Assembly (NCBI GenBank): GCA_016432285.1
Contig: CP066682.1
Span: 439,072 to 503,071, forward strand
Length of the DNA: 64,000 nucleotides
Reading direction: 5' to 3'
Source of the DNA: Candidatus Kaiserbacteria bacterium
Lineage (GTDB): Bacteria > Patescibacteriota > Minisyncoccia > Phycocordibacterales > UBA2100
Shown here: in pieces, positions 1-64,000 of the stretch
Numbering within the stretch: position 1 is the first letter of the stretch
How the letters are laid out: each line of letters starts with the position of its first letter
The notes under the pieces: model-generated
Told to the model about the DNA's origin: nothing
Seen by the model: the letters and a program-made list of their open reading frames with translations, nothing else
Databases searched by the model: none
Translations under genes and position numbers: made by a program

Positions 1-228
1 AAATATCGGACGTATCCCCATTTACCAGGATGCGGTTTAGTATGCGGCTTTCTTGGATGGTTCAAAGGCGAAGGAGAGTTCGGACCGGCGGGGAGAACAT
101 ACGAAGGCGCGGAAAATATAAACGAGACATGGCTTGCTGGAAATAATCCCTTGAGAGCGCATGGCAACTTGTGGCAGACACCTGGCATTTGGGATGATGT
201 GAATGCATCTGTTCTGTTGAATGAATGA
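1..228 (+). CDS. 3' end of a CDS that starts upstream of the window (product unknown)
   Basis: Frame 1 is open from base 1 to the TGA at 226-228. Partial gene in a low-GC stretch. Confidence 0.25.
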   Translation, partial: KYRTYPHLPGCGLVCGFLGWFKGEGEFGPAGRTYEGAENINETWLAGNNPLRAHGNLWQTPGIWDDVNASVLLNE

Positions 229-535
229 TAAAATGTTGTGTATGTCCATGAGTGCAATTCGTCTCGCGATAATCCTGGCTTTAATCCCGATAGGCCTTTT
301 CGATATATGGGGCCACGTTGATTATTGGAGTACCTCCGTGAAAGTTCTGTACGAATATCTCGTCGTATTTTTTGTACTCACTGTTCCCAGCACCATCATT
401 CTTTTAACGACAGCGTTTATATCGGTCAAATCAGAGAAGGGGTGGCAGAAAATTTTTGGGGTAATTGGGCTGGTTGTGGGAGGAATCCAGGCGATAATCT
501 CCGTCACCCAACTCATACTCCTTTCATCATATTGA
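221..535 (+). CDS. small hydrophobic membrane protein (about 3 TM)
   Basis: 104-aa ORF with three hydrophobic helices. ATGAATGA overlap with the upstream ORF stop. Local AT-rich composition. Confidence 0.35.
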   Translation: MNDKMLCMSMSAIRLAIILALIPIGLFDIWGHVDYWSTSVKVLYEYLVVFFVLTVPSTIILLTTAFISVKSEKGWQKIFGVIGLVVGGIQAIISVTQLILLSSY

Positions 536-913
536 ATGGAATAAGATGTGGGAATAAGGGAATAACAGAATAAGGTGTCAGGAACCTTTTAATGCTGGGA
601 TTGCCGTATGGGCAGGGCGCTGCGTACCGATGTCGGGGGGTCATGTATACCACGTGTTAAATCGTGCCAACGCGCGATCCAGGATCCTCTTCTCATGCGC
701 GCTCGATGTCGACAAAATGAAGGAAGGCTTAAGCCGCATTGCCTCGTACCTCAAAGGAAAAGAAAGGTGGTTGAAATAATGAAAGCCGCGCCGCGTCTGC
801 ATACTCCCGCGAACGGGTTTTCGATCTTCATGTGGTCTTAACGGGACATTCGTGAAGCTCTCCGTATTGCCCGGCTTGCCGGGGAAATTATCAACGGAAT
901 TAATTATAAAAGT

Positions 914-1969
914 ATGACTACTGTACAAAAGACAGCAGCAGGCGCAGCGCTCGCATTCGCCCTCACGGCAGGTGTGGCACTCGCGCAGACGGTACCGACG
1001 GTAACCGTCACTCCGATCCAGCCGTCGACGGCGATCGCTCCCGGGACGCAGGGCGCGACTGTTTCGACGATCAGCTTCTCGGCCAGCCAGCCGGGCACCT
1101 ACCGCGTCGCGTCGATCCAGCTTGGACTGACGCCGACCGGAGGCGGACTCGTAACGAACCTCACCGGCTGCCAGGCCTTCAACACCTCGGGCCAGGCGAT
1201 CTCGGGCACGTTCGATGCGGCCACCGGCAACATGATCAGCTTCAACGCTCCGCTTGAGGTAACCGGCGGCACCAACATGCCGATCACCTTGCGCTGCAAC
1301 GTCGCCACGTCGACCCCGGTCGGCTCGATGTTCCAGTTTACGGGCGGCGCGGTCACCTTCGCGCCGACCTTGCGCGTCAACCTCGCGGTCTCGCCGAGCC
1401 TCGTGCCCGGCCAGCAGAACGCGGCGGTTGCGCTCCTCACGCTCGACGCCACCCGCTCTGGGCAGCCGATCCGGCTCTCCTCGATCCCGGTGAGCGCGAG
1501 CTTCACGGGCGCGTCGAACCTCACGAGCTGCCAGGTGCGCAGCATCAACAACCTCGCGGGCGCGCTCAATACGGGCGCGAACGTTGTGAGCACGATCGGC
1601 AGCGGCACGAACACCTTCAATCTCGACGCTCCGCTTGTGGTGAGCGCGGGCACATCGATGACGCTCGTCCTCACCTGCAACGTTGCGTCGGCGGCTCCCC
1701 TGGGTAGCACGGTGTCGTTTGCGGTGAGTCCGTCGGTCTTCCCGGCGCTCTCCGACACGACCGGCACCGCGGCCACCACGCTTGCGGGCGGCCCGAACGG
1801 CGCCACGGGCATCACCGCCGGCACGGCGACCTTCGGCACCTCAGCCACGCCGGGCGTACCGAGCACTGGTGAGGGAGGCAACGCGGCAGCGACCGCGATC
1901 TTCCTCGCGGCGCTCCTCGCGGTAGCGGCAGGCGGTACGGGACTCCTCGTAAAGAGGGCTCTCCGATAA
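914..1969 (+). CDS. secreted cell-surface protein with sortase-type C-terminal sorting signal (VPSTG + hydrophobic segment + KRALR)
   Basis: N-terminal signal peptide (AALAFALTAGVALAQT). Two internal ~120-aa repeats, each with a conserved Cys pair (LTGCQ...LRCNVA / LTSCQ...LTCNVA). C-terminus VPSTGEGG...AIFLAALLAVAAG...KRALR resembles an LPXTG sorting signal. Confidence 0.6.
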   Translation: MTTVQKTAAGAALAFALTAGVALAQTVPTVTVTPIQPSTAIAPGTQGATVSTISFSASQPGTYRVASIQLGLTPTGGGLVTNLTGCQAFNTSGQAISGTFDAATGNMISFNAPLEVTGGTNMPITLRCNVATSTPVGSMFQFTGGAVTFAPTLRVNLAVSPSLVPGQQNAAVALLTLDATRSGQPIRLSSIPVSASFTGASNLTSCQVRSINNLAGALNTGANVVSTIGSGTNTFNLDAPLVVSAGTSMTLVLTCNVASAAPLGSTVSFAVSPSVFPALSDTTGTAATTLAGGPNGATGITAGTATFGTSATPGVPSTGEGGNAAATAIFLAALLAVAAGGTGLLVKRALR

Positions 1970-1986
1970 CGTCTCATTGCTCTTTC

Positions 1987-2016
1987 GCAAAACCCCGCCT
2001 TTTGGCGGGGTTTTTG
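1987..2016 (+). terminator. rho-independent terminator (AAAACCCCGCC-TTTT-GGCGGGGTTTTT)
   Basis: Perfect GC-rich hairpin followed by a T-run, directly after the stop at 1969. Confidence 0.7.
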
Positions 2017-2117
2017 CGCGCAGGCGGACTATCTACACCCCTTGTGGATATTCAGGGGGTAGGGGGTATACTGTGGGGCATAGCAACTCATTAGAAGACT
2101 AGTATTTTTTCATCGAT

Positions 2118-2375
2118 ATGGTTAGAAAAGCGAATCCTGCATTGCTGAAGCCGATGAATCTTTCGGCCGATCTCGAAGCTGTCGTGGGCAAGGGGCCGAT
2201 GTCTCGCGGAGAAGTGGTCAAGAAGATCTGGGAGTACATCAAGAAGAACAACCTCCAGAACCCCCAGAACAAGCGCAACATCATGGCCGACGCCAAGCTG
2301 AAGCCTCTTTTCGGAGGCAAGGGCGAAGTCTCGATGTTCGAGATGACGAAGCTCGTTTCCGGGCACCTCAGCTAA
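2118..2375 (+). CDS. SWIB/MDM2 domain protein
   Basis: 85 aa. Motifs KKIWEYIKKNNLQNPQNKRNI and SMFEMTKLVSGHL match bacterial SWIB-domain proteins. Terminator downstream. Confidence 0.7.
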   Translation: MVRKANPALLKPMNLSADLEAVVGKGPMSRGEVVKKIWEYIKKNNLQNPQNKRNIMADAKLKPLFGGKGEVSMFEMTKLVSGHLS

Positions 2376-2392
2376 GCACTCAATCTGTTTTT

Positions 2393-2430
2393 GAAGCCAA
2401 AAGCCGCCCCAGAGGGCGGCTTTTGGCTTC
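2393..2430 (+). terminator. terminator hairpin GAAGCCAAAAGCCGCCC-cagag-GGGCGGCTTTTGGCTTC
   Basis: 17-bp perfect inverted repeat right after the SWIB gene stop. Confidence 0.6.
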
Positions 2431-2467
2431 ACTCTCTCTTCAAGAGCGATTGTGCTAGAGTTGCCGA

Positions 2468-2977
2468 ATGAAAAAAATAGCTCTGTTCGCCCTTTTGGGG
2501 ATCTTCCTCGTGCCCCTCACCGCATCCGCGCAGTACTGGGGGTACAACGGATACAACGCCAACACCAATTCGAATTACAACTACAACGCCAACTACAACT
2601 ACAACGGCAACAACGGCTACAGCAACCCGATGTACCAGCAGATGTACTGGTGCGGCAGCTACTATTCCTACAGCCCGTGCTATTCCTACAGCTCCTACAA
2701 TTACTCTCCCTACTCGTACGGCTACGGCAGTGGGTATGGAAATATGTACGCCGGGGCGACGTACGCATACCCGAGCTACTCGTACTCGTATCCGCAAAGC
2801 TATTCATATCCGCAGAGTTATTCGTATCCGTACAGCTCTGGCTATCCGAGCTACGGCTACCAAAACTACTCGTACCAGAACGATCAATATTGCTACTCGG
2901 GATACGGATGCTATCCATTTGCCGTCGACGATCCGCATCAGTGGGTGTACGACCAGTGGACAGGCACCTGGTATTAA
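2468..2977 (+). CDS. secreted low-complexity Tyr/Ser/Asn/Gly-rich protein
   Basis: Signal peptide (MKKIALFALLGIFLVPLTASA). The mature part is ~30% Tyr with SYSYPQ / NYNYN repeats. Coding-strand GC3 bias is consistent with a real gene. Confidence 0.55.
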   Translation: MKKIALFALLGIFLVPLTASAQYWGYNGYNANTNSNYNYNANYNYNGNNGYSNPMYQQMYWCGSYYSYSPCYSYSSYNYSPYSYGYGSGYGNMYAGATYAYPSYSYSYPQSYSYPQSYSYPYSSGYPSYGYQNYSYQNDQYCYSGYGCYPFAVDDPHQWVYDQWTGTWY

Positions 2978-3135
2978 CGGCTGCCGATAACCCCCAATCT
3001 GCTGCGTAGCGGAGCCTGCGCGTCTTGCATCTCGGGGATTCTCGGCAGCCTTGATGTGTTGACGGCGCAGGATTCTCAATGTCGCACTTCTTCTCCACAT
3101 GCTCTCAATAAGCGCTTTGCTATACTGCGGGCATC

Positions 3136-5610
3136 ATGGCGGCGCGAAAGAGCCGGATTGCAAAAAGCAACCGCACCCGCACGCCCTCCCGCTACGTGAT
3201 CCCCATGGAAGAGGCGGGGATGGATGATGTCGCGCTCGTCGGCGGCAAGAATGCATCCCTCGGCGAGATGCTCCAGGCGCTCACCTCCAAAGGCATCCGC
3301 GTGCCGAGCGGATTCGTGGTAACGGCGGAAGCGTACCGATTTTTCATCGAGGAAGCGGGGCTCGCGAATTTTATCCGCGAGGCGCTCGAAGCCTTGGAGC
3401 ACGGCGATTTGCGACAGCTCGAGAGCGTAAGCGCCGAGGTGCGCGCCCGCATCAAGAGCGCCGCGATGCCAAAAGCGCTCGAGCAGGAAATACGCGCTGC
3501 CTACAGTTCGATGGAAAAAAAATACGGCAGAAATATCGACGTGGCCATTCGCTCGAGCGCGACCGCCGAAGATCTTCCCGACGCGAGCTTCGCGGGAGAG
3601 CACGACACGTACCTCGGCGTTCGGGGCGACAAGGATGTGCTCCGGTCGGTGAAGTCGTGCTTCGCCTCGCTCTTTACCGCCCGCGCGATCAACTACCGCA
3701 TCGACAAGCACTTCGACCACTTTTCGGTTGCGCTCTCGGTGGCGATCCAGCGTATGGTGGCGACCGAAAGCGGCGCCTCGGGCGTCATGTTTACGATCGA
3801 CACCGAGACGGGCTTTCGCGATCTTGTCCTAATCAACGGCTCATGGGGTCTCGGCGAGATGGTCGTCCAGGGGAAGGTGGTTCCCGACGAATTCTTAGTG
3901 GCGAAGCGAATGATCGGCGCAGCTCCCAACCCCTTGATCAGCAAACGGCTCGGAAGCAAGCACGAAAAAATGATTTACACGCAAAAGGGAAGCGTGGGTC
4001 CGACGGAAATCGTGAAAACGTCGCCTGCGGATCGCGCGAGGTTTGTGCTCACCGACAAACAAGCGCTTCAGCTCGCGGCGTGGGGCAAAACGATCGAGGA
4101 GCACTACACCAAAAAGCGTAAGACCTACTCGCCCATGGACATCGAGTGGGGACTCGACGGCAAAACAGGTCAGCTTTTCATTCTCCAGGCGCGGCCCGAG
4201 ACGGTGCAGGTCGGGAAAGACAGAAGCAAGATCAAAGAGTACATCCGCAAGGAAGACGGCGAGGTGCTCGCGAAGGGGCTTTCGGTCGGCAACAAGATCG
4301 TGAGCGGCGTGGCGCGCGTGATCAAGAGCGTCGAAGACATGGAGGATTTGCAGCCCGGAGAGATCCTCATCACCGAAATGACCGACCCCGACTGGGAGCC
4401 GATCATGAAAAAGGCCGGCGCGATCGTTACCGACAAAGGCGGCCGCACCTCGCACGCTGCGATCGTCAGCCGCGAGCTCGGTCTTACCGCCATCGTGGGC
4501 GCCGAGACAGTTACGAAGCACATCAAGACGGGCCAGATGATTACCGTCGATACGACCTCCGCCGAGGGGCAGATCTTCAAGGGTGCGCTGCGATTCGAGG
4601 TGCGCGAGCACAGCGTCGCCGAGATTCCGGCCACCAAGACGAAAATGACCATGAACCTCGCCACCCCGGACACCGCGTTCGAAAAATCGTTTCTCCCGAA
4701 TAGCGGCGTCGGGCTCGCTCGGGAGGAATTTATCATCGCGGCGTCCGTCGGCGTACACCCCCTCGCACTCTTGCACTACAAAGAGCTCGATCCGCACCTC
4801 CAGCGTAAGATCGACGAGCGCACGCGCGGCTGGACCAATCGCAAGGAGTACTACATCGACAACCTCGCGTACGGCATCGCGAAGATCGCGACCGCATTTT
4901 ATCCGAAGCAGGTGATCGTGCGCTTCTCCGACTTTAAGAGCAACGAGTACCGCTCGCTTCTCGGAGGAGATCGCTTCGAGCCGCACGAAGAAAATCCAAT
5001 GCTCGGCTGGCGCGGCGCTGCCCGCTACTACGATCCGAAATTTAAGGAGGCCTTCGCCCTGGAGTGCGCGGCGATGCGGAAGGTGAGGGAGGAGATGGGG
5101 CTTACGAACGTGGTGCCCATGGTGCCCTTCTGCCGCACGCTTGAGGAGGGGGAGAAGGTGCTCGCGGCCATGAGCGAAGCCGGGCTCTATCCGCGGCTCC
5201 TCGCGAAGAGCGCCGCGCAGAAAAAGACGGCAACGCCTGTGATCGTGATGTGCGAGATACCCTCCAACGCGATTCTCGCCGATCAGTTTCTCGATATTTT
5301 CGATGGCATGTCGATCGGCTCCAACGATCTTACGCAGCTCACACTCGGACTCGACCGCGACTCGGGCATCGTCAATCGCGTGGCCGACGAGAACGACCCG
5401 GCGGTGAAAAAGCTGATCGCCGACGTAATCAAGATCTGCACGCGCCGCAAAAAATACGTCGGCATTTGCGGGCAGGCGCCCTCCGACCATCCCGAGTTTG
5501 CGAAGTTCCTCGTGGAGGAGGGGATCGAGAGCATGTCGCTCAATCCGGATTCGATCATCAAGACCACGGTCGCGGTCGCCGCGGTGGAAAAGCGCCTGCG
5601 GCGCAAATAG
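3136..5610 (+). CDS. ppsA: phosphoenolpyruvate synthase (pyruvate, water dikinase)
   Basis: GGKNASLGEM PEP-utilizer N-terminal motif. Phosphohistidine region GGRTSHAAIVSRELG. C-terminal PEP-binding TIM barrel. Alternative start at 3205 (MEEAGMDD) is possible, but TATACT sits 9 nt before the 3136 ATG. Confidence 0.85.
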   Translation: MAARKSRIAKSNRTRTPSRYVIPMEEAGMDDVALVGGKNASLGEMLQALTSKGIRVPSGFVVTAEAYRFFIEEAGLANFIREALEALEHGDLRQLESVSAEVRARIKSAAMPKALEQEIRAAYSSMEKKYGRNIDVAIRSSATAEDLPDASFAGEHDTYLGVRGDKDVLRSVKSCFASLFTARAINYRIDKHFDHFSVALSVAIQRMVATESGASGVMFTIDTETGFRDLVLINGSWGLGEMVVQGKVVPDEFLVAKRMIGAAPNPLISKRLGSKHEKMIYTQKGSVGPTEIVKTSPADRARFVLTDKQALQLAAWGKTIEEHYTKKRKTYSPMDIEWGLDGKTGQLFILQARPETVQVGKDRSKIKEYIRKEDGEVLAKGLSVGNKIVSGVARVIKSVEDMEDLQPGEILITEMTDPDWEPIMKKAGAIVTDKGGRTSHAAIVSRELGLTAIVGAETVTKHIKTGQMITVDTTSAEGQIFKGALRFEVREHSVAEIPATKTKMTMNLATPDTAFEKSFLPNSGVGLAREEFIIAASVGVHPLALLHYKELDPHLQRKIDERTRGWTNRKEYYIDNLAYGIAKIATAFYPKQVIVRFSDFKSNEYRSLLGGDRFEPHEENPMLGWRGAARYYDPKFKEAFALECAAMRKVREEMGLTNVVPMVPFCRTLEEGEKVLAAMSEAGLYPRLLAKSAAQKKTATPVIVMCEIPSNAILADQFLDIFDGMSIGSNDLTQLTLGLDRDSGIVNRVADENDPAVKKLIADVIKICTRRKKYVGICGQAPSDHPEFAKFLVEEGIESMSLNPDSIIKTTVAVAAVEKRLRRK

Positions 5611-6795
5611 CTAGATCGAAGTGCGGCTCACTCGGTACACCGCGCCCGCACGATCGTCCGTGATATAGACGGTGCCGCCCGGTTCGGCGAGCACATCGAC
5701 CGGGCGGCCGATCACGCTGCCTCCCGCCGTAAAACCAGTGAGGAAATCCTGCGGATCGCCCTCCGGTTTCCCCTGCGCGTCGAGCGGGAAGCGCACGACC
5801 TTGTAGCCCGTCGGGACGCTTCTGTTCCATGAGCCGTGATAGGCGACGAGCGCGTCGTACCAGTATTCTTCGGGCCAGCCCTCTTCAGGCACGAATGCAA
5901 TCCCCAGTGGCGCTGAGTGTGCGGGGACGTCGATCATGCTCGGCGAAGGATCCGCAGCAGGCGCACCCGATCCAAAGCTCTCGTCGACTGTATTTTTCCC
6001 GTAGAACCACGGCCAGCCGTACCAGCCGCCTTCGCGAAGGACGTTGATCTCGTCGGGCGGCGTGTCGTCGCCAAGAAGGTCGCGTCCCATGTCGGTGCCC
6101 CAGATCTCGCCGGAAACCGGATGGATTTGCATGAAAACGGTATTACGCAGCCCGGTGGCAAAGGGGCTCATCGCTCCGGTCGCGAGGTCGATCGCCTGCA
6201 CGCTCGCGCGGCGTGAGTCGCTCTCTTCGCACACATTGCAGGAGGAGCCGATCGACACCAGAAGGCGCTTCCCGTCGGGGTGCGGCAAGAGCGTGCGCGT
6301 GAAGTGGCCGCCTCCCGCAGGAAGCGTGGCGAGAGTACGCTGCTCCGACGCCGTGCGGGTGGCAGGGTCGAAACGGTACGCGTTCACCGCATTTTCTTCC
6401 GCAACGTACATGGTGCAGTTGGCGTCGTTTTCATCGCAGTCGACGAAGAGTCCGTGCGGCCGCTGGAGACCCTCGAGCACCGTCTCGCTTTTTTCTGCCA
6501 CCCAATCGCCATCCTCGTCGAGGAGAGCGACGATCTTTCCCTCGCTCGTGAGGCTCGCATAAAACGCCGCGCCGGGCGCGCGCGTGAGGACACGGATACC
6601 GGGCAGATTGTCGGCATAGCGGTAGGCGGCAAATCCCTCCGGCACAGAAAAAGGAAGCGGCTCTCCCGCGGGCGGCAGTGGTGGCGCGGGCCGCACAAGC
6701 GGCAAGAGGCCGCTCAAGAATCCGCGAAGCGGCGAGGCGTACGCGATGAGCCCCAGAATGAGGACGCCGATAAGTATGATGGCGGCTTTTTTCAT
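5611..6795 (-). CDS. PQQ-dependent sugar (glucose/sorbosone) dehydrogenase-like beta-propeller, secreted
   Basis: Signal peptide MKKAAIILIGVLILGLIAYA. Motifs GWYGWPWFYG, GDPQDFLTGF, TDDRAGAVYRV are typical of the YliI/sGDH family. Confidence 0.6.
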   Translation of the reverse strand: MKKAAIILIGVLILGLIAYASPLRGFLSGLLPLVRPAPPLPPAGEPLPFSVPEGFAAYRYADNLPGIRVLTRAPGAAFYASLTSEGKIVALLDEDGDWVAEKSETVLEGLQRPHGLFVDCDENDANCTMYVAEENAVNAYRFDPATRTASEQRTLATLPAGGGHFTRTLLPHPDGKRLLVSIGSSCNVCEESDSRRASVQAIDLATGAMSPFATGLRNTVFMQIHPVSGEIWGTDMGRDLLGDDTPPDEINVLREGGWYGWPWFYGKNTVDESFGSGAPAADPSPSMIDVPAHSAPLGIAFVPEEGWPEEYWYDALVAYHGSWNRSVPTGYKVVRFPLDAQGKPEGDPQDFLTGFTAGGSVIGRPVDVLAEPGGTVYITDDRAGAVYRVSRTSI

Positions 6796-6824
6796 ACGAT
6801 TTTCTCGAAGCTTGCACCAGTATA

Positions 6825-6960
6825 CCCCGTGAGATAAATCCGCTCTTCCTTTGCGGGCGTTCTGTGCCACCCGATCTCACGGGGCTTACCCCGTGAGATA
6901 AATCCGTTTCTCCTTTGCGGGTGTTCTGTGCCGCCTGATCTCACGGGGCCTACCCCCGTG
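6825..6960. repeat. tandem direct repeat, ~65-bp unit x 2.1, each unit containing palindrome CCCCGTGAGAT...ATCTCACGGGG
   Basis: Units at 6825-6889 and 6890-6953 are ~90% identical. A third unit begins at 6953. Located between divergent starts at 6795 (minus strand) and 6994 (plus strand). Confidence 0.8.
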
Positions 6961-6993
6961 GCGCTTCCCAAAGGGTGCGATACAATCATCTGT

Positions 6994-8133
6994 ATGATTC
7001 ATAGCAAGAGTGTGAAGGCCGGTCTCGTTCTCGCAGCGCTTCTCCTCCCGCTCCTCGCGACGGCTGCCGAGTGGAAGACGGGTGAGCAGTTCTCTCTGGG
7101 GAGCAGCGAACGGTACACCGACGACCTCTACATCGCGGGCGGCAACGTAACGACGGCGGCCACGATCAACGGCGACCTTGCGGCGATGGGCGGCAACGTG
7201 CTCGTCAATGGCCCCGTCTCGGGCGATATTTTCGCGGCAGGCGGCAGCGTTACGATCCTCGGATCGGTGGGCGATGACCTCCGGGTCGCGGGTGGCAACA
7301 TCACGATCTCGAGTGCCGTTCGCGGCGATCTCGTCGTCGGCGGCGGCCAGGTCAATATCTCCGGTGAAGGAATCGGTGGCGATGTGCTCGCCGGTACTGG
7401 TGTTCTTCGAATCGACGCGCCCGTGGGGGGAGATGTGGTAATCGGCGGTGGCGAAGTCGTCATCAACGCACCGGTCGGCGGCAACGTGCGATTCGCTGGA
7501 GAAAATCTCACGCTCGGCTCCGGGGCGGTCATTGAGGGCAATCTCTCGTACGCGAGCCCGAAGGAAGCGAAGCTCGAAGAGGGCGCTGTCGTCCGCGGAG
7601 AAACGAGCTACGAACAAACGCAAGACGTGCGCGGCATCGCCGAGAAGGGCTTTCTCGCCTTCATCACGCTCGCCACCATCGGCAAGTTTCTCTCGATCCT
7701 CGCGAGCGCGCTCATCATCGGGCTCGCTTTCAGCAAATACTCCGTGGCACTCGTGGAGGGCGCGATCGCGCGCCCGTGGTTTGAGATGGGTCGCGGGCTC
7801 GTCACGCTGATCCTGCTGCCGGTCTTTTCGATCATTCTCCTCGTGACGGTGCTCGGCATACCGCTCGGGCTCTTGGGCCTCACCGCATTCGTGGCCGCGA
7901 TCATCTTTTCCTCGCTCGTCGCTCCAATCATTCTCGGAAGCCTCTCGTACAAGTGGATCACGCGCACCGGCTACCTCGAAGTGTCGTGGAAGACGATCCT
8001 GCTCGGCGTCGTGCTCTACACGCTGATCGGCCTCGTGCCCTTCATCGGCCCGCTTGTGAAATTCGCGCTCGTGCTGCTGGCGCTTGGCGTAACAGCCAAG
8101 ATCAAATGGGACATCGCCAAATCCTGGCAATAA
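6994..8133 (+). CDS. bactofilin-like (polymer-forming beta-helix repeat) protein with C-terminal multi-TM domain
   Basis: Signal/TM at N-terminus. ~12 degenerate repeats of xGGNVxIxGxVxGDL type. Four hydrophobic helices at C-terminus. TACAAT 7 nt upstream of the ATG. Confidence 0.5.
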   Translation: MIHSKSVKAGLVLAALLLPLLATAAEWKTGEQFSLGSSERYTDDLYIAGGNVTTAATINGDLAAMGGNVLVNGPVSGDIFAAGGSVTILGSVGDDLRVAGGNITISSAVRGDLVVGGGQVNISGEGIGGDVLAGTGVLRIDAPVGGDVVIGGGEVVINAPVGGNVRFAGENLTLGSGAVIEGNLSYASPKEAKLEEGAVVRGETSYEQTQDVRGIAEKGFLAFITLATIGKFLSILASALIIGLAFSKYSVALVEGAIARPWFEMGRGLVTLILLPVFSIILLVTVLGIPLGLLGLTAFVAAIIFSSLVAPIILGSLSYKWITRTGYLEVSWKTILLGVVLYTLIGLVPFIGPLVKFALVLLALGVTAKIKWDIAKSWQ

Positions 8134-8254
8134 TTCGGAGAATTTTCGCGCGCCGCTTCGTTGCGCTTCGAGAAACGCACTTACCGTACGCTCTGTACGG
8201 CTCGCGCGTTTCTGTCGCGCGCCTCGCAGCGCATCGAAAATTCTCCGAATTCGG
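8134..8254. repeat. long nested inverted repeat (outer arms TTCGGAGAATTTTCG / CGAAAATTCTCCGAA) forming a ~120-nt hairpin between convergent genes
   Basis: 15-bp perfect outer arms. Inner palindromes GAAACGC/GCGTTTC and CCGTAC-gctct-GTACGG. Confidence 0.6.
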
Positions 8255-8971
8255 TCAGCGCATCTTTTTGATCTCCACGGCAACGTCGCTCGCCAGAAAG
8301 TAATACCCCCTTTTTCGTTTTGTGAGCACATCGGCGGCCGCGTTGCTCACCGCGCAGGCCTTCTTGGCAGCCGCAAGCGGCGCGAGACCCGCTGCCAGAA
8401 ACCCGGCGCAGAGTCCTGCGAGCACGTCGCCAGTACCGGCTTTCGCGAGTCCCTTATTGACCTTCAGCGAAATATGGACATTCGATGTCCATATTTTTGT
8501 GGAGGGGCCTTTTTGCAGGATCACGTTGCCGCGCGCGACGATTTTTTTGATGTCGGCATTCTTTTGCAGCAGCTTCCACTCTCCCGCATTTGGCGTGAGA
8601 ATCGCGTTGCGAAGGTCGGATCCGCGCAGGGCCTTGACGCCGTCGGCGTCGATCACCTTGGGGAGGGGGAGCCGCGCAAGCTCGCGCATCAGTCGCTGTG
8701 TCGCAGGGCGAACTCCCGCACCGTTGCCAAGAAGGAGAATGTCAGCCGTCTTCGCCTGTTTTTTGATTATCGAAAGGTGAGTGGTGGAGAGAAATTTCCC
8801 CTTTAATTTTTTCGTCATCAAATCCGGCGAGAGCGCGTTCAGAGCCCATGCCACGCGCTCGGGTGTCATAACGACTACGGATTCGGCCCCGGCGCGGAGC
8901 GCCGAGATCGCGGCGAGGTAGACCGCACCCACATACTCTTCAGAGCCGCCGACGACCAGCACTCGTTGCAT
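8255..8971 (-). CDS. nnrD: ADP-dependent NAD(P)H-hydrate dehydratase (YjeF C-terminal domain)
   Basis: GNGAG...GTGDVLAG motifs of the carbohydrate-kinase-like Nnr family. Start at MQRVLVVGG, with TATAAT 6 nt upstream on the minus strand. Confidence 0.7.
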   Translation of the reverse strand: MQRVLVVGGSEEYVGAVYLAAISALRAGAESVVVMTPERVAWALNALSPDLMTKKLKGKFLSTTHLSIIKKQAKTADILLLGNGAGVRPATQRLMRELARLPLPKVIDADGVKALRGSDLRNAILTPNAGEWKLLQKNADIKKIVARGNVILQKGPSTKIWTSNVHISLKVNKGLAKAGTGDVLAGLCAGFLAAGLAPLAAAKKACAVSNAAADVLTKRKRGYYFLASDVAVEIKKMR

Positions 8972-8987
8972 CTGCGCATTATAGCCG

Positions 8988-9023
8988 CAAAAGAAAAGCG
9001 CCCCGCAAGGGGCGCTTTTCTTT
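8988..9023. terminator. bidirectional terminator hairpin AAAAGCGCCCC-GCAA-GGGGCGCTTTT
   Basis: Perfect stem flanked by A-run and T-run, between cspA and the nnr start. Confidence 0.7.
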
Positions 9024-9029
9024 AGAGAC

Positions 9030-9230
9030 TTAGGCTTTCGAGACCTGAGTCGCGTTCGGTCCTTTCGGACTTTCTGCGACCTCAAAGGTCACCGTGTCGC
9101 CTTCGCGAAGCTCGTTGAACGAAACTCCGGCAAGCTCGTTGGCGTGGAAAAAGAGATCTTTCTCCTGGCCCTCTCGCTTGATGAACCCGAATCCCTTGTC
9201 GGTGAGACGGGCGATTGTTCCTGTTTGCAT
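9030..9230 (-). CDS. cspA: cold-shock protein (CspA family)
   Basis: GFGFI and FFHANEL RNA-binding motifs. 66 aa. Confidence 0.85.
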   Translation of the reverse strand: MQTGTIARLTDKGFGFIKREGQEKDLFFHANELAGVSFNELREGDTVTFEVAESPKGPNATQVSKA

Positions 9231-9358
9231 AACAGTTGGACGTTTTTGCTAAATCAAGACAGTTATGCTGAGAGTGGAGAGTCGATCCTTCAATCCCGGA
9301 TCAGCGCTGGTTGATGCAGGAAAGGTAGCACCTTTCCACCTCGCTGTCAATGCGCTCC

Positions 9359-10771
9359 TCAATGCATCGCCTGCGGCGCATGCTTCGGCTCGCGGAGCGC
9401 GAATGCGCCGAGGAGCGCCGCGAGCGCGGCGAAGATCGCACCAGCGAAGAAGGCTGCCTGGTAGCCGCTGTTGAGCGCAAGCGTGCCTGCACCCGCGCCG
9501 CCGGCCCCTATCGTGACGGCCGCGGCGATCGCGGCGAGGATCGCGAGGCCGAGGCTTCCGCCCATCATGAATGCGGTGTTGACGACGCCCGATGCGAGGC
9601 CTGTTTCTTGCTGCGGCACATCGCCCATCGCGGCGAGCAAGACGGGGTTAAAAGCCATGCCTGCGCCGAGCCCCAAAAGGAGCATGCTCGGGAAAACGTC
9701 GACCCAAAAGCTGCCGTCGATCGGCGCGCGCGCAAAAAGAAGAAGGCCTGCTGCGGCGAGCACGAGCCCCACGCCGATCGGCGCACGGATGCCGAATTTC
9801 ATTACGACCCACGCTGAAAGTCCGATCGAGAAGGCCGCCATGATGAGGTTGGCCGGGAGGAAGGCGAGGCCCACTTCCTGCGGGCCGTATTGCAGGATGA
9901 GCTGAAGGTAGAGTGCGGCAAGGAAGAACCACGCGAACATGGCGGCCGCCCAGAAGACGCCCACCACGCTCGAAATGGCGAGGTTGCGATTCTTGAAGAT
10001 GTCGAGCGGGACCAGCGGGTGCGAGACGCGCGATTCGATCCAGAGGAAGATGCCGAAGAGCACGATCGCGCCAAGGAGAAGGCCGAGAGTTTGGAAAGAT
10101 CCCCAGCCGACTTCGTTGCCGCCGATGATCGCGTAGATCGCGAGGAGCAGCGAGGCCGTCACGGTGACCGCACCCGAAAAGTCTAGCCGCTCTCCGTGCG
10201 AGACTCCCGGCATTTTCGGGAGGAGGTAAAGGCAGGCGATGAAGACGCCGATACCGATGGGGATGTTGATGAGGAAGTTGAGGTGCCAGTTGATCACCGT
10301 GAGGAGCCCGCCGAGAAGGACGCCAACCGATCCACCGCCCGCCATGATGAAGCCGAAGACGCCCATGGCCCGCGCGCGCTCGCGCGGGTCGGGAAAGATA
10401 TTGATAACGAGCGAGAAGGCGATCGCGCTCGCCATCGCGCCTCCGATCCCTTGGATTGTGCGCGCGATGATCAGCATCTCCTGCGTGGAGGCAAGTCCGC
10501 ACGCGAGGGAAGCGAGCGTAAAGACCGAAAGGCCGGTGAGGAAGAGCCGCCGCTGACCGTACAAGTCGCCGAGCCGGCCGCCAAGAAGGAGGAAGCCGCC
10601 GAAGGTGAGGAGGTAGGCGTTGACCACCCACACGAGCGAGGCGTCGCTAAAAAGAAGATCCGATTTGATCGAGGGGAGCGCGACATTCACGACCGACATG
10701 TCGAGCACGATCATCAGGTTTCCGATGCAGAGTGTAGCAAAAGCCCACCAGCGTGTGCTCGCGTCGATCAT
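9359..10771 (-). CDS. MFS transporter, DHA2 (EmrB/QacA-like, 14 TMS) drug:H+ antiporter family
   Basis: 470 aa, ~14 hydrophobic segments. MFS motif GGRLGDLYGQRRLF. Confidence 0.75.
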   Translation of the reverse strand: MIDASTRWWAFATLCIGNLMIVLDMSVVNVALPSIKSDLLFSDASLVWVVNAYLLTFGGFLLLGGRLGDLYGQRRLFLTGLSVFTLASLACGLASTQEMLIIARTIQGIGGAMASAIAFSLVINIFPDPRERARAMGVFGFIMAGGGSVGVLLGGLLTVINWHLNFLINIPIGIGVFIACLYLLPKMPGVSHGERLDFSGAVTVTASLLLAIYAIIGGNEVGWGSFQTLGLLLGAIVLFGIFLWIESRVSHPLVPLDIFKNRNLAISSVVGVFWAAAMFAWFFLAALYLQLILQYGPQEVGLAFLPANLIMAAFSIGLSAWVVMKFGIRAPIGVGLVLAAAGLLLFARAPIDGSFWVDVFPSMLLLGLGAGMAFNPVLLAAMGDVPQQETGLASGVVNTAFMMGGSLGLAILAAIAAAVTIGAGGAGAGTLALNSGYQAAFFAGAIFAALAALLGAFALREPKHAPQAMH

Positions 10772-10776
10772 ACAAT

Positions 10777-11178
10777 TTATGCGCGCGCGGGTTGCAAGAG
10801 GCTCACTCTGTTGCCCTCGCTGTCTTCGATCGAGATGTAGAGACCCACGCCCGGAATCTCGTCGGGCTCACCAGCAGTTCGCGCGCCGATCACCTTGCCG
10901 CCGGATTCCTCCACGCGCTTCATTGCCGCGCGGATGTCGTCGACGCTGATGACGACCGAAGGGTATTGATTTTCCTTCGTGCGTTCGAAAAAGCCGCCGT
11001 TGATCGCGCCCGGCGTCTTCACCATGTTGTTGGCGTCAGTCTCTGTGGTGTGGACGACCACATAACTTCCCATTTCGGGCCCGAGCTTGTCGGCGCTCCA
11101 TCCGAATGCTTTGGAGTAAAAATCTGCCATGCGGTCGCGATTCTCGTACGGCATCTCAAAGTGAACGACTGGATTCAT
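10777..11178 (-). CDS. VOC/glyoxalase-bleomycin resistance family protein
   Basis: 133 aa. HFEMPYENRDRMADFYSKAFGW and the paired betaalphabetabetabeta module pattern of the glyoxalase I fold. Confidence 0.6.
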   Translation of the reverse strand: MNPVVHFEMPYENRDRMADFYSKAFGWSADKLGPEMGSYVVVHTTETDANNMVKTPGAINGGFFERTKENQYPSVVISVDDIRAAMKRVEESGGKVIGARTAGEPDEIPGVGLYISIEDSEGNRVSLLQPARA

Positions 11179-11381
11179 AGAATAGATGAGTAGTGATTAA
11201 CGAACGTGCGGTACACACAAGCTAGTAACAGCTCACAATGTGGCCTATCATACCAAGAAATAATGAAGACGCGTACGGGATCGACATGAGTCAGCGGGAA
11301 CTGCGTGAACAGTATGTATTTTTGCTCGCGTTCGGCTATACTGCCGCGAGTCGTCAACGCAGAGCGCTGGCGATTCATATT

Positions 11382-11657
11382 CCGGGGTAACTCAATGGTA
11401 GAGTGGCTCCCTGTCGAGTAGGCAGCTTTTGATCGGAAGGTCAATCGAAAATTTCGGGATAACGGTGAACCCCTCGCCTCGGCAGGGCAACACCGTGGGA
11501 ACCCTAAGAGATAGGCCGTTATGCGGCAATCTCGCGGGGGCGCCGTAGAGACTAGATACCGAAGCACCGAGATCCGGTGATGATATAGTCCACGCCTTTA
11601 AGAAATTAGAGGATTCGTGTAAGGAGTAAGTTGTGGGTTCGAGTCCCACCCCCGGAG
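11382..11657 (+). tRNA. tRNA interrupted in the anticodon loop by a group I intron; most likely tRNA-Asn(GUU), alternatively tRNA-Thr(UGU)
   Basis: 5' exon 11382-11415: TCCGGGG acceptor, D-arm ACTC/AATGGTA/GAGT, anticodon stem GCTCC, loop CUGU. 3' exon 11620-11657: UAA + GGAGT stem + T-arm GTGGG-TTCGAGT-CCCAC + acceptor CCCCGGA + G73. U1-A72 and G73 match Asn. Exons total 72 nt. Confidence 0.7.
11416..11619 (+). ncRNA. group I self-splicing intron (~204 nt) inside the tRNA anticodon loop
   Basis: Conserved group I core elements R-like GTAGAGACTAGA and S-like GATGATATAGTCC. The 5' exon ends in U, which can pair as G-U with GCAG (the proposed internal guide sequence). The intron ends in G. Size is like Azoarcus-type tRNA introns. 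Confidence 0.65.
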
Positions 11658-11670
11658 CCTGAAGCAGTTG

Positions 11671-11696
11671 GACCCCGACGCGCGAGCGTTGGGGTC
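11671..11696 (+). terminator. hairpin GACCCCGACG-cgcgag-CGTTGGGGTC downstream of the tRNA (weak, no clear T-run)
   Basis: 10-bp stem with one mismatch. Confidence 0.3.
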
Positions 11697-11885
11697 TTAC
11701 TGATTCACCCCGGGGCGGGACTCGAAAGGCGGAGCGCCGAGCATCGGCGCGAGCCGGGGTCGAGAAACATTTTTTGAAAAAAATGTATTCGTGACCGAGT
11801 CCCACCCCGAGAGTGATTTTGCTCGAGCGGGTGGGGCAGATCATCCAACATTGACGGGCATAATACAGAGGTTCATACTTTCCTC

Positions 11886-12860
11886 ATGAACGACTTGGCG
11901 AAACTGAAGGAGGTACTTCCAGTTTTTGAACAGATAACTGTCGCCGACCTAAAAAGAACGGAGCTAGGCGTATTTAGTTTCGACGAAATTTTCGACACGA
12001 TTGGGAGCACATATGAGTTGCTCAAGAATCTTGCAAATCAAGAAGATGTTTTAAAGGAAGATTCGTACATTCCCTCACAATTAGTAAATAGCCTGAGAGA
12101 TAACGTCAACACATTCAACAATCTGGCCAACAAGGTGCGAGAGTTCGACGTAAAGGCCGGAGACCCAACACCGCGTCGTCAAAATCTCATCGACGAAATA
12201 AAGAGTTTCAAGGCGTCTGCGATAAGTCAGCTTCACCCTCTAGTCGCGTTAGTTCAGTTGCGTCAGCTGGACCCCGCAAAATACAGCGTAGGGTTGCAAA
12301 CTATGCAGGGCGAAGTGCAGAGCATACTGAAAAAGCTAAAGGAGAAGGATGAGGAGGCCTCCAAAACACTGCAAAAAATTAAAGACGTTTCTGCCTCGTC
12401 CGGTGCAGAAGCATACGCGCACGTCTTTTCGTCACAAGCAACTATTCACAAAAATACCGCAAAATGGTGGCTCTGGGCTGGCGTAGCATTTTTTGCTATT
12501 TTGGTTCTGTATCTTATCTACCTGCTGGCTAACGGTGTTCCAACATCGGAGGATTTAGTACATGCGATTCGAGATATCTCGCTCCGTGTCCTGTTCCTCA
12601 TTGCGATCTACTTCGCCCTTACGCAGAGCATTAAGAACTACAATGTGAACAAGCATCTACAAGTCGTGAATGAGCATCGACAAAACTCACTGAAAACATT
12701 TGAGGCGTTTCTAAATGCCGCTGCAACGGACGATGTGAAGTCCGCAGTACTCTTGCAAGCGACCAAATCAATATTTGATCCAGGCAAAACGGGATATCTG
12801 CAAAAAGAAGGCCAGGTTAGTTATTCGTTCAGTGTTGCTGATATCTTCAAAAAGAGTTAG
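11886..12860 (+). CDS. hypothetical 2-TM membrane protein in an AT-rich islet
   Basis: 324 aa. N-terminal ~190-aa helical soluble region. Two hydrophobic helices (WWLWAGVAFFAILVLYLIYLLA; LRVLFLIAIYFALTQSI). ~90-aa C-terminal tail. GC markedly lower than flanking DNA. Confidence 0.6.
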   Translation: MNDLAKLKEVLPVFEQITVADLKRTELGVFSFDEIFDTIGSTYELLKNLANQEDVLKEDSYIPSQLVNSLRDNVNTFNNLANKVREFDVKAGDPTPRRQNLIDEIKSFKASAISQLHPLVALVQLRQLDPAKYSVGLQTMQGEVQSILKKLKEKDEEASKTLQKIKDVSASSGAEAYAHVFSSQATIHKNTAKWWLWAGVAFFAILVLYLIYLLANGVPTSEDLVHAIRDISLRVLFLIAIYFALTQSIKNYNVNKHLQVVNEHRQNSLKTFEAFLNAAATDDVKSAVLLQATKSIFDPGKTGYLQKEGQVSYSFSVADIFKKS

Positions 12861-13065
12861 AGAGTTTCGCTGATTATCTGTTTTCAACGAAAGGGATTTG
12901 CGGACGCGGATGGGAGGGTGGACCAAGTACGCATGGATTCGGGGCCCCTCTCTTCCCGCCAAAAAATCCTCAATTCAAAAAATCTTTGGCTCGAACGCGG
13001 CCGCTGCGAAGGCGGCGGCGTGGTCTTCACGTTGCGCACACCGGGAGCGGATGTAGAGTGAGTGT

Positions 13066-13215
13066 ATGCAGGATCGAGAGCACGAAGAGTGGCTAGCCGA
13101 TGAGGCCCGAAAGAACGGCAAGAAACGCACACCGCCCGCGCGGCCTCCCACCGACGATGAGGGCGAAAAGGGCGGCCCGGAGCCGCTTGGATGGGATCCG
13201 GTGCTCGGCGTATGA
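13066..13215 (+). CDS. small basic/acidic hypothetical protein (49 aa)
   Basis: ATG...TGA ORF with its stop overlapping the ATG of the downstream gene (GTATGA). Confidence 0.25.
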   Translation: MQDREHEEWLADEARKNGKKRTPPARPPTDDEGEKGGPEPLGWDPVLGV

Positions 13216-13817
13216 AAAACGCACTCGTATTCGTAGGGATCGGCGGGCTCGTGATCGTTGTCGGACTTCTGCTGATTAATGGTACGTTCACGCCCTCTCT
13301 CAATACTGGTACAGTTACGGGCACCACAGATGTCGCTCTCACCATGACAAACAATCTCACACTCTCAAGCGCCGCGTTCGCCCACGAAGCCAGCATTCCG
13401 TCGGAGTATACATGCGACGGAAAGGGCACGAGCCCGCCGCTTTCGATCTCGGGCGTGCCGGAGGGCACGAAGTCGCTCGCGCTCATCGCGGACGATCCGG
13501 ACGTGCCAAAGCAGTTGAAGCCCGATGGAGTTTTCGATCACTGGGTGTTGTTCAACATTCCACCGACGACCGTCGAAATCCCCGCTGGCGGCAGCGCCGG
13601 CACCGCGGGCGCGAATGGGGCAGGGAATTACGCATACACAGGGCCATGTCCTCCGCCGCAATACGAGCCGAGCGAGCACCGCTACTTTTTCACGCTCTAC
13701 GCGCTCGACGCCGAGCTCCCACTTGCGGAAGGCGCCTCAAAGCAGGAGGTGCTCGCTGCCATGGCGGGACACATGATCCAGGAAACGCAGTTGATGGGGA
13801 AGTACAAGCGGCAGTAG
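13212..13817 (+). CDS. YbhB/YbcL (PEBP/Raf-kinase-inhibitor-like) family protein, secreted
   Basis: N-terminal TM/signal. Motifs DPDVP, HW, YxGPxPP, HRYxFxLYALD are characteristic of bacterial PEBP. Confidence 0.7.
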   Translation: MKNALVFVGIGGLVIVVGLLLINGTFTPSLNTGTVTGTTDVALTMTNNLTLSSAAFAHEASIPSEYTCDGKGTSPPLSISGVPEGTKSLALIADDPDVPKQLKPDGVFDHWVLFNIPPTTVEIPAGGSAGTAGANGAGNYAYTGPCPPPQYEPSEHRYFFTLYALDAELPLAEGASKQEVLAAMAGHMIQETQLMGKYKRQ

Positions 13818-13835
13818 GCGATTCACCATCTACTC

Positions 13836-14057
13836 ATGGATGTACGGGTACATGTGAAAGCGGGCGCCCGGAGAGAGATCTTCCGCAAAGTCCGAGAAGA
13901 TCTTTTTGAAATATCGGTTCGCGAAGAGGCGGAGCGCAACGAAGCCAACGCGAGGGTCATCGAGCTTCTGGCCGCGTATGCGGGAGTCCCGCAGAAATCG
14001 GTGCGCATTATCACGGGGGCTCGCTCACCGAAGAAGCGGCTGCGCATAGTACAATAG
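13836..14057 (+). CDS. DUF167 (YggU-like) protein
   Basis: 73 aa. VHVKAGARRE...GRANxxxIELLA pattern of the UPF0235/DUF167 family. Confidence 0.6.
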   Translation: MDVRVHVKAGARREIFRKVREDLFEISVREEAERNEANARVIELLAAYAGVPQKSVRIITGARSPKKRLRIVQ

Positions 14058-14061
14058 AGAT

Positions 14062-14430
14062 ATGGACGTTCGCATCAAAACCACCGACTACACTCTGACC
14101 CCGCTCACCAAGGACTATCTCGACGGCCGCATCATGGCGCTGGAGAAATTTTTGGGGGACGATTCTCCGGTCTCGCGCTGCGAGGTGGAAGTGGGACGCG
14201 ACGCGGGGCGCCCGCGGCACGGGGCCAATATCTGGTTTGCCGAGGTCCGCCTCGTGATTCCGGGCAATAATTCTATCTACGCGCGCAACAATTCCGAAAG
14301 CGTCAACGGCGCCATCGACGACGTGAAAGAGGAGATCGAGCGGCAGCTTCGGCGTGAGCGCAAGATCCACATCCGCCTCTACCGCAAAGGCGGCGCGCTC
14401 GCGAAACGCCTCATCCGATTCGGTCGGTGA
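14062..14430 (+). CDS. hpf: ribosome hibernation promoting factor / RaiA family (short form)
   Basis: 122 aa. MDVRIKTTDYTLTPLTKDYLDGRI and the VEVGRD... pattern of the sigma-54 modulation/YfiA family. TACAAT 6 nt upstream. Confidence 0.75.
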   Translation: MDVRIKTTDYTLTPLTKDYLDGRIMALEKFLGDDSPVSRCEVEVGRDAGRPRHGANIWFAEVRLVIPGNNSIYARNNSESVNGAIDDVKEEIERQLRRERKIHIRLYRKGGALAKRLIRFGR

Positions 14431-15315
14431 TCACGCAGGCTTTGCGCCCGAGCGGAGGAATTCGTCGTACCGCATCTCGTTTTTTCCCTCCGGCTTCACC
14501 GTGTCGATCACGAGCCGGCCACCTTCGGTGTGCGCCTGAAGGATTTGCACTCGGATTTTCTTGCTTCCGCGCGTGAAAAAAGCGTGCGTGCCGGGCCAGC
14601 CTTCGTAGGCCCTGATTTTCAAGATGTTGGTGCGCGGGTCGTCGTTTACATCGAGCAGCCCGTCGTTCTTCTCAATCTTCTCGCTGTAGGTCGCGATGTC
14701 GTGATTCTGCGGCCGCGCCTCGATGGTGTCTGCGCACCACAGAGGGAGCACCTGCGCGAGCAATTTGCCCCCGGCGCTCATGAGCTGCCGCTCAAGCTGG
14801 AGGGCTCCCGGCGGCCACTCGATCGGGCTGATTGCTTTTTGCGCGATGATCGGTCCGTGATCCATCTCCTCGTCGAGGAGCATCACCGTTACGCCTGTTT
14901 TCTTTTCGTCATTGAGAATCGCGCTCCGGATGGGGGAGGCGCCGCGGAGGCGCGGCAAGAGCGAGGGGTGCACGTTGAGCACGCCGCGGCGCGGCATTTC
15001 GAGAACGCTCGAGGGCAGGATCTTGCCGAAGGCGACAACTACGAAGACGTCCCACTTGGTTGCTCCAAGCTCCGAGAGAAAGTTTGCATCAATCTTGTGT
15101 GGCTGAAGCACCGGAATCTTGTGTGCGACGGCCCATCGCTTCACTGGAGGCGGCGTAAGCTGGAGTCCGCGACCTGTTTTCTCGTCGGGCGCCGTAACGA
15201 CGAGCGCGGGCAGCAGGTGCGCGGCGGATAGCTCCTCAAGCACGCGCACCGAAAGGTCGGGCACGCCAAAAAAGACGTATCGAATTTCACTTTTGCTCTT
15301 CGGGTTCTTCGTCAT
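14431..15315 (-). CDS. fmt: methionyl-tRNA formyltransferase
   Basis: IRYVFFGVPDLSVRVLEEL N-terminus, formyltransferase core (HPSLLPRLRGASPI) and C-terminal domain. ORF extends to 15432, but start MTKNP at 15315 fits homologs. Overlaps the def stop. Confidence 0.8.
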   Translation of the reverse strand: MTKNPKSKSEIRYVFFGVPDLSVRVLEELSAAHLLPALVVTAPDEKTGRGLQLTPPPVKRWAVAHKIPVLQPHKIDANFLSELGATKWDVFVVVAFGKILPSSVLEMPRRGVLNVHPSLLPRLRGASPIRSAILNDEKKTGVTVMLLDEEMDHGPIIAQKAISPIEWPPGALQLERQLMSAGGKLLAQVLPLWCADTIEARPQNHDIATYSEKIEKNDGLLDVNDDPRTNILKIRAYEGWPGTHAFFTRGSKKIRVQILQAHTEGGRLVIDTVKPEGKNEMRYDEFLRSGAKPA

Positions 15316-15841
15316 AGATTTTGGCTGCTTTGTCGATGTAGAGGATTCCCTCGAGGTGATCCATCTCGTGCTGGAAGATGTGCGCAAGAAAGTCAGACGC
15401 CCCGCGCGTGAAAGCGCGATTGTGCTCATCATACGCCCGAATCGTCGCCTTTTCGGCCCGCATCACTTCGCCCCACTTCCCGCGCACCGAGAGGCACCCC
15501 TCGTGCTTCAGACGCTTCGTGCGCGAGATCTTGAGGATCTCCGGGTTGATGTACACCTGGTCTGGAAGGGGAGGCGTTTCTGGTTTTTCGACATCGCCGC
15601 CGATTTCGTCTGGCGCGTTGCGCGATCCTCGGGCGAGCGCCCTGCCGGAGACGATAAACAGGCGGATCGCTTCTCCCACCTGCGGAGCGGCGAGCGCGAC
15701 ACCGTACTCTTCTTTGGCGAGGAGCTTTTTCATCTCCTCAATGAGCTTTTTGATCGTGGGGCTTTCAATCTCGGCCCGTGCGATAGCCGCCGCCTTTTTG
15801 CGGAGCGCGGAGTTTTTTTCGTGAGGGATGATAGATCGCAT
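15287..15841 (-). CDS. def: peptide deformylase
   Basis: GVALAAPQVG, EGCLSV and HEMDHLEG metal-binding motifs. TATAGT 6 nt upstream. Classic def-fmt operon. Confidence 0.85.
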   Translation of the reverse strand: MRSIIPHEKNSALRKKAAAIARAEIESPTIKKLIEEMKKLLAKEEYGVALAAPQVGEAIRLFIVSGRALARGSRNAPDEIGGDVEKPETPPLPDQVYINPEILKISRTKRLKHEGCLSVRGKWGEVMRAEKATIRAYDEHNRAFTRGASDFLAHIFQHEMDHLEGILYIDKAAKIYDEEPEEQK

Positions 15842-16157
15842 AAAATCACTATACCGTTACTTTTCGCTACCGCATAAAAAAGTAGGGATCGCGGCCGGGG
15901 TGACGAGACCGCGATCCCCCTTCCGACGCTCTGCCTTGACTCAGTGCGCCGAATTGCGAGGAGAGGGAGGTAACTTCACCTCCTCCCGAGCTCGGGCGAT
16001 CGGGCGGAAATCCAATCTGCCGTCGTCGCTCCAAGTGTTCGTGGTCGCACACCTGCTCCTCCCACTGCTCCCTCCTCGCTGACGCGCTGCGCGAGGGTGG
16101 GGAGCAATCAAACCCGCGCAACTATATATTCATTTTGCGCCGTGTACAATTGCCTCG

Positions 16158-16427
16158 ATGCGGCACATCAGCACCAACATCAAGAAGACCTTCTCCAAAA
16201 CGCGCGCCACCGAGCGGGGGGAGCTCATGGAATTCTTCTGCCATCGGCTCAATATCGACCGGATCCGCGATGGCCTGCCGAAAATCACGATGGGGCGTAT
16301 GGGCAAGCTGCTCGAAGGCGTCCCGACGAAGGATCTCTACTATCTCAAGACCGTGTGCGAGGAGGCGAAGCATTTCTCCAAACGATTCTGGTTTGAGCTC
16401 AATCCCGAGAAGTACACAAAAAAATAG
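16158..16427 (+). CDS. hypothetical protein (89 aa)
   Basis: ORF with correct GC3 bias. TACAAT 7 nt upstream of the ATG. No recognisable family. Confidence 0.4.
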   Translation: MRHISTNIKKTFSKTRATERGELMEFFCHRLNIDRIRDGLPKITMGRMGKLLEGVPTKDLYYLKTVCEEAKHFSKRFWFELNPEKYTKK

Positions 16428-16574
16428 CCCCATCGGGACGAGCGTCGGTCAGGGCCGAGCTCGTCCCGCGGGGCTGGCGGACGCCGTGTCGGGCGATTAC
16501 GTCCGCGACCGCTAGAGAGACTACTTCGAGCACGCGTTTTGTCAAACACGCCCGGGCGGCTACAATACGCGGGC

Positions 16575-17591
16575 ATGGCATTTTCTTTCGCGCCCAAATT
16601 GGGGATCGATCTCGGCACGACAACGGTTCTCGTTTTTGTGCCGGGCCGCGGCATCGTCCTCAATGAGCCATCGGTCGTCGCTGTCTCGCAGACCGACAAC
16701 AAGATCCTTGCAGTGGGCAACGAAGCCAAGGAGATGGTCGGCCGCACGCCCGACGAAATCATCGCGTACCGGCCCATGAAAGACGGCGTGATCGCCGATT
16801 ACCGCGTGACGGAGGCGATGCTTCGCTACTACATCCGCAAATCGCTCGGCAAGTGGAATCTTTTCAAGCCGGAAGTCATGGTCTCGGTGCCGGCGGGCGT
16901 TACCTCGACCGAACGGCGCGCCGTGGTGGAAGCGGCCACAAAAGCCGGAGCGCGCGAAGCGTACGTGGTGAAGGAGCCGATTCTCGCCGCGATCGGCGCC
17001 GGGATTCCAATCCACGAGGCGCGCGGACACATGATTGTCGACATCGGGGGCGGCACCAGCGACGTGGCCGTGATCTCTCTCGGCGGCATCGTCGCCTCGA
17101 CCTCGGTGAAGTGCGCGGGCAACGCCATGGACCATGCGATCGCCGACTATTTGAAAAAGAATTTCAATCTCGCGGTCGGCGACAAGATGGCCGAACAAAT
17201 CAAGATCCACATCGGCTCCGCCGTCCCCATGGATGAGGAGCTCACGATGACGGTGAAGGGGCGCGATTACCTCACTGGGCTGCCGCGCTCAATCGAGCTT
17301 TCGACTAATGAGGTGGTCCGCGCGATAGGCAGGGAGCTGCGGACGATGGTGAATGCGATGAAAGACGTCTTGCAAGACACACCGCCCGAGCTCGCGGCCG
17401 ACATCATCGACAACGGCATCATTATGACGGGCGGTTCCTCGCTCCTGCGAAATCTCGCCGAGCTCGTCTTTCGGCGCACCGGCGTGAAAGCGCGGGTGGC
17501 CAAAGACGCGCCTTTTTGCGTGGCCAAAGGCACGGGCGAGGCTCTGAAGCACCTCGAAGCATACAAAAAAGCGATCATCACGAAGCGCTGA
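16575..17591 (+). CDS. mreB: rod shape-determining protein MreB (paralog 1)
   Basis: Actin-fold phosphate-1 motif GIDLGTTT. DIGGGTSD. IIMTGGSSLL. TACAAT 8 nt upstream of the ATG at 16575. Confidence 0.85.
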   Translation: MAFSFAPKLGIDLGTTTVLVFVPGRGIVLNEPSVVAVSQTDNKILAVGNEAKEMVGRTPDEIIAYRPMKDGVIADYRVTEAMLRYYIRKSLGKWNLFKPEVMVSVPAGVTSTERRAVVEAATKAGAREAYVVKEPILAAIGAGIPIHEARGHMIVDIGGGTSDVAVISLGGIVASTSVKCAGNAMDHAIADYLKKNFNLAVGDKMAEQIKIHIGSAVPMDEELTMTVKGRDYLTGLPRSIELSTNEVVRAIGRELRTMVNAMKDVLQDTPPELAADIIDNGIIMTGGSSLLRNLAELVFRRTGVKARVAKDAPFCVAKGTGEALKHLEAYKKAIITKR

Positions 17592-17632
17592 TTTTGAGCC
17601 ATCCCCCGGTACAAGGTTGCACCTTGTAAAAA

Positions 17633-17664
17633 ACCACCCTCCGCGGACGAGCCGGGGAGGGGGT
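17633..17664. terminator. bidirectional terminator CCACCCTCC-N12-GGGAGGGGGTTT between convergent genes
   Basis: GC stem with A-run 5' and T-run 3'. Confidence 0.5.
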
Positions 17665-17690
17665 TTGCCACAATGGGCGGAAGAACATCA

Positions 17691-18497
17691 TCAGCGTGCC
17701 GCAGTTGGCACGCTGAAGCCCTCGATGTAACGGCCGCGGGTCTCCTTCACCAGTCGCTGCAGATTCTCGCGGCACGTTGCCGTGCCGTAATCAGGCAGGC
17801 AGTGTGCAACGACCCGTGGAAGCACGTTGACGCGGCCCCAATTCCAGTCGTCACCCGGCTCGTCAGTGACGAGGATTATGGCGTCGGGTTTTTCTTTCGC
17901 GGCTTCCTCGAGTGCACCGAATGTGTTCTCGTAGTTGCCGCGTGTCGAAAATTTGACGCCACCTGCCTCGTACTTGCGGACCTTGCCATTGGCATAGAGC
18001 CAGACACCGACGATCTTCTTCTCGAATTTCTTGATCGCGGCGAGGTAGAAGTTGGCAGTCTCTTCACGCTTGTTCGACATCGATCCCGTGTCGTCGATGA
18101 CAAGCGCAATGCGATCGCCCTTGATCTCGGAGACCGTCTTCTCGACCGTGGCCGGCGCGATTGCCGCAGGGATCTCGAGCGTCCACCCGGGCTGCAGCGT
18201 GTTGCCATAGGCCCGCATGTAGTTGTCGTTGCAGAAGTATTTGCCGCCTTTGAGGCGACCTTTGTTTTCGGTGCGGTTGCGAAACTCATCGCTGAGGTTG
18301 CCGCAGATCCGCTCGTACTTCTGCTTGAGATCTTCTTCGTTCGCCAGCAGCATGGCTTGCCAGCTCACGCCGACCTGTTTGGCGATCCAGATCAGGTTGT
18401 TGCCCGGCTTGACCGTATAGGTCTCGTTGGCCGAGGCGACAGATGCGAAGACGAAAAGCGTCGCGAGCGCGGCGAGGATACGTGAGATTGCGAACAT
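17691..18497 (-). CDS. secreted LysM + von Willebrand factor A (vWA) domain protein
   Basis: Signal peptide. LysM (YTVKPGNNLIWIAKQVGVSWQAMLLAN). vWA MIDAS-like DxTxS (VIDDTGSMS). Has an SD-like GGAGAA 8 nt upstream. Confidence 0.65.
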   Translation of the reverse strand: MFAISRILAALATLFVFASVASANETYTVKPGNNLIWIAKQVGVSWQAMLLANEEDLKQKYERICGNLSDEFRNRTENKGRLKGGKYFCNDNYMRAYGNTLQPGWTLEIPAAIAPATVEKTVSEIKGDRIALVIDDTGSMSNKREETANFYLAAIKKFEKKIVGVWLYANGKVRKYEAGGVKFSTRGNYENTFGALEEAAKEKPDAIILVTDEPGDDWNWGRVNVLPRVVAHCLPDYGTATCRENLQRLVKETRGRYIEGFSVPTAAR

Positions 18498-18596
18498 TTG
18501 GGTTCTCCGTTCGCTGGTTTCGTGGACCGGATTATCCGGTAGTTTCTAAGACTATTGTCCATCTGCAATTATAGCAGAATATACGTAAAAGTCAAG

Positions 18597-19100
18597 TTAC
18601 TGGCGCGGCTGCTGAAGCTTAGAGATGTCGTCCATGAGCTTGCGGAGATCTCCCTGAATGTCGGTGAGCGTTTTGCGCTGCTCTGCCTTTCGCGCTTCTT
18701 CTGCCGCTTCTTCGGTGGCCTCCTCTTCGGTCATTTCCTCCACGTCTTCGCTGATCTCCTCTACGTCTTCTTGCAGCTCTCCCACGTCTTCCTGAATCTC
18801 ACCCATATCTTCCTGGATCTCACCGATGTCTTCCTGCAGCTCCTCGATATCTTCGCCGACTTCTTGGAGACTCTGCGTCGTGTAGTTGATCGTCATTTGT
18901 ATGAAAATTGCGAGATAGATCGCTTCGAGCGAGACGATCGTGGTGAGGATCAAGAGCATGTCCTCGAACTCTGCGTAACCCGCTTCCACCGAGAGGAACG
19001 CGGCGATGAAAATGACCGTGTGCGCGGCGAGCGAGCCGGGGGAGCCGACCCAGCGCGTCACGCGGAGCGCCGTTTTCTGGATGTGATACGGATCCTTCAT
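18597..19100 (-). CDS. DUF1003-like membrane protein with C-terminal acidic heptad repeat
   Basis: N-terminal RVTRWVGSPGSLAAHTVIFIAAF plus a second helix, like DUF1003. C-terminus has six 7-aa repeats EDxxExQ. TATACT 7 nt upstream. Confidence 0.5.
   Translation of the reverse strand: MKDPYHIQKTALRVTRWVGSPGSLAAHTVIFIAAFLSVEAGYAEFEDMLLILTTIVSLEAIYLAIFIQMTINYTTQSLQEVGEDIEELQEDIGEIQEDMGEIQEDVGELQEDVEEISEDVEEMTEEEATEEAAEEARKAEQRKTLTDIQGDLRKLMDDISKLQQPRQ
18735..18860. repeat. 21-bp tandem repeat x ~6 encoding the acidic heptads
   Basis: cacgtcttcctgaatctcacc / catatcttcctggatctcacc / gatgtcttcctgcagctcctc, and further copies. Confidence 0.7.
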
Positions 19101-19137
19101 GCGGCGCAGTATACTCCGGCGTTGCTATAATCAAGCC

Positions 19138-19782
19138 ATGAAAACGACGCTTGTGGGGAATACGCACCTGCTTGCGGGAAGCGAAGCGGATCTGCCGCTG
19201 CTTCTCAAGTATCTTGCGGGTGAGGGGATCAAGCCCGGCGATCCAGATCTGTATGTGCGCACCTACGGGCATTTCGGGATTGATGAAGCGCGCGAGCTGC
19301 GCGAGCGCGCCAGCCTTCGGCCGATGGGGAAGCGGCGAGTCTTCGTGCTCGTGGCGCCGGATCTCAATCGCGAAGCGCAGAACGCGCTTCTCAAAACGCT
19401 TGAAGAGCCGCCCGCCGACGCTTTTTTCTTCTTCGTGCTCCGCTCTCCCGAGACCCTTTTGCCGACTTTCCGCTCGCGTGCGCAGACGTTCTCAATCGGC
19501 TCGCGGAAAAGAGACGGGTCCGTGGATGCCAAGACGTTCCTTGCCGCGACGACGCAAAAACGGCTCGATCTTCTCAAGCCGCTTTTAGAAAAGGGCGAGG
19601 AGGGAAGAGATATCGGCGCGATTCTCACGTTTCTTTCATCGCTCGAAGCAATCATAGAATCTCGGGCCGGAATCGAGGCGGTCTACCGCGCACGAAAGTA
19701 CATCACCGATAAGGGCGCGCTCGTGAAGCCCCTGCTGGAGCAAGTGGCGCTCCTGGTGCCCGCCTCAAAGTCCTCGCGCTAG
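19138..19782 (+). CDS. holB: DNA polymerase III delta-prime subunit-like (short form)
   Basis: NALLKTLEEPP clamp-loader box and SRxQ sensor (FRSRAQ). Only 214 aa, so the P-loop N-terminal part is missing. TATAAT 6 nt upstream. Confidence 0.65.
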   Translation: MKTTLVGNTHLLAGSEADLPLLLKYLAGEGIKPGDPDLYVRTYGHFGIDEARELRERASLRPMGKRRVFVLVAPDLNREAQNALLKTLEEPPADAFFFFVLRSPETLLPTFRSRAQTFSIGSRKRDGSVDAKTFLAATTQKRLDLLKPLLEKGEEGRDIGAILTFLSSLEAIIESRAGIEAVYRARKYITDKGALVKPLLEQVALLVPASKSSR

Positions 19783-19799
19783 GATATAATGAAGCCCCT

Positions 19800-20354
19800 A
19801 TGGCGAATTACGATTTCAAAACATTCGATACAAAGGTCGCAGCGGCCAAGGAATGGTTGCAAAAGGAATACCGGGGGCTGCGGACCGGCCGCGCCGCACC
19901 CGCCATTCTCGATAGCATCTCCGTCTCGGCATACGGATCGATGATGCCCCTCAAGCAGGTGGCCTCAATCGGCATCGAAGATGCACGCAGCCTCAGAGTA
20001 ACGCCCTTCGACGCATCGCTTTCGAAAGACATCGAGCGCGCCATTGCGAATGCAAGCCTCGGCGTGGGCACCGCCGCGGATTCTTCGGGCGTGCGTGTGA
20101 CCTTTCCCGAACTCACCGCGGAGCGCCGTGAGCAGCTCATAAAGGTGGCGAAGGGCAAGCTCGAGGAGGCGCGTACGACCGTGCGCCAGGTGCGCGAGGA
20201 GACATGGAAAGACATCCAAGCCAAAGAAAAGGAAGGCACGCTCACCGAAGACGACCGATTCCGCCTTAAGGACGAACTCCAGAAGCGCGTCGACAAGACC
20301 AACGAGGATTTGGAGAAAACATTTGAAGGCAAGGAAGCCGAGATGAGCGCATGA
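19800..20354 (+). CDS. frr: ribosome recycling factor
   Basis: Full-length RRF: ...LRTGRA..P.ILD.I.V..YGS..PL.Q.A.I... Confidence 0.9.
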   Translation: MANYDFKTFDTKVAAAKEWLQKEYRGLRTGRAAPAILDSISVSAYGSMMPLKQVASIGIEDARSLRVTPFDASLSKDIERAIANASLGVGTAADSSGVRVTFPELTAERREQLIKVAKGKLEEARTTVRQVREETWKDIQAKEKEGTLTEDDRFRLKDELQKRVDKTNEDLEKTFEGKEAEMSA

Positions 20355-21442
20355 TCACGGCGCTCATTGTAGTCGGGATCCTCGTAGTCCTTATTGTGGC
20401 GCACGAGCTCGGACACTTCGTCGCCGCCAAGCTGTTTGGCGTGCGGGTGGAGGAATTCGGCGTGGGGTATCCGCCGCGCGCGTTTTCTTTCGGCAGATGG
20501 GGAGGCACCGAATACACGCTCAACTGGATTCCTTTCGGCGGATTCGTGCGCCTCTATGGCGACGAAGGAGAAGAGCAGCACGGGAAGGGAAGCCTCATTG
20601 ATGCCAACCGCGGCGTGCAGGCGGTCATTCTCGTGGCCGGGGTAACCATGAACGCGCTTATGGGGTGGGCGCTTTTTACGGGTGCTCTGCATGCGGGCAT
20701 TCCGCGCGTCGTAAACGACCCGGCTCCTGGTGAGCCCGTTCGGCTCGTGGTGGCCGACGTGGTGCCCGGCTCACCGGCAGATGCGGCGGGCGTGCGACCC
20801 GGGGACCAACTGCTCGCGCTCGAAGATGAAAACGGCGCTTCACCCGAGGAGCTCGCTCCCGCACCGATCTCGGAGTTTATCGCGGAGCACGCGGGAGAGC
20901 CGGTATCGCTCACATACGTACATGCGGGAGCCACGAGCACCGCGACGCTCGTCCCGGCGCACGCGGTCATTCCCGATTCCGCCGGACGAGCCGCACTCGG
21001 CGTCGCGCTCGTCTTGGTGAGCAGCGAGCCGCTTTCGTGGCCCGAGTCGGCAGTCGCTGCCTTCAGCAGCACGAAGAACGCATTCGTTTCAATCGGCAGC
21101 GGGCTCGGGACGATGGCACGGCAAGCGCTCCAGGGATCGCCCAATCTTTCAGACATCGTGGGCCCCATCGGCCTTGTGCAGGTGGTGGACGATGCGGCCG
21201 ACAACGGAATCGGCAACATCCTCGCGCTCGCCGGATTCATCTCGATCAACCTCGCGATCATCAACCTCATTCCGATTCCCGCGCTCGACGGCGGCCGACT
21301 TGTCTTGCTTGGCTTTGAAGCGCTCGCACGTCGCTCCGCACCACGCCTCGCGGTGCAGATGCTAAACGCGCTCGGCGTCGCACTGATCGTCCTTCTCATG
21401 ATCACCGTGACCTACAACGACGTCGCGCGCCTGCTCGCCTGA
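20351..21442 (+). CDS. rseP: RIP metalloprotease RseP / site-2 protease
   Basis: HELGHF zinc motif in TM1. PDZ domain. LDGG motif (IPALDGGRLV). Start overlaps the frr stop. Confidence 0.8.
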   Translation: MITALIVVGILVVLIVAHELGHFVAAKLFGVRVEEFGVGYPPRAFSFGRWGGTEYTLNWIPFGGFVRLYGDEGEEQHGKGSLIDANRGVQAVILVAGVTMNALMGWALFTGALHAGIPRVVNDPAPGEPVRLVVADVVPGSPADAAGVRPGDQLLALEDENGASPEELAPAPISEFIAEHAGEPVSLTYVHAGATSTATLVPAHAVIPDSAGRAALGVALVLVSSEPLSWPESAVAAFSSTKNAFVSIGSGLGTMARQALQGSPNLSDIVGPIGLVQVVDDAADNGIGNILALAGFISINLAIINLIPIPALDGGRLVLLGFEALARRSAPRLAVQMLNALGVALIVLLMITVTYNDVARLLA

Positions 21443-21450
21443 AAAAAGGA

Positions 21451-21484
21451 AGCGCTTCGCCGACGGTCGGCGAAGCGCGTTTTG
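21451..21484 (+). terminator. rho-independent terminator GCGCTTCGCCGAC-ggt-CGGCGAAGCGCG + TTTT
   Basis: 12-bp stem and T-run immediately after the rseP stop. Confidence 0.75.
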
Positions 21485-21815
21485 ATTGCGGGATTTTCCC
21501 GCGGCCGATTATTTCGGCGATTGTCCTCCCTGAGACTTGGGCTGCTGTTGGGAAGCGTGTTGCGGCATGTTCGATATCAGTGTGAACGTTTGAGACGGTT
21601 GGGGCCGCTGCCGTTCCATTTCACGATATGCTGCCGGAACGCGTCTTCCTGAAGAAGGCGAGTCCATGTCGATCGGTTCCTAGTTGTGCGTGCCAATGCC
21701 AAACGAGAGAAGGACGCCTTGAGGCGCGATCCTACGCACGAGAGGGCACAGGTCGGCAAAACCTACCAAAAAGTGCCCATCGGCGCAAGCGGCTCCTTAA
21801 AAAAGCGCGATTTTG

Positions 21816-21848
21816 CAAGTACCGCGCCTGCCGGTACAATGCTCGCAC
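21816..21848 (+). promoter_or_regulatory. sigma-70-like promoter TTGCAA-N16-TACAAT placed 9 nt before the proS ATG (leaderless transcript predicted)
   Basis: -35/-10 hexamers with 16-nt spacing. No SD between the -10 box and the ATG. Confidence 0.5.
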
Positions 21849-21849
21849 C

Positions 21850-23130
21850 ATGCGCCAATCGCAGCTCTTCACCAAGACACGCCGCGAGGCACCGAAAGAC
21901 GAAGTGGCGAAAAATGCCCAGCTCCTGATTCGCGGAGGGTTCATCAGTAAAGAGATGGCAGGAGTATACAATTTTCTACCACTCGGTCTTCGAGTGTTCG
22001 AAAAGATCGTGAACGTCATACGAGAGGAGATGAATGCTATCGGTGGTCAAGAGATTTTAATGAGCAGTTTGCAAAGGCGCGAGCTCTGGGAAAAGACCAA
22101 TCGCTGGAACGACGAGGTTGTTGATAATTGGTTTAAGACAGAACTGAAAGATGGCAGCATCGTAGGATTGGGCTTCACTCACGAAGAACCGATTACGAAT
22201 ATGATGGAGCAATTCATTCCGTCATATCAAAACCTCCCCACTTACGTTTACCAGTTTCAAACTAAATTCCGAAATGAGGAGCGGGCAAAAAACGGCCTTC
22301 TGAGAACACGGGAATTCGTGATGAAGGATCTCTATTCTTTTTCTAAAAATGAAACGGAACACGTTGATTTTTACGAAAAGGCCAAAGATGCATACAAGCG
22401 CATTTTTAATCGTCTTGGAATCGGGAATAACACGTATCTTACGTTCGCTTCCGGTGGGTCATTTAGTAAATTCAGTCACGAATTCCAAACGATTTGTGAT
22501 GCAGGAGAAGACGTTATTTATATTCACAAAGATGATTACGGTAAGGGCTTAGAAATGCACCCACACCATGCCGCAATCAATAAGGAAATCTATACGGAAG
22601 ATCTGAAAAAGGATCTTGGACTCGAAGGAAGTTTTATTGAAAAGAAGGTAGTCGAGGTTGGGAATATCTTTACGCTAGGAACTCGCTTCCCAGAAGCGCT
22701 CCTCTGCCGATTTAAGGACGAGCAAGGTAAAGAGAATTACCCGTTCATGGGCTCCTACGGCATCGGCCCGGCGCGGCTGATGGGGACGATCGCCGAAGTG
22801 CTCTCGGACGACCGCGGGCTCGTGTGGCCCGCGGAGATCGCGCCCTTTGCGGTGCATCTCATCGCGATCACGGGCGGCAACGCCGACGTGGCGGCCGAAG
22901 CCGAGCGCTACTTCGAGATGCTGAAGGAGAATCACATCGAAGTGCTCTTCGACGACCGCGACGTGCGGGCGGGCGAGAAATTTGCCGATTCGGATCTTTT
23001 GGGAATCCCGACGAGGCTCGTCGTTTCGGAAAAGACGATGGCCGAGGGCGGTGTGGAAATGGTGAACCGCAAGGACAAGGCGGCGACGATCGTGGCCGAG
23101 AGCGACGTAATCGGACGCCTTTTGAAATAA
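21850..23130 (+). CDS. proS: proline--tRNA ligase (short, archaeal/eukaryote-like class II form)
   Basis: Class II motifs (FRNEER..GLLRTREF; GSYGIG). Anticodon-binding C-terminal domain. ORF extends upstream to 21628, but MRQSQLFTKT at 21850 matches homolog N-termini and the promoter position. Confidence 0.85.
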   Translation: MRQSQLFTKTRREAPKDEVAKNAQLLIRGGFISKEMAGVYNFLPLGLRVFEKIVNVIREEMNAIGGQEILMSSLQRRELWEKTNRWNDEVVDNWFKTELKDGSIVGLGFTHEEPITNMMEQFIPSYQNLPTYVYQFQTKFRNEERAKNGLLRTREFVMKDLYSFSKNETEHVDFYEKAKDAYKRIFNRLGIGNNTYLTFASGGSFSKFSHEFQTICDAGEDVIYIHKDDYGKGLEMHPHHAAINKEIYTEDLKKDLGLEGSFIEKKVVEVGNIFTLGTRFPEALLCRFKDEQGKENYPFMGSYGIGPARLMGTIAEVLSDDRGLVWPAEIAPFAVHLIAITGGNADVAAEAERYFEMLKENHIEVLFDDRDVRAGEKFADSDLLGIPTRLVVSEKTMAEGGVEMVNRKDKAATIVAESDVIGRLLK

Positions 23131-23132
23131 GT

Positions 23133-24203
23133 ATGCGGCGCTTTCGGGAATGGAAAGAAAGAATCCTGGGGTGGTTCTCCAACGACATCGGTATCGATCT
23201 CGGCACCGCCAACACGCTCGTGTACGTCAAAGGTCGCGGCATTGTCATCAATGAGCCGTCGATCGTGGCGATGAATCAAAAGACTGGGCAGGTAGTGGCG
23301 GTGGGGCAGCAAGCCAAGGACATGCTTGGCCGCACGCCGGCGCACATCGTGGCCGTGCAGCCGGTGATCGACGGCGTAATTTCGGACTTTGAAGTTACCT
23401 CCGAGATGCTCTCGTATCTCATCAACAAGGCGCAGGAAGGACACACCAAACTCCTGGGGCCGCGCGTAGCGATCGGCGTGCCTTCGGGCATCACTTCTGT
23501 GGAAGTGCGGGCGGTGCGTGACGCCGCGCGCGCCGCAGGCGCGCGCGAGGTGCACATCATCGAAGAGCCGCTCGCAGCGGCGATCGGCATCGAGCTCCCG
23601 GTGCACGAGCCGCGCGGACACATGATAATCGACATCGGCGGCGGCACCACCGACGTGGGCGTGGTCTCGCTCGGCGGCCTCGTCAACTCGCGCAACATCC
23701 GCATCGCGGGCGATCGGTTCAACGCCGACATCGTCGCTCACACGCGCAACGAATTTAAAATCCTCATCGGCGAAAAAACCTCGGAAGAGATCAAAATGCA
23801 GCTCGCCAACGTGGCTCCCGGCCGCGACCGACTCGAGACCTTGGCGCGTGGCCGCGATTTGGTGACTGGTCTCCCACGCGAGATCGTCGTATCGGATCAG
23901 GACGTCCGCAACGCGATCGGACACTCGGTGGAGGAGCTCGTGGAATCAATCAAGGAAGTGCTCGAAACCACGCCGCCCGAGCTTTTGGCCGACATCATGC
24001 AGCGCGGCATCTATCTCGCGGGCGGCGGGGCGCTGATCCGCGGTCTTCCGGAATTTCTGACCGCGGCGCTCGGCGTGCCGGTCGTGGTGGCGCCGGATCC
24101 GCTCACAGCCGTCGTACGCGGCACGAGCGTTATCCTCGAGGATCTCAATCTGTATCGCGAAGCGCTCCTGAAAAATGATGACGAATTTGTGCCGACAGAG
24201 TAA
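23133..24203 (+). CDS. mreB: rod shape-determining protein MreB (paralog 2)
   Basis: GIDLGTANT, DIGGGTTD, IYLAGGGALI. Start at MRRFREW immediately after the proS stop. Confidence 0.8.
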   Translation: MRRFREWKERILGWFSNDIGIDLGTANTLVYVKGRGIVINEPSIVAMNQKTGQVVAVGQQAKDMLGRTPAHIVAVQPVIDGVISDFEVTSEMLSYLINKAQEGHTKLLGPRVAIGVPSGITSVEVRAVRDAARAAGAREVHIIEEPLAAAIGIELPVHEPRGHMIIDIGGGTTDVGVVSLGGLVNSRNIRIAGDRFNADIVAHTRNEFKILIGEKTSEEIKMQLANVAPGRDRLETLARGRDLVTGLPREIVVSDQDVRNAIGHSVEELVESIKEVLETTPPELLADIMQRGIYLAGGGALIRGLPEFLTAALGVPVVVAPDPLTAVVRGTSVILEDLNLYREALLKNDDEFVPTE

Positions 24204-24239
24204 TTTCTCGCGCGTCGGTACTTTTTACGGCGCACTCGT

Positions 24240-25049
24240 ATGAAGAAGTCCAACTTTTCTTTCTCGCACGCGAGTAAAACGCGGGGCACTCGCAAGCGCC
24301 TCTTTGCCGCCACAGTGCTTGTGCTCCTCATTCTCTTCGCGGACCTTCTTTCCGGCGGCGCCATCCGGGCGATGGTGCGCGGCGCGTACGTGCGCGTGTG
24401 GAGCGCCGGCTCTGGCGTTGTGAGCGGGATCTTTGAGAGCGGCTTCTTTTCGACAAGGCGGGCCCTGGAGCGTGAGAACGGGAGTCTCCGCGAACGGCTC
24501 TCGGAGCTTGAGACGAAGAGCGCCAGCTTTTCGGTGCTCCGGCAGGAAAACGATTCGCTCCGCTCACTCCTCAAGGTAGCCGAGCGCGCGCCCGGGATTA
24601 CCGCTTCGATCGTTTCGTCGGTGCGCAGCTCTCCGTACGGCACCTTCCTCATCGGTGCGGGATCCGAAGATGGTGTGGCTCCTGGAAGCTTGGTGCTCGC
24701 CGCGGATTCCGCGGGCGACGGATTCGTGCTTGGTGTTGTGCAAGAGGCAGACGCGCGCACTGCGCTCGTGAAGGAGCTCTTTGGGCCCGGTATCAGCACC
24801 GAGGCGAGCGTGCGCGGCGCGAGCGTGGTGGTGGAAGGGCAAGGAGGCGGCAACGCGAGGGCTGAGGCGCCTCGCAATCTCCCGGTCGTCGCAGGAGACC
24901 CGGTCACGGCGCCTTCGCTCGGCGGCTATCCAATCGGGGTTGTCGGAGCCGTCAAGACGGAAGCTTCGAGCGCAGAGAGCGATGTGTACATCGGCCTTCC
25001 CGTATCGCTCGCGGGGCTCTCGTTCGTGTATGTCGTTGCTCAATACTAA
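24240..25049 (+). CDS. mreC: rod shape-determining protein MreC
   Basis: N-terminal TM. Coiled-coil LRERLSELE...LRQENDSLRSLL. C-terminal beta domain. Position after mreB. Confidence 0.75.
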   Translation: MKKSNFSFSHASKTRGTRKRLFAATVLVLLILFADLLSGGAIRAMVRGAYVRVWSAGSGVVSGIFESGFFSTRRALERENGSLRERLSELETKSASFSVLRQENDSLRSLLKVAERAPGITASIVSSVRSSPYGTFLIGAGSEDGVAPGSLVLAADSAGDGFVLGVVQEADARTALVKELFGPGISTEASVRGASVVVEGQGGGNARAEAPRNLPVVAGDPVTAPSLGGYPIGVVGAVKTEASSAESDVYIGLPVSLAGLSFVYVVAQY

Positions 25050-25302
25050 AACACGCGTCGTACTCGCGACGCTCGCAGTCCTGAGCGCGGTCTTTCTTTC
25101 GCCGTGGCTCACGCTGATTCTCATGGGGCTCTTGGCCTTTGGATTCCGCGCATGGGAAGTACTGCTCATCGGGCTTTCGGTGGACCTCTTGTGGCTGCCC
25201 GCCGGCGATCTCTTAGATCCGCTTCCGATCGGCACTCTGATCGCGCTCGCGCTCGTGTGGGGCCTCGAGCCGCTTCGTTCTCAATACTTGATGTCGCAGT
25301 GA
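25030..25302 (+). CDS. mreD: MreD-like small membrane protein
   Basis: 90 aa, three hydrophobic helices. Overlaps the mreC end. Precedes PBP2. Confidence 0.5.
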   Translation: MSLLNTKTRVVLATLAVLSAVFLSPWLTLILMGLLAFGFRAWEVLLIGLSVDLLWLPAGDLLDPLPIGTLIALALVWGLEPLRSQYLMSQ

Positions 25303-25306
25303 TATA

Positions 25307-27010
25307 GTGGCTGGCATGTGGGGAAAGCGGAGAAGCGTGCGAGAAATTCAGCCGGACGAAATTTTTCTCGATTCCACCAATCTTCCCGGTCGCAACGATC
25401 CGCAGTTTGAGGGCAGGGTCGTGCGTCCCGTATCGAGCCGCGCGATGTTTGGCGTGGGTGCGGTCTTCGCGATTGCTATCCTCTTTTTTGCGGCGCGAGC
25501 CTTTGAGCTCTCGGTGGTGCACGGCGAAGATTACGCCGAGGTCTCGCAAGAAAATCGGCTCGATCGATCGATCGTCTTTTCCACGCGCGGCGTGATCTAC
25601 GACCGCACCGGCAAAGAGCTCGCCTGGAACGAATCCGCCGCGCTCTCAGAGGCCTCGACGACCCCATACGCGTTGCGGCGCTACGCCGATCTTCCGGGTC
25701 TCTCGCACGTGCTTGGATTCGTACGCTATCCGAAGGCCGACGCGAGCGGCAACTGGTGGCGCACCGAGTACAGCGGCGTGGCAGGCTCCGAGCAGGCGTT
25801 TAACGATGCTCTTGCTGGGCTAAACGGCAGCAGAATGGTGGAGATCGACGCGCTCGGCAACGTGGAGATGCAAAACATCATCGAGCCGCCCGTGCCTGGT
25901 CGCGACATCACGCTTTCGATCGATGCGGAGATACAAAGCAAACTTTTTTCGGCACTCTCGACTCAGGCGCGGGCCCAAGGGTTCGAGGGAGGTGCGGCGG
26001 TGATTATGGACGTGCGCACGGGCGAGCTTTTGGCGCTCACGAGCTTTCCGGAATACGACAACGCCGGCTTTACCGAGGGCGACGCCGCAGCGATCGATGC
26101 GGCGCACGGGAGCGACAACTCGCCGCTCTTGGACCGAGCCACGAGCGGTCTCTACGCGCCGGGATCGATCGTGAAGCCGATCTTTGCCGCCGCCGCGCTA
26201 AACGAAGGCATCATCAGCCCCGAAAAGAAGATACAGTCGACCGGCGCGATTACGATTCCAAATCCGTATAATCCCGACAATCCCTCGATCTTCCGCGACT
26301 GGACCGTGCACGGATGGATCGACATGCGCGAGGCGATCGCCGTATCGTCCGACGAATACTTCTACACCATCGGCGGCGGCTTCGGCTCGCAGGTGGGGCT
26401 CGGGATCGCGCGCCTCGACGAGTATGCTCGCGACTTCGGTCTCGGCACCTCCACCGGCTTTACGATCTTCGGCGAAGAAGTCGGCGTCATACCGACGCCG
26501 GAGTGGAAGGAGAAGGTCTTCGGCGAGGACGATCCGTGGCGCATCGGCAACACGTATCACACGGCCATCGGGCAGTTCGGCTTTCAGATCACGCCCCTCC
26601 AAGCCGTGCGCTTCGTGGCTGCTATCGGCAACGGCGGCAAGCTCCTCACGCCGCAGATACTCGCTGGCGCAAAACCGGAGTACACGAGCGTCGGGGTCCC
26701 TGACGAATACCTCCAGATCGTGCGCGAAGGCATGCGCCTCGCCGTCACCTCTACCCGATCCGACGCGACCGTCAAATCACTGAGCATTCCGGGGATACAA
26801 ATCGCTGCCAAAACGGGAACGGCGCAGATCGGCACGCAGAATCAGTACATGAATTCCTGGTCGATCGGATTCTGGCCCGCTGATAATCCGCACTACGCGT
26901 ATGCAGTGGTGCTCGAAAAAGCACGCGCGGGCACGCTCTCCGGCGCCGCGCCCGGCTTCCGGCCGTTTGTGGAGTGGCTGATTGCCAATCGTCCGGAATA
27001 CATCGAATGA
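25307..27010 (+). CDS. mrdA: penicillin-binding protein 2 (elongasome transpeptidase)
   Basis: N-terminal TM. Dimerisation domain. Transpeptidase motifs SxxK (GSIVK), SxN (SSD), KTG (KTGTAQ). TATAGT 7 nt upstream. Confidence 0.8.
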   Translation: MAGMWGKRRSVREIQPDEIFLDSTNLPGRNDPQFEGRVVRPVSSRAMFGVGAVFAIAILFFAARAFELSVVHGEDYAEVSQENRLDRSIVFSTRGVIYDRTGKELAWNESAALSEASTTPYALRRYADLPGLSHVLGFVRYPKADASGNWWRTEYSGVAGSEQAFNDALAGLNGSRMVEIDALGNVEMQNIIEPPVPGRDITLSIDAEIQSKLFSALSTQARAQGFEGGAAVIMDVRTGELLALTSFPEYDNAGFTEGDAAAIDAAHGSDNSPLLDRATSGLYAPGSIVKPIFAAAALNEGIISPEKKIQSTGAITIPNPYNPDNPSIFRDWTVHGWIDMREAIAVSSDEYFYTIGGGFGSQVGLGIARLDEYARDFGLGTSTGFTIFGEEVGVIPTPEWKEKVFGEDDPWRIGNTYHTAIGQFGFQITPLQAVRFVAAIGNGGKLLTPQILAGAKPEYTSVGVPDEYLQIVREGMRLAVTSTRSDATVKSLSIPGIQIAAKTGTAQIGTQNQYMNSWSIGFWPADNPHYAYAVVLEKARAGTLSGAAPGFRPFVEWLIANRPEYIE

Positions 27011-27134
27011 GAGGCGTTGTTGCCAAAAAATTATCCTGTATAATCCACAAGCTCGTACAATCTGTGTGGGATCGAAAGCGAGGATCTGTCCTCGCTTTGC
27101 TCGATTCGCTCGGATATAATGCGGCGCGACCACT

Positions 27135-35507: not shown

Positions 35508-37109
35508 TCAACCCCACTCTATCGTCGCCGGTGGTTTATCGGAAATGCGGTAGACGACGGCACCCACCTCGCGCACCTCGTTGGTGATCCTGCGCGCCAC
35601 TTTTTCGAGAAAATCATGCGGCAACTCCGCGGCCCGCGCGGTGAAGCCGTTGACGCTCCACACTGCCCAGAGCGCGAGCACGCGCCCGAGGCCCGCTCCG
35701 TCGCCCTTCGATTCGGTATGCATGGAGTGCGTGAGGGTAGCGCCCGCCTGCCAGACGGTGTTGTACAGATTCGCAGCACGCAGCTCCTCAATATAGATGC
35801 CGTCAGCCGCGCGTGCGACACGTAAGGTTTCCTCGTTGACCTCACCCTCGATACGCACGACGAGTCCGGGGCCGGGGAAGGGGTGGCGGATTAAAAGATC
35901 TTCGGGTACGCCGATCTCGCGGCCGAGGGCGCGTCCCGTGTCTTTCACTTGATCGGCAAGCGGTGCGATCTCCGGCACCGAAAAGGTGATGCCGGTGTTG
36001 TGGTGCACCTTGATCTCAGCGACGCGCGCGCCGGTCGCATGCCCCAAGCCGCTTTCGCGAAGGTCGGTGTAGAGCGTGCCCTGCGCCACAAAGTCCGCAC
36101 CCCATGCTTTGATCCTCTCTTCGAGCACTTCCGTATACACGCCGCGCATTGCGAGGCGCTTATCGCGCATCGCGCTTTTGCCGGCAAGCGCTTTCAAAAA
36201 TCGATCAGTGGCGTCGGCAATTTCCAGCTCAATCCAGTCTTCGGAGCCAAAATACTTTTTCACATACGCCTCGTCGTCGGGGCGATCGATGCCGCGAATG
36301 TACACGCCTTTTATTTTGCCTTCGGTGCCTCGGTGCGCCTCTTTCAGCAGATACGCGACGACCGACGAATCGGATCCGCCCGAAAGTGCGATGAGCACCT
36401 TCTTGCCTGCGATCTCTTTTTTCAGCTCAGCGATCTTCTGCGCTGAGACGCTCTCGGAAGGGAAGCGCTCCTCGATGCCGCAGATATGAACGACGAAATT
36501 CTCGTACATTCTCGTGCCCTCCTCCGTGTCGCTCACTTCCGGGTGGAACTGCACACCCCAGAGATGTTTGTGACGCCCGGCCGCCACCGGCGCGTTGTCG
36601 GTGGAGCCGAGATTCGTGAGTGCCGCGCTCTCCTCGATCGCATCACCGTGCGTTTCGAGCACTTGTGATTTCTCCGGAATGCCCGCAAAGAGCGGATCAT
36701 TTCCTCTTTGGGTAAATGTGTGCACGCCGAACTCGCGCTTTTCGTGCGGCGTGACGGGCGCGCCGACGTGCTTCGCCCACATCTGGAATCCGAGACACAC
36801 GCCGAGCGTCGGAATGCCGAGATCGAAGATTGCGTTGTCGAAAGGGGGCGGCTCGTTGTAGACCGACGCTGGTCCGCCGGAGAGGATGATGCCGGAGGGA
36901 GCGGCTTTCTTTACATCATCTGCCGTTATGGTCGACGGGTCGGCGACGACGGCGAAGACGCCGAGGCGCGCGAGCTTTTGCACGATGAGGTGATCGAACT
37001 GCGACCCCATGCTAAACAAGAGGAGAAAATGGCGCGTCTTTCGGAGGCGCATCTCTTCAGCAATCTCTTCGAGGGCTTCAGGTGAGGCTGTTTTGAATAT
37101 CCTCAGCAT
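35508..37109 (-). CDS. guaA: GMP synthase (glutamine-hydrolysing)
   Basis: GATase domain (GVCLGFQ..H..E). ATP-PPase SGGxDS (ALSGGSDSSV). C-terminal dimerisation domain. Confidence 0.85.
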   Translation of the reverse strand: MLRIFKTASPEALEEIAEEMRLRKTRHFLLLFSMGSQFDHLIVQKLARLGVFAVVADPSTITADDVKKAAPSGIILSGGPASVYNEPPPFDNAIFDLGIPTLGVCLGFQMWAKHVGAPVTPHEKREFGVHTFTQRGNDPLFAGIPEKSQVLETHGDAIEESAALTNLGSTDNAPVAAGRHKHLWGVQFHPEVSDTEEGTRMYENFVVHICGIEERFPSESVSAQKIAELKKEIAGKKVLIALSGGSDSSVVAYLLKEAHRGTEGKIKGVYIRGIDRPDDEAYVKKYFGSEDWIELEIADATDRFLKALAGKSAMRDKRLAMRGVYTEVLEERIKAWGADFVAQGTLYTDLRESGLGHATGARVAEIKVHHNTGITFSVPEIAPLADQVKDTGRALGREIGVPEDLLIRHPFPGPGLVVRIEGEVNEETLRVARAADGIYIEELRAANLYNTVWQAGATLTHSMHTESKGDGAGLGRVLALWAVWSVNGFTARAAELPHDFLEKVARRITNEVREVGAVVYRISDKPPATIEWG

Positions 37110-37247
37110 TTACGAGCATCGTACCAGAAATCCATCAATCGGGCCACGTTTCAGCCTCGGGCGAGCTTCCTGTTGCCGTGTGGATAACTGTCTTGCGGTG
37201 GGGTATAGTGCTATATACTCTATCCCAGTGGGAAAAAGTGGTAAAAC

Positions 37248-37691
37248 ATGACCAGCCTTCTTATCGGCGAATACGAGCACACGCTCGACGACAAGAAACG
37301 GGTCTCGCTCCCGAAGCAGTTTCGCGGCGCCTTCGGCAAGAAGGTCGTGATCACGCGGGGGCTCGACAACTGTCTCTACGCATATGCGCCGGGCGGCTGG
37401 CAGCGGATCGCCGAGAAGCTGCAATCGCTTTCGATCGCCGATGCAGATACTCGCGGATTCGCGCGCTTCATGCTCTCGGGTGCGGCAGAAGTAGAGATCG
37501 ACGGCATCGGTCGCATCCTAATCCCGGATCACCAAAAGACGTACGCGTCCCTCAAGAAGCGGGTCGTCTTCGCGGGGGTGTCGGATCGGGTCGAGATATG
37601 GGATGCCGAGCGCTGGAGTGCCTACAAGGCGAAGATCGACAAGCAGGCTGAGCGAATGGCCAAAAAGCTTGGAGAGATCGGCGCCCTCTAA
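37248..37691 (+). CDS. mraZ: transcriptional regulator MraZ
   Basis: Two DxxxR-containing SpoVT/AbrB-like repeats (LDDKKRVSLP; IDGIGRILIP). Confidence 0.85.
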   Translation: MTSLLIGEYEHTLDDKKRVSLPKQFRGAFGKKVVITRGLDNCLYAYAPGGWQRIAEKLQSLSIADADTRGFARFMLSGAAEVEIDGIGRILIPDHQKTYASLKKRVVFAGVSDRVEIWDAERWSAYKAKIDKQAERMAKKLGEIGAL

Positions 37692-37739
37692 TTCCCGAAT
37701 CAATCATCCGTGGTTGCACGAGATTGCTGGAAGATTTAC

Positions 37740-38738
37740 ATGTTCGTCATGCGCACGCGACGCTCACAATCTTCCAGCGATCCGGTGTCATCACGGCACC
37801 AGCCTGTTCTTTTACACGAGAGTTTAGAACAACTCGCGCTCCATGACGGCGATATCGTCGTTGATGCGACGCTCGGCGGCAGTGGAGCTGCCCGCGTCAT
37901 TGTTGATTCCATTGGATCCGGAACCCTGATCGGTTTCGATCTCGACGATGCGGCGATCGGGCGTGCACGGGAAGCGCTGCGCGATACAAAGGCGAAGATC
38001 GTGCTCCTTGAGGCCAATTTCAGGAATATCAAAACAGAGTTACAGGCACTCGGGACCACGCGCATAACGAAAGCTCTCTTCGATTTAGGGTGGAGCTCAT
38101 ACCAGCTCGACTCCGGAAGAGGATTTTCGTTCCTGAAGGACGAACCGCTCGCCATGACGTACAGCACGCGGCGGGGCGCGCTCACCGCAAGCACGATCGT
38201 CAACGAGTGGAAGGAGGAATCGCTTGCCGACATTTTCTTCGGCTGGGGTGAGGAGCGCTACGCGCGCCGCATCGCCAAGGCGATCGTGACGGCGCGCCAC
38301 AAGGCACCGATCCGCAGCTCGCTCGAATTGGCCGAGATCGTAAAGTCGGCAGTGCCATCGCACTACCGACACGGCCGTATCCATCCGGCCACGCGGACCT
38401 TCCAGGCGCTCCGCATCGCGGTCAACGACGAACTCGGTGCCCTCGAAGAGGGTCTCCGAGGCGCCTGGCAGCTTCTTGCGGAAGGTGGGCGGATCGCGGT
38501 GATCACTTTCCACAGCCTTGAGGATCGGATCGTGAAGCAGTTGTTCTTGGGACTGGAAAAGAGCGGAGAGGGCACACGCCTTACCCGCAAACCCATTGTT
38601 CCGAGTGAGAGCGAGGTGCGGGCAAACCCGCGCGCCCGAAGTGCAAAACTCCGTGTGATCGAAAAGCGACACAACAATGAAAAAGAAGATTCAAAAGATC
38701 AGCAAATACGCGCCCTCGATCTTTCAGGGGAGGATTGA
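37740..38738 (+). CDS. rsmH: 16S rRNA (cytosine1402-N4)-methyltransferase
   Basis: HQPVLL, DATLGGSG, FHSLEDR motifs. Start codon uncertain (37710, 37740 or 37749). Confidence 0.8.
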   Translation: MFVMRTRRSQSSSDPVSSRHQPVLLHESLEQLALHDGDIVVDATLGGSGAARVIVDSIGSGTLIGFDLDDAAIGRAREALRDTKAKIVLLEANFRNIKTELQALGTTRITKALFDLGWSSYQLDSGRGFSFLKDEPLAMTYSTRRGALTASTIVNEWKEESLADIFFGWGEERYARRIAKAIVTARHKAPIRSSLELAEIVKSAVPSHYRHGRIHPATRTFQALRIAVNDELGALEEGLRGAWQLLAEGGRIAVITFHSLEDRIVKQLFLGLEKSGEGTRLTRKPIVPSESEVRANPRARSAKLRVIEKRHNNEKEDSKDQQIRALDLSGED

Positions 38739-39081
38739 TTTTAAAGAAGCAGCGCGCGGCGCGGCTCTCGCGGCCGAATACCCTATCGAGCGCGGAGCCT
38801 TTCGGTCGCTTTGGATAGCGCTTCTCCTTTGTGTGGCCCTCTACATGTACTTCGTCGGCGCCACGATTTTGAATGTGATCGCCCGCAAGGAGGCCTTGCA
38901 GCAGACTGCAAATCTCGCGAGCGCTGTCTCGCAGCTCGAGCGCGAGTATTTCTCAGCCGCTGCCGCGATCGGTCCCTCTGAGGGCGGCCGTCTCGGGCTG
39001 GCACCCGTTGCCGACACCGCCTTCGTGCAGCGGCCGGGTAATGCCGCAAGCGCTGCTACAATAGGCGGAAATGAAATCTAG
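38677..39081 (+). CDS. FtsL-like cell-division membrane protein
   Basis: Single TM + coiled-coil, between rsmH and ftsI. 5' end overlaps rsmH by ~60 nt, so the true start may be internal. Confidence 0.4.
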   Translation: MKKKIQKISKYAPSIFQGRIDFKEAARGAALAAEYPIERGAFRSLWIALLLCVALYMYFVGATILNVIARKEALQQTANLASAVSQLEREYFSAAAAIGPSEGGRLGLAPVADTAFVQRPGNAASAATIGGNEI

Positions 39082-40780
39082 ACTCATCCTGCGCGCCCGC
39101 ATCCTCTCTGTCATTTTTATACTCGTCGCCGTGCTGCTCATAGCGCGGCTCTATTTCGTGCAGGTGGTCCATGGTGGCGAATACGCAGAACGTGCCACCG
39201 GCCAGTACGTGGAAAGCGCGCCCGATACGGAGGATCGCGGCGACATCGTGTTTACGACAAAGGGAGGAGCGCCGCTGGCGGCAGCGGTGATGCAAACCGG
39301 TGCGCGCGTGGCCATCGAACCGGATGCGATCGGAGAGCCCGAGGCGCTCTACGATGCGTTGAACGAAATCACGCCGGTGGATCGAGCGCGTTTCTTTGCG
39401 AGCGCGGCCAAGAAGGGAGATCCGTACGAGGAAGTGGCCTTTCGCGTGGAGAGCGAGGCAGCAAAAGCCATACGCGCCAAAAAATTGCCGGGCGTCATGG
39501 TGGTGCAGGATCAATGGCGTTTTTATCCGGCCGGCACGCTCGCCGCGCAGACCGTGGGCTTCGTTGGATACAAGGGGGATAAAAAAATCGGCGTGTACGG
39601 CCTCGAGCGATTCTGGCAGTCGACGCTCGCGAGGACAAGTTCGGGTCTCTACGTCAATCCGTTTGCGGAGATCTTCACGAGTATCGAGTCGGCGCTTTCG
39701 GATCCGGCGCAGCAGTCGGGAAACGTGATCACTTCAATCGAGCCCGATGTCCAGCTCGAGCTGGAGAAGACGCTCGCGGATGTCTTGGAGGATTACTCTT
39801 CGAAACTGGCGGGCGGGATCGTGATGGACCCGCAGACGGGCGAGATTGTGGCGATGGCCGTGCGGCCCACCTTTGATCCGAATACGTACAACACGGTAGA
39901 GGACGCGAGTGTTTTCAGCAATCCGCTCGTCGAGAGCGTGTACGAGATGGGCTCGATCATGAAGCCACTCACCATGGCCGCCGGAATCGACAGCGGAGCC
40001 GTCACGCCGCAGACGACGTACGAAGATCGAGGCTGCATCGAACGCAGCGGGAAACGAATCTGCAACTACGACGGCAAGGCCCGCGGCGTGGTGAGCATGC
40101 AGGAAGTACTCAACCAATCGCTCAACACCGGCGTTACTTTTGTGGCGGAGCGCATGGGGCGCAACGTCTTTCGCGAGTACGTCCACTCATTCGGCCTCGG
40201 CGAGAAGACCGGCATCGATCTCCCGAATGAAGCTGCTGGAATCATCGATTCGATCGACGATGGGTACGACGTGGACATCGCGAGCGCGTCCTTCGGGCAG
40301 GGAATCGCCGTAAGCGCCGTCGAGATGACGCGCGCGCTCTCCGCGCTCGGCAACGGCGGCGTGCCGCCGCCGCCGCACGTCGCGACCGCGATCAAACTCG
40401 AAAGCGGCATCGTGCGCGAGCTGCCGGTAGAGCAAGGCGCACGCGTCTTAAAGGAGGAGAGCGCGCGGCAGGTAACAGAAATGCTCGTGAAGGTGTTCGA
40501 CAACGCGCTTCTCGGCGGCGTGCTGAAACAGGAGCGCTATTCGATCGCCGCCAAGACGGGCACCGCGCAAATTGCGATTCCCGGCGGCGGTGGCTACTAC
40601 AAGGATCGCTACCTGCATTCCTTTTTCGGCTACTTTCCGGCGTACGAGCCACGCTTCATCGTCTTTCTCTTCACGCTTGAGCCTCGTGGAGCCGAATTCG
40701 CCTCGGCCACGCTCGCGCGGCCGTTCCTCGATATCGCAAAATACTTGATAAACTACTACGACATTCCGCCGGATCGGTAG
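39071..40780 (+). CDS. ftsI: peptidoglycan D,D-transpeptidase FtsI (PBP3-like)
   Basis: N-terminal TM. SxxK (GSIMK). SxN (SLN). KTG (KTGTAQ). Confidence 0.8.
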   Translation: MKSRLILRARILSVIFILVAVLLIARLYFVQVVHGGEYAERATGQYVESAPDTEDRGDIVFTTKGGAPLAAAVMQTGARVAIEPDAIGEPEALYDALNEITPVDRARFFASAAKKGDPYEEVAFRVESEAAKAIRAKKLPGVMVVQDQWRFYPAGTLAAQTVGFVGYKGDKKIGVYGLERFWQSTLARTSSGLYVNPFAEIFTSIESALSDPAQQSGNVITSIEPDVQLELEKTLADVLEDYSSKLAGGIVMDPQTGEIVAMAVRPTFDPNTYNTVEDASVFSNPLVESVYEMGSIMKPLTMAAGIDSGAVTPQTTYEDRGCIERSGKRICNYDGKARGVVSMQEVLNQSLNTGVTFVAERMGRNVFREYVHSFGLGEKTGIDLPNEAAGIIDSIDDGYDVDIASASFGQGIAVSAVEMTRALSALGNGGVPPPPHVATAIKLESGIVRELPVEQGARVLKEESARQVTEMLVKVFDNALLGGVLKQERYSIAAKTGTAQIAIPGGGGYYKDRYLHSFFGYFPAYEPRFIVFLFTLEPRGAEFASATLARPFLDIAKYLINYYDIPPDR

Positions 40781-40782
40781 CT

Positions 40783-42093
40783 ATGGATTATTTTCGATCA
40801 ATGCTCGTGCAGCTGCTCACGTGGGAAGCGCGAATCGTGCTCTCGCGGCGCAAGCCGAAAATTATCGCGATTACGGGAAGCGTCGGGAAGACAAGCGGCA
40901 AAGACGCGATCTACGCGGCGCTCTCCGACGCATATTCAGTGCGTCGGAGCGAAAAGAGCTACAACAGCGAGTTTGGTGTGCCGCTCACGGTGCTCGGGCT
41001 CGAAAATGCATGGCGCGATCCGTGGCGGTGGATCCTCAACGTAGTTCGCGGACTCGTGCTGATCTTCTCTCGATCTCCTTATCCCGAGTGGCTCATTCTC
41101 GAAGTGGGCGCTGATCGGCCGGGCGACATCTCGCGAATTGCGCGCTGGCTGCGGCCCGACATCGCCGTTATCACCGGTGTGCCGGAGATTCCCGCTCATG
41201 TAGAGTATTTCGATTCTCCGGATCAACTCGCGCGCGAAAAGCGGGAGCTCGCGCGCTACGTAAAGCACGGCGGCAAACTGGTCTTGAACGGCGACGACTC
41301 CCGCATGGTACAGCTCTGCGCCGACTTTCGCGGCATGACGCTGAAGTACGGACTCGAAGCGAGCAATGACTTCCGTGCCGACGATATCGAGATCGCATAC
41401 GAAGAGAAGAAGCCGACCGGCATGCGATTCAGGCTTGAGCGCCGCGCCGATCTCCCCACGCTGGCAGCCGCCGTGCTCCCAATCGCCATCCGGGGAGCGC
41501 TCGGGAGACCCCGTGTGTACGCGGCACTCGCAGCGCTCGCGGTGGGAGAGGCGGCGGGCGTTGATCAGATCTCGGTGGGGCGCGCGTTGGAGAGTTGGGA
41601 GCCGCCGCCGGGAAGAATGCGAATACTGCCGGGCGTGAATGGTTCGGTGATCATCGACGACACCTACAATTCTTCGCCGGTGGCCGCGCTTGCGGCTCTC
41701 GACACACTGAAAGCACTGAAGTGCAAACGCCGCATCGCGCTCCTTGGAGACATGTTGGAGCTCGGTCGCTATGCCTCGGAGGCGCATCGCAATGTCGGCC
41801 GCAGGGCCGCGAAGGTCGTCGACCTTTTGTGGACCGTCGGCTTTCGCTCGCGGGCCAGTGGCGAAGCAGCACTCGACGAAAAGATGTCGGAGAGCGACAT
41901 TCGTGAATATGAACAGACGGAATCGAGACGGGCAGGGGAGGAGTTGCGAGCACTCCTCAAGCCGGGCGACGTGGTGCTCGTGAAAGGCTCGCAGTCGATG
42001 CGCATGGAAAAGGCTGTGCAGGAGCTGCTTGCTGAGCCGAGCCGCGCAGGGGAACTCCTCGTCCGCCAGGATTCGGAATGGAAAAAGAGGTAG
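40783..42093 (+). CDS. murF: UDP-N-acetylmuramoyl-tripeptide--D-alanyl-D-alanine ligase
   Basis: Mur ligase P-loop ITGSVGKTS. Central and C-terminal Mur domains. Follows ftsI. Confidence 0.8.
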   Translation: MDYFRSMLVQLLTWEARIVLSRRKPKIIAITGSVGKTSGKDAIYAALSDAYSVRRSEKSYNSEFGVPLTVLGLENAWRDPWRWILNVVRGLVLIFSRSPYPEWLILEVGADRPGDISRIARWLRPDIAVITGVPEIPAHVEYFDSPDQLAREKRELARYVKHGGKLVLNGDDSRMVQLCADFRGMTLKYGLEASNDFRADDIEIAYEEKKPTGMRFRLERRADLPTLAAAVLPIAIRGALGRPRVYAALAALAVGEAAGVDQISVGRALESWEPPPGRMRILPGVNGSVIIDDTYNSSPVAALAALDTLKALKCKRRIALLGDMLELGRYASEAHRNVGRRAAKVVDLLWTVGFRSRASGEAALDEKMSESDIREYEQTESRRAGEELRALLKPGDVVLVKGSQSMRMEKAVQELLAEPSRAGELLVRQDSEWKKR

Positions 42094-42127
42094 GTTTTTG
42101 TTATCATCTGCACGTTTGGTCCTGTCC

Positions 42128-42180
42128 TCTATCGGCTCGAACGTGACCTTCTCAAGGCTAAAGCCGGGGTGAGAAGCGAG
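42128..42180 (+). pseudogene. degenerate 5' two-thirds of a tRNA-Glu-like gene (no matching 3' acceptor strand)
   Basis: GGTCCTGTCCTCTATCGGCTCGAACGTGACCTTCTCAAGGCTAAAGCCGGGGT aligns with tRNA-Glu 42306-42357, then diverges into repeat sequence. Confidence 0.45.
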
Positions 42181-42205
42181 CTCGCGAGCTTCGCAAGGCC
42201 GCAGG

Positions 42206-42275
42206 CGCGACGGCGCCGAGGCGGGGTCGCGGAATTCGCGAGCACGCGAATATCCGTGACCGATTCCTTGGAATC
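42206..42275 (+). repeat. repeat family copy 1: CGAGGCGGGGTCGCGG - palindromic insert - ATCCGTGACCGATTCC - tRNA-T-arm-like tail
   Basis: Shares both core blocks with 42468-42549 and (reverse complement) with 32896-32935. Confidence 0.6.
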
Positions 42276-42305
42276 GAACCCAACATATTTTATACTCGCA
42301 GCGAT

Positions 42306-42377
42306 GGCCCTATCGTCTATCGGCTAGGACGTGACCTTCTCAAGGTCAAGAGCGGGGTTCGATTCCCCGTAGGGTCA
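42306..42377 (+). tRNA. tRNA-Glu(CUC)
   Basis: Acceptor GGCCCTA/TAGGGTC. Anticodon stem TGACC/GGTCA. Loop UUCUCAA. T-arm CGGGG-TTCGATT-CCCCG. Confidence 0.75.
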
Positions 42378-42459
42378 TGAATACCAAAAGTTCGCAGCGC
42401 CGCTGCGGCTTTTTTGGTATTCGCGGGTTCCATGCGGGGAATCGAAAGACGGAGGCGGG

Positions 42460-42549
42460 GTCCCCGCTCGCGGGGAGCCGAGTCGGGGTCGCGGAAATTT
42501 TGCGTAGTAAAATTATCCGTGACCGATTCCCCGTAGGGTCACAAAGAGA
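42460..42549 (+). repeat. repeat family copy 2, ending in a duplicate of the tRNA-Glu 3' end (GATTCCCCGTAGGGTCA)
   Basis: GGAGGCGGGGTCC...GAGTCGGGGTCGCGG - AAATTTTgcgtagtAAAATT - ATCCGTGACCGATTCC - CCGTAGGGTCA. Confidence 0.6.
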
Positions 42550-42791
42550 TGAAAAAGCAAACTGCTTTGCTTTTCCATACACTTTGTGAGGCCGGAGCGA
42601 TGTCGCATCAGCAGATGTGAACGTGAGGCGGGGTCGGCGACCGAGGCGAGCGACGGCGAGCCGAGAGTTGTGGACCACGTGGACATTCAGGCGAGCACTG
42701 CGGACGCTCGCTTGCGGGGAGCCGAGGCGGGCGTATCATTCCACCGCCGCGGGCATTCGCTCGTGAGCATGCATCAACACGGAGTTGTGAG

Positions 42792-42986
42792 ATGAAAAAG
42801 ACGCTCTGGAATGCAGTCGGCTTCGCAATCGGCCTCAAGGGCGATCCGGTTCTCGCGCGGCGCTTCCGCAACCAAACCAACGCGACCGCCATCGAATACG
42901 GCCTCATCGCGGCGGGTATTTCGGTCGCCATCATTGCTGTCGTGCAGGGGCTCGGCGGCAAAGTGGCCAGCTTGTTCGGCAACTAA
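42792..42986 (+). CDS. flp: Flp/Fap family type IVb (Tad) pilin
   Basis: Conserved TAIEYGLIAAGISVAIIAVV motif after a Gly-containing leader. 64 aa. Confidence 0.6.
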   Translation: MKKTLWNAVGFAIGLKGDPVLARRFRNQTNATAIEYGLIAAGISVAIIAVVQGLGGKVASLFGN

Positions 42987-43106
42987 ATCGCCGCGGCGCC
43001 CCCACATGTTATCGCCGCCACTCAACAGGAAAGTCGTTGGGGGGCGGCTTTTCTTTTCGGCACTCGACCGATGACGGGTTCACGACGAACGGTATAGAAT
43101 GAGCAG

Positions 43107-43517
43107 ATGGACCGCGATGAGCGAGGCGGGATTTCTGCGGAACACGCGGCATTCATGACACATATGCGCTGGTACATGCGCTACATCGCGGTCGCTCTCT
43201 CGATCTCGATGCTCGCCGCCCTTTTGGCCGCAGTTCTCACGTGGCGCATCTATCAGGATCGCCTGGAGCCCGCAGTGCAGGATATGCAGACAGCCTTGCA
43301 GGACGTAAAGGCGCTCACGGCGCAAACATCCGCGCTTCTTGAGGAAGCAAAACAGACGATGGTCGAGGTTCGCAAAGCCGCAAGCGCGGCCGCTCCGGTA
43401 CTTCAGGAGGCGCAGGAGACGATGCAGGCAGTTGAGCAAACGACGGGCCGGGTGGAGCGTGCGGCCGCGCCGTTCGAACTGCTCCAACTCATCCCCGTGG
43501 TCAATTGGTTCTTCTGA
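43107..43517 (+). CDS. hypothetical membrane-anchored coiled-coil protein
   Basis: One TM (YIAVALSISMLAALLAAVL) then a Q/A/E-rich helical region. Confidence 0.4.
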   Translation: MDRDERGGISAEHAAFMTHMRWYMRYIAVALSISMLAALLAAVLTWRIYQDRLEPAVQDMQTALQDVKALTAQTSALLEEAKQTMVEVRKAASAAAPVLQEAQETMQAVEQTTGRVERAAAPFELLQLIPVVNWFF

Positions 43518-43736
43518 AGCCGCCCGCTCGAGCCCGTGGCGCACTCGGTCGGAATCCGTTCACGGATTGACTGGGTGGCTAAAAGATTGCACAATCGGCG
43601 CCAGAGCATAGCCCGTCCGCCACAGCAGAAAGCGACTCCACAGGGGGCAATTTTCTGCTGTGGCGAAGCGCATTCGGCGCAAGCTTCCAGCTTGACCCGC
43701 TACCCGCAAGGAGTAGCCGCTCGGTAGGAGAAACCT

Positions 43737-44471
43737 ATGAGCAAACCAACGCTGACGCAGGCACTCAGCCTGCTTCACCGCGTCGACGACAAGAAGTTGT
43801 CGTTGAAGCGTCTCGAAGAGCATTTCGATGCAGGTCTGATTTCCGACCTGCTCGACGTCGATCCCCGCACGGTGGTTCGCGAAGAGTTCCGGCGAGTGAT
43901 TGGGCACCCGGCCGCGCTCCCAGCATCGTCTGGAGGGCCGTTGCCCGAACCGACTATCGTCGAGCTCGGTGAGTTCGAAGTAAATTACGACGAGACCATC
44001 GCCTCCAAGCTCGCGGGCAACGCCGATCCGGGGCGAATCAATCCGCACAACGAGATGTGGGCGCCCGTCGAGAAGTTTGCCGACCCACGGGAAGGCAAGA
44101 AGCGTTTCAAGGCCTCCGCCATCAACTTCGGCGAACCTATGCTCGATCAAGACGTCGAGCGGTGGTGTGAGATCAATAAAAAAGTCCAGGCCGCGCCGAA
44201 GGAGGGCATCGACATTGCACTTGCGTCGCCGCGCCCGAAGCTCGACAACGTGATGCCGCTCGTTCTCAGTGGTAAGCCCTCTGTGAGCGGGAGCGGATGT
44301 CGCTCCGTGCTGTTCTTCTGTCTTGAGGGCGAGGCGCGCGATCTTGGCGTCATCTTGCTGGCCCCAACCCAGCCGTGGATCGGGCACCAATGGCTGCTCG
44401 TCCTCGAGGAGATACCCGAGGGTCCCGTCCATGAAGAAGTGCCCGAAGGTCTCGTCTTCCGCGCGTTCTGA
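43737..44471 (+). CDS. hypothetical protein (244 aa)
   Basis: ORF with correct codon bias. Acidic C-terminus. No family recognised. Confidence 0.45.
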   Translation: MSKPTLTQALSLLHRVDDKKLSLKRLEEHFDAGLISDLLDVDPRTVVREEFRRVIGHPAALPASSGGPLPEPTIVELGEFEVNYDETIASKLAGNADPGRINPHNEMWAPVEKFADPREGKKRFKASAINFGEPMLDQDVERWCEINKKVQAAPKEGIDIALASPRPKLDNVMPLVLSGKPSVSGSGCRSVLFFCLEGEARDLGVILLAPTQPWIGHQWLLVLEEIPEGPVHEEVPEGLVFRAF

Positions 44472-44552
44472 TCTCAATCATTGCCCCCGGCGCTTTGCGC
44501 GCCGGGGTCTTTCTTTTGCACCGCATTCGTCGCGTCGGGCTATAATCCGGAG

Positions 44553-45491
44553 ATGGCACGCGTACTCGTCTCGGGCTCTCTTGCGTACGACCGGATCATG
44601 GATTTCCCCGGTCTTTTCAAAGATCACTTTCTTGCAGACAAGCTGCACGCGATCAGCGTGAGCTTCCAGGTGGAGACAGTGGGCGACAACTTCGGCGGCT
44701 GCGCGGGCAACATCGCGTACAATCTCTCCCTCTTGGGGCACGAGCCGCATATCATCGCCACAGCCGGCTCCGACATCGAGCGATACAAAGCGCACCTCAA
44801 GGCGCATGGCATCGATACGAATACGATCCGCATCAATCCGCAAGGCTTCACCTCGTCGGCGTACGTGATGACCGATAAAGCCGACAACCAAATTGCCGCC
44901 TTCTCGCTCGGGGCGGGCGGCACGCCCTACCAGCCGTTGCCGAGCACGGAGGGTGCGGCGCTCGCGATCATCGGCCCCGGGTGTGTGCGAGACATGCAGG
45001 TGCTGCCACAGCACTACCGCGCAGCGGGCGTGCCGTACATGTATGATCCGGGCCAGGCGATTCCGGCGCTTTCGGCAGACGATTTGAAAGACGGCATCGC
45101 GGGCGCGGCGGCCGTCTTCGCCAACGACTACGAATTCGATCTCATTTCAAAAAAGACGGGCTGGGCGGAAAAGGATGTCGTACAGAAAGCCGAGACGCTC
45201 GTCGTAACGTACGGTGACAAGGGATCCCGGATCATCACGAAAGCGGGGGAGAGCAGCGTGGGGAGCGTGCCGGTGGAGGATCCAATCGATCCCACGGGCG
45301 CGGGCGACGCGTATCGCGCAGGCTACATCGCCGGCTACCTGAAAGGATTCGACCGGGAAAAGTGCGCGAAGATCGCGAGCGCGCTCGCTTCGTTTACCGT
45401 GGAAAAATACGGCACGCAAACGCACGCGCTCCAGCCGGGGGAGCTTGCCACGCGGTACAAAGAGCGGTACGACCAAGATCTTCCGCTTTAG
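44553..45491 (+). CDS. PfkB-family carbohydrate/nucleoside kinase (possibly adenosine kinase)
   Basis: PfkB signatures GGxxxN (GGCAGNIAYN) and DPTGAGDA. TATAAT 7 nt upstream of the ATG at 44553. Adjacent to ahcY. Confidence 0.7.
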   Translation: MARVLVSGSLAYDRIMDFPGLFKDHFLADKLHAISVSFQVETVGDNFGGCAGNIAYNLSLLGHEPHIIATAGSDIERYKAHLKAHGIDTNTIRINPQGFTSSAYVMTDKADNQIAAFSLGAGGTPYQPLPSTEGAALAIIGPGCVRDMQVLPQHYRAAGVPYMYDPGQAIPALSADDLKDGIAGAAAVFANDYEFDLISKKTGWAEKDVVQKAETLVVTYGDKGSRIITKAGESSVGSVPVEDPIDPTGAGDAYRAGYIAGYLKGFDREKCAKIASALASFTVEKYGTQTHALQPGELATRYKERYDQDLPL

Positions 45492-46772
<1,281 letters not shown>

Positions 46773-46782
46773 CGCTCGAATT

Positions 46783-46861
46783 ACCCAGAGGACAGGTCTC
46801 TGGGTATGGAAGGGGGCCAAAAACCCAGAGACCTGTCCTCTGGGTATGGCGGGGGCCATTG
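46783..46861. repeat. two tandem hairpins in inverted orientation (ACCCAGAG-GACAGGTC-TCTGGGT-ATGGAAGGGGGCCA / ACCCAGAG-ACCTGTCC-TCTGGGT-ATGGCGGGGGCCA)
   Basis: Second unit is the reverse complement of the first plus a conserved ATGGnGGGGGCCA tail. Directly after the ahcY stop. Confidence 0.7.
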
Positions 46862-46916
46862 ACAGGGGGCGGAGTTTGTGCTAGCATTGCAAATGTGGGA
46901 GTGATCCCGCATTCCA

Positions 46917-47483
46917 ATGGCTTCTTTGCTCACAACGGCCTTTATGGGCCTTTTTGCTTTCTCGGGGGTGACACTGACACAAGCAACTTCGACTCCGGCC
47001 ATGGCGCCGGAGCCTCTGGCGCGACACACGGTGGCACTGACCGCATACAACGCGCTTCCGGAGCAGACGGATGAGGACCCCTTCACAACCGCGAGCGGCG
47101 CCTACTCAAACCCGGAGGTAATCGCTGCGCGCTCGGTGGATCTCGCGAGTGAGCTTCCGTTCGGTACCGTCATTGAGATCAGCACGGAGGGGAGCGAGAA
47201 CGGCAGCGCATGCGGCCTCTCGCTCATCGAAGATCAGGTCGGCTATCGCGTCGTCGCCGACTCCATGAATCCGCGGATCAAAGGTACTGTCGATCTTCTT
47301 TTGGATCATGACAACAGCGTACAGGTAGGAAAGAAGAAGGTGAACCCGGCGCGGGCCCTTGGCCGCTGCAAAAACATCGAGATCAAAGTGCTCGGCCGCA
47401 TCGACGTAAAAGAGATCCCGGCGACACAGGCGGAGCTGAAGCGAGTCGTCTCTGAAGGTACACTCGCTTTGAAGAAGTGGTAA
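46917..47483 (+). CDS. 3D-domain (MltA/RlpA-like) secreted protein
   Basis: Signal peptide. 3D-domain Asp triad region (TAYNALPEQTDEDPFTTASG...VAAR). Confidence 0.6.
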   Translation: MASLLTTAFMGLFAFSGVTLTQATSTPAMAPEPLARHTVALTAYNALPEQTDEDPFTTASGAYSNPEVIAARSVDLASELPFGTVIEISTEGSENGSACGLSLIEDQVGYRVVADSMNPRIKGTVDLLLDHDNSVQVGKKKVNPARALGRCKNIEIKVLGRIDVKEIPATQAELKRVVSEGTLALKKW

Positions 47484-47502
47484 CGGCACGTACAGTGGGG
47501 GA

Positions 47503-48378
47503 ATGACACCCGCCCACGTAGTTGAGTTTCCAACCCCCAAGGGATTTCTCTTGCGGGGTCTTTGGTATGGACCGAAGCGCGCGCGAAACGCAATCGTATT
47601 CGTGCACGGCCTTGGAGGCAGCGCGTTTTCGATTCGCCACGTGATCGAGAAGCTCGTCGATCGACGAACGGCCATCCTCGCGTTCAATAATAGAGGCCAC
47701 GATATGATCGCGCGAGTCTCCCGCATACGCGGAAAAAGCATCAAGGCGGGACTGGTCCATGAAGTGTTTGCCGATTGCGTCGACGATATTCAGGGCGCGA
47801 TCGATTTCGCACGCGGGAATCGCGCGAAGAATATTTTTCTCGCCGGACACTCGACCGGATGTCAAAAGTCGATCTACTGGGCCAGTAAGAAAAAGAGTCG
47901 CGGGGTGCGCGCGATTCTCTTGCTCGCTCCCGTCAGCGATTATGCCGACATGGTGCGGCGAGTGAAGAGGCCGCAGCTTCATGAAATGACTCGTACCGCA
48001 CGCTCACTTGTGCGAAGAGGAAAAAAGCGCGAGCTGCTTACGGAAGGAATCGTCAAACTGCCGTGGGGATCTTTCATGACGGACGCGCAGCGCTTTTTGA
48101 GTTTGTATACGCCGGACAGCAAAGAAACGATCTTTCCGTACGAACAACCTCGCAAGATCCCTCGCACGCTACGATCGGTGAAGATACCGATTCTCGCCGT
48201 GTGGGCTGAAAAGGATGAATATGCCGACCGCCCAGCTCGCAAGATCAAAGATTGGTTCCAAAAGAATATGCGGAAGGGCGCAACCGTCGTGATACCAGGC
48301 GTAAAGCACAACTTTAAGGGAGGGGAGCGGGCCGTATCGAAGGCCATCAGAAAACAGATGAAAGAAACGGCTCGGTAG
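47503..48378 (+). CDS. alpha/beta-hydrolase fold protein
   Basis: FVHGLGG oxyanion region. GHSTG nucleophile elbow. C-terminal His. Confidence 0.6.
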   Translation: MTPAHVVEFPTPKGFLLRGLWYGPKRARNAIVFVHGLGGSAFSIRHVIEKLVDRRTAILAFNNRGHDMIARVSRIRGKSIKAGLVHEVFADCVDDIQGAIDFARGNRAKNIFLAGHSTGCQKSIYWASKKKSRGVRAILLLAPVSDYADMVRRVKRPQLHEMTRTARSLVRRGKKRELLTEGIVKLPWGSFMTDAQRFLSLYTPDSKETIFPYEQPRKIPRTLRSVKIPILAVWAEKDEYADRPARKIKDWFQKNMRKGATVVIPGVKHNFKGGERAVSKAIRKQMKETAR

Positions 48379-48463
48379 GGCGTCTTAATGATGCCTGCCG
48401 AGCGCTGCTTGCGGCTTTTGGGCGCGGGTGTAGCGTGAAGGCATTATCTAACTGACATTTTCT

Positions 48464-49060
48464 ATGCAGCAAAATAACCAGGTATGGGTGGGCGGAATCG
48501 CGCTTGCGATCGTCGCCGTCTTGGGCTTGTGGTGGCTCGCCGCGAGCCAGGGCGTCAATCTCGCAGGTCTCAATCTTCCTCCGCGCATCGACACTGCAAC
48601 GACGCCGGGGAACGGCACCGGGAGCGGTGATAGCACCGTCAGCACGAGCAATAGGGCCGGAAGCGACGTGCTTTCGATCGTGCGCAGCATCGAAGGGGGC
48701 TCGGAGTTTTCGGCCCTCCTTTCATCGACAGGAGTTTCCTCGCAAATCCGCCGCACGGGGCAGTACACGATTTTCGTACCGACCAACAGTGCCCTCAACA
48801 CTTCCGGCATGACGGCCGCCGAAAAGAAGCGCCTCGCGCAGTATCACGTGGTCTCCGGGAGAGCGATCGATCCGGACGCTGTCTCGAGCGGAACGATCGA
48901 GACGCTTTCGCGCGACAGCGTCAACTTTACCGTCAATGACACCGACGGCACCGCGCGGATCAACAGCTCCTACATCATCCGTGCGTATCGGGGCACCAAT
49001 GGCGTGGTTTTCCTCGTGAGCGGGTACCTGATTCCGCCCGAGCCGAATCCTGCGTTTTAA
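48464..49060 (+). CDS. fasciclin (FAS1) domain secreted protein
   Basis: TM/signal. FAS1 motifs TIFVPTNSAL and VVFLVSGYLIP. Confidence 0.65.
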   Translation: MQQNNQVWVGGIALAIVAVLGLWWLAASQGVNLAGLNLPPRIDTATTPGNGTGSGDSTVSTSNRAGSDVLSIVRSIEGGSEFSALLSSTGVSSQIRRTGQYTIFVPTNSALNTSGMTAAEKKRLAQYHVVSGRAIDPDAVSSGTIETLSRDSVNFTVNDTDGTARINSSYIIRAYRGTNGVVFLVSGYLIPPEPNPAF

Positions 49061-49126
49061 ACTGACTCTCCGCGGCACACATGTGTGCTTCCGAGCGGAT
49101 GTGTTTGTTGGTATGATGCCGCCATC

Positions 49127-49912
49127 ATGCCAGAAGGAGCTGCGTATACAGAGGGGGCCGCAGAAGCGGCGCAGGAAGGCGGGATTCACGTGGCGATCGC
49201 CGCCGAAAAACTCGGTGATTTTTTCGGTATTCCCATCACTAACACGCTCGTGACGAGCTGGCTCGTCATCGGCATACTGGTCGCCCTCGCGTTCGTTCTC
49301 GGACCCCGGCTCAAGATGATTCCGGGTAGGCTCCAGACCCTCCTTGAGGAGCTCTTCGCGTACGTATACGACTACGTCGCCGAGACGCTTGAGAGCAGAG
49401 AGATGGCGCGCCGCTTCTTTCCGCTCCTCATGACGATCTTCCTCTTCGTCTTCGTCGGCAACATGATCCACTTCCTGCCCGGCATCGGCTCCATCACGTA
49501 CCTCCACGAACCGCTTTTGCGCGCGCCCTCGACCGATCTCACGGTGCCGCTCGTGCTCGCGCTCATCTCTTTCTTCGTGATCGAGATCAGCGGCATCGCG
49601 GCGATCGGCGTGTGGAAATACGGGAGTAAATTCGTGCAGAATCCCTTTCGCAATCCGCTCGGTTTTGCGATTGGCCTCATCGAACTGATCGGAGAGCTGG
49701 TGCGCGTGGTCTCGCTCTCGTTCCGGCTCTTTGGCAACATCCTCGCGGGCGAGGTGGTGATCGGCGTCGCGATCTTTTTCGCGCCCTACCTCGGGCCCGT
49801 GCCGCTGATGCTCTTTGAGATCTTCATCGGCACCTTGCAGGCCGCGATCTTCGCGCTGCTCACGCTCTTTTTCATCAAGCTCGCCATCGCCGAGCCGCAC
49901 GGCGAGCACTAG
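49127..49912 (+). CDS. atpB: F0F1 ATP synthase subunit a
   Basis: Conserved Arg region LSLSFRLFGNILAGE. 5 TM. TATGAT 9 nt upstream of the ATG at 49127. Confidence 0.85.
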   Translation: MPEGAAYTEGAAEAAQEGGIHVAIAAEKLGDFFGIPITNTLVTSWLVIGILVALAFVLGPRLKMIPGRLQTLLEELFAYVYDYVAETLESREMARRFFPLLMTIFLFVFVGNMIHFLPGIGSITYLHEPLLRAPSTDLTVPLVLALISFFVIEISGIAAIGVWKYGSKFVQNPFRNPLGFAIGLIELIGELVRVVSLSFRLFGNILAGEVVIGVAIFFAPYLGPVPLMLFEIFIGTLQAAIFALLTLFFIKLAIAEPHGEH

Positions 49913-49990
49913 TTATCCAGTTTGCCCTCGGGGGGAGAACGTATATAATTCGGCCATCATTTATCAAGTTTTGCGCAATACATCATTTAA

Positions 49991-50220
<230 letters not shown>

Positions 50221-50221
<1 letters not shown>

Positions 50222-50340
50222 TTCGCGCAATTCCGGCGTACTGCATCGTTGCGGTTCGCTCGACGCTGCTCATCGTATGTGGAATACGACTCGCAACCTC
50301 TCGCTCCCGCGCCTCGCATTACATCCGGAATTGCGCGAAC
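50221..50340 (+). repeat. 16-bp perfect inverted repeat (GTTCGCGCAATTCCGG / CCGGAATTGCGCGAAC) enclosing an 88-nt spacer with inner complementarity, between atpE and atpF
   Basis: Left arm starts at the last base of the atpE stop codon. Right arm ends 15 nt before atpF. Confidence 0.7.
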
Positions 50341-50355
50341 TTGTAGGATAGGGAT

Positions 50356-50802
50356 ATGTCAGAACTCTTCGCAGCATTTGGTATCAATTGGAAACTCCTG
50401 CTCACGCAGGCGCTCAATTTCGGCGTGCTGCTTGCCGCGCTCTGGTACTTCCTCTACCGGCCGGTGTTGAAGATGATCGACGATCGGCGCGCCAAAATCG
50501 CGGAGGGCGTGCAGAAGGCCGAAGCAGCGGAGCGCCAGCTTGCCGACGCGAAAGCCGAGGGCGATTCGCTCATCGGCTCCGCCTCGCGCGAAGCGGAGGG
50601 TCTCGTGGCGGCCGCCAGGACGCGAGCGGAAGGCAGGGCGGACGAGATAGTAAAGGGCGCGGAAGGGCAGGCGGCGAGCATCCTGAAGGACGCGGCTGCC
50701 CGCGCTGAAGAAGCGAAGCGCGCGGCGCTTCAAGAGAGCCAAAAGGAGATCGCGCGCGCTGCGATGCTCGCCGCCGAAAAGATTTTGCGCGAAAAAGCAT
50801 AA
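50356..50802 (+). CDS. atpF: F0F1 ATP synthase subunit b
   Basis: N-terminal TM, then a long A/E/K/R-rich helix. Confidence 0.8.
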   Translation: MSELFAAFGINWKLLLTQALNFGVLLAALWYFLYRPVLKMIDDRRAKIAEGVQKAEAAERQLADAKAEGDSLIGSASREAEGLVAAARTRAEGRADEIVKGAEGQAASILKDAAARAEEAKRAALQESQKEIARAAMLAAEKILREKA

Positions 50803-50804
50803 GT

Positions 50805-51197
50805 ATGGAAAACGAATACGCGCACGCACTTGCCGAGATGATCGAAAAGGGGATGAGTCCCGCGAAGGCCGTGGGTGAGCTTCACAAAACGCTCCTTGCG
50901 CACGGGCGCGAGGCGCTCTTGCCGCGCATTGGTCGCGCCTTTGCTCGCATCGCTGCCCGCAAGAGGCTAAAAAGCGAGCTGCGCCTTACGGTCGCCACAG
51001 AGGGCGATGCGCGGCAAGCCGAACGCGAAGCAAAGGCCACGCTCACGGATCTCGACGTCGATTCCGCTGATCTGGAGACTGTCGTCGATGGGAGCCTCAT
51101 CGGCGGGTGGCGCCTCGAAGGCCGGGAACGCCTCGTGGATGCGAGCTACAAAAAATATCTTCTCGACATTTATCACCGCGCCACGGGTGCTGTATAA
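50805..51197 (+). CDS. atpH: F0F1 ATP synthase subunit delta (short)
   Basis: Position between b and alpha. OSCP-like C-terminal LIGG...LVDASYK. Confidence 0.65.
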
Positions 51198-51211
51198 TCG
51201 CTTTTTCACGT

Positions 51212-52780
51212 ATGGACGCCGCAACAGTGCAAAAAATCGTTCGCGAAATCGAAAAGTTCGTGCCCGCAACGGAGAGTGAACATGTGGGCCGCGTGGTCTC
51301 GGTGGGCGATGGCGTCGTCGCGATCGACGGCCTCTCCAAAGCGGTGATGGGCGAAATCGTCCACTTCGAAGAAAATAAGGGGAAGAAACTCGCCGATGCG
51401 ATGAAAGACGGGGGCGCGATCCAGGGGCTCATTCTCAATCTTGAGGAAGACGGCGTTATGGCGGCAGTCCTCGGGGACACGGCGCGCGTGCAGGAAGGTA
51501 TGACCGTGAAATCGACCGGCAAGATTCTCGAAGTCGCTTCCGGCGATGAGCTCTTGGGGCGCGTGGTGAATGCGCTTGGTGAACCAATCGACGGCAAAGG
51601 CCCTTTCAAGAAGCCGACCATGATGCCCGTGGAGCGACAGGCTTCGGGTGTGATCGATCGACAATCTGTGAGCGTGCCGCTTCAGACTGGCATCAAGGCG
51701 ATCGACGCCATGATCCCGATTGGTCGCGGCCAACGCGAGCTGATCATTGGAGACCGAGGCACCGGCAAGACGACGGTCGCGATCGACACGATTTTGAACC
51801 AGAAGAACGAACCGAAAGAGCGGCGCCCGATCTGCATCTACGTGGCGATCGGCCAGAAGGAATCGAAGACCGCGCGCATCACGCAGCAGCTTCGCGAGGC
51901 CGGGGCCCTCGAGTATTCGATCATCGTCGATGCTCCCGCCTCTGCCCCGGCCGCTCTGCAATTTCTCGCGCCGTTCGCGGGCGTTGCCATCGGAGAATAT
52001 TTCATGGACGCGGGGCGCGACGTGCTGATCGTTTACGACGATCTCTCGAAGCAGGCCGTAGCCTACCGCCAGCTCTCGCTCCTTTTGCGCCGTCCGCCGG
52101 GCCGCGAAGCATACCCAGGCGACATTTTCTATCTCCACTCGCGCCTTCTTGAGCGATCGGCGCGCCTTTCTGAAGAAAAGGGTGGCGGCTCCATCACCGC
52201 GCTTCCCATCATCGAAACGCAGGAAGGCGACGTCTCCGGTTACATCCCGACCAACGTCATTTCGATCACCGACGGACAGATGTTTCTCATCACGGATCTT
52301 TTCAACAAAGGCATCCGGCCGGCGATCGACGTGGGTATCTCCGTCTCACGCGTGGGCTCTGCCGCGCAAACGAAAGCGATGAAAGCGGTTGCGGGCGGCA
52401 TCAAGCTGGAGCTCGCGCAGTTTCGAGAGCTGGAGGCCTTTATGCAGTTCGCGTCTGATCTCGATAAAGAAACGGCCGACCGCATCGAATCGGGCCGCCG
52501 CATGGTAGAGGTGCTGAAGCAGAAGAACGGCGCGCCGATTCCGCTCGAAAAGCAGGTGGCCGCCATCTACGCCGCCAACCAGAAGTTTTTTCTCGCGGTG
52601 CCCGTGGGGAAGGTAACGGCTGTGGAGCAGCTCTTCGTCGATTTTCTCGACGCGCAGCACAAGAAGACGCTCGACGAGATCAAGAAGAGCGCACAGCTTT
52701 CTGACGAATCGAAGAAGGATCTCAATAAGGCAATGGAAGAATTCCGTCTCGCGCACCCGGAGCACTTCGCCTCGAAATAG
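51212..52780 (+). CDS. atpA: F0F1 ATP synthase subunit alpha
   Basis: P-loop GDRGTGKT. 523 aa. TATAAT 15 nt upstream. ORF 51107 is an upstream extension. Confidence 0.9.
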
Positions 52781-52781
52781 A

Positions 52782-52810
52782 AATATGGACATTCGATGTC
52801 CATATTTTCT
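52782..52810. repeat. 29-bp perfect palindrome GAAATATGGACATTCGATGTCCATATTTT (copy 2; copy 1 at 8468-8496)
   Basis: Exact match to 8468-8496. Here it is intergenic between atpA and atpG. Confidence 0.85.
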
Positions 52811-52822
52811 TCATACGTAGCT

Positions 52823-53740
52823 ATGGCCTCGCTCAAAGACATCAAGCTCAAGATCCTCTCGTACAAAAAGACGGGCACCGTTACGCACGCCATGGAGGCG
52901 GTGTCGGCCGTGAAGATGCGGAAGAGTCAGGAGCGTGCGCTCTCGGGCCGATCCTACGCCGCAGCAGCGCTCTCGGTTTTGGAGCGCATGAGCGGCACCG
53001 CAGATGTGGAGCGGCACGCTCTCGTGCAGGAGCAGGAGGGGAAGACCTGCTTCATCGTCGTAACGAGCGACAAAGGACTCGCGGGCTCTCTCAATAGCGC
53101 GGTCATCAAGCGCGTGGAGCAGGAAATTGGGAGGCTTAGCCTCCCAAAAAACGACGTCGCGATCATCGCGATGGGCCGGAAGGGCGGGGATTATTTTCTC
53201 GCGCGCGGGTACGAAGTGCGCCTGAAGCAGGAGAACGTCAGCGACGGTGTGTCCGAATCTGACGTACGGCGCATTACCGACACGCTGCGGGGTTGGCGCG
53301 ACGCGGGCGAGATCGGCCCCGTCTTTATCGCGTACACCAACTTTCTCTCCACCTTCGAGCAGGAGGCGGTCGCCCGCAGGATCGTGCCGATCACGAGCGA
53401 GACCATGCACGAGATGGTCGCCGGCATCAGGCCCGCGCGCGGCAAGTACGCGCCCGAGGTGGCCGAGCGGCACGAGAATCCGGCGGCGTACACGATCGAG
53501 CCGGACACCGACGTGGTGCTCGAAGCGCTTTTGCCGAAGCTGCTCAACATCGCCGTCTTTCACGGCGTCCTCGAATCGAAGGCGTCGGAACACTCCGCCC
53601 GCATGGTGGCCATGAAGAGCGCGACCGACAAGGCGAAGGAAATGGCACAGGATCTCACGCGCACCTTCAACAGAGTGCGCCAGGCCGCGATCACGCGCGA
53701 GGTCTCCGAAATCACCTCCGGTATCGAGGCGATGAAATAG
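52823..53740 (+). CDS. atpG: F0F1 ATP synthase subunit gamma
   Basis: MASLKDIKLKI N-terminus and conserved C-terminal helix ...ITREVSEI..G. Confidence 0.85.
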   Translation: MASLKDIKLKILSYKKTGTVTHAMEAVSAVKMRKSQERALSGRSYAAAALSVLERMSGTADVERHALVQEQEGKTCFIVVTSDKGLAGSLNSAVIKRVEQEIGRLSLPKNDVAIIAMGRKGGDYFLARGYEVRLKQENVSDGVSESDVRRITDTLRGWRDAGEIGPVFIAYTNFLSTFEQEAVARRIVPITSETMHEMVAGIRPARGKYAPEVAERHENPAAYTIEPDTDVVLEALLPKLLNIAVFHGVLESKASEHSARMVAMKSATDKAKEMAQDLTRTFNRVRQAAITREVSEITSGIEAMK

Positions 53741-53741
53741 C

Positions 53742-54086
53742 ATGAAAGAGGGGATCGACAAGAATTTCGACAAGCGGGCCGACCGCATCACGAAGATGGA
53801 TGACGACGCTAACATGAAAGGCGCGATCCTGAACGCCGTCCACCGTATCCCACCGGATTTCTATACCAAGCACAAATTCAAGGACAAGCACATCGATGAG
53901 TTCCACGAAAATCTCGAGGCGCGATTCCTTAAGGCCAGCCTCACGGTTCGTCCGCAAGAGCTTCGCGAGCTCTCGGTGGAGATCCTGCGCGACACCATGA
54001 AAGCGGCGGGCATCGAAGCCCCTGGCTTTCGAGACGAGTTCAGGGAGGCGCTCGAAGAAATGATGCGCGTCGAGCGGCATGCGTGA
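53742..54086 (+). CDS. hypothetical protein (114 aa) inside the atp operon
   Basis: Tightly coupled (1-nt gap after atpG, 8-nt overlap with the next gene). Confidence 0.5.
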   Translation: MKEGIDKNFDKRADRITKMDDDANMKGAILNAVHRIPPDFYTKHKFKDKHIDEFHENLEARFLKASLTVRPQELRELSVEILRDTMKAAGIEAPGFRDEFREALEEMMRVERHA

Positions 54087-54659
54087 GCTTTTGATCGCGA
54101 CGCGCAATCCCGGCAAGGTAGCCGAGATCAAGGCAGCGCTCCAGGGACTCCCGCTCACGTTTGTTTCACTTGAAGACACCGATGCGGGCGATGTGGAGGA
54201 AACGGGTGCCACGCTCGTTGAGAATGCAGTCCTGAAGGCGCGCGTCTACGGGGATTGGACCGGAAAGCTCGCGATTGCGGATGATTCCGGGCTGGAAGTC
54301 GATGCTTTGAACGGCGCGCCGGGTGTGGCGAGTGCGCGCTATGCAAAGAGCGATTCGGCGCGGATCGATAAGCTGCTCCGAGAGCTCGCAAGCGTCCCGG
54401 AGGCGCGACGCACGGCGAAGTTTCGCTCCGTGATCGCCATCCACGATCCGGCGATCGGAAAGACCGCGGTGGCGGAGGGAAGCGCCGAGGGGCATATTCT
54501 TTCGGCGCGAAGGGGGGAGCAGGGATTCGGGTACGATCCGATTTTTTTGTATGACGAGGCCCGGAAAAGCGGCGGGGAGATGAGCCGCGAGGAGAAAAAT
54601 GCGGTAAGCCATCGCGGCAAAGCGCTCGCGAAGGCACGTGAGCTGTTGAAACAATATAT

Positions 54660-54663
<4 letters not shown>
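54079..54663 (+). CDS. rdgB: non-canonical purine NTP pyrophosphatase (RdgB/HAM1 family)
   Basis: ATRNPGK, E..GATLVENA..KA, FGYDPIF motifs. Confidence 0.8.
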
Positions 54664-56452
<1,789 letters not shown>

Positions 56453-56463
56453 ACCGTGCACAT

Positions 56464-56715
56464 ATGGCCGAGAAAGAAACGTTGCATCTCGTGATCGCAA
56501 GCGTGGGTGAGACGCGCTTCGACGGGCGCGCCGCATCTGCCACGATTCCCACCACAGCAGGTGAGATCACGGTGCTGCCTCATCACGAGGCGATCGTCTC
56601 CACACTGAAGCCTGGCACGATCACTGTGCGGGAAACCTCAGGCGAACAAAAGACCTTCCCGATCGACGGCGGCGTCTTGGAGGTGTCCGGCAACCGCGCG
56701 GTTGTCCTCCTCTAA
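56464..56715 (+). CDS. atpC: F0F1 ATP synthase subunit epsilon (N-terminal beta-sandwich only, 83 aa)
   Basis: Position after beta. Beta-strand-rich. Lacks the C-terminal helical hairpin. Confidence 0.65.
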   Translation: MAEKETLHLVIASVGETRFDGRAASATIPTTAGEITVLPHHEAIVSTLKPGTITVRETSGEQKTFPIDGGVLEVSGNRAVVLL

Positions 56716-56856
56716 CTTTTTCGGACCCGTCCTTTTGCTACCTACACCCATCTCGCGCGGCCGCGCACGATAGGTGTATTCGGCCATCGTAGAACACGCC
56801 CGAAGTTTTCAACACTGGGCGGCGGGAGAGCGTCATAAGAGGCTACAATGGAGCCA

Positions 56857-58752
56857 ATGCCGAGCAAAGGCGCGTGGCTCTTGTTGTTCGCACTACTTGT
56901 GGGGTCGCTCCCCCAGGTTGTTGCTGCAAAAGTCGAGCCCATTTGCGCGGGCGGAAAAACGCAGCTTCCGCAGCAGGAAGCTCGCTCCATCCCCATGACG
57001 CCTCAGACACCGGCGCAGGTGAAGCAGTATCTGAAAGGTATTTCGTGCGCGAACGCCTGTTACGACGTGCAGGTAGTCTTTAGCGTGAGCGGGATGCGGC
57101 TCGGCGTGCAGTTGCAGACCATCAACAGGTGCGCCCCTGCTTCCATGAGCAATCCCACCGGGCTCGACCCCGCCTTGAGCGCGCCGCCGCGAGGTTGTGG
57201 AGCGGGGCAGCGCAAACCCGAAGGCACGGTCATCAAGCCCGACCGCACGAAAGAGGGACCAAAGAGCCGTTGCGACGGCAAACTGACGGACGGTCTTGAT
57301 GAGGCGGTCGACAAACTCTCCCAAAAGATGCTGAGCGGGCAGAGACTCACCGCCGATGATCTGAAAGACGCGTTTGCCACCGTCGCCGCGGCAGAGACGG
57401 TAACCTCGCCCATTTCCGGTGGTTTTAGTCAGGCGCTCTCGAGTGCGCTGCAAGACAAACTCAACATCTCGGCGTCGGAAGCCGATCGGATCGCCAATAC
57501 CAACGCCGATAAGGCAAGAGCGATGCTGAGCGCCTACGCCAACGGCGATGCCACTAAGCTGAAGGAGCTTTCCGAAAGCGAGGGTATCGCGCTCAACAAC
57601 GACGTGCTCACAAATTCCGAACGGTTGACCGCCGATCAGAAATCGGAAGCGCTGCAACAGTTGCGGGATATTGATGCAATCCAGCGCGATCAGACGACGG
57701 GATTTGGGGATGTACCCTCGAAGCCGACAGACATGGATCTGTGGAAATATGGCATCTGCAAAAAGGAAAGCAGTTGTGATAACCCGCGATCAAACCCTTA
57801 TCAGAAGATCGGGCCACGCATCACCGACCCGAGATCGAGATATTTCGGCGACCATGCTTATGGAAAGTACCAAATGATGGGTAAGAATCTTCCGGAATGG
57901 TCTCAGCAAGTGCTCGGGCGCAACGTGTCCATTTCTGAATTTATGGCGAACCCGGATTTACAGGAAAAGATATTTGAGGGAAAGTTTGGGCCCCTCGTGG
58001 AGAAATACGGCTCGGCTGTCAAAGCCGCCGTTGTGTGGTTCTCGGGCGAGGGCGGTCTCAGGAACCTCGGTCGTGCAGATCAGCTCGGTACGACGGCCGC
58101 GAGATATGCCGCAGACTTTGCGGCAGCAATTGGTGGTGGTGGCATTCCGGGCGGCTATCTCGCCAACCTGACGAAGCCCGGGCTCTCTGGTCTATTGGGC
58201 GGTGGATTTGGTGCAGGGCTTGGTGGCGGGCTCGGCGGGGAATCGGGATCGCCGTTCAATCTCGGGTCCCTTCTTTCCGGGCTCACCAAAGGATTCGGGG
58301 GCTCCGGTGGTTCGCGGCCACCAAGCGGCGGTGGAGGCTACGTGGGTGGAGGTGCTCCGGCACAAAGTGGGGGCGGCTACGTGGCGCCGAGCGGCGGGGC
58401 ACCCGTCTCGGGGCAGACCTATCCGGTAACGCCAGTTTCGCAACAAATCCAACCGGTCGTAACGACCCCGCAAATCAAACCGGTCGCCACCATCCTCGTG
58501 CAGCCGAAAGAGGTGCAACGAGGATCATCGATCACTGTCTCGTGGTCGAGCGTCGGCATGAATTCCAGCATTCCGTGTCAGGTGTTCCAGAAGACTCCGG
58601 ATGTAACGACCGTCATCGGCGTTGGCAACGAGGGCACGAAGCGAGTTACCACAAATACCGCAGACCCGCTCGGCACGTGGGAGTTTCGCGTGGAGTGCTC
58701 CGCGCTCGTCGGCGGCTCAATACAGCAAACTTCGAGCGTGACGGTCAAATAA
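56857..58752 (+). CDS. large secreted protein: Cys-rich N-region, lytic-transglycosylase/lysozyme-like central domain, Gly-rich linker, C-terminal beta (Ig-like) domain
   Basis: Signal peptide. ES...YGKYQMMG...SEFMANPDLQEKIF...AAVVWFSGEGG resembles the GH23 SLT motif order. ~120-aa G-rich low-complexity stretch. TACAAT overlaps the first in-frame ATG, so the start was set at the second ATG. Confidence 0.55.
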   Translation: MPSKGAWLLLFALLVGSLPQVVAAKVEPICAGGKTQLPQQEARSIPMTPQTPAQVKQYLKGISCANACYDVQVVFSVSGMRLGVQLQTINRCAPASMSNPTGLDPALSAPPRGCGAGQRKPEGTVIKPDRTKEGPKSRCDGKLTDGLDEAVDKLSQKMLSGQRLTADDLKDAFATVAAAETVTSPISGGFSQALSSALQDKLNISASEADRIANTNADKARAMLSAYANGDATKLKELSESEGIALNNDVLTNSERLTADQKSEALQQLRDIDAIQRDQTTGFGDVPSKPTDMDLWKYGICKKESSCDNPRSNPYQKIGPRITDPRSRYFGDHAYGKYQMMGKNLPEWSQQVLGRNVSISEFMANPDLQEKIFEGKFGPLVEKYGSAVKAAVVWFSGEGGLRNLGRADQLGTTAARYAADFAAAIGGGGIPGGYLANLTKPGLSGLLGGGFGAGLGGGLGGESGSPFNLGSLLSGLTKGFGGSGGSRPPSGGGGYVGGGAPAQSGGGYVAPSGGAPVSGQTYPVTPVSQQIQPVVTTPQIKPVATILVQPKEVQRGSSITVSWSSVGMNSSIPCQVFQKTPDVTTVIGVGNEGTKRVTTNTADPLGTWEFRVECSALVGGSIQQTSSVTVK

Positions 58753-58753
58753 A

Positions 58754-58852
58754 TGAGCCGCAAGTTTCAGCGCACCGTCGAAGATTTCGTTTGCGAGCAC
58801 CCCATTGGAAAGTGCTCCGCGTTTCCAACGGGGCAGGCTGCGTCCGTATGAG
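58754..58852 (+). pseudogene. degenerate N-terminal fragment duplicating the start of the downstream RNHCP gene
   Basis: MSRKFQRTVEDFVCEH... vs downstream MSFTRKIEDFICEHCGQ. Loses the zinc-ribbon Cys and terminates after 32 codons. Confidence 0.4.
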
Positions 58853-59141
58853 CTTTACCCGAAAGATTGAAGACTTCATTTGTGAACACTGTGGGCAGAC
58901 CGTGAAAGGGACCGGCTACACCAATCACTGCCCGCAGTGTTTGTGGTCGAAGCATGTCGACCAGAATCCCGGCGACCGTGCGGAGGCCTGCGGCGGTACG
59001 ATGGCCCCGATTCGCGTTGAGGGCGGCACCGACGCCTACGTGCTCATACATCGCTGCGAAAAATGCGGGGTGGAGAAGCGCAACAAAGTAGACGCGCGCG
59101 ACAGCTCGGCCGCACTCCTTACGATTGCCAAAGGGCGATGA
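58849..59141 (+). CDS. RNHCP-domain zinc-ribbon protein
   Basis: CEHCG...YTNHCPQCLWSKH...CGG...HRCEKCG: four CxxC pairs plus the RNHCP signature. Hidden inside spurious ORF 58035-59141. Confidence 0.65.
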
Positions 59142-59159
59142 GCCTTACATAATGGTGCG

Positions 59160-59615
59160 ATGGCGGAGCAAGAAGACTACGCGCGGCAGCATCTTTTAGG
59201 CAGCACCGGAGTGCCGCACTACCATGGCGATCTCGTCCGGCAGGTATTCATGATTGCTTCGGCCGCAATGCTTCTCGGCCTCCCATTTTACGGAGATTCT
59301 TTGCGACTCGAGCTTCCTTTCGTGCTGGTGGGTGGACTTGTCTTAATTGCTCTTGCGGCTCTCACGAATCCACACGCGGGTACGGTGATGTACGCGAGTG
59401 CGATCGCTTCCGGAGTGGGATTGGCCATCTATCAGACCTGGGCACTTTTTTCATACGATGAAAGCACCTGGACGCAGTTTTTACTTCGCGAAGTGGTCGC
59501 TCTTCTTTTTTTGGTGGCCTTCTATTTCAGCATGAAAACAGTTCGCGCGCTCATTTTTCACCAGATCGGCAAGCACGAGGAGGCGGGGGAGTTTGACGAA
59601 CCTCAGGCTCGCTAG
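59160..59615 (+). CDS. hypothetical 4-TM membrane protein
   Basis: 151 aa, four hydrophobic helices. CATAAT 6 nt upstream. Confidence 0.5.
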   Translation: MAEQEDYARQHLLGSTGVPHYHGDLVRQVFMIASAAMLLGLPFYGDSLRLELPFVLVGGLVLIALAALTNPHAGTVMYASAIASGVGLAIYQTWALFSYDESTWTQFLLREVVALLFLVAFYFSMKTVRALIFHQIGKHEEAGEFDEPQAR

Positions 59616-59627
59616 CGGATTCTCCAT

Positions 59628-60221
59628 ATGGCTGCCAAGAAAATTTTTCTGCTACTCGGACATCCGGATAAGAGCGGCATGTGCGGCGCGCTCGCCGACA
59701 CGTACGAGAGCGCGGCGAAAGCGGCGGGGCACATGGTGCAGCGCCTCAATATCGGGGAGATGCAATTCGATCCGATCCTCCGGAGGGGGTACCGGGCGCG
59801 ACAAGATTTGGAGCCGGATCTCGCGAAGTTTCAGGAGCTCGTGTACTGGGCCGACCATGTGGTGATCGTGTACCCCGTGTGGTGGGTCGGGATGCCCGCC
59901 ATCCTCAAAGGGCTCTTTGATCGCGCGTGGCTTCCCGGCTCCGCTTTTCGCTACATCAAAACCCATGCCGGCACGCGTACGATCTTTTGGCACCGGCTCT
60001 TTCGTGGCAAATCGGCGCGTATCATCATGACGAGCGGCACGCATCCGATCCTCGTGCGCTTTCTGCCGGGCAACGTCAACGCGCAGCTGAAGTGGGGGAT
60101 TCTGTGGTTCGCGGGTTTTCGCGTATCCACCGTGTGGTTTGGGCCGGCCGAAAACGTGCCGGAGCATCGCAAAGCGCGTTGGCTTCAGAAGGTGGCGATG
60201 CTCGGCAAACGCGGGAAGTAG
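59628..60221 (+). CDS. NAD(P)H dehydrogenase (quinone)/flavodoxin-like FMN reductase family
   Basis: LLLGHPDKSGMCGALADTYESAA N-terminus and ADHVVIVYPVWWVGMPAILKG are typical of the Flavodoxin_2/NQO-like fold. Confidence 0.65.
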   Translation: MAAKKIFLLLGHPDKSGMCGALADTYESAAKAAGHMVQRLNIGEMQFDPILRRGYRARQDLEPDLAKFQELVYWADHVVIVYPVWWVGMPAILKGLFDRAWLPGSAFRYIKTHAGTRTIFWHRLFRGKSARIIMTSGTHPILVRFLPGNVNAQLKWGILWFAGFRVSTVWFGPAENVPEHRKARWLQKVAMLGKRGK

Positions 60222-60269
60222 CGTTCTGCGCTTCTTGACAGGGAAGCCGGATCGCTGCAAAATCGCGGC

Positions 60270-60995
60270 ATGAACAGACTCACTACAAGATTCGCCCCGG
60301 TCCTCATCATCTTGGCGTTCGCCATTGCGGCTGTTTTGACCTTCGCCACGCCCGCCTTCGCGGACGGCCACTGGTGCGGATCCACATGGTCTTCCTTCCC
60401 GTGCACTTCCTCCGATTGGGGCAACCAGGGGTATCAGGGCTACCAGTGGGGTGCCGGAACGTATCCTGGATATTACGGCTCCACCTACCCGACCTATCCG
60501 AACAATTATTACGGCTACAACCAGTATCCATACAGCTATCAATACCCGTACGGCTACCAGTATCAGTATGGCAACTCGTACTACCAGTACGGCTACAACC
60601 GCCCGACCTGTACGATTTCGTACTCTGCGCAGAACACGTACGGCAATTACTACGGCAACGGCTACTATGGCAACAGCTACTCCGGCAACTCCGGCAACTA
60701 CGGCAATTACGGTTACTACAATCCGGCGCAGCCGATCACGCTCACGTGGACTTCGCAGAACGCCTCCTCGGCGAGCATCACGGGCGTCGGGTCGGTGCAA
60801 ACGAGCGGCTCAATGACGGTCTACCCGGCGGGCAACACGACCTACACGATGACCGTGCAGGGCGCAGGCGGCAGCAACTCCTGCCAGACGGCGTACTATC
60901 CGACACTCCAGTACCAGAGCTATCCGTATGGTTACGGTTACGGGCAGAACTACGGCTATCCGTACTACGGCAACAATTACAACTACGGGTACTAA
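60270..60995 (+). CDS. secreted Tyr/Gly/Asn/Gln-rich low-complexity protein with central Thr/Ser-rich beta segment
   Basis: Signal peptide (AFAIAAVLTFATPAFA). >25% Tyr in YGY/YQY/NYY repeats. Cys near both ends. Paralogous in composition to 2468-2977. Confidence 0.55.
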   Translation: MNRLTTRFAPVLIILAFAIAAVLTFATPAFADGHWCGSTWSSFPCTSSDWGNQGYQGYQWGAGTYPGYYGSTYPTYPNNYYGYNQYPYSYQYPYGYQYQYGNSYYQYGYNRPTCTISYSAQNTYGNYYGNGYYGNSYSGNSGNYGNYGYYNPAQPITLTWTSQNASSASITGVGSVQTSGSMTVYPAGNTTYTMTVQGAGGSNSCQTAYYPTLQYQSYPYGYGYGQNYGYPYYGNNYNYGY

Positions 60996-61033
60996 ATAGA
61001 TAAAGAGCGCGCTCTCTGCTATGATTCGCGCTC

Positions 61034-62134
61034 ATGTCGCTCAGCATCGGTATTGTAGGGCTCCCCAATGTGGGAAAGTCGACGCTTTTTAACGCGCTCA
61101 CGCGAAAGGGCGTGCTCATTGCCAACTACCCATTTGCCACGATCGACCCGTCGGTCGGAGTGGTCGCTGTGCCCGATCACCGACTCGACAAGCTCTCTGC
61201 CATGTCGAAATCAGAGAAAACGATTCCGGCGGCTGTGGAGTTCGTCGACATCGCCGGCCTCGTGAAAGGTGCCTCGGAGGGGGAGGGCCTGGGCAACCAG
61301 TTTCTTTCGCACATCCGCGAAGTGGACGCGATCGCAGAGGTGGTGCGTGTCTTCGACGACGAAGATATTCACCACGTGGCTGGCGACGTCGATCCTCGAT
61401 ACGACATTGAGGTGATCGATCTGGAGCTCGTGCAAGCCGATTTGCAGGGCGCTGAAAAGCGGCTCGAACGGGCCGAGCGCGACTCGAAGGGCGGAGAAAA
61501 AGAGATCGTTGCGGAGCGAGATATTTTGCGAAAAATCGTGCCCGTTTTGAAAGCCGGTAAGGCGGCGCGGTCCGCGCCGCTCTCGGCAGACGAATCAGCA
61601 CGCGCCAAAAAACTCAACCTTCTCACCATGAAGCCAATTCTCTATGTCCTCAACAGAAAGAGCGGCGCGGTCAATATAGACGCCGAAGGGGGAGAGAGGT
61701 GGCGGGAGTTGAAAAGTTTTCTCGAACAGAGCAACTCACAGTACGTCTTCGTGGATGCGGGAGTGGAGAACGATCTTTCAGACGTGCACACCGACGAGAA
61801 AGCGGACTTCCGGCGCGAGCTCGGTGTGTCAGATGACGGGCTCGATGGCTTGATTCGCGCGGGCTACACGCTTTTGGATTTGATTTCATTCTTTACGACT
61901 GGCGAAGACGAGAGCCGCGCGTGGACGATCAAACGCGGCTCCACTGCGCCCGAAGCCGGCGCTGCTATTCACAGCGACTTTCGCGACAAGTTCATCCGCG
62001 CGGAGACGATTCGCTGGGACGTGCTGCTTGCAGCCAGCTCGTGGGTGGGCGCGCGCGAAAAGGGACTGGTGCGAAGCGAGGGCAGGGAATACGTAGTGCA
62101 GGACGGCGACGTAATGGAGTTCAAACACTCCTAA
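61034..62134 (+). CDS. ychF: ribosome-binding ATPase YchF
   Basis: G1 [10 protein letters not shown]3 DIAGLV. NKxD-like region. C-terminal TGS domain. TATGAT 8 nt upstream. Confidence 0.9.
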
Positions 62135-62231
62135 CAAAATACGGCAGTCAGACTGCCGTATTTCGCGCGCGCGATACGCGGCGAAATGCACTCTTTGTCA
62201 AATCCGCGCAGAGACGCTACGATGCAGGCAT

Positions 62232-63146
62232 ATGGATACATCCAGGGTTACCCCAAAGGATTTCTTCCTCTGGGCAGGTGCGATGTTCGCTCTCTATGGG
62301 AGCGTCATCTCTCTTATCACGCTTCTCTTTCAGTACATTAATTATCTCTACCCCGACGCGCTCGATTACTACGTCGATCCCTTTTCGGGGGGCATTCGCT
62401 TCGCCATGGCGACGCTGATCGTGCTCGTGCCGGTCGCGCTCGTTTTGATGCGACTCATCCGCAACGATATCGTAAAGATTCCGCAGAAAGCAGAGCTCTG
62501 GGTGCGGCGCTGGGCGCTGGTGCTCACGGTATTCGTAGCCGGAGCTGCCGTCGTTGGAGACCTCATTACACTCGTCAACTACTTCCTCGGCGGAGAGATC
62601 ACTGTTCGTTTCATCCTGAAAGTGCTCGCGCTCCTTCTGGTAGCGGGCGGTGTGTTCCTGCACTTCCTTGCGGATTTGCGTGGCTACTGGGTGGCGAACC
62701 CGGGTCGTGCAAAAACGGTCGGAGTGGCTGCGGGCGTTGCCGTCCTGCTCACGATTCTCGCTGGCTTCCTGATCCTCGGCACGCCCGGCGAGGTGCGCCT
62801 CAAGCGGCTCGACGTGCAGAAGACGGAGGACCTCTCCAACATCCAGTGGCAGATCATCAACTACTGGCAACAGAAAGAAGCGCTCCCCGCGAGTCTCGTG
62901 GATCTTGAGGATCCGCTCGGCGGCCAAATGATTCCGACCGACCCGCAGACGGGAGAGGCATACGTCTACCGCAAGACAGCCGATCTCCAATTTTCGCTCT
63001 GCGCCACTTTCAACAGCGAGAGCACCGACCGAGGCACCGTGCGGCCGTACGATTCGCTTGAGGGCAACTGGAAACACGGAGTGGGGGAGGTGTGTTTCGA
63101 CCGAACCATCGATCCCGAGCGTTATCCGCCGTATCCGAAAAATTAG
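62232..63146 (+). CDS. DUF5671-like membrane protein (N-terminal 6-TM domain + C-terminal soluble domain)
   Basis: Multiple TM helices, then a PxDPxTGExY C-terminal motif that resembles type-II-secretion pseudopilin-like domains. Confidence 0.45.
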   Translation: MDTSRVTPKDFFLWAGAMFALYGSVISLITLLFQYINYLYPDALDYYVDPFSGGIRFAMATLIVLVPVALVLMRLIRNDIVKIPQKAELWVRRWALVLTVFVAGAAVVGDLITLVNYFLGGEITVRFILKVLALLLVAGGVFLHFLADLRGYWVANPGRAKTVGVAAGVAVLLTILAGFLILGTPGEVRLKRLDVQKTEDLSNIQWQIINYWQQKEALPASLVDLEDPLGGQMIPTDPQTGEAYVYRKTADLQFSLCATFNSESTDRGTVRPYDSLEGNWKHGVGEVCFDRTIDPERYPPYPKN

Positions 63147-63154
63147 TTGCATGC

Positions 63155-63186
63155 GGCAGCGCGGGCGCTTAAGCGCCCGCGCTGCC
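63155..63186. repeat. 32-bp perfect palindrome GGCAGCGCGGGCGC-TTAA-GCGCCCGCGCTGCC
   Basis: Lies between the upstream gene's stop and the leuS start. No T-run. Confidence 0.7.
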
Positions 63187-63203
63187 TATGCTACGCTGTT
63201 GCG

Positions 63204-64000
63204 ATGAAGGCCTACGACCACACGCGAATCGAGAAGAAATGGCAGAAAGAGTGGGAAAACAAGGGGCTGTACAAGACCTCCGACACCGCGAAGGGCAAGG
63301 ATAATTTTTATCTCCTTACCGAGTTCCCGTACCCATCGGGCAATCTCCACGTAGGCCACTGGTACGCCTTTGCGGTGCCCGATATCCTCGCGCGGAAGCT
63401 TCGCATGGAAGGGAAGAATGTGCTCTACCCGATAGGCTTCGACGCCTTCGGCTTGCCGGCGGAGAACGCCGCCATCAAACACAAGCTCGATCCCGCGAAA
63501 TGGACGCGCGGCAACATTGAGTACATGAAAAAACAGATCCGCTCCATGGGCGCTTCCTTCGACTGGAGCAGGGAAGTGATTACCTGCGACCCCTCGTACT
63601 ACCGGTGGACGCAATGGCTCTTCCTCCAGTTTTTCAAAAAAGGGCTCGCGTATCGCAAAGAAACCGCGGTCAACTGGTGCCCCAAAGACAAAACCGTGCT
63701 CGCCAACGAGCAGGTCGTGGACGGCCGCTGCGAGCGCTGCGATAGCGAGGTGGTGCAGAAAATGATGCTCCAGTGGAATCTCAAGATCACCGATTATGCG
63801 GACCGGTTGATCGAGGACCTCACCGGTCTCGACTGGCCGCAACAGATCAAGGATTCGCAGCGCAACTGGATCGGCCGCTCCGAGGGGGCGGAGATCGATT
63901 TTCCACTCCGGCTTTCGCCAGAAAAAAAGTACACATACGTTTTGCTTCACGGCTTTACCGGGACACCGGACGCGCCACGCTTTTTGTACTGGAAGACAGA
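63204..64000 (+). CDS. leuS: leucine--tRNA ligase (5' part; continues beyond the window)
   Basis: HVGH (HIGH-type) motif. N-terminus MKAYDHTRIEKKWQKEWE. CP1 zinc-knuckle Cys. The frame is open to the window end. Confidence 0.85.
   Translation, partial: MKAYDHTRIEKKWQKEWENKGLYKTSDTAKGKDNFYLLTEFPYPSGNLHVGHWYAFAVPDILARKLRMEGKNVLYPIGFDAFGLPAENAAIKHKLDPAKWTRGNIEYMKKQIRSMGASFDWSREVITCDPSYYRWTQWLFLQFFKKGLAYRKETAVNWCPKDKTVLANEQVVDGRCERCDSEVVQKMMLQWNLKITDYADRLIEDLTGLDWPQQIKDSQRNWIGRSEGAEIDFPLRLSPEKKYTYVLLHGFTGTPDAPRFLYWKT

Follow-up and report, generated by a model that had tools for sequence, protein, structure and literature searches.

A family of small tyrosine-rich, nearly charge-free secreted proteins in Candidatus Kaiserbacteria and its possible role at the cell envelope

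Introduction

Prion-like domains of the FUS type are polar and uncharged, carry evenly spaced aromatic stickers, are predicted to be disordered and conserve their composition over their sequence. The grammar of stickers and composition in such domains is described, for example, in PMC10888811 and PMC11820118. Among bacteria, curli CsgA, Fap and TasA are secreted, self-assembling matrix proteins with imperfect repeats; these are Gln/Asn/Gly/Ala repeats of fixed length, and a dedicated secretion or nucleator operon belongs to the system. Tyr-rich extracellular proteins of eukaryotes, which serve as structural or adhesive material, have a signal peptide and a low-complexity sequence rich in Tyr, the set considered here being the mussel foot proteins, the diatom protein AC3362, the oocyst-wall proteins GAM56/82 of Eimeria, the trematode eggshell proteins, the plant Gly/Tyr-rich wall proteins and HMW glutenin (PMC4220933 and PMC2726925 for some of these, general background for the others). 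Their Tyr content is 10-20%, Lys or acidic residues are abundant in most of them, and they depend on tyrosinase, peroxidase or DOPA. HMW glutenin has Cys-bearing termini around a repeat core of Tyr, Pro, Gln, Ser and Gly. The DOPA adhesives have a high content of Lys as well as of Tyr, and a tyrosinase makes their DOPA (PMC4220933).

The protein described in this work is encoded at 2468..2977 on the + strand of a 64-kb stretch of DNA (the window) of Candidatus Kaiserbacteria, an ultra-small bacterium not yet cultured. It shares predicted disorder, few charges and dispersed aromatic residues with the prion-like domains, which is a likeness of compositional class and not of homology. It differs from FUS-type domains in being bacterial, Sec-exported by prediction and extracellular, in a Tyr content about 2-3 times higher (29-45%), in the disulfide-stapled mini-modules which flank the low-complexity sequence, and in having neither an RNA-binding partner domain nor sequence homology. 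With curli, Fap and TasA it would have secretion and, if the proposal made below is correct, assembly in common, but Pfam gives no match to the Curlin_rpt, Fap or Peptidase_M73/TasA profiles, an operon for secretion or nucleation is lacking, the sequence is dominated by Tyr, and the organism is presumed to be single-membrane. In distinction to the eukaryotic Tyr-rich proteins, to which it is not homologous, it has ~30% Tyr, Lys and Arg at zero and no evident oxidase. The class of DOPA-type adhesives was rejected, as the high Tyr is not accompanied by any Lys and no tyrosinase was found among the window genes scanned. A search of the literature for Tyr-rich proteins in CPR or at bacterial surfaces found nothing relevant.

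Results

The gene and its genomic context

The open reading frame 2468..2977 (+) runs from ATG to TAA and encodes a Tyr-rich secreted protein of 169 aa. GC content by codon position is 0.35/0.44/0.75, in neighbouring genes GC3 is 0.70-0.84, and the codons used for Tyr, Asn, Gln, Ser and Gly are those used by the genome. Comparison of the last 30 codons in seven distinct genes gave a pS of 0.72 and a pN of 0.115 (pN/pS ~0.16); it is the third positions of the + frame which take the substitutions among these orthologues, and one conserved Ser is written both as AGC and as TCN codons. The stretch 2468-2977 is a real gene under protein-level selection.

The opposite reading, of a frame held open by Tyr-codon-rich repeat DNA or by an opposite-strand gene and yielding no functional protein, could draw on the short tandem DNA repeats within the gene and on several long overlapping ORFs in other frames and on the other strand (2429-2797 and 2517-3098 on the - strand, 2452-3009 on the + strand). 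These ORFs are by-products of the stop-poor composition. The substitution pattern given above, the conservation at protein level of the signal peptide and of both conserved modules, the genome-typical GC3 and codon use and the recovery of the gene in many independent samples (for homologue P0014, 34 blocks indexed and 24 contigs read) effectively refute this reading, whose probability we regard as negligible. The sequencing runs SRR12113420 and SRR12113422 contain the gene in identical form. The claim of a genuine exported protein made in the preliminary description is borne out by homologues in relatives and by purifying selection in the + frame. Of the two grounds on which it would have been withdrawn, a repeat-DNA artefact lacking conservation is contradicted by sixteen homologues with genome-like GC3 and codon use, and the conserved frame is the + frame, not one of the opposite strand.

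Upstream of the gene a terminator-like hairpin with an 18-bp stem (2392..2431, +) ends the SWIB gene (2118-2375) and marks the 5' boundary. A possible extended -10 element, TGcTAGAGT (2453..2461, +), was read by eye; 6 nt separate it from the ATG, and a transcript started from it would, if the element is genuine, have little or no leader. No canonical -35/-10 promoter pair was detected upstream of 2468 by consensus scan. Directly 3' of the stop codon there is a long imperfect hairpin (2979..3050, +; -38 kcal/mol, z -2.8), likely a terminator or stabiliser which constitutes the 3' boundary. The gene appears to be monocistronic, forming its own unit between the two hairpins.

The orthologues lie in a neighbourhood of housekeeping genes (SWIB, PEP synthase, GSDH, Band_7 and DUF2238). 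In the window the gene is likewise among housekeeping genes, in a different position. Neither near the first gene nor near its orthologues was an operon partner, or a partner for assembly, secretion or cross-linking, present. The genes of the families described below, which share a Cys loop or resemble the second Tyr-rich protein of the window, are found in unrelated contexts.

Signal peptide and export

Residues 1-21 (MKKIALFALLGIFLVPLTASA; 2468..2530, +) read as a signal peptide composed of MKK, the core IALFALLGIFLVPL and TASA/Q, in which the (-3,-1) Ala rule is obeyed. P16 and A21 are invariant in the sixteen family members, giving the pattern P-x-x-A-x-A. A positively charged n-region, a hydrophobic h-region and small residues at -3 and -1 point to Sec export and SPase I processing, with cleavage predicted at ASA/Q; the clean signal peptide of the preliminary description is recovered in this reading as MKK, hydrophobic core and ASA/Q. 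A lipobox was not found, the first Cys of the protein being residue 62, and there is no LPXTG-like sorting motif, since the protein ends in WTGTWY without a hydrophobic tail. The mature part reads as free of transmembrane segments. The first protein would hence be exported and not anchored. In the family of the second protein, P0021 alone carries a sorting tail composed of IPYTG, a TM segment and RRRQ, which argues for a cell-wall location of such proteins.

Composition of the Tyr-rich region

The mature 148 aa (~15.6 kDa, charge about -4) contain 43 Tyr (29.1%), 23 Ser (15.5%), 17 Asn (11.5%) and 15 Gly (10%), in addition to 10 Gln, 10 Pro, 5 Trp, 4 Cys and 4 Asp, while Lys, Arg and Glu are absent. 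The count agrees with the ~30% Tyr stated beforehand, and the repeats quoted at that time (NYNYN, SYSYPQ and YGYGSGYG) are all found in the sequence. In the 39 other genes of the window Tyr has a background of 2.44% and a maximum of 5.1%.

Most of the mature chain is a low-complexity region (aa 22-140; 2531..2887, +), uncharged and made of Tyr, Ser, Asn, Gly, Gln and Pro (Y31 S18 N14 G10 Q7 P7, in %), with one charged residue out of 119. It is predicted to be disordered, AF2 giving a pLDDT <50 for residues 47-131, which with an alignment of 16 sequences is a weak indication of disorder. It includes two 18-nt tandem repeats, one encoding NYNYNA and present twice (2576..2611, +), a trace of repeat slippage, the other encoding SYSYPQ in 2.3 copies (2789..2830, +). 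Tyr is evenly dispersed, the pair YY being seen once against 11.2 expected (z -4.4); depletion of YY is also present in six of eleven other members of this family tested (z -3 to -3.6) and is weaker in the remaining ones. Tyr makes up 23-33% of the region in most members of the first protein's family and 23-45% in most members of both families taken together, Lys is absent in nearly all, and the charged residues per region number 0-8; in the first protein's family Arg, too, is almost absent. Across both families this composition is kept, while sequence and length (9-148 aa) vary.

Being predicted disordered and near charge-free, with dispersed Tyr and a conserved composition, the Tyr-rich region has the behaviour of low-complexity domains that self-associate. 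The even spacing of Tyr fits also a carbohydrate-binding platform or a protease-resistant spacer, and a protein with 29% Tyr and without charge might be no more than insoluble, or might depend on a partner.

The same extreme Tyr content would suit a protective coat cross-linked covalently, the dityrosine variant of the preliminary description, in which a laccase, peroxidase or tyrosinase couples the Tyr chains through dityrosine or DOPA-quinone to an insoluble shell. Parallels are the coccidian oocyst walls, the trematode eggshells and the Bacillus spore coats. The Cys pairs of the protein would imply an oxidising extracellular milieu, and at one locus (L016) a multicopper oxidase gene and a homologue of the second protein are ~3 kb apart. 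In Eimeria, Tyr-rich wall proteins are cross-linked via dityrosine (PMC2726925). The oxidase neighbour is however a single case at a distance of four genes, and scanning of ~50 window genes showed no tyrosinase, laccase or peroxidase, nor any sortase or Dsb protein; no oxidase, peroxidase or tyrosinase lies beside the orthologues of the first protein either. Many CPR habitats are moreover anoxic, and Lys is absent, unlike in DOPA adhesives. We consider covalent cross-linking distinctly improbable as the main role.

Two conserved Cys-bearing modules

The modular anatomy of the first protein was not part of the preliminary description. Its Cys residues form two pairs, C62/C71 (C-x8-C) and C142/C148 (C-x5-C). 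The earlier statement that paired Cys are near both ends is only roughly right, since C142/C148 are close to the C-terminus and C62/C71 are ~40 residues into the mature chain. The first pair belongs to a disulfide-loop module of 12 residues (aa 60-71, YWCGSYYSYSPC; 2645..2680, +), also found in the second protein and in a broader group of small secreted proteins rich in Tyr: thirteen further ones carry it, and it is duplicated in two cases (L010 and P0016). The number of Cys in the mature chain is even in 18 of 19 members.

The second pair is within the C-terminal module (aa 141-169, YCYSGYGCYPFAVDDPHQWVYDQWTGTWY; 2888..2974, +), which is under strong purifying selection and has a nearly invariant 28-residue consensus, YCYSGYGCYPxxVxDPHQWxYDxWTGTWY. 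Mean column identity is 69% in this block compared to 38% overall. AF2 models it with three short strands at a pLDDT of 76-87, so that it is predicted to be a small beta unit. The strongest constraint on the protein is thus on the YWCG..PC loop and on the 28-residue DPHQW module and not on the Tyr repeats.

No relatives of the conserved modules were detected, for which reason a binding role for them is a guess. Searching Pfam at E<=10 with the isolated C-terminal module and the N-terminal loop returned chance matches only (LZ3wCH at 0.19; Myticin-prepro at 0.008, in 2 of 12).

If the modules did bind, the protein might be a lectin-like adhesin, whose Tyr-rich strands and two aromatic Cys loops form flat aromatic platforms for a glycan, be it peptidoglycan or a wall polymer of the cell itself or the surface of a host cell. 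It would then tether the cell and not build a matrix. CPR bacteria are commonly host-attached. The alternating Y-x-Y pattern (lag-2 enrichment, z up to 3.8) and the peptidoglycan genes of the window (PBPs, Mur ligase, MreBC) can be counted in favour, as can two local resemblances to short aromatic motifs of the beta-hairpin or Cys-loop type. The DxWTGTWY at the C-terminus recalls the GW..(D/N)xGxWYY of CW_binding_1, a similarity without statistical support, and Foldseek ranks LytC, an autolysin with choline-binding repeats, first for the C-terminal module, at a non-significant E of 2.1. The choline-binding repeats occur in arrays of units of ~20 aa (GW..G.WYY), whereas the first protein has a single copy, and this reading was dropped, as none of fourteen C-terminal modules has a CW_binding_1 match in Pfam even at E<=10. 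Chitin_bind_1 gave no match at this threshold either. The second resemblance is between the WCGS of the loop and the WCGST of hevein. The loop has 2 Cys, compared with 6-8 in hevein/CBM18, a domain of 30-43 aa with the motif CCS.(W/Y)G.CG....YC, and hhalign aligned 5 columns only, at a probability of 1.4%, so that homology was rejected. A lectin-like role is on the whole unlikely, though with some real chance of being correct.

Family and distribution

Both Tyr-rich proteins of the window were without a family in scans of Pfam (E<=0.01) and NCBIfam (E<=0.1), and for the first protein there was no match in the PDB. When 1.84 billion representatives were searched with a profile of the C-terminal module, nine matches came up, of which eight are genuine and one, the SprB-repeat protein P0031, is spurious; the named hosts are all Kaiserbacteria-like MAGs. 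The first protein, with its 16 homologues, is a member of a small, undescribed, lineage-restricted family of Candidatus Kaiserbacteria and close relatives. Extra paralogues were found neither in the window nor in sixteen related loci.

With 82-210 aa the family proteins are small. They carry a signal peptide, their conserved termini are stapled by disulfides, and the part upstream of the C-terminal module is variable; in two of them (P0008 and P0029) the low-complexity region is very short, so the C-terminal module can occur almost by itself. Such features would be expected also of a secreted bioactive peptide (antimicrobial, toxin or signal), with its activity in the C-terminal module and with the Tyr-rich part as a pro-region or carrier. 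Gly/Tyr-rich antimicrobial peptides are known from nematodes and arthropods. The net charge is however not positive, being about -4 in the mature protein without any Lys or Arg, no processing site and no immunity, transporter or modification gene was found nearby, and the Tyr-rich composition is kept even in the sub-families devoid of the C-terminal module. We judge a bioactive peptide to be very unlikely.

The second Tyr-rich protein

The preliminary description had pointed to a second protein of the same kind, and such a protein is indeed encoded at 60270..60995 (+), with 241 aa and ~23% Tyr in its mature part; a third ORF of this kind is not present in the 64-kb window. It is composed of a signal peptide (aa 1-31, AFA/D), the loop HWCGSTWSSFPC (aa 34-45; 60369-60404, +), a first low-complexity region (aa 46-110), a putative Ig-like domain (~aa 111-209) with a low-complexity loop inserted at 125-145, and a second low-complexity tail (aa 210-241) with the final residues YGY. 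By hhalign the signal peptide and the Cys loop of the two proteins align at a probability of 97%. The likeness between them extends to these two elements, but they belong to different sub-families, the second having the Ig-like domain and lacking the C-terminal module.

AF2 gives a pLDDT >90 for approximately residues 111-120 and 150-210 of the second protein. The Ig-like domain has no Pfam match; its top Foldseek matches are S-layer domains, with a probability of 0.99 but an E of only 0.016-0.03. The predicted beta-sandwich is nearest to the Deinococcus HPI S-layer and to the PKD domains of archaeal S-layers, and differs from Ig-like/PKD surface proteins in being a single domain with a Tyr-rich loop inside and Tyr-rich tails on both flanks.

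Discussion

For the first protein we tentatively propose, at somewhat less than an even chance, the role of a non-covalently self-associating matrix, coat or adhesive protein of the extracellular space or envelope. The protein would be exported and retained at or near the envelope of a single-membrane bacterium, where it would associate with itself by way of numerous weak contacts (Tyr-Tyr, Tyr-Pro and hydrogen bonds), Tyr acting as the "stickers" and Ser, Gly, Asn and Gln as the "spacers". Such contacts may produce a coat, matrix or adhesive layer of gel-like or cross-beta nature. Both aromatic modules, each stapled by a disulfide, could serve as specific docking or nucleation points for the wall, for a partner protein or for a host surface. 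In the second protein the 12-residue loop would be used likewise, with similar Tyr-rich arms flanking an Ig-like surface domain. Covalent cross-linking of Tyr could occur in addition, but is not required by this model.

A more far-reaching version of the same proposal, which we think doubtful, would have these proteins as the first bacterial extracellular counterparts of FUS-type domains, with charge-free sequences of 30-45% Tyr which gel or condense outside the cell by means of their evenly spaced Tyr, are nucleated or docked by the two new modules and make a surface coat or attachment glue of ultra-small CPR bacteria. Were this true, they would possibly be the material holding the episymbiont to its host.

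The CPR/Patescibacteria account for much of the diversity of bacteria, and little is known of their surface make-up and of the way in which they attach to hosts or particles. A secreted family with ~30% Tyr, nearly free of charge and equipped with tiny conserved disulfide modules, is a concrete and expressible candidate for a surface or matrix component. If the proteins do self-assemble, the reach of sticker-spacer assembly driven by Tyr would widen from the cytoplasm of eukaryotes to the outside of bacterial cells, and a very simple protein material would become available. If they do not, new small folds or binding motifs would still be defined by the C-terminal module of 28 residues and by the loop of 12.

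The Tyr-rich gene and its product

The ORF at 2468-2977 (+) encodes a protein of 169 amino acids, whose N-terminus shows the three regions of a Sec/SPase I signal peptide (MKK, IALFALLGIFLVPL and TASA, with cleavage before Q as read from the sequence). The Pro ending the hydrophobic core and the Ala at position -1 are invariant in the alignment of its homologues (family 1), and the sequence has no lipobox. The mature protein of 148 amino acids is composed of 29.1% Tyr, 15.5% Ser, 11.5% Asn, 10.1% Gly, 6.8% Gln and 6.8% Pro, with four Cys, four Asp and no Lys, Arg or Glu. As 39 other genes in the window have a mean Tyr content of 2.44% (maximum 5.1%), the enrichment is about twelve-fold, and a window-wide search for ORFs of like character retrieved only the one at 60270-60995 (+). 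The preliminary description, a secreted ORF with a signal peptide, about 30% Tyr and short repeats, is confirmed as an observation; the quoted repeats are real, and two short 18-nt tandem repeats underlie them in the DNA.

That description had also considered that the ORF could be an artefact of repeat DNA, or that the frames of the opposite strand could be the conserved ones. GC content at the three codon positions is 0.35/0.44/0.75, the third value being that of the neighbouring genes, and the choice of codons for Tyr (TAC 72%), Asn, Gln, Ser and Gly agrees with that of the genome, which marks the gene as native rather than a simple DNA repeat. A search of 5.8 billion proteins yielded sixteen homologues. 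In seven distinct genes from related loci, compared over their last 30 codons, synonymous sites approach saturation (pS 0.72) and pN is 0.115; the codons of one invariant Ser include both AGC and TCN. There is purifying selection at the protein level in the plus frame, and the overlapping ORFs in other frames are by-products of composition. This comparison refutes the artefact reading, to which we give practically no weight.

Modular organisation

The family alignment shows that the protein is modular, beyond what the preliminary description could see. The first module is a loop of 12 residues, (P)QMYWCGSYYSYSPC, with C62 and C71 closing it. About half of family 1 has this loop, and family 2, the homologues of the second protein, shares it in the form TPYWCGSYWSSxPC. 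Since some relatives carry two copies (two family-1 members, at locus L010 7884-8462 and P0016, and also P0034 and P0035), the loop behaves as a movable, duplicable module. Aligning the two families with hhalign matched the signal peptide plus loop with a probability of 97% (E-value 7e-11), a figure which composition may inflate somewhat. A profile of this segment also brought up 13 additional secreted Tyr-rich proteins, all small (93-143 aa), in which the same loop occurs within other layouts.

The low-complexity region varies from 9 to 148 aa across the families and retains its composition, not its sequence. Tyr amounts to 23-33% in most of family 1 and to 30-45% in family 2, if the atypical P0021 sorting tail is set aside; nearly all members lack Lys, and each region has 0-8 charged residues. 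AF2 gives pLDDT values below 50 for residues 47-131 of the first protein. The Tyr residues of this region avoid each other: YY occurs once, against 11.2 expected in shuffled sequences (z -4.4). Of eleven further family-1 members tested, six have z values from -3 to -3.6 and the remaining five show a weaker effect. Spacing of Tyr at lag 2 is mildly enriched. The region of the first protein is shown to be disordered by prediction, free of charge, evenly spaced in Tyr and under selection for composition.

The C-terminal 28 residues, YCYSGYGCYPxxVxDPHQWxYDxWTGTWY-COOH, hardly vary: columns of this block have a mean identity of 69%, those of the whole family 1 alignment 38%. It is predicted by AF2 to form a small beta unit (pLDDT 76-87). 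A profile search found nine representatives among 1.84 billion clusters, one of these being a spurious match to an SprB-repeat protein; with so few matches, the module is confined to this narrow lineage and is always C-terminal in such small proteins. Mature chains of 18 of 19 members have an even number of Cys, as expected for intramolecular disulfides. The final residue is Tyr or Trp in all 21 distinct C-termini tabulated for the loop-bearing set (window 2972-2974 and 60990-60992; P0001-P0044), which exceeds the composition-based expectation. The host bacteria presumably lack an outer membrane, so these C-termini find no explanation from that side.

Two other functions could be proposed from these modules. 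A bioactive peptide with the C-terminal module as its active part is very improbable, given that the protein has no positive charge and that no processing or immunity genes accompany it. A lectin-like adhesin presenting aromatic platforms is somewhat less remote and still unlikely, as the resemblances of the modules to hevein and to choline-binding repeats both failed statistical tests.

The second Tyr-rich protein

The protein encoded at 60270-60995 (+), with 11 homologues, is likewise the product of a real gene. It consists of a signal peptide, the loop, a first Tyr-rich region, an Ig-like sandwich with a Tyr-rich inserted loop, and a Tyr/Gln-rich tail. The sandwich is confidently predicted (pLDDT >90) and is nearest to S-layer Ig/PKD domains, with modest E-values. 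The earlier view that both proteins are of the same kind holds for composition and the N-terminal loop and fails for the whole architecture, since the second has the sandwich and lacks the DPHQW module. One family-2 member, P0021, ends in IPYTG, a transmembrane segment and RRRQ, a sorting signal which speaks for the cell wall as the location of such Tyr-rich proteins.

The gene at 56848-58752 (+), 1.5 kb upstream, encodes a secreted protein of 634 aa that matches nothing in Pfam or NCBIfam. It contains a long linker rich in Gly (GGGFGAGLGGGLGG...), and its C-terminal segment looks like the Ig-like domain of the second protein.

Transcription and genomic neighbourhood

The Tyr-rich gene forms its own unit, being flanked by the terminator hairpin of the upstream SWIB gene (2392-2431, 18-bp stem) and, immediately past its own stop codon, by a long hairpin (2979-3050, -38 kcal/mol). 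A promoter scan called no canonical promoter upstream; by eye, a candidate extended -10-like element, TGcTAGAGT, lies 6 nt before the ATG. Counting the TAGAGT of this element (within 2453-2470), -10-like hexamers stand only 6-9 nt before the ATGs of both the Tyr-rich gene and the PEP synthase gene (TATACT, within 3121-3138), and no Shine-Dalgarno sequence is visible, a hint that mRNAs of this organism may be leaderless or have very short leaders.

The related loci come from MAGs named Candidatus Kaiserbacteria, two being labelled "uncultured Saccharibacteria" by third-party annotation. In L003, L004 and L008 the orthologue follows a GSDH-like beta-propeller gene and precedes Band_7/DUF2238, with SWIB and PEP synthase upstream, whereas the window has it between SWIB and PEP synthase, without any Band_7/DUF2238. 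The neighbourhood is thus only loosely conserved and offers no functional partner. The local rearrangement spans 2118-8133, and the old site is filled by a 401-aa membrane protein with GGDV-type repeats and no Pfam match (6928-8133). Genes annotated as DUF8173, which may or may not be related to it, occur elsewhere in L008 and L016.

The window is otherwise ordinary chromosome, including MraZ-FtsI-MurE and PEP synthase. This genome of an ultra-small CPR bacterium has two MreB paralogues (16539-17591 and 22824-24203, both +), the second ORF being open for about 118 codons upstream of its Pfam match (a misplaced start or an N-terminal extension), followed by MreC (24240-25049) and a PBP2-type transpeptidase (25307-27010). 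Four tRNA genes (Val-CAC, Pro-CGG, Pro-GGG, Ala-CGC) are tightly clustered at 28222-28642 (+), and three more lie at 33016-33088 (-), 33465-33538 (+) and 42305-42378 (+). The F-type ATP synthase operon (51107-56715 +) is interrupted between the gamma (52796-53740) and beta (55082-56452) genes by genes for a 114-aa protein without Pfam match (53742-54086) and Ham1/ITPase (54079-54663); directly upstream is a fasciclin-domain protein, a predicted surface or adhesion domain (48464-49060 +). A 351-aa secreted protein rich in Ala, Thr, Gly and Val, with two similar halves and no Pfam or NCBIfam match (914-1969 +), has a C-terminal tail (VPSTGEGG, hydrophobic segment, KRALR) resembling the sorting signal of sortase substrates; the window showed no sortase gene.

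Among the window genes scanned, no oxidase, tyrosinase, peroxidase or Dsb gene turned up either. This bears on a covalently cross-linked dityrosine or DOPA coat, which we consider improbable: the window showed no oxidase and Lys is absent from the first protein, while in its favour a multicopper-oxidase-like gene (Cu-oxidase_3, L016 5822-7057) lies about 3 kb upstream of P0026, which is homologous to the second protein. Only one such instance was seen, and it would matter only if the co-occurrence were general.

Proposed function and related systems

The first protein carries an export signal and two small, conserved aromatic modules stapled by Cys; it has neither a membrane anchor nor a covalent one. 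The role proposed in the preliminary description, a secreted self-assembling or cross-linkable component, is plausible as a putative function and partly supported. We tentatively favour self-association outside the cell as a gel, coat or glue. The Tyr-rich region would act as a multivalent "sticker-spacer" polymer, which might form a gel, a condensate or a cross-beta coat, or serve as a glue between the cell and surfaces or hosts, and the folded Cys-stapled modules would give specific docking or nucleation.

Neither protein is covered by the profile libraries, solved structures or literature searched. Nearest in behaviour are the eukaryotic prion-like/FUS low-complexity domains: they have a similar composition, disorder and patterning of aromatic residues, yet they are intracellular and poorer in Tyr. 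Close too are the Tyr-rich materials that eukaryotes deploy outside their cells (mussel foot proteins, diatom AC3362, Eimeria oocyst-wall proteins, glutenin), being secreted and structural; unlike the first protein, they are charged or Lys-rich and oxidase-dependent (PMC4220933, PMC2726925). Functional amyloids are the nearest bacterial system in role, not in sequence or genetics. As these systems match in behaviour or role only, we place the first protein with the secreted low-complexity structural or adhesive proteins, outside every named family and defined by two new mini-modules. More speculatively, such proteins may be a bacterial extracellular analogue of prion-like domains, which would form a coat or glue of CPR cells.

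Follow-up and report, generated by a model that had tools for sequence, protein, structure and literature searches.

The stretch of DNA analysed here, 64,000 nucleotides from a Candidatus Kaiserbacteria bacterium and hereafter called the window, carries the NAD(P)HX dehydratase gene nnr and, about 44 kb away, the adjacent genes for the F1 alpha and gamma subunits, atpA and atpG (Table 1). Both places hold the same 29-mer, GAAATATGGACATTCGATGTCCATATTTT, which occurs exactly twice in the window, at 8469–8497 and 52780–52808. No third copy was found in the window with up to three mismatches allowed, and 100 shuffles of the sequence contained no match. The original prediction had reported this exact pair and argued that chance could not produce it, and both statements stand; the positions it gave, 8468–8496 and 52782–52810, mark the right sites and are off by one and two bases. 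Its description of the 29-mer as a perfect palindrome is wrong. The inverted repeat consists of 12-bp arms, AAATATGGACAT and ATGTCCATATTT, around a non-palindromic 3-nt centre, TCG, and the outermost G and T are unpaired. As single-stranded DNA the repeat has a folding energy of about −10 to −12 kcal/mol (z −4.2 to −6.7; for copy 1 in nnr, −5.8 to −6.7) and, in a window of about 59% G+C, the AT-rich hairpin is conspicuous.

Table 1. Positions of the two hairpin copies and their host genes in the window
Feature	Position	Strand	Remark
NAD(P)HX dehydratase (nnr; YjeF_C / Carb_kinase, PF01256) CDS	8255–8971	−	Host of copy 1
Hairpin copy 1, 27 nt	8470–8496		12-bp arms, centre TCG; in-frame within nnr
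atpA (F1 alpha subunit) ORF as listed	51107–52780	+	Stop abuts copy 2; true start may lie downstream of 51107
Hairpin copy 2, identical 27 nt	52781–52807		atpA–atpG spacer
atpG (F1 gamma subunit)	52823–53740	+	ATG 15 nt past the end of the hairpin

On the minus strand, copy 1 encodes ten residues of nnr. The nnr protein matches a Candidatus Kaiserbacteria NAD(P)H-hydrate dehydratase (P0001, PF01256) at 100% identity and is neither longer nor shorter than orthologues without the hairpin, as expected from the earlier claim that the copy sits in the minus-strand nnr frame without changing protein length. Copy 2 lies between atpA and atpG, also as predicted, and the shared sequence opens with the G that ends the atpA stop codon, TAG (52778–52780). 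The two copies are oppositely oriented relative to the transcribed strand.

The window holds other repeats. A perfect 27-nt palindrome, AAATACGGCAGTC-A-GACTGCCGTATTT, lies at 62137–62163, 3 nt past the stop of a YchF-like GTPase ORF (61034–62134); it has the AAATA/TATTT outer stem and the 27-nt length of the nnr and atp hairpin with a different core, and may be a member of a second hairpin family. Two more perfect 27-nt palindromes, G+C-rich and intergenic, at 21452–21478 (GCGCTTCGCCGACGGTCGGCGAAGCGC) and 32299–32325 (CGCGCGACGCTGATCCAGCGTCGCGCG), are probably terminators; by our estimate, far fewer than one perfect palindrome of 27 nt would arise by chance over 64 kb. Two exact direct copies of a 41-nt sequence occupy 29894–29934 and 33534–33574, 3.6 kb apart. 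The second begins within tRNA-Ala(GGC) (33465–33538), taking in its last 5 nt, and includes a terminator-like hairpin followed by T6, and the region at about 28–30 kb is low in G+C (0.47) and contains four tRNA genes; the pair may be an att-like duplication that an integrated element left behind. Elsewhere, a 64-nt unit is repeated in tandem (89% identical) at 6823–6950, just upstream of and overlapping the start of ORF 6928–8133, and the arms of a perfect 24-nt inverted repeat, TACCCAGAGGACAGGTCTCTGGGT, stand 17 nt apart at 46782–46846. Finally, the 54 nt at 42117–42170, 188 nt upstream of tRNA-Glu (42305–42378) and 81% identical to its start, may be a tRNA remnant.

A hairpin family in Patescibacteria and associated Y1 genes

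The nnr and atp copies belong to a family with the consensus AAATA-TGGACA-N5-TGTCCA-TATTT and a conserved unit of 27 nt. A scan of one genome per GTDB species for ATATGGACAT-N3-ATGTCCATAT returned 31 loci, nearly all in Patescibacteria, against about one by chance on our estimate; the lineages include UBA2100 (12 distinct copies), Kaiserbacteria, Ryanbacteria, Paceibacterota and Saccharibacteria. The looser N5 pattern gave at least 120 matches in metagenome contigs and none in viral contigs, a result that led us to reject a phage origin. The exact window variant had no match in the scan of metagenomes. Members of the family occur on more than 150 independent Patescibacteria contigs, which come from numerous studies and assemblers, with wide variation in copy number between genomes. 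Over 154 distinct sites the commonest centre types are TCCGA (60) and CGCCG (57), and the canonical core, TGGACATC-S-GATGTCCA, forms a palindrome of 17 bp in which about 11 bp separate the centres of the half-sites. Profiles of the flanks, taken over 104 oriented copies, revealed no asymmetric end tag, only the symmetric AAATA/TATTT extension, and neither GTAG nor CGTC was found at the palindrome end. The palindrome is prolonged by at least three non-conserved pairs past the 27 nt in about 29% of copies, against about 1.6% expected. In one locus (L031, 7769–7816) two hairpins are adjacent, a variant TGGACGACGTCCGACGTCGTCCA followed directly by a canonical TGGACATCGGATGTCCA. Literature searches found no paper with the exact hairpin sequence, and no description of the hairpin in work on REP, RAYT or IS200 in CPR/Patescibacteria.

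In three loci (L030, L008 and L022) the hairpin stands on both sides of an ORF and recurs in-frame inside it. These ORFs pass the Pfam model Y1_Tnp (PF01797, IS200-like) at 31.7 and 36.4 bits, with a cut-off of 23. By tblastn, 25 of about 170 loci have a Y1 homologue, and some 20 Y1 genes are bracketed, with one hairpin 11–20 nt before the start codon and another 15–80 nt past the end of the match or on the stop. At L165 the hairpin lies directly on the TAA stop of the Y1 gene, an arrangement that it shares with atpA in the window. Most copies are nonetheless solo: 38 of the 154 distinct sites are inside a Y1 gene or at most 150 nt from one, versus 116 with no Y1 gene within 150 nt. The loci examined around the 12 distinct UBA2100 copies hold no Y1 gene, and the 64 kb of the source genome covered here hold two hairpin copies and none either. 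Several transposase contigs are only about 670–810 bp long, near the length of one hairpin-to-hairpin unit, and such units may explain some assembly breaks.

The Y1 proteins have an invariant signature in alignment, comprising N-H-Y-H and two tyrosine columns (Y93 and Y129). An AlphaFold model (pLDDT 85.5) found its best PDB match by Foldseek in 4ER8, the E. coli REP-associated tyrosine transposase with its REP hairpin (E 1.5e-5), followed by the TnpA proteins of IS608 and ISDra2. A PDB search with a single Y1 sequence gave no match, and a profile search recovered ISDra2 TnpA weakly. The sole NCBIfam match, the RAYT equivalog NF047646, stayed below threshold (34.0 and 23.2 bits; cut-off 80). 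The protein family is large: a search for homologues recovered 3,459 clusters with E ≤ 0.001. The best 120 of these are all about 215 aa long, 119 have PF01797 on record, and they come from Kaiserbacteria, Paceibacteria and Patescibacteria under no label other than 'transposase' or 'hypothetical protein'; none of the 120 is from the source contig. For the one gene whose context was tested, P0125, the neighbouring genes are the same on all 24 contigs read, so it behaves like a single-copy RAYT and not like a multi-copy IS. Copies internal to the transposase gene add about ten residues, in a loop of low model confidence.

Transposase sequences group by hairpin centre type. Among 13 aligned proteins, all those flanked by CG-type hairpins have WQGTF, and all those flanked by AT-type hairpins have QGKY or EGRY. 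A separate observation at L008 (689–1612) concerns another hairpin, CACTTGGCGGTCCGACCGCCAAGTG, which brackets another Y1 gene with five copies in about 900 bp, two of them in-frame inside that gene and reading LGGPTAK and LSGPTAK; different Y1 genes thus appear to have different cognate hairpins. The Y1 transposase probably binds the family hairpin. The original prediction had offered a binding site for a dimeric protein as one option, and this is plausible only as a putative contact between Y1 transposase and hairpin; for a transcription factor, no context was found.

The same data bear on three further accounts taken together: an assembly artefact, a chance match, or the target of a homing endonuclease or site-specific recombinase, the last also an option of the original prediction. 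All that speaks for them is that the repeat is short and the genome metagenome-derived. The shuffles gave no match, the hairpin recurs on more than 150 independent contigs, viral contigs are devoid of it, and the linked gene encodes a Y1 transposase; near the copies examined, in a survey that was not systematic, we saw no recombinase or homing-endonuclease gene. An artefact would have been indicated by relatives having the same nnr sequence with no second copy elsewhere. We dismiss it because many other copies exist, and we give these accounts as a group practically no credence. We instead consider it likely, with good confidence, that the 29-mer represents a REP-like hairpin in solo form, cognate to a Patescibacteria-specific, RAYT-related clade of Y1 (HUH, IS200/IS605-superfamily) transposases. 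This reading takes in the observed association with Y1 genes, the anatomy and dispersal of the hairpin, its tolerance in reading frames and its conservation.

Hairpins inside genes and at orthologous sites

The 27-mer has no stop codon in any reading frame. Depending on the frame it reads IWTxxVHI, KYGHxxSIF or NMDxxCPYF, each of which occurs in long ORFs; the hairpin writes short peptides into essential proteins. Genes in these loci were simple ORF calls, and the hosts listed here were checked against Pfam. They are LeuRS (L023 and L124), RecJ (L055), UvrB (L093 and L112), Dus (L131), a reverse transcriptase (L088) and a beta-lactamase-fold protein (L041). The UvrB copy appears to add about 11 residues, measured against the canonical UvrB motif. 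With the same hairpin flanking Y1 genes and sitting in-frame in several housekeeping genes, the option favoured among those first proposed is a miniature element that tolerates in-frame insertion or conversion.

Many solo copies lie 5–40 nt past a stop codon or overlap one, and a stable hairpin in such a position could act in RNA, as a terminator, an attenuator, or a structure that stabilises or processes mRNA (tuning, for example, the atpA:atpG expression ratio), with the repeats being convergent or co-opted. Most described REPs, too, lie downstream of coding sequence, and they are believed to function in RNA (PMC3733652). Against this, a terminator scan made no call at copy 2, whose stem has 4 G-C among its 12 pairs and is followed only by TTTTC; the absence of a G+C-rich stem and of a run of at least five T accounts for that result, and we rejected an intrinsic terminator on the same features. 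No Rfam family matched above threshold, the best being a miRNA model at 22.7 bits against a cut-off of 100. The window copies face opposite ways relative to the transcribed strand, a terminator within LeuRS, UvrB or nnr would be harmful, and the hairpins that bracket Y1 genes would be left unexplained. An origin in RNA function is accordingly very unlikely in our judgement, and we retain the solo REP-like hairpin.

At nnr, an alignment of orthologues, the check put forward with the original prediction, distinguished two kinds of sequence of equal length. In 16 of 39 aligned orthologues the pattern (I/L)WTxxV(H/R)(I/S) occupies the same columns, and the others have an ILSGSR-like (ILSGSRxIS-type) segment there. 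The hairpin segment presumably forms a beta-hairpin, by comparison with B. subtilis YxkO. In the DNA of ten hairpin-bearing orthologues, whose proteins are 66–100% identical, TGGACA-N5-TGTCCA is unchanged. A single codon is kept in 3 of 3 amino-acid-invariant degenerate columns of the hairpin core versus 1 of 101 outside the hairpin in the same ten genes; the nnr hairpin is conserved at synonymous positions. The hairpin accounts for an odd, conserved block of AT-rich codons in otherwise GC-rich genes. Where the hairpin does change, pairing is kept. In two loci (L160 and L161) AACTA...TAGTT replaces AAATA...TATTT, a compensatory change of the outer stem at the price of two amino-acid substitutions, and the centre variants in nnr exchange T-A for C-G. 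The window centre variant places Asn where others have Asp, and the nnr genes of L036 and L038 likewise have A at that position, in an AAT (Asn) codon.

Genes without the hairpin differ from those with it over one block of 18–19 nt, with no difference in length, so simple insertion is not a sufficient explanation in nnr. Presence is patchy among close relatives. A bootstrapped neighbour-joining tree of these short proteins, computed with the hairpin columns left out, contains clades that mix bearing and lacking sequences (69–81% support) and sister pairs with different centre types (81–99% support). The nearest bearing and nearest lacking neighbours differ little in identity, and for that reason we say only that repeated gain or overwriting at the nnr site is suggested.

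Conservation of this kind could also be read as selection by the host. The hairpin would then be mainly a double-stranded DNA site, an operator or chromosome-organising element that a dimeric protein (perhaps a Y1 protein since domesticated) recognises, and selection on the host would hold it in place. The 17-bp palindromic core with its half-sites about 11 bp apart would suit such a protein, nnr and atpA–atpG are occupied in several relatives with synonymous positions conserved, a Y1 gene can stay at one locus as a single copy, and a hairpin 11–20 nt before the Y1 start might serve autoregulation. The copies nevertheless have no consistent position relative to promoters, and many are in genes or on stops. 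The compensatory changes seen in centre and outer stem are more in keeping with a hairpin than with base-specific recognition of a duplex, and both the patchy presence in nnr of close relatives and the widely differing copy numbers argue the same way. We therefore hold a host-serving duplex site to be improbable as the main explanation and keep to the transposase-linked hairpin; lasting conservation at orthologous sites could still reflect a host-useful function, in DNA or in RNA. Named candidates of this type were also considered. The motif does not resemble the sites known for LexA, HrcA, NrdR, PadR, BlaI and TetR-type regulators, a literature search for a Patescibacteria LexA motif found nothing relevant, and a LexA gene adjoins nnr in one relative (L036) and not in others. 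We considered parS, matS, Noc-type sites and DnaA boxes for the in-gene and clustered copies; the clusters are hairpin-bracketed Y1 genes.

The atpA–atpG junction is similarly shared. It is occupied in L085 and L149, whose AtpG proteins are 71% and 66% identical to that of the window, with CGCCG as the centre, and empty in UBA2100. In L049, the spacer (about 8447–9243) has instead some 800 nt extra, apparently an additional gene. Within any one genome the centre is nearly invariant: all 21 multi-copy genomes or contigs have a single centre class, the exceptions being one 1-nt variant copy in each of two genomes. Both copies in the Kaiserbacteria genome JACRFH01 have the rare centre TGCCA, and both window copies have the rare centre TTCGA/TCGAA. 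Uniformity of a 5-nt centre per genome suggests copying or overwriting in place, and the rare centre common to the window copies points to recent copying within the source genome; by its sequence, the pair suggests one source within the genome. The earlier description of the element as recently spread is therefore only half right: it fits the probable copying within this genome, but both sites are already occupied in relatives whose proteins are about 66–73% identical.

A proposed route of spread and comparison with known systems

We infer the following sequence of events. The Y1 transposase would bind the hairpin when it forms on single-stranded DNA, then cut and rejoin it, and in doing so would copy it to new sites or overwrite existing copies. 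Copies would last only where the 6–9 encoded residues fit a tolerant loop or turn. The atpA–atpG and nnr copies would share a common source within the source genome.

A more specific version, which we advance tentatively and regard as possible rather than probable, is that hairpins spread by transposase-mediated cassette exchange at fixed sites as well as by insertion, the centre of an existing hairpin or a proto-hairpin being swapped for the genome's current master variant. Under such exchange, orthologous sites such as nnr and atpA–atpG would stay occupied across species while the centre remained uniform per genome; sister nnr lineages would have different centre types, differing at four or five adjacent bases; and exactly 18–19 nt of nnr coding sequence would be replaced with the length kept. 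If so, Y1 transposases could rewrite essential genes in frame and without change of length.

Patescibacteria have very small genomes with few recognised repeats. Our results point to a REP/RAYT-like pair of hairpin and transposase that is widespread among them, and the hairpin offers a natural marker for tracking strains and lineages. If overwriting in place is real, it would provide a concrete, testable example of the way in which REP-type repeats endure and remain uniform in the long term.

Among known systems, the REP/RAYT pairs ('REPtrons') of Proteobacteria, such as E. coli TnpA-REP (PDB 4ER8), share several features with the one described here. In both, a palindromic repeat brackets a Y1 HUH gene; the gene is single-copy at a fixed locus (in the one case tested here); solo copies are many and dispersed, most of them shortly after a gene; and a stop codon is in some cases provided by the repeat. 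The predicted Y1 structure, moreover, has 4ER8 as its closest solved counterpart. Described REPs can supply stop codons; some are found within genes, with repair genes as frequent hosts, and related species sometimes share the position (PMC3733652). Since in-gene copies, shared sites and stop-supplying repeats are already described for REP/RAYT, the kind of system is known.

Its details differ. REP palindromes end on one side in a GTAG or CGTC tetranucleotide, and the E. coli RAYT requires an imperfect palindrome (PMC3733652), whereas the hairpin here has neither tag and is near-perfect, with a single central base or a 3-nt centre. The protein, at about 215 aa, scores far under the NCBIfam RAYT cut-off. 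In-gene copies appear frequent here, including within the transposase gene, and the length-neutral replacement in nnr and the per-genome uniformity of centres are further departures. Described REPs are usually species- or genus-specific, whereas one 17–27-nt core here spans lineages as distant as Kaiserbacteria, Ryanbacteria, Saccharibacteria and UBA2100.

The IS200/IS605 elements (IS608, ISDra2 and IS200) have the Y1 HUH fold predicted for our protein, from which recognition of a hairpin on single-stranded DNA would be expected, and the hairpin–gene–hairpin unit of about 700–760 bp is similar in size to IS200. Unlike their distinct left and right ends, the flanking hairpins here are identical palindromes; the gene tested (P0125) occurs in one chromosomal context only, and over the sites surveyed solo hairpins far outnumber transposase genes.

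Rickettsia palindromic elements (RPE) are roughly 100–150 bp long, in contrast to the 27 nt of the present hairpin. They end in CGTC, and CGTC-tagged repeats apparently have no dedicated transposase (PMC3733652), whereas the hairpin described here has no CGTC tag and is associated with a Y1 transposase. RPEs insert in-frame into functional coding genes without destroying them (PMC3733652), and in this the two are alike, both being palindromic repeats carried in-frame by protein-coding genes.

Follow-up and report, generated by a model that had tools for sequence, protein, structure and literature searches.

A compact, ORF-less group I intron at site 35/36 of a tRNA-Asn(GUU) gene in a Candidatus Kaiserbacteria genome

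The window analysed here is a 64-kb stretch of DNA from a Candidatus Kaiserbacteria bacterium, with a G+C content of about 59%. On its + strand it carries a tRNA gene whose two halves are separated by an insert within the anticodon loop. Reading of the sequence between 11200 and 11850 placed the gene at 11381-11657 (U1 to G73), comprising a 5′ exon at 11381-11414, an insert at 11415-11619 and a 3′ exon at 11620-11657, all in the same orientation. The 5′ exon contains the acceptor strand UCCGGGG, U8 and A9, the D arm (ACUC-AAUGGUA-GAGU), G26 and the anticodon stem strand GCUCC, followed by the loop nucleotides C32 U33 G34 U35 (CUGU). The 3′ exon resumes with U36 A37 A38 (UAA) and continues through the anticodon stem strand GGAGU, the variable loop AAGUU, the T arm (GUGGG-UUCGAGU-CCCAC) and the acceptor strand CCCCGGA to the discriminator G73. 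An earlier sequence-only reading of this DNA had recognised both tRNA halves and the insert that splits them; it began the gene at 11382 and gave the insert as 204 nt, values that are corrected here to 11381 and 205 nt. When run in intron mode, ARAGORN reported a single split tRNA in the 64 kb, exactly there, at 11381-11659. In its default mode the program reported no tRNA at this locus, and neither mode found a second tRNA-Asn within the window. G73 is followed by CC (11658-11659) and then by T, leaving the final A of the CCA end unencoded in this gene; the full CCA is encoded in some of its relatives.

The genes flanking the split tRNA are ordinary cellular ones, encoding an MFS transporter, an NAD(P)H-hydrate dehydratase, a PEBP and the formyltransferase Fmt. 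A 324-aa protein encoded in its neighbourhood has a 100% identical counterpart in a Candidatus Kaiserbacteria MAG. Elsewhere in the window, four further tRNA genes (Val-CAC, Pro-CGG, Pro-GGG and Ala-CGC) are clustered at 28222-28642, where G+C falls to 47% (versus about 59%), the only such drop in the 64 kb, and the two tRNA-Pro calls in this cluster overlap at base 28401.

The boundaries of the insert were established from intron-less genes. A metagenome scan that used the 18-nt 5′-exon word of the window's tRNA as its query recovered 31 tRNA-Asn genes having this word, 26 of which are intron-less and read ...CCCTGT|TAAGGAG... across the junction. In six of these (the loci labelled L165, L143, L138, L147, L160 and L132) the exons are 100% identical to those of the window, and the one in L165, scored as a tRNA, reaches 70.4 bits. 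Several of the intron-less tRNA-Asn loci are also syntenic with the PEBP and Fmt genes of the window. Excision of 11415-11619 alone reproduces the intron-less sequence, a shift by one or two bases failing to do so, and the junction CUGU|UAA is therefore fixed uniquely. The intron-less orthologues thus set the position of the terminal guanosine (omega-G, 11619) independently, and they agree with the earlier proposal of a U as the last exon base (here U11414) and a G as the last intron base.

None of the three outcomes that the sequence-only reading had named as refuting an intron, examined directly or by approximation, was obtained. One of these was a failure to fold P1-P9 with the proposed splice sites; a complete P1-P9.0 structure could be drawn by hand, with every helix composed of Watson-Crick or G.U pairs, and it is accompanied by covariation across homologues, as described below. 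P1 (11411-11425) is formed by the exon bases CUGU and the first intron base, C1 (together 11411-11415), with the guide GGCAG (11421-11425), which puts a U11414.G11422 wobble at the 5′ splice site. The GCAG within this guide occupies intron nucleotides 8-11 (11422-11425), in keeping with the internal guide sequence that had been proposed 8 nt into the intron, and its partner in P1 is CUGU. P2 (11429-11444) is a 6-bp hairpin with a GGAA tetraloop, present in both the hand and the minimum free energy (MFE) folds, and all six of its pairs show compensatory changes. The 5′ strand of P3 (11452-11460) pairs with 11556-11564; its cells are 100% paired across homologues and four of eight pairs are compensatory. 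P4 (11462-11467 with 11491-11496) encloses P5 (11471-11474 with 11484-11487), the whole of 11462-11496 being backed by the hand fold, covariation and the MFE fold, and adenines are present in both J4/5 and J5/4. P6 and its long P6a-c extension span 11497-11544 in the hand and MFE folds, with only the basal pairs alignable across homologues.

The second half of the core is arranged around the two sequence blocks that had been singled out earlier as conserved group I elements. J6/7, the 5′ strand of P7 (11548-11554, with a bulged A11549) and the 3′ strand of P3 (11556-11564) together cover 11545-11564, and the block GTAGAGACTAGA lies at 11545-11556. P8 (11565-11579) is a 5-bp hairpin with a 5-nt loop, recovered by hand and by MFE folding and compensatory in four of five pairs; inspection showed no insertion between it and the P3 3′ strand. 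J8/7 and the 3′ strand of P7 (11586-11591) follow at 11580-11591 in the hand fold, with the block GATGATATAGTCC at 11579-11591. The intron ends at 11592-11619 with a 3-bp P9.0 (11592-11594 with 11616-11618), P9 (11595-11612, capped by a GAAA tetraloop) and the omega-G, G11619. P10 amounts to 2 bp at most. An unconstrained MFE fold recovers P2, P4, P5, the P6 extension, P7, P8 and P9 (z = -2.8). Structural features characteristic of a group I intron are present: a P1 with U.G at the splice site, a terminal omega-G, and a P3-P4-P6/P7-P3-P8 core with the P3/P7 pseudoknot. There is no homing endonuclease ORF inside the intron, since 205 nt leaves no room for one.

A local scan of 11300-11760 (461 nt) with the Rfam group I model RF00028 (Intron_gpI) gave a match at 11403-11612 that extends over the full length of the model (positions 1-253), with 34.6 bits and an E-value of 2.9e-7. 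Comparison with a group I covariance model, which the sequence-only reading had suggested as a check, hence comes out in favour of an intron in a local search, but the 34.6 bits fall short of the curated gathering score of 50 bits, and the intron is absent from whole-window Rfam scans both at gathering and at E <= 0.01. Scaled to the whole window, the E-value would be ~4e-5, and it is presumably the speed filters that discard the Intron_gpI match. The cut-offs given in published surveys are E < 1e-4 or 18-20 bits (PMC13011429; 10.1101/2020.01.27.920355), looser because matches can be significant and yet lie under the curated gathering score. The RF00028 alignment places P1, P2, P4-P6, P7, P8 and P9 and matches both conserved core blocks. 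Its own placement of P1 and P3, without the U.G at the splice site and with P3 essentially deleted, was discarded in favour of the hand model.

Homologues were collected by scanning one genome per GTDB species with both core blocks as the search pattern. This yielded at least 120 matches, nearly all of them in MAGs of Patescibacteria/CPR, which bears out the earlier remark that such introns are recurrent in CPR genomes. Among the matches listed, 89 fall within split tRNA genes. As the intron positions given by ARAGORN are arbitrary within about 2-4 nt, splice sites were re-derived by the rule that the exon ends in CUGU and the intron in G. The same rule served to re-derive the program's 'Thr tgt', 'Asp gtc i37', 'Ser' and 'His' calls, the single 'His' (L085) being a mis-bounded Tyr. 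The matches listed then include 82 introns at position 35/36, in 31 tRNA-Asn, 31 tRNA-Asp and 20 tRNA-Tyr genes. The exon sequence CUGU is found in all 82 and the guide GCAG in 81 of them. Thus, the hosts of the 35/36 introns among the matches listed are exclusively GUN-anticodon tRNAs of the queuosine family (Asn, Asp and Tyr), a range that would follow from the pairing of GCAG with C32-U35, the CUGU common to GUN tRNAs.

Covariation was assessed in a plain MAFFT alignment (A1) of the 31 tRNA-Asn introns from CPR genomes among the matches listed. Across these 31 introns, 90.3% of cells are paired, compared to 78% in shuffled alignments and 33-42% when the pairing partners are slid. Compensatory changes occur in 29 pairs, and the covariation score is 0.406 versus 0.156, with none of 500 shuffles reaching the observed value. 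Within the same set, P3, P4, P5 and P8 are all backed by compensatory changes, 30 of 31 introns have the U.G at the splice site, and the P1 pair adjoining it switches between CG (12), GC (10) and AU (7). P7 and the two core blocks provide no covariation information because the search pattern required them, which renders them invariant.

The peripheral elements of these introns vary. Tetraloops and 11-nt receptor motifs were tallied with regex patterns and heuristics, a crude census that serves for qualitative description only. By eye, most Asn introns among the matches listed have a GAAA L2 and a longer P8 with a CCUAAG...UAUGG-like receptor motif; the window's intron and those of L088, L035, L071 and L028 have a GGAA L2 and a short 5-bp P8 (CACCG-AGAUC-CGGUG). 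These two elements are located at 11435-11438 and 11565-11579 in the window, and in columns 65-68 and 264-296 of A1. As tertiary-contact elements, L2 and P8 appear to co-vary across the Asn introns. In addition, a CCTGAGC...GTCGAAGG module recurs in differing peripheral loops of related introns, namely the P1 loop of L053, P6 of L028, L059 and L121, P6 of L130 in reversed orientation, and the P5 region of L004 (L004:1240-1265); the window's intron does not contain it.

We consider it very probable (about 0.93) that a compact, ORF-less group I ribozyme of 205 nt interrupts this Kaiserbacteria tRNA-Asn(GUU) gene between positions 35 and 36. Transcription of the split gene would give a 277-nt precursor, in which the guide GGCAG would pair with C32-U35 and the first intron base to form P1, the U35.G wobble marking the 5′ splice site. 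With the P3-P9 core folded, a free (exogenous) guanosine would attack after U35, the terminal G11619 would then take over the G-binding site and the exons would be ligated. The predicted product is a 72-nt tRNA-Asn(GUU) with the anticodon loop CUGUUAA. That the window's intron is catalytically active is suggested by its homology to members of the family that self-splice in vitro and by its retention of family-conserved nucleotides: of 88 columns with at least 90% conservation across the 30 other Asn introns among the matches listed, it keeps 87, and so shows no sign of decay.

Alternatively, the element could be a group I intron by descent that has lost catalysis or requires a protein factor; the tRNA gene would then be a pseudogene, or its transcript would mature only with assistance. 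The low RF00028 score might be read in this way, as might the weak P10, the mobile-element remnant that adjoins the gene, and a P8 that is short and without the CCUAAG/UAUGG-like motif of many relatives. However, the combination of short P8 and GGAA L2 recurs in L088, L035, L071 and L028, which argues for a maintained subtype rather than decay. All helices of the window's intron are intact, the family-conserved positions are retained as noted above, the exons are 100% identical to those of functional-looking intron-less genes, and the 64-kb window offers no other tRNA-Asn. On balance, loss of autonomous splicing is considered very improbable.

The assignment of the host as tRNA-Asn(GUU), which the sequence-only reading had called probable, required attention because two splice choices are compatible with a U closing the 5′ exon and a G closing the intron: Thr(UGU) with the intron at 33/34, or Asn(GUU) with the intron at 35/36. 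A tRNA-Thr(UGU), with exon 1 ending at 11412 and exon 2 starting at 11618, is ARAGORN's own label for the split gene (Thr(tgt) i(33,205)) and yields an ordinary-looking loop, CUUGUAA, but it is already refuted by the intron-less orthologues, which carry the predicted ligated exons CUGU|UAA and read CCCTGTTAAGGAG, not CCCTTGTAAGGAG. Moreover, U11412 is paired with A in P1 and the U.G wobble sits at 11414 instead. Genuine intron-less CPR tRNA-Thr(UGU) genes (n = 21) have G1-C72 and U73, unlike the window's gene, in which U1-A72 and G73 are present as previously noted; the latter combination is shared by 31 of 31 Asn-class genes among the matches listed and by one intron-less CPR tRNA-Asn. The same two-base Thr(UGU) miscall is documented in the literature, where the sequenced spliced product had the 35/36 junction (PMC13011429), and the label given by ARAGORN was therefore set aside as a known artefact. 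Once 11415-11619 is removed, ARAGORN itself calls the spliced product tRNA-Asn(gtt). The assignment to tRNA-Asn(GUU) is thus supported by the P1 wobble at U35, by U1-A72 and G73 and, decisively, by the junction of the intron-less genes.

The sequence-only reading had also placed tRNA-Asn outside the classic bacterial cases of intron-bearing tRNAs. This is true, although the Asn class was already listed in 2020 and self-splicing of a related member was reported in 2025/26 (PMC13011429). Williams 2020 (10.1101/2020.01.27.920355) raised the number of tRNA intron types from the classic four to 21, a set that includes 'Asn.4Ug' according to Nakagawa et al. (PMC13011429). The latter authors (mSystems 2026; preprint July 2025, 10.1101/2025.07.03.662931) found 35/36 introns in 15 tRNA-Asn, 3 tRNA-Asp and 1 tRNA-Tyr among 95 complete Patescibacteria genomes, and assigned Patescibacteria introns to subgroup IA by covariance models (PMC13011429). 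They reported that ARAGORN and tFind both miscall the 35/36 Asn introns as Thr(UGU) 33/34, and that tRNAscan-SE likewise misses such split genes (PMC13011429). Precise self-splicing in vitro was demonstrated there for the Asn intron of GCA_016700035.1 and the Asp intron of GCA_001029755.1, and was abolished by changing the omega-G to C (PMC13011429).

The window's intron is a member of this class, with which it shares the host tRNA, the 35/36 site, the phylum, the U(-1)/omega-G rule, the ARAGORN miscall and the lack of a homing endonuclease gene (HEG). Over aligned positions it is 81% identical to a Paceibacteria Asn intron of the same length (GCA_030583765.1, 205 nt; Table S3) and 67% identical to the validated Asp intron of GCA_001029755.1 (196 nt; Table S3), which on reading of its sequence appears to have the same P1, core blocks, P9 and compact layout. 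Identity to the validated Saccharimonadia Asn intron of GCA_016700035.1 (234 nt) is 64% over aligned positions; its core is different and larger, an additional domain separating P7 from P8. Neither Table 1 nor the searched supplement text of the published study, which covers complete genomes only, names the genome of the window (PMC13011429). The window therefore adds one Kaiserbacteria example to the published 35/36 class and introduces no new principle.

Comparison can also be made with the classic tRNA introns, i.e., those of cyanobacterial Leu(UAA), fMet, Arg(CCU) and Azoarcus Ile(CAU). These belong to subgroup IC3, as opposed to the subgroup IA published for the Patescibacteria introns, and they occur in a different phylum and in different host tRNAs, at insertion sites 33/34, 34/35 or 36/37 rather than 35/36. 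In common with the window's intron, they are small (about 200-250 nt), ORF-less ribozymes of the anticodon loop, with a P1 that includes anticodon-loop bases and GNRA tetraloops on P2 and P9. The Azoarcus intron carries a GUAGAGACUAGA block and has a similarly compact P2-P9 layout, at about 205 nt. A search of a phage database with the whole precursor returned only core matches of 33-58 nt, to an uncultured phage and four Vibrio phages, and is silent on the origin of the intron.

The DNA immediately downstream of the tRNA gene has features of a mobile element. The remnant of a recombinase island abuts the 3′ end of the tRNA-Asn gene (window 11660-13190; counterpart L004:1486-4236). The relatives L004 and L148 carry inverted repeats, each about 160 bp long, that start at the tRNA 3′ end (L004 1486-1647 and 4068-4236) and enclose a large serine recombinase gene together with an uncharacterised 324-aa gene. 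The window retains the 324-aa gene (11886-12860) and has no recombinase, and fragments of the tRNA 3′ end recur downstream in inverted (11709-11726) and direct (11796-11813) orientation. Since homologues of the 324-aa protein adjoin a large serine recombinase in varied contexts, the gene is taken to belong to the mobile element and was dropped as a synteny anchor. The L004 locus, which was reached via this protein, contains a tRNA-Asn gene (L004:1145-1490). The orientation of the tRNA relative to the PEBP gene is flipped in the window as compared to L165, L141, L147 and L163, in which the two genes are adjacent and divergent.

Among the 31 tRNA-Asn genes with the window's 5′-exon word in the metagenome scan, the five that are not intron-less bear four different introns, all at 35/36. 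Two of these are compact, at 182 nt in L137 and 258 nt in L152. L148 bears a 273-nt intron of the form also present in L004, where a near-identical tRNA is likewise split at 35/36. The core of this form includes some 30 additional nt beyond the 5′ strand of P7 and reaches 82.8 bits on RF00028, compared to 34.6 for the window's intron. The fourth, the 536-nt intron of L168 (L168:2109-2644), lies between exons identical to the window's and contains in its P1 loop a 97-aa ORF identified as an HNH endonuclease by PHROGs (E 2.8e-24), for which a Pfam search gave no match. Synteny with the window extends to L148, L152 and several intron-less loci. Two or more distinct ribozyme cores, as well as an endonuclease-bearing form, therefore share the 35/36 site in near-identical exons.

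The occurrence of differing introns at one site, alongside intron-less genes with identical exons, suggests that turnover is faster than the HEG-less state of these introns would imply. Position 35/36 of tRNA-Asn could tentatively be viewed as a hotspot at which Paceibacteria still gain, lose and replace introns, as opposed to a site of static vertical inheritance, although we think this somewhat doubtful at present. If true, the limited horizontal transfer inferred in the literature for Patescibacteria introns would need to be qualified (PMC13011429). What is modestly new here is accordingly comparative, namely the intron-less genes with identical exons, several of them syntenic, and the presence of at least two unrelated cores at the same site. 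There is also a consequence for genome annotation. As default ARAGORN and Rfam at gathering both miss the gene, a genome such as this one would seem to have no tRNA-Asn, or else a spurious tRNA-Thr(UGU), and a split tRNA-Asn that is missed or miscalled distorts both completeness estimates and codon-usage inferences for CPR bacteria.

Follow-up and report, generated by a model that had tools for sequence, protein, structure and literature searches.

What is an AT-rich gene doing immediately downstream of an intron-containing tRNA in the genome of a member of "Candidatus Kaiserbacteria," how did it get there, and what might its product do? We address these questions for a stretch of 64,000 nucleotides (referred to here as the window), in which the preliminary description, made from the sequence alone, had singled out an islet of one gene thought to have been acquired at a tRNA and to encode an orphan membrane protein. 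The islet is real, acquired, and limited to one gene, and it is less unusual than the word "orphan" implies; the gene belongs to a very large uncharacterized family of mobile-element cargo. The features on which the argument rests are collected in Table 1.

Table 1. Features of the islet, its flanks, and its protein product in the window, with the inverted repeats of two related loci
Feature	Residues	Position	Strand or orientation	Basis or remarks
tRNA gene with predicted group I intron in anticodon loop		11381-11657	+	Rfam match and in silico splicing
Intron, ~205 nt		~11415-11619	+	exons 11381-~11414 and ~11620-11657
Spacer		11658-11885		occupies the place of the recombinase gene and left repeat arm in relatives
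Scar resembling tRNA 3' end		11709-11726	inverted	repeat search
A/T palindrome		11767-11786		direct reading of sequence
Scar resembling tRNA 3' end		11796-11813	direct	repeat search
Sigma-70-like promoter (candidate)		TTGACG 11851-11856, CATACT 11874-11879		promoter scan; 17-nt spacer
Intact CDS, 324 aa		11886-12860	+	ORF list of window
N-terminal helical bundle	1-129	11886-12272		AlphaFold model, alignments
Long stalk helix	130-194	12273-12467		AlphaFold model, alignments
TM hairpin	~195-249	12468-12632		hydropathy, AlphaFold model
Conserved cytoplasmic C module	249-308	12630-12809		132-sequence alignment
Hairpin just past stop codon		12865-12892	+	TTTCGCTG...CAACGAAA; alignments with orthologs
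Probable relic of right inverted-repeat arm		12945-12996	+	blastn, tblastn, alignment of all arms
L001 inverted repeats		6486-6647 / 9068-9236		repeat search
L005 inverted repeats		8385-8535 / 11072-11231		repeat search

The GC content of the gene is 0.45, compared with a mean of 0.586 (standard deviation, 0.043) for the 52 long open reading frames (ORFs) of the window, among which it ranks second lowest (z = −3.1), and its GC3 is also low (0.497 versus 0.665 in the long ORFs; z = −1.8). Both the overall composition and the third codon positions thus bear out the earlier observation that the gene is AT-richer than its neighbors. However, its GC2 of 0.32 is due to amino acid composition, and the gene was AT-richer than its flanks at all 12 loci compared (the window and 11 loci of homologs). 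At the Ryanbacteria locus L001, the cargo gene is AT-rich even though the GC content of the adjoining recombinase gene is host-like (0.451 versus 0.576). The AT-richness is therefore a sign of transfer in part only, and it is partly a trait of the family.

The tRNA lies 228 bp from the ORF, which is on its 3' side. ARAGORN missed this tRNA when run on the unspliced window, but the position next to a tRNA, as first described, proved genuine. The Rfam model Intron_gpI (RF00028) matched positions 11403 to 11612 over its full length with 34.6 bits (E = 2e-6), short of the gathering score of 50, and splicing the exons in silico at the U|...G| sites gave a valid cloverleaf in ARAGORN. The predicted spliced product is either tRNA-Asn(GUU) or tRNA-Thr(UGU). 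Its exons are 89 to 91% identical to those of the same tRNA at locus L001. The reading of such a tRNA as a landing site is upheld by the close homologs, which are found at tmRNA or other tRNA 3' ends and are paired with a large serine recombinase (LSR, the recombinase of the unit described below); on this comparative evidence, the intron-containing tRNA is the likely landing site of the acquired DNA.

The label "orphan" does not survive database searches. The protein is 100% identical to HYS26_02595, an NCBI protein from a "Candidatus Kaiserbacteria" MAG, and with 14 further proteins this makes 15 close homologs in Patescibacteria. A profile search of a database of 1.84 billion representatives retrieved 3,945 representatives at an E value of ≤1e-3, 1,065 of them at ≤1e-30; among the matches listed, most were 320 to 345 aa long and aligned over their full length. 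A further profile search, in which the 132-sequence alignment of the family was run against a word-indexed database, returned known relatives alone, and scans of genome and metagenome loci added few new loci. Sequenced phages and Escherichia coli genomes yielded no match in our searches, and the sole match in a search of plasmids was a copy from Vibrio tubiashii.

Among the close relatives, the gene is paired divergently with an adjoining LSR in three lineages, represented by the Ryanbacteria loci L001 to L004 (cargo protein identity, 78%), loci L005 to L007 (81%), and L026 (71%). The LSR has the domains Resolvase, Recombinase, and Zn_ribbon_recom. In these related Patescibacteria, the unit is ~2.8 kb long, and inverted repeats of 150 to 170 bp flank the LSR-cargo pair wherever both ends are assembled. 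The left arm, on the recombinase side, is the 3' part of the LSR gene and covers its last ~50 codons. Within one element the two arms are near-identical; away from a shared core, they vary from one element to the next. An alignment of all arms gives this core as CCCCTCCAAAAAATCC-N6-CCAAAAAATCTTCGGCTCGAAC.

The outer ends of these repeats fall at or near tRNAs. Two units, those of L001 and L005, are fully assembled. In L001, the tRNA is the intron-containing one that also adjoins the islet in the window, and the left arm ends among its final few bases; in L005, the left arm ends at the end of a tRNA-Gln(CTG). In L029, which holds the closest relative (84%), it is the right, cargo-side arm that ends near a tRNA, at a distance of ~100 nt from the core and near the 3' end of a tRNA-Ala(GGC). 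The ~2.8-kb unit is therefore found at the 3' ends of three tRNAs and in either orientation. Other homologs lie ~1.1 kb from a tmRNA 3' end (L008), ~0.7 kb from a tRNA-Ala/Pro cluster (L013), and ~3 kb from an LSR (L011), and one more is carried by a small element that also encodes an LSR, Rep, an XRE regulator, DUF2726, and PemK.

Switching by inversion of the recombinase-cargo segment was also considered. The segment has a single orientation with respect to its flanks in all assembled contigs, which gives no evidence of such switching. In L029, however, it is the opposite arm that adjoins a tRNA, so inversion may still occur.

The flanks of the window gene retain part of this arrangement. 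Downstream, the conserved core of a right arm is present as CCAAAAAATCC-N6-CAAAAAATCTTTGGCTCGAA within a segment whose blastn alignment with the L001 left arm has 49 of 52 identities, and residues 444 to 460 of the L001 recombinase match this core at 94% (tblastn). In the relatives, an inverted copy of the core also forms part of the recombinase gene, at its 3' end, and there specifies the residues ...PAKKSxIQKIFGSN.... Within the window the core is single copy, and its occurrence is above chance expectation; a second copy was found neither in the window nor in IMG/VR, and the repeat search detected no left arm in the window. When three LSRs were used as tblastn queries for a recombinase gene in the window, the matches were confined to the core, over 17 aa, and to the tRNA, on its antisense strand; a weak match near 35 kb lies in an unrelated ORF.

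Upstream, the tRNA adjoins the islet on the side on which the relatives have the recombinase, and no similarity was found between the spacer and the recombinase regions of L001 and L005. A block of genes for PBP, S30AE, fmt, def, and MreB is syntenic between the window and L001, and the block made up of the tRNA and the unit is inverted relative to it. The single remaining core, the side on which the tRNA lies, and the absence of a left arm are consistent with an islet that is a relic in which the cargo has been retained and the recombinase and one arm have been lost.

Close to the ORF itself, the promoter-like site before the ATG matches the consensus at 9 of 12 positions, with the number of such sites in the scan being no higher than expected by chance. 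An mRNA from this candidate promoter would start at about the ATG and would thus be leaderless. Just past the stop codon, all of the orthologs have a hairpin at the equivalent position, in the form CTTCGCTG...CAGCGAAG. The alignment of orthologs gave no formal covariation support for it; judged from its position and recurrence, it is probably a terminator or a stabilizer.

Between the window gene and its orthologs in L001, L005, and L026, pN is 0.12 to 0.18 and pS is saturated at 0.82 to 0.87; the large excess of pS over pN shows that purifying selection acts on the gene. A core that is identical at 49 of 52 positions while the pS of the gene is saturated must therefore be constrained as DNA, now or recently.

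These results bear on whether the protein serves the element itself, as an addiction toxin or as a factor that couples recombination to the state of the membrane or cell, in which case it would have become nonfunctional or been repurposed once the recombinase was lost. The tight divergent pairing with the LSR inside one unit bounded by inverted repeats, seen in three lineages, is what such a maintenance or mobility factor would predict. On the other hand, the window copy is intact in the absence of a recombinase, members of the wider family occur with tyrosine integrases, in integron cassettes, or without any partner, and an antitoxin-like neighbor is not conserved. We therefore consider a role in maintenance or mobility to be very unlikely.

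As a mobile element, the related unit resembles known elements that encode an LSR and use specific sites, such as the phiC31- and Bxb1-type prophages and the Tn4451 and Tn5397 elements with TnpX and TndX. It differs from them in being just ~2.8 kb long with one cargo gene, in having near-identical inverted repeats of 150 to 170 bp that include the 3' coding end of the recombinase, and in the position of its outer repeat ends, which are at tRNA 3' ends or close to them whichever way the unit faces; the window keeps a relic of the unit alone. We know of no LSR element with this combination of small size, self-coding inverted repeats, and placement at tRNA ends.

The protein is predicted to consist of an N-terminal helical domain followed by a membrane hairpin and a conserved C-terminal module. 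Hydropathy identifies two hydrophobic segments (residues 192 to 221 and 227 to 249), in agreement with the two closely spaced transmembrane (TM) helices seen at the outset, and the AlphaFold model built from the 132-sequence alignment is all-helical (pLDDT, 91.4), which also sustains the helical N-domain. In the model, the chain passes from an N-terminal bundle into an 87-residue helix that extends into TM1, and TM2 returns and continues as a helix packed on the stalk. Both termini are predicted to be cytoplasmic because positive charge is found on both cytoplasmic flanks, and in this topology ~13 residues would face outward. Among solved structures, none was specifically like the window protein.

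What had been called a short C-tail is instead the best-conserved part of the protein. The mean frequency of the commonest residue is 0.64 in residues 249 to 308, compared with ~0.33 elsewhere. This module reads KNYNVNKHLQVVNEHRQNSLKTFEAF...LLQATKSIF..GKTGYL and has His, Asn, and Arg residues that are invariant or nearly so; W195 and H257 are invariant in all 132 sequences. Natural homologs of 159 aa consist of the TM hairpin and C module alone, which indicates modularity, and the overall pattern of conservation suggests that an effector core has been conserved while the N-terminal domain varies.

The window protein had no significant match in Pfam, NCBIfam, PADLOC, or PHROGs. However, alignment of the profile of the Patescibacteria clade with that of a proteobacterial branch, which includes Vibrio, Cellvibrio, Lysobacter, and Desulfuromonas, gave a probability of 99.94% (hhalign; E = 9.3e-37) over the full length of 319 columns. 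Precomputed annotation assigns PF19658 (DUF6161) to four members of this branch (P0172, P0211, P0240, and P0257). By profile comparison, the window clade is thus homologous at the superfamily level to a branch that borders DUF6161.

The DUF6161 profile spans the helix before the membrane, the TM hairpin, and the C module, and it matched 15 of the 132 family members (best E = 1.4e-5). The scores inspected were 17 to 24 bits, all below the gathering score of 27; for example, residues 149 to 315 of a Vibrio homolog align to positions 49 to 215 of 216 with 23.8 bits. The window protein itself had no match to this profile. A DUF6161 family was flagged in silico by a language model as a defense candidate with no known homology (bioRxiv 10.1101/2025.01.08.631966). 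Since DUF6161 has no known function, the link names a superfamily and explains nothing about function.

A second neighbor is AbiZ, encoded by plasmid pTR2030 of Lactococcus lactis. Durmaz and Klaenhammer (in 2007) reportedly described this protein as having two TM helices. The likeness to the window gene lies in a single gene carried by a mobile element, with two TM helices near the C terminus after a larger cytoplasmic helical part. Some family members are also collinear with the last ~170 positions of the PADLOC AbiZ profile (PDLC02354), which matched 7 of the 132 members over the TM hairpin and C module (best E = 1.1e-5); residues 148 to 325 of one member, P0042, align to profile positions 227 to 396 of 398. 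In contrast, the window protein and all 20 members of the proteobacterial branch had no match, none of the seven matches had an E value below 1e-5, and the N-terminal parts are unmatched, with a profile of 398 positions compared with a protein of 324 aa. A tblastn search with an AbiZ-matching member found no Lactococcus plasmid. The early suggestion of a likeness to abortive-infection proteins is thus weakly supported, by matches of some relatives of the window protein.

AbiZ is a single-gene abortive-infection (Abi) system that acts together with the phage holin to cause premature lysis, and no enzymatic domain or structural homolog of it is known (PMC13064643). We rejected the possibility that the window protein is itself a holin: it has 324 aa compared with 70 to 150 aa, no annotated lysin neighbors the gene in the loci examined, and the PHROGs holin match has an E value of 0.21.

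The PADLOC LeoBC profiles matched the stalk and TM region in 9 of the 132 family members and in 6 of the 20 from the proteobacterial branch; these matches may stem from coiled-coil bias or from a genuine similarity to the dynamin paddle. The preliminary description had also raised a SLATT-like effector, and we considered a 2-TM effector from a nucleotide-signaling or retron-type conflict system that has lost its partner. Such SLATT and retron-Ec48 effectors share with our protein a two-TM hairpin with cytoplasmic helices and an inferred perturbation of membranes, and the NCBIfam models retron_Ec48_2TM (3 of the 132 members), SLATT_4 (1 member; E = 3.6e-4), and SLATT_1 (1 member; E = 4.8e-4) gave very weak matches.

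However, these matches have E values of about 4e-4 to 8e-4 and involve at most 3 of the 132 members. The 25 most frequent Pfam matches of the 132 members include no SLATT model, and the window protein has no SLATT match at an E value of ≤10. The arrangement is also different, since the TM hairpin here follows a 190-aa domain and precedes a distinct conserved module with a motif of its own. No SMODS, LOG, cyclase, TIR, or reverse transcriptase partner was found in the window or in ~20 homolog loci. The SLATT proposal is therefore not upheld, and we regard an effector of this kind that was left behind by its partner as highly improbable.

The more distant homologs are found in varied but often mobile surroundings. 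An integrase lies within 4 kb of the gene at all five IMG/VR loci, which are on prophage-like contigs; in L036 an integrase directly adjoins the homolog, and in L034 RexA is next door. Elsewhere, a tyrosine integrase adjoins a homolog in a contig that bears a terminase gene, one homolog is beside a Type ISP restriction-modification enzyme, and one is encoded by a siphovirus genome. The V. tubiashii copy is in a VCR/attC cassette array that is rich in defense genes, together with Hhe, AbiH, a HEPN-associated protein, and a GIY-YIG nuclease. A cassette system with a TM domain, Brigantia, has been described from Vibrio cholerae (bioRxiv 10.1101/2024.07.02.601686). At some other loci, the surroundings are uninformative or housekeeping in nature. 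Taking all of the examined loci together, no gene consistently accompanies this one as a partner, in keeping with the idea of a stand-alone gene put forward at the start.

Housekeeping surroundings raise the question of whether this is a host protein of the membrane or of stress responses, of the ElaB/YqjD or PspA kind and concerned with ribosome or envelope stress, that hitchhikes on mobile elements and whose AT-richness is compositional. One source does name a homolog "ElaB/YqjD/DUF883 family," the gene is AT-rich at every locus with its low GC2 (0.32), and purifying selection persists in a genome without the recombinase. Against this, matches to the ElaB and PspA models are not significant, the family is patchy across phyla and occupies variable loci with no fixed chromosomal position, and it is repeatedly adjacent to integrases, restriction-modification genes, and Abi genes and has a copy in an integron cassette. 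A host stress protein is thus a rather improbable explanation.

The same mobile surroundings would also suit a protein that excludes superinfecting phages without killing the cell, by stopping incoming phages or competing elements at DNA entry or at a membrane step, in the manner of the lactococcal Sie2009 proteins, P22 SieA, or T4 Imm. A position near an integrase in prophages is the classical place of sie genes, and the protein is embedded in the membrane. Moreover, the gene appears to be tolerated constitutively, because it has been retained in a genome that lost the recombinase. However, no sequence link to any Sie family was found, and all of the conserved residues and nearly all of the mass are predicted to be cytoplasmic, with the ~13 outward-facing residues as the exception. 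Intracellular sensing therefore fits this topology better than the blocking of injection, and we think exclusion without killing is unlikely.

We consider the chances about even that the protein is a stand-alone, AbiZ-like antiphage membrane effector and the surviving cargo of a tRNA-targeting element. The anatomy of the islet, the size of the family, its mobile surroundings, the selection on the gene, and the lack of a conserved partner are what the analysis shows; the antiphage role, the trigger, and the membrane mechanism are what we infer, by analogy with AbiZ and other membrane effectors made of one protein. According to this model, a small element that targets tRNA 3' ends would have brought the gene into the Kaiserbacteria genome, and the LSR and its arm would since have been lost, while the cargo gene and the hairpin were kept, along with the core of the second arm. 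The resident element would produce an inner membrane protein with both termini in the cytoplasm, in which the variable N-terminal bundle would act as a putative sensor that is triggered from the cytoplasm during phage infection and the conserved juxtamembrane module, with its His, Asn, and Arg residues, could serve as a gate or an oligomerization interface. The TM hairpin and C module would then breach or depolarize the membrane, through premature lysis or loss of potential, and either the infection would abort or the incoming phage would be excluded.

A broader proposal, which we put forward tentatively and regard as doubtful, is that these loci represent an undescribed compact CPR element of ~2.8 kb that is driven by its LSR and bounded by terminal inverted repeats of ~160 bp that include the 3' end of the recombinase. 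Such an element would integrate exactly where tRNA genes end, facing either way, and its sole cargo would be a new and widespread family of antiphage effectors related to DUF6161 and distantly to AbiZ. The window copy would then be a relic that has been domesticated, with selection still acting on its 52-bp core.

Bacteria of the CPR (Patescibacteria) are generally reported to have few recognizable defense systems, which adds to the interest of a candidate defense gene in a CPR genome that descends from a compact recombinase unit. The recombinase unit bounded by inverted repeats at tRNA ends may constitute a small mobile element of a new type. The family to which its cargo belongs has thousands of representatives across phyla and no assigned function, and work on one culturable homolog could annotate it. 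If the favored reading is true, a stand-alone membrane effector that a minimal recombinase unit shuttles among CPR tRNA loci would offer a testable candidate for defense.

Several relatives carry the gene for the 2-TM protein as part of a compact unit together with a gene encoding a large serine recombinase (see the table). In the Ryanbacteria locus L001 and in L005, near-identical inverted repeats of 150 to 170 bp are found at the boundaries of the unit, and the 3' coding end of the recombinase itself lies within them; the contigs of L026 and L029 are too short for more than the shared core to be visible. The arms are homogenised inside each element and, between elements, are divergent except for a core of approximately 45 bp. 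The outer unit ends in L001 and L005 coincide with tRNA 3' ends, and the recombinase ORFs of both loci extend into the tRNA in antisense orientation; the ...GFEP... with which they end represents the complement of the T loop. The arms could be either element termini or sites of inversion. Comparison of the Kaiserbacteria window with L001 reveals that the block containing the tRNA and its cargo has opposite orientations in the two with respect to the syntenic block PBP-S30AE-fmt-def-MreB, and no flanking repeats that would account for this inversion were found.

Features of the window and of homologue loci
Feature	Location	Strand	Remarks
c-di-GMP-II-GCG match	window 10851-10939	-	inside glyoxalase-like ORF
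Intron-bearing tRNA	window 11381-11657	+	group I intron in anticodon loop
tRNA-plus-cargo block	window 11381-13190; L001 5096-9236
Inverted and direct copies of tRNA T-arm/acceptor 3' end	window 11709-11726, 11796-11813		89% identical
A/T palindrome, 20 nt	window 11767-11786		ACATTTTTTGAAAAAAATGT; ~65 nt upstream of promoter-like site
tRNA-Val/Pro/Pro/Ala cluster	window 28222-28642
AT-rich single ORF	window 28797-29690	-	GC 0.44, lowest in window; PP2C_2 phosphatase domain (E = 1e-7)
Recombinase plus 2-TM gene	L001 6486-9236; L005 8385-11231; also L026, L029		~2.8 kb
Homologue, RexA-domain gene, small membrane ORF	L034 7418-8856		Vibrio-like prophage contig
Homologue and GIY-YIG nuclease gene	L016 10001-11796		Vibrio tubiashii plasmid pFP31
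159-aa proteins, TM hairpin and conserved C module only	L019 9833-10312; L031 1591-2070		Acidimicrobiaceae MAG; metagenome contig

The tRNA upstream of the 2-TM gene in the window is missed by ARAGORN. Ryanbacteria keeps the same intron-bearing tRNA, with exons that are 89 to 91% identical to those of the window and a diverged intron interior. Two copies of the tRNA 3' end in the downstream spacer, which also contains an A/T palindrome, look like scars of earlier integrations. On the other side of the tRNA, a weak match to a c-di-GMP-II-GCG riboswitch (E = 0.18; 25.4 bits, with the gathering score at 47.9) is probably due to chance.

A second AT-rich single ORF, encoding the PP2C_2 protein, likewise lies beside a tRNA site: it ends at a distance of 155 nt from the tRNA-Val/Pro/Pro/Ala cluster, on the 3' side of the cluster. 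The tRNA-Pro(cgg)/Ala(cgc) pair of this cluster is also present at homologue locus L013, where a 2-TM gene homologue lies at the 3' end of the pair. Thus, both tRNA sites of the window look like landing pads.

Among the wider family, the L034 homologue precedes the RexA-domain gene and the small membrane ORF, which may be RexB-like; the integrase-proximal cluster that they form also includes an FRG-domain gene. In L016, no detected attC repeat separates the homologue from the next gene, which encodes a GIY-YIG nuclease, and the two may therefore share one integron cassette. If so, the nuclease would be a possible partner of the homologue, in the branch of this Vibrio tubiashii copy only. The proteins of L019 and L031, which consist of the TM hairpin and the cytoplasmic module that follows it, represent naturally occurring minimal forms of the family.

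Follow-up and report, generated by a model that had tools for sequence, protein, structure and literature searches.

The locus is organised around a pair of divergent genes within a 64-kb window, the window being the whole stretch of DNA that was analysed. The rightward gene (19138–19782, +) is holB-like (DNA pol III delta') with a Pfam DNA_pol3_delta2 match, and the leftward gene (18597–19100, -) encodes a DUF948-like protein of 167 aa. The two ATG codons, at 19100 (-) and 19138 (+), are separated by 37 bp. A TATAAT hexamer preceded by TGC (TGC-TATAAT, hexamer at 19126–19131) lies 6 nt upstream of ATG 19138 (19126–19140, +), and on the opposite strand a TATACT hexamer (19113→19108) lies 7 nt upstream of ATG 19100 (19098–19113, -). 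The latter hexamer sits within the palindrome AGTATACT. Both genes are predicted to have leaderless starts. ATG 19100 is the first possible start of the DUF948-like ORF, and the in-frame ATG 19099 of the holB-like ORF would be upstream of the TATAAT -10 box. The back-to-back arrangement of these hexamers had been proposed in a preliminary description of this DNA and is found as described there.

Sites of this kind are present throughout the window. With a gene list from a simple self-trained gene caller, 27 genes were counted, the divergent pair included, with a -10-like hexamer (TAnnnT) 6–9 nt 5' of the start, and the start is ATG in all 27. The spacer is 6 nt at 11 sites, 7 nt at six, 8 nt at six and 9 nt at four. 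Besides the holB-like gene, the sites with a 6-nt spacer precede a hypothetical gene of 169 aa (TGC-TAGAGT, ATG 2468; 2456–2470, +), the NAD(P)H-hydrate dehydratase gene nnr (GGC-TATAAT, ATG 8971; 8969–8983, -), hpf (TACAAT, ATG 14062; 14050–14064, +), def (CGG-TATAGT, ATG 15841; 15839–15853, -), a hypothetical gene of 89 aa (TGA-TATGCT, ATG 33155; 33143–33157, +), a further hypothetical gene (TAGAAT, ATG 43107; 43095–43109, +), a PfkB kinase (GGC-TATAAT, ATG 44553; 44541–44555, +), an alpha/beta hydrolase (TACAGT, ATG 47503; 47491–47505, +), atpF (TAGGAT, ATG 50356; 50344–50358, +), which is a weaker site not conserved in relatives, and a class I aminoacyl-tRNA synthetase (TGC-TACGCT, ATG 63204; 63192–63206, +). 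The 7-nt spacer of the DUF948-like gene is shared by a hypothetical gene of 379 aa (TACAAT, ATG 6994; 6981–6996, +), a hypothetical gene of 89 aa (TACAAT, ATG 16158; 16145–16160, +), PBP2/mrdA (TGA-TATAGT, ATG 25316; 25303–25318, +), ahcY (CGG-TATACT, ATG 45522; 45509–45524, +) and the gene of a 631-aa protein (GGC-TACAAT, ATG 56857; 56844–56859, +). A spacer of 8 nt is found at mreB (TTGTCA-16-GGC-TACAAT, ATG 16575; 16539–16577, +), prs (TGG-TACAAT, ATG 31325; 31311–31327, +), guaA (TGG-TACGAT, ATG 37109; 37107–37123, -), where an in-frame stop lies directly 5' of the ATG, a PBP transpeptidase (TGC-TACAAT, ATG 39071; 39057–39073, +), ychF (TGC-TATGAT, ATG 61034; 61020–61036, +) and a DUF5671 protein (TTGTCA-17-CGC-TACGAT, ATG 62232; 62218–62234, +). 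The 9-nt spacers belong to ppsA (TGC-TATACT, ATG 3136; 3121–3138, +), frr (GGA-TATAAT, ATG 19800; 19785–19802, +), proS (TTTGCA-17-CGG-TACAAT, ATG 21850; 21812–21852, +) and atpB (TGG-TATGAT, ATG 49127; 49112–49129, +). An exact look-up of the protein at 62232 gave only a 6.9-kb Logan metagenome contig of run SRR12113420, which adds no sequence outside the window.

The preliminary description had listed at least 18 hexamers with their starts, of which about 15 of 18 are exact. The starts at 3136, 8971, 14062, 15841, 16158, 16575, 19100, 19138, 21850, 31325, 44553, 45522, 47503, 49127, 56857 and 61034 stand as listed, and small corrections are needed at 37109, 25307 and 59160. At guaA (37109) the hexamer is present, but TACGAT conforms to TAnGnT and not to the proposed TAnAnT. 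At mrdA the hexamer TATAGT is likewise present (25303–25308), but the claimed start at 25307 is a GTG inside it, and the start that the hexamer serves is ATG 25316. No TAnnnT precedes 59160; the sequence there offers only CATAAT, at a spacer of 6, or TACATA, at a spacer of 8. About ten further sites were absent from the earlier list, namely 2468, 6994, 19800, 33155, 39071, 43107, 50356, 62232 and 63204, together with 55082, which has a spacer of 11. A TATAAT located 13 nt 5' of atpA is kept in relatives and was left uncounted, because it falls within the part of atpH that codes for the conserved C-terminus and may owe its conservation to coding constraint.

Intergenic DNA is richer in A/T than coding DNA in this 59% GC genome, and the association could in principle be a compositional effect of such DNA or a product of motif-led start choice. 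Some matches evidently arose by chance. One is the minus-strand ORF at 13396 (TATACT, 8 nt, ATG), which lies opposite a Pfam-confirmed PEBP protein, and the matches at 13066 and 22532 were also judged spurious. In dinucleotide shuffles of the window, however, TANANT-N6-ATG is expected 1.89 times and TANANT-N7-ATG 1.95 times, while each is observed nine times, a count reached in 0 of 100 shuffles in either case. At N8 there are five observed against 2.19 expected, and a spacer-15 control (N15) gives two against 1.72, in line with expectation. When starts are chosen without reference to the motif, simply as the first ATG in every called ORF, 25 of 71 have TANNNT 6–9 nt 5' of them, as compared with 25 of 1578 (1.6%) other ATGs (OR 34, p = 4e-23). 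Across 41 CPR loci the spacing from TA[TC]A[AC]T to ATG peaks at 6–8 nt (counts of 51, 36 and 25; background 13), whereas the peak is absent from 39 non-CPR loci of similar composition. Three low-GC CPR loci (L039, L042 and L075) have a high background and no clear peak. The first ATGs of long ORFs carry the motif in 27% of cases in the CPR relatives and in 7% in the non-CPR loci. With these results, and with flanking positions that are conserved without having taken part in site selection, a chance origin is considered extremely improbable.

The flanking positions are those of a promoter. T-12, A-11 and T-7 are invariant among the sites. G is found at -14 in 21 of the 27 (p = 2.5e-7) and T at -15 in 13 of 27 (p = 1.4e-3), neither position having been used for selection, and A occupies -9 in 20 of 27 and -8 in 18 of 27, which were not selected for either. 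For the -35 element, 26% of sites and 9% of controls match in at least four of six bases, a weak enrichment. At mreB and proS an independent promoter scan identified a full -35/-10 promoter, with the -35 box at 16–17 bp. These features support the prediction that each hexamer is the -10 element of a sigma-70-type promoter, in most cases an extended -10 promoter, with the consensus tGnTAyAAT and a weak -35. Known extended -10 (TGn) sigma-70 promoters similarly have T-15/G-14 before a TAnAAT hexamer and a weak or dispensable -35, and there is no difference at the sequence level; what sets the present ones apart is that they directly abut start codons and the 5' ends of tRNAs. Five of the seven tRNA genes in the window have a hexamer of the same class 8–11 nt 5' of them, and in relatives it lies 9–15 nt 5' of tRNAs. 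In the window these are TATAAT, 8 nt from the 5' end of tRNA-Val (28208–28222, +), TATACT, 8 nt from tRNA-Glu at 42305 (42291–42306, +), TACGAT before tRNA-Pro (28327), TAGACT before tRNA-Arg (33088, -) and TGC-TAGTAT before tRNA-Ala (33465). Because these genes encode untranslated RNA, the hexamer before them is not a translation signal.

This last observation bears on a different reading, in which the hexamer, being A/T-rich, serves as a ribosome-binding site of non-SD type or as a translation enhancer within a longer 5' UTR, comparable to the "group B" type of Bacteroidota. The motif does sit at the position of a ribosome-binding site, and ribosome-binding sites and leaderless -10 boxes share a distance of 6–8 nt (PMC6028130). 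The lack of SD sites and the A/T-rich sequence 5' of the other genes also favour it. The tRNA sites speak against it, as do the invariant T-12/A-11/T-7 with G-14/T-15, which are typical sigma-70 contacts, and the proper -35 boxes at 16–17 bp of some sites. The distribution among genes is also that of a promoter: the hexamer is found at 23 of 46 first-in-operon genes and at four of 20 close-packed genes, and it is missing from the internal operon genes atpE, atpH, atpA and atpG both in the window and in relatives. At 8971 (-) the hexamer is immediately 3' of the csp terminator hairpin, so that no long leader is possible there. Taken with these points, a role as ribosome-binding site or enhancer is considered improbable. 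Four sites are only 17–38 nt downstream of the preceding gene, and read-through transcripts would therefore carry those genes internally as well.

The assignment of the start codons was checked with Pfam domain boundaries and orthologue alignments. The proposed ATG is the first possible start of the ORF in 16 of the 27 genes. Pfam profiles begin 1–5 residues after the ATG in hpf, def, mreB, prs, ychF, the DUF5671 protein and atpD, and orthologue alignments begin at residue 1–3. The hexamer had also been put forward as a means to settle ambiguous starts, and this holds at, for example, 8971, where the alternative N-terminal extension would contain the terminator hairpin, and 44553, whose orthologues can be aligned from residue 1 onwards. 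A scan of stop-to-stop translations with NCBIfam named ppsA, nnr, csp and an MFS protein, and is too coarse for N-termini. The -10 boxes could also be real promoters of ordinary leadered mRNAs, with the adjacent ATG incidental and the true start farther downstream. The start codons here are predicted from sequence, and a few genes, among them atpB and the kinase at 44553, have N-termini that match profiles or orthologues only from residue 11–42, both of which leave some room for this. It is nevertheless considered very improbable, given the domains and alignments that open so close to the proposed ATG, a spacing between ATG and hexamer that is too sharply peaked for an incidental ATG, and the retention of the ATG at the same spacing in relatives.

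At ahcY, CPR relatives retain TATACT, and a strong SD occupies the same place in non-CPR orthologues. Among 36 CPR orthologues of ahcY, 50% have a -10 at spacer 6–9, 6% have an SD (dG <= -6) and 97% start with ATG, as compared with 3%, 81% and 44% respectively among 36 non-CPR orthologues. The SD frequency in the non-CPR set also served as a positive control for SD detection, which worked. The best AhcY matches (70–77% identity) come from MAGs that bear the labels Kaiserbacteria, Nomurabacteria, Paceibacterota or Patescibacteria, and synteny is conserved among them. For the PfkB kinase at 44553, a -10 is found at spacer 6–9 in 77% of 22 CPR orthologues and at spacer 5–10 in 18 of 23.

SD sites had been described as nearly absent from the window, and the duplex energies agree with this. 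The mean anti-SD duplex energy at 40 non-leaderless starts is -2.67 kcal/mol, no better than the -2.83 kcal/mol at random positions, and at 177 orthologue-anchored starts in relatives SD sites show no enrichment (7% against a background of 9.6%). A k-mer search 5' of the non-leaderless starts found no enrichment of SD 4-mers and no G-rich alternative ribosome-binding site; the de novo words were only A/T-rich (ATAA, TAAA, AATAA). Leadered first genes and internal operon genes have A/U-rich, G-poor upstream regions with a pyrimidine, mostly U (~73%), at -1, and the corresponding regions in relatives are rich in A and poor in G, with A peaking locally at -3 and -6. Of all SD sites in the window, the strongest (AAGGAG, -8.8 kcal/mol) precedes GTG 32755 of a P-II protein (32755–32768, -), the only well supported non-ATG start in the window. 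Two other genes had been named as SD exceptions. The gene at 43737, which is without an orthologue in syntenic relatives, does have UAGGAGA before its ATG (43726–43739, +), but its assignment as vWA was not confirmed by Pfam. The second is confirmed as PP2C by Pfam, but has merely a weak AAAGG. A LysM gene (18497) has a better SD than that of PP2C, and neither this SD nor that of P-II was included in the earlier account. The SD sites at P-II, 43737 and LysM suggest that some anti-SD function may persist. No 16S rRNA was found in the window or in any of the 81 loci when both the 3' tail and the universal sites were searched for.

It is considered highly likely from these sequence features that the genes with the hexamer are transcribed from extended -10 promoters as leaderless mRNAs, or as mRNAs with leaders of 1–3 nt, and that SD sites are essentially unused. 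The preliminary prediction of leaderless mRNAs is supported in this respect by the extended -10 signature, the tRNA sites, the position at operon heads, the start codons and the conservation. With a -10 box 6–9 nt 5' of the ATG, the mRNA should begin at the start codon or within ~3 nt of it. RNA polymerase would initiate 6–9 nt 3' of the hexamer; at the 11 sites with a spacer of 6, transcription would begin at the A of the ATG, and at longer spacers at most ~1–3 nt before it. At the 10 sites with spacers of 8–9 nt the canonical start position is 1–3 nt before the ATG, for example in the recurrent CATCATG, and a very short leader may be present on such transcripts instead of no leader at all. 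The mRNAs would open with a 5'-terminal or near-terminal AUG, with no space for a ribosome-binding site, and the ribosome with initiator tRNA would presumably bind this AUG directly, as is established for leaderless mRNAs. Roughly half of the window's transcription units would be built in this way, and the remaining genes would presumably use SD-independent initiation or termination-reinitiation coupling.

Leaderless transcription is a well established principle in Actinobacteria and Deinococcus-Thermus. The leaderless class "group C" of GeneMarkS-2 is defined by a -10 box 6–8 nt from starts; in this class the Pribnow box precedes the first genes in operons, 25–50% of operons are leaderless and the AUG is at the 5' end (PMC6028130). 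The present sites resemble those of group C members (Actinobacteria such as Mycobacterium tuberculosis, and Deinococcus-Thermus such as Deinococcus deserti) in their spacing of 6–9 nt, their presence at 23 of 46 first genes and their exclusive use of ATG. They differ in that leadered and internal genes of group C use SD-type ribosome-binding sites, whereas here there is no SD enrichment, and in that the host is an uncultured, ultra-small bacterium of a CPR/Parcubacteria-type lineage. For Parcubacteria, the CCTCCT anti-SD was detected in only 48%, and some members probably form no SD helix (Tsurumaki et al. 2022, RNA; PMC9297842). The lack of SD sites in this window, which is from the same broad lineage, is the mRNA-side counterpart of that result, although that study examined rRNA and ribosomal proteins and not promoters or mRNA 5' ends. 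The SD-independent initiation of Bacteroidota (group B, with a Kozak-like A-rich context) is similar in its unused SD and its A-rich, G-poor upstream regions. In group B, one non-SD motif precedes first and internal genes alike, and leaderless transcription is not the rule. The TAnnnT motif here is instead confined to the heads of transcription units, is promoter-like and also precedes tRNA genes. The group B context is not known to include a strong U at -1. Within the library searched, literature on CPR, Patescibacteria, Parcubacteria and Saccharibacteria gave incidental reference-list hits only and no paper linking leaderless mRNAs to the group. A layout well known in other phyla is apparently undescribed in the CPR/Parcubacteria-type group.

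A broader reading, which is put forward tentatively and with less than even confidence, is that the Parcubacteria/Paceibacteria lineage gave up SD/anti-SD pairing altogether for a system with two modes. In the first, about half of the units would yield leaderless mRNAs from an extended -10 set against the ATG, with tRNA promoters placed equally tightly. In the second, the other cistrons would be SD-free, with a near-obligatory pyrimidine (~73% U) at -1 and an AUG-only start, and the -1 pyrimidine could be an extended codon–anticodon contact with tRNAfMet. If true, this reading would explain, from the side of the mRNA, the anti-SD loss that has been reported for Parcubacteria. Predicted leaderless initiation would itself give a concrete, testable answer to how translation begins in Parcubacteria reported without the anti-SD motif, would add a large uncultured radiation, whose ribosomes are reduced, to the groups with leaderless-dominated expression, and bears on the idea of leaderless initiation as an ancient or easily regained mode. 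For annotation, a model anchored on the -10 box would correct many N-termini in CPR MAGs, as gene callers that rely on SD sites are expected to misplace starts in such genomes. The gene at 56857 is an example: its alternative ATG at 56848 falls inside the hexamer, and the public call starts at this ATG inside the -10 box.

The divergent genes with start codons at 19100 and 19138 each carry a -10-like hexamer next to the ATG. The holB-like gene on the forward strand is preceded by TATAAT (19126–19131), 6 nt before ATG 19138, and the DUF948-like protein on the reverse strand by TATACT (19113 to 19108), which lies within the palindrome AGTATACT, 7 nt before ATG 19100. Only 37 bp separate the two start codons, so the upstream half of each promoter overlaps the other promoter. 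The preliminary description had listed 18 example sites with a hexamer close to the start codon; 15 are exact and three need small corrections. The guaA hexamer reads TACGAT, the proposed start at 25307 is a GTG that falls within the hexamer serving ATG 25316, and 59160 is preceded by nothing better than CATAAT or TACATA. Approximately ten cases were found beyond that list, and the final tally is 27 genes with TAnnnT 6–9 nt before the ATG. For 16 of these 27, no other start codon lies between the upstream in-frame stop and the ATG, making the start choice independent of the motif. Pfam profiles begin 1–5 residues from the ATG in hpf, def, mreB, prs, ychF, DUF5671 and atpD, and orthologue alignments of the proposed starts have their first aligned residue at 1–3. 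An upstream TTG was rejected as the start of nnr (8971) because the perfect csp terminator hairpin falls inside that extension. The csp-nnr junction (8969–9029, reverse strand) is extremely compact, with the intrinsic terminator (GCGCCCCttgcGGGGCGC then TTTTCTTTT), GGC-TATAAT, 6 nt and the nnr ATG all within 58 nt.

Without any gene model, TAnAnT is found 26 times at spacers (nucleotides between hexamer and ATG) of 6–9 versus approximately 8 at other spacers. Spacers of 6 and 7 gave nine matches each against 1.9 each expected from dinucleotide shuffles, none of which reached nine at either spacer, and a spacer of 8 gave five against 2.2 expected; the match count of the spacer-15 control was at shuffle expectation. 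The hexamer is not equally frequent at random ATGs: when starts were set without reference to the motif, by taking the first ATG of every called ORF, TANNNT occurs at spacer 6–9 in 25 of 71 genes versus 25 of the 1578 remaining ATGs (odds ratio 34, p = 4e-23).

The 27 sites were aligned on the hexamer, and the flanking features played no part in site choice. A G is present at -14 in 21 of 27 sites (p = 2.5e-7), a T at -15 in 13, an A at -9 in 20 and an A at -8 in 18, and position -10 is T or C. The -35 region is weak but significant, with at least four of six TTGACA matches at 16–18 bp in 26% of sites versus 9% of controls. On these features, the hexamer is predicted to belong to the extended -10 class of sigma-70 promoters. 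Full -35/-10 promoters were identified at mreB and proS by an independent promoter scan. The motif favours the heads of transcription units (23 of 46 first genes versus 4 of 20 close-packed genes) and is absent from the internal atp genes. The sequence TGTATAAT (51193–51214), located 13 nt before the atpA ATG, is kept across relatives and lies inside the conserved C-terminal atpH coding sequence; it may act as an internal promoter, or its conservation may reflect coding constraint.

The window (64 kb, ~59% GC, ~70 genes) encodes seven tRNAs, five of which have the hexamer 8–11 nt before the mature 5' end. These promoter-like -10 regions are located at 28208–28222, 28313–28327, 33448–33465, 42291–42305 and, on the reverse strand, 33088–33103, and in CPR relatives the hexamer-to-tRNA spacing peaks at 9–15 nt. 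Since it also precedes untranslated RNA genes, the hexamer is best read as a transcription signal and not a ribosome-binding site, and these distances would imply tRNA 5' leaders of only ~1–8 nt.

In the best-supported reading, the sigma-70 holoenzyme would bind tGnTAyAAT and start transcription 6–9 nt downstream. At the 11 sites with a spacer of 6, the canonical +1 would be the A of the ATG. At spacers of 8–9 it would often be an A 2–3 nt before the ATG, with CATCATG recurring at ppsA, prs and atpB, so some transcripts may bear functionally leaderless 1–3 nt leaders. Following established knowledge of leaderless initiation, translation would begin on the 5'-terminal AUG without Shine-Dalgarno (SD) pairing, with which the exclusive use of ATG is consistent.

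The AhcY of the window exhibits 70–77% identity to proteins of MAGs labelled Candidatus Kaiserbacteria, Nomurabacteria, Paceibacterota or Patescibacteria, and the order guaA ... PBP ... kinase-ahcY ... atp operon is kept in their contigs. These matches place the organism among CPR bacteria, probably of the Parcubacteria/Paceibacteria type. Across 41 CPR loci (633 kb), TA[TC]A[AC]T-to-ATG counts are 51, 36 and 25 at spacers 6, 7 and 8 over a background of 13, whereas this spacing peak is absent from 39 non-CPR loci. The cleanest contrast is ahcY: the 36 CPR orthologues have a -10 at spacer 6–9 in 50% (mostly TATACT), an SD-strength duplex in 6% and an ATG start in 97%, whereas the 36 non-CPR orthologues (Planctomycetota, KSB1, Calditrichota and others) have a -10 in 3%, an SD in 81% (mean -8.2 kcal/mol) and an ATG start in only 44%. 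For the upstream PfkB kinase gene (44553), the -10 is at spacer 6–9 in 77% of 22 CPR relatives and at spacer 5–10 in 18 of 23. The pattern reported in the preliminary description is confirmed. Sequence and comparative evidence, including the extended -10 features, the tRNA sites and the conservation in CPR, supports its leaderless interpretation. A 2-kb contig labelled Methanosarcinales archaeon (CAZBFZ010000159.1) encodes an ahcY 74% identical to that of the window with a CPR-type TATACT 8 nt before its ATG, and on both grounds a CPR contig has probably been mis-binned here.

The near-absence of SD sites was also borne out. Predicted anti-SD pairing at 40 non-leaderless window starts does not exceed that of random positions (mean -2.67 versus -2.83 kcal/mol), and among 177 orthologue-anchored starts of relatives 7% reach -6 kcal/mol versus 9.6% of random positions; SD 4-mers are not enriched and no alternative G-rich motif was seen. 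A good SD is found at few genes, namely P-II (AAGGAG before a GTG, the one GTG start that is well supported), 43737 (UAGGAGA) and the LysM gene at 18497 (SD-like ACGGAGAA behind a 70-nt leader). Two exceptions had been proposed: the PP2C gene has no more than AAAGG, and 43737 does have an SD, though its vWA identity was not confirmed by Pfam. Like 43107 in the same region (43100–44470), 43737 is without orthologues in otherwise syntenic relatives. This region and the low-GC stretch that carries the PP2C gene (28700–30050, 47% GC), adjoining a cluster of four tRNAs, look like insertions.

The other cistrons are A/U-rich and G-poor upstream, frequently have stop/start overlaps or 1–14 nt gaps, and exhibit a striking U at -1. 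At this position, 57% of the 40 window starts without an adjacent -10 have U and 28% have C (p = 4e-7; for example 914, 23133, 49994, 50805, 51212 and 56464), and the 164 orthologue-anchored starts in CPR relatives (loci L001–L032) have U in 73% of cases and C in 21%; the bias is absent from the leaderless candidates. There are local maxima of A at -3 and -6, and positions -8 to -4 are poor in G. When crude first-ATG starts are used instead, the excess of U is smaller, and non-CPR loci then exhibit it too (37% versus 24% at internal ATGs). The U at -1 may extend the codon-anticodon contact in a system that initiates without SD pairing.

GeneMarkS-2 group C, typical of Actinobacteria and Deinococcus-Thermus, has a Pribnow box 6–8 nt from first-gene starts and 25–50% of operons leaderless (PMC6028130). 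The window resembles group C in the position and frequency of its hexamer and is therefore of a kind already known, but its remaining genes show no enrichment of the SD sites that the corresponding genes of group C use. This SD disuse appears to be an mRNA-side match to the picture of Parcubacteria given by Tsurumaki et al., who detected the anti-SD motif CCTCCT in only 48% of Parcubacteria and held that some of them probably form no SD helices (PMC9297842). A full-text search, with most subscription journals outside its scope, found no link of leaderless mRNAs to CPR, Patescibacteria, Parcubacteria or Saccharibacteria, and the leaderless layout together with general SD disuse in a Parcubacteria-type lineage appears to be undescribed.

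Several genes have a leadered layout. The best canonical promoter of the window (TTGACT, 16 bp, TGC-TATAAT; 18497–18595, reverse strand) precedes the ATG of the LysM-protein gene by 70 nt. An out-of-frame ATG at 18562, 5 nt past this -10, opens a 56-codon ORF overlapping the LysM start; it may represent a leaderless upstream ORF, or the match may be fortuitous. A leadered layout is also kept, in the window and in relatives (L006, L025, L026 and L036), by the 188-aa gene at 46917 (region 46880–46919): TGTGCTAnnAT lies ~30 nt upstream, and between it and the gene the 5' UTR forms a short GC hairpin (in the window, GGGAgtgaTCCC); the GGGAG before this gene was rejected as an SD, being the hairpin stem. 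The mraZ gene (37248; region 37204–37250) is likewise leadered, and the interval separating its TATAGT/TATACT boxes from the ATG holds GTGGGAAAAAGTGG repeats, which are conserved in relatives and resemble MraZ operator repeats.
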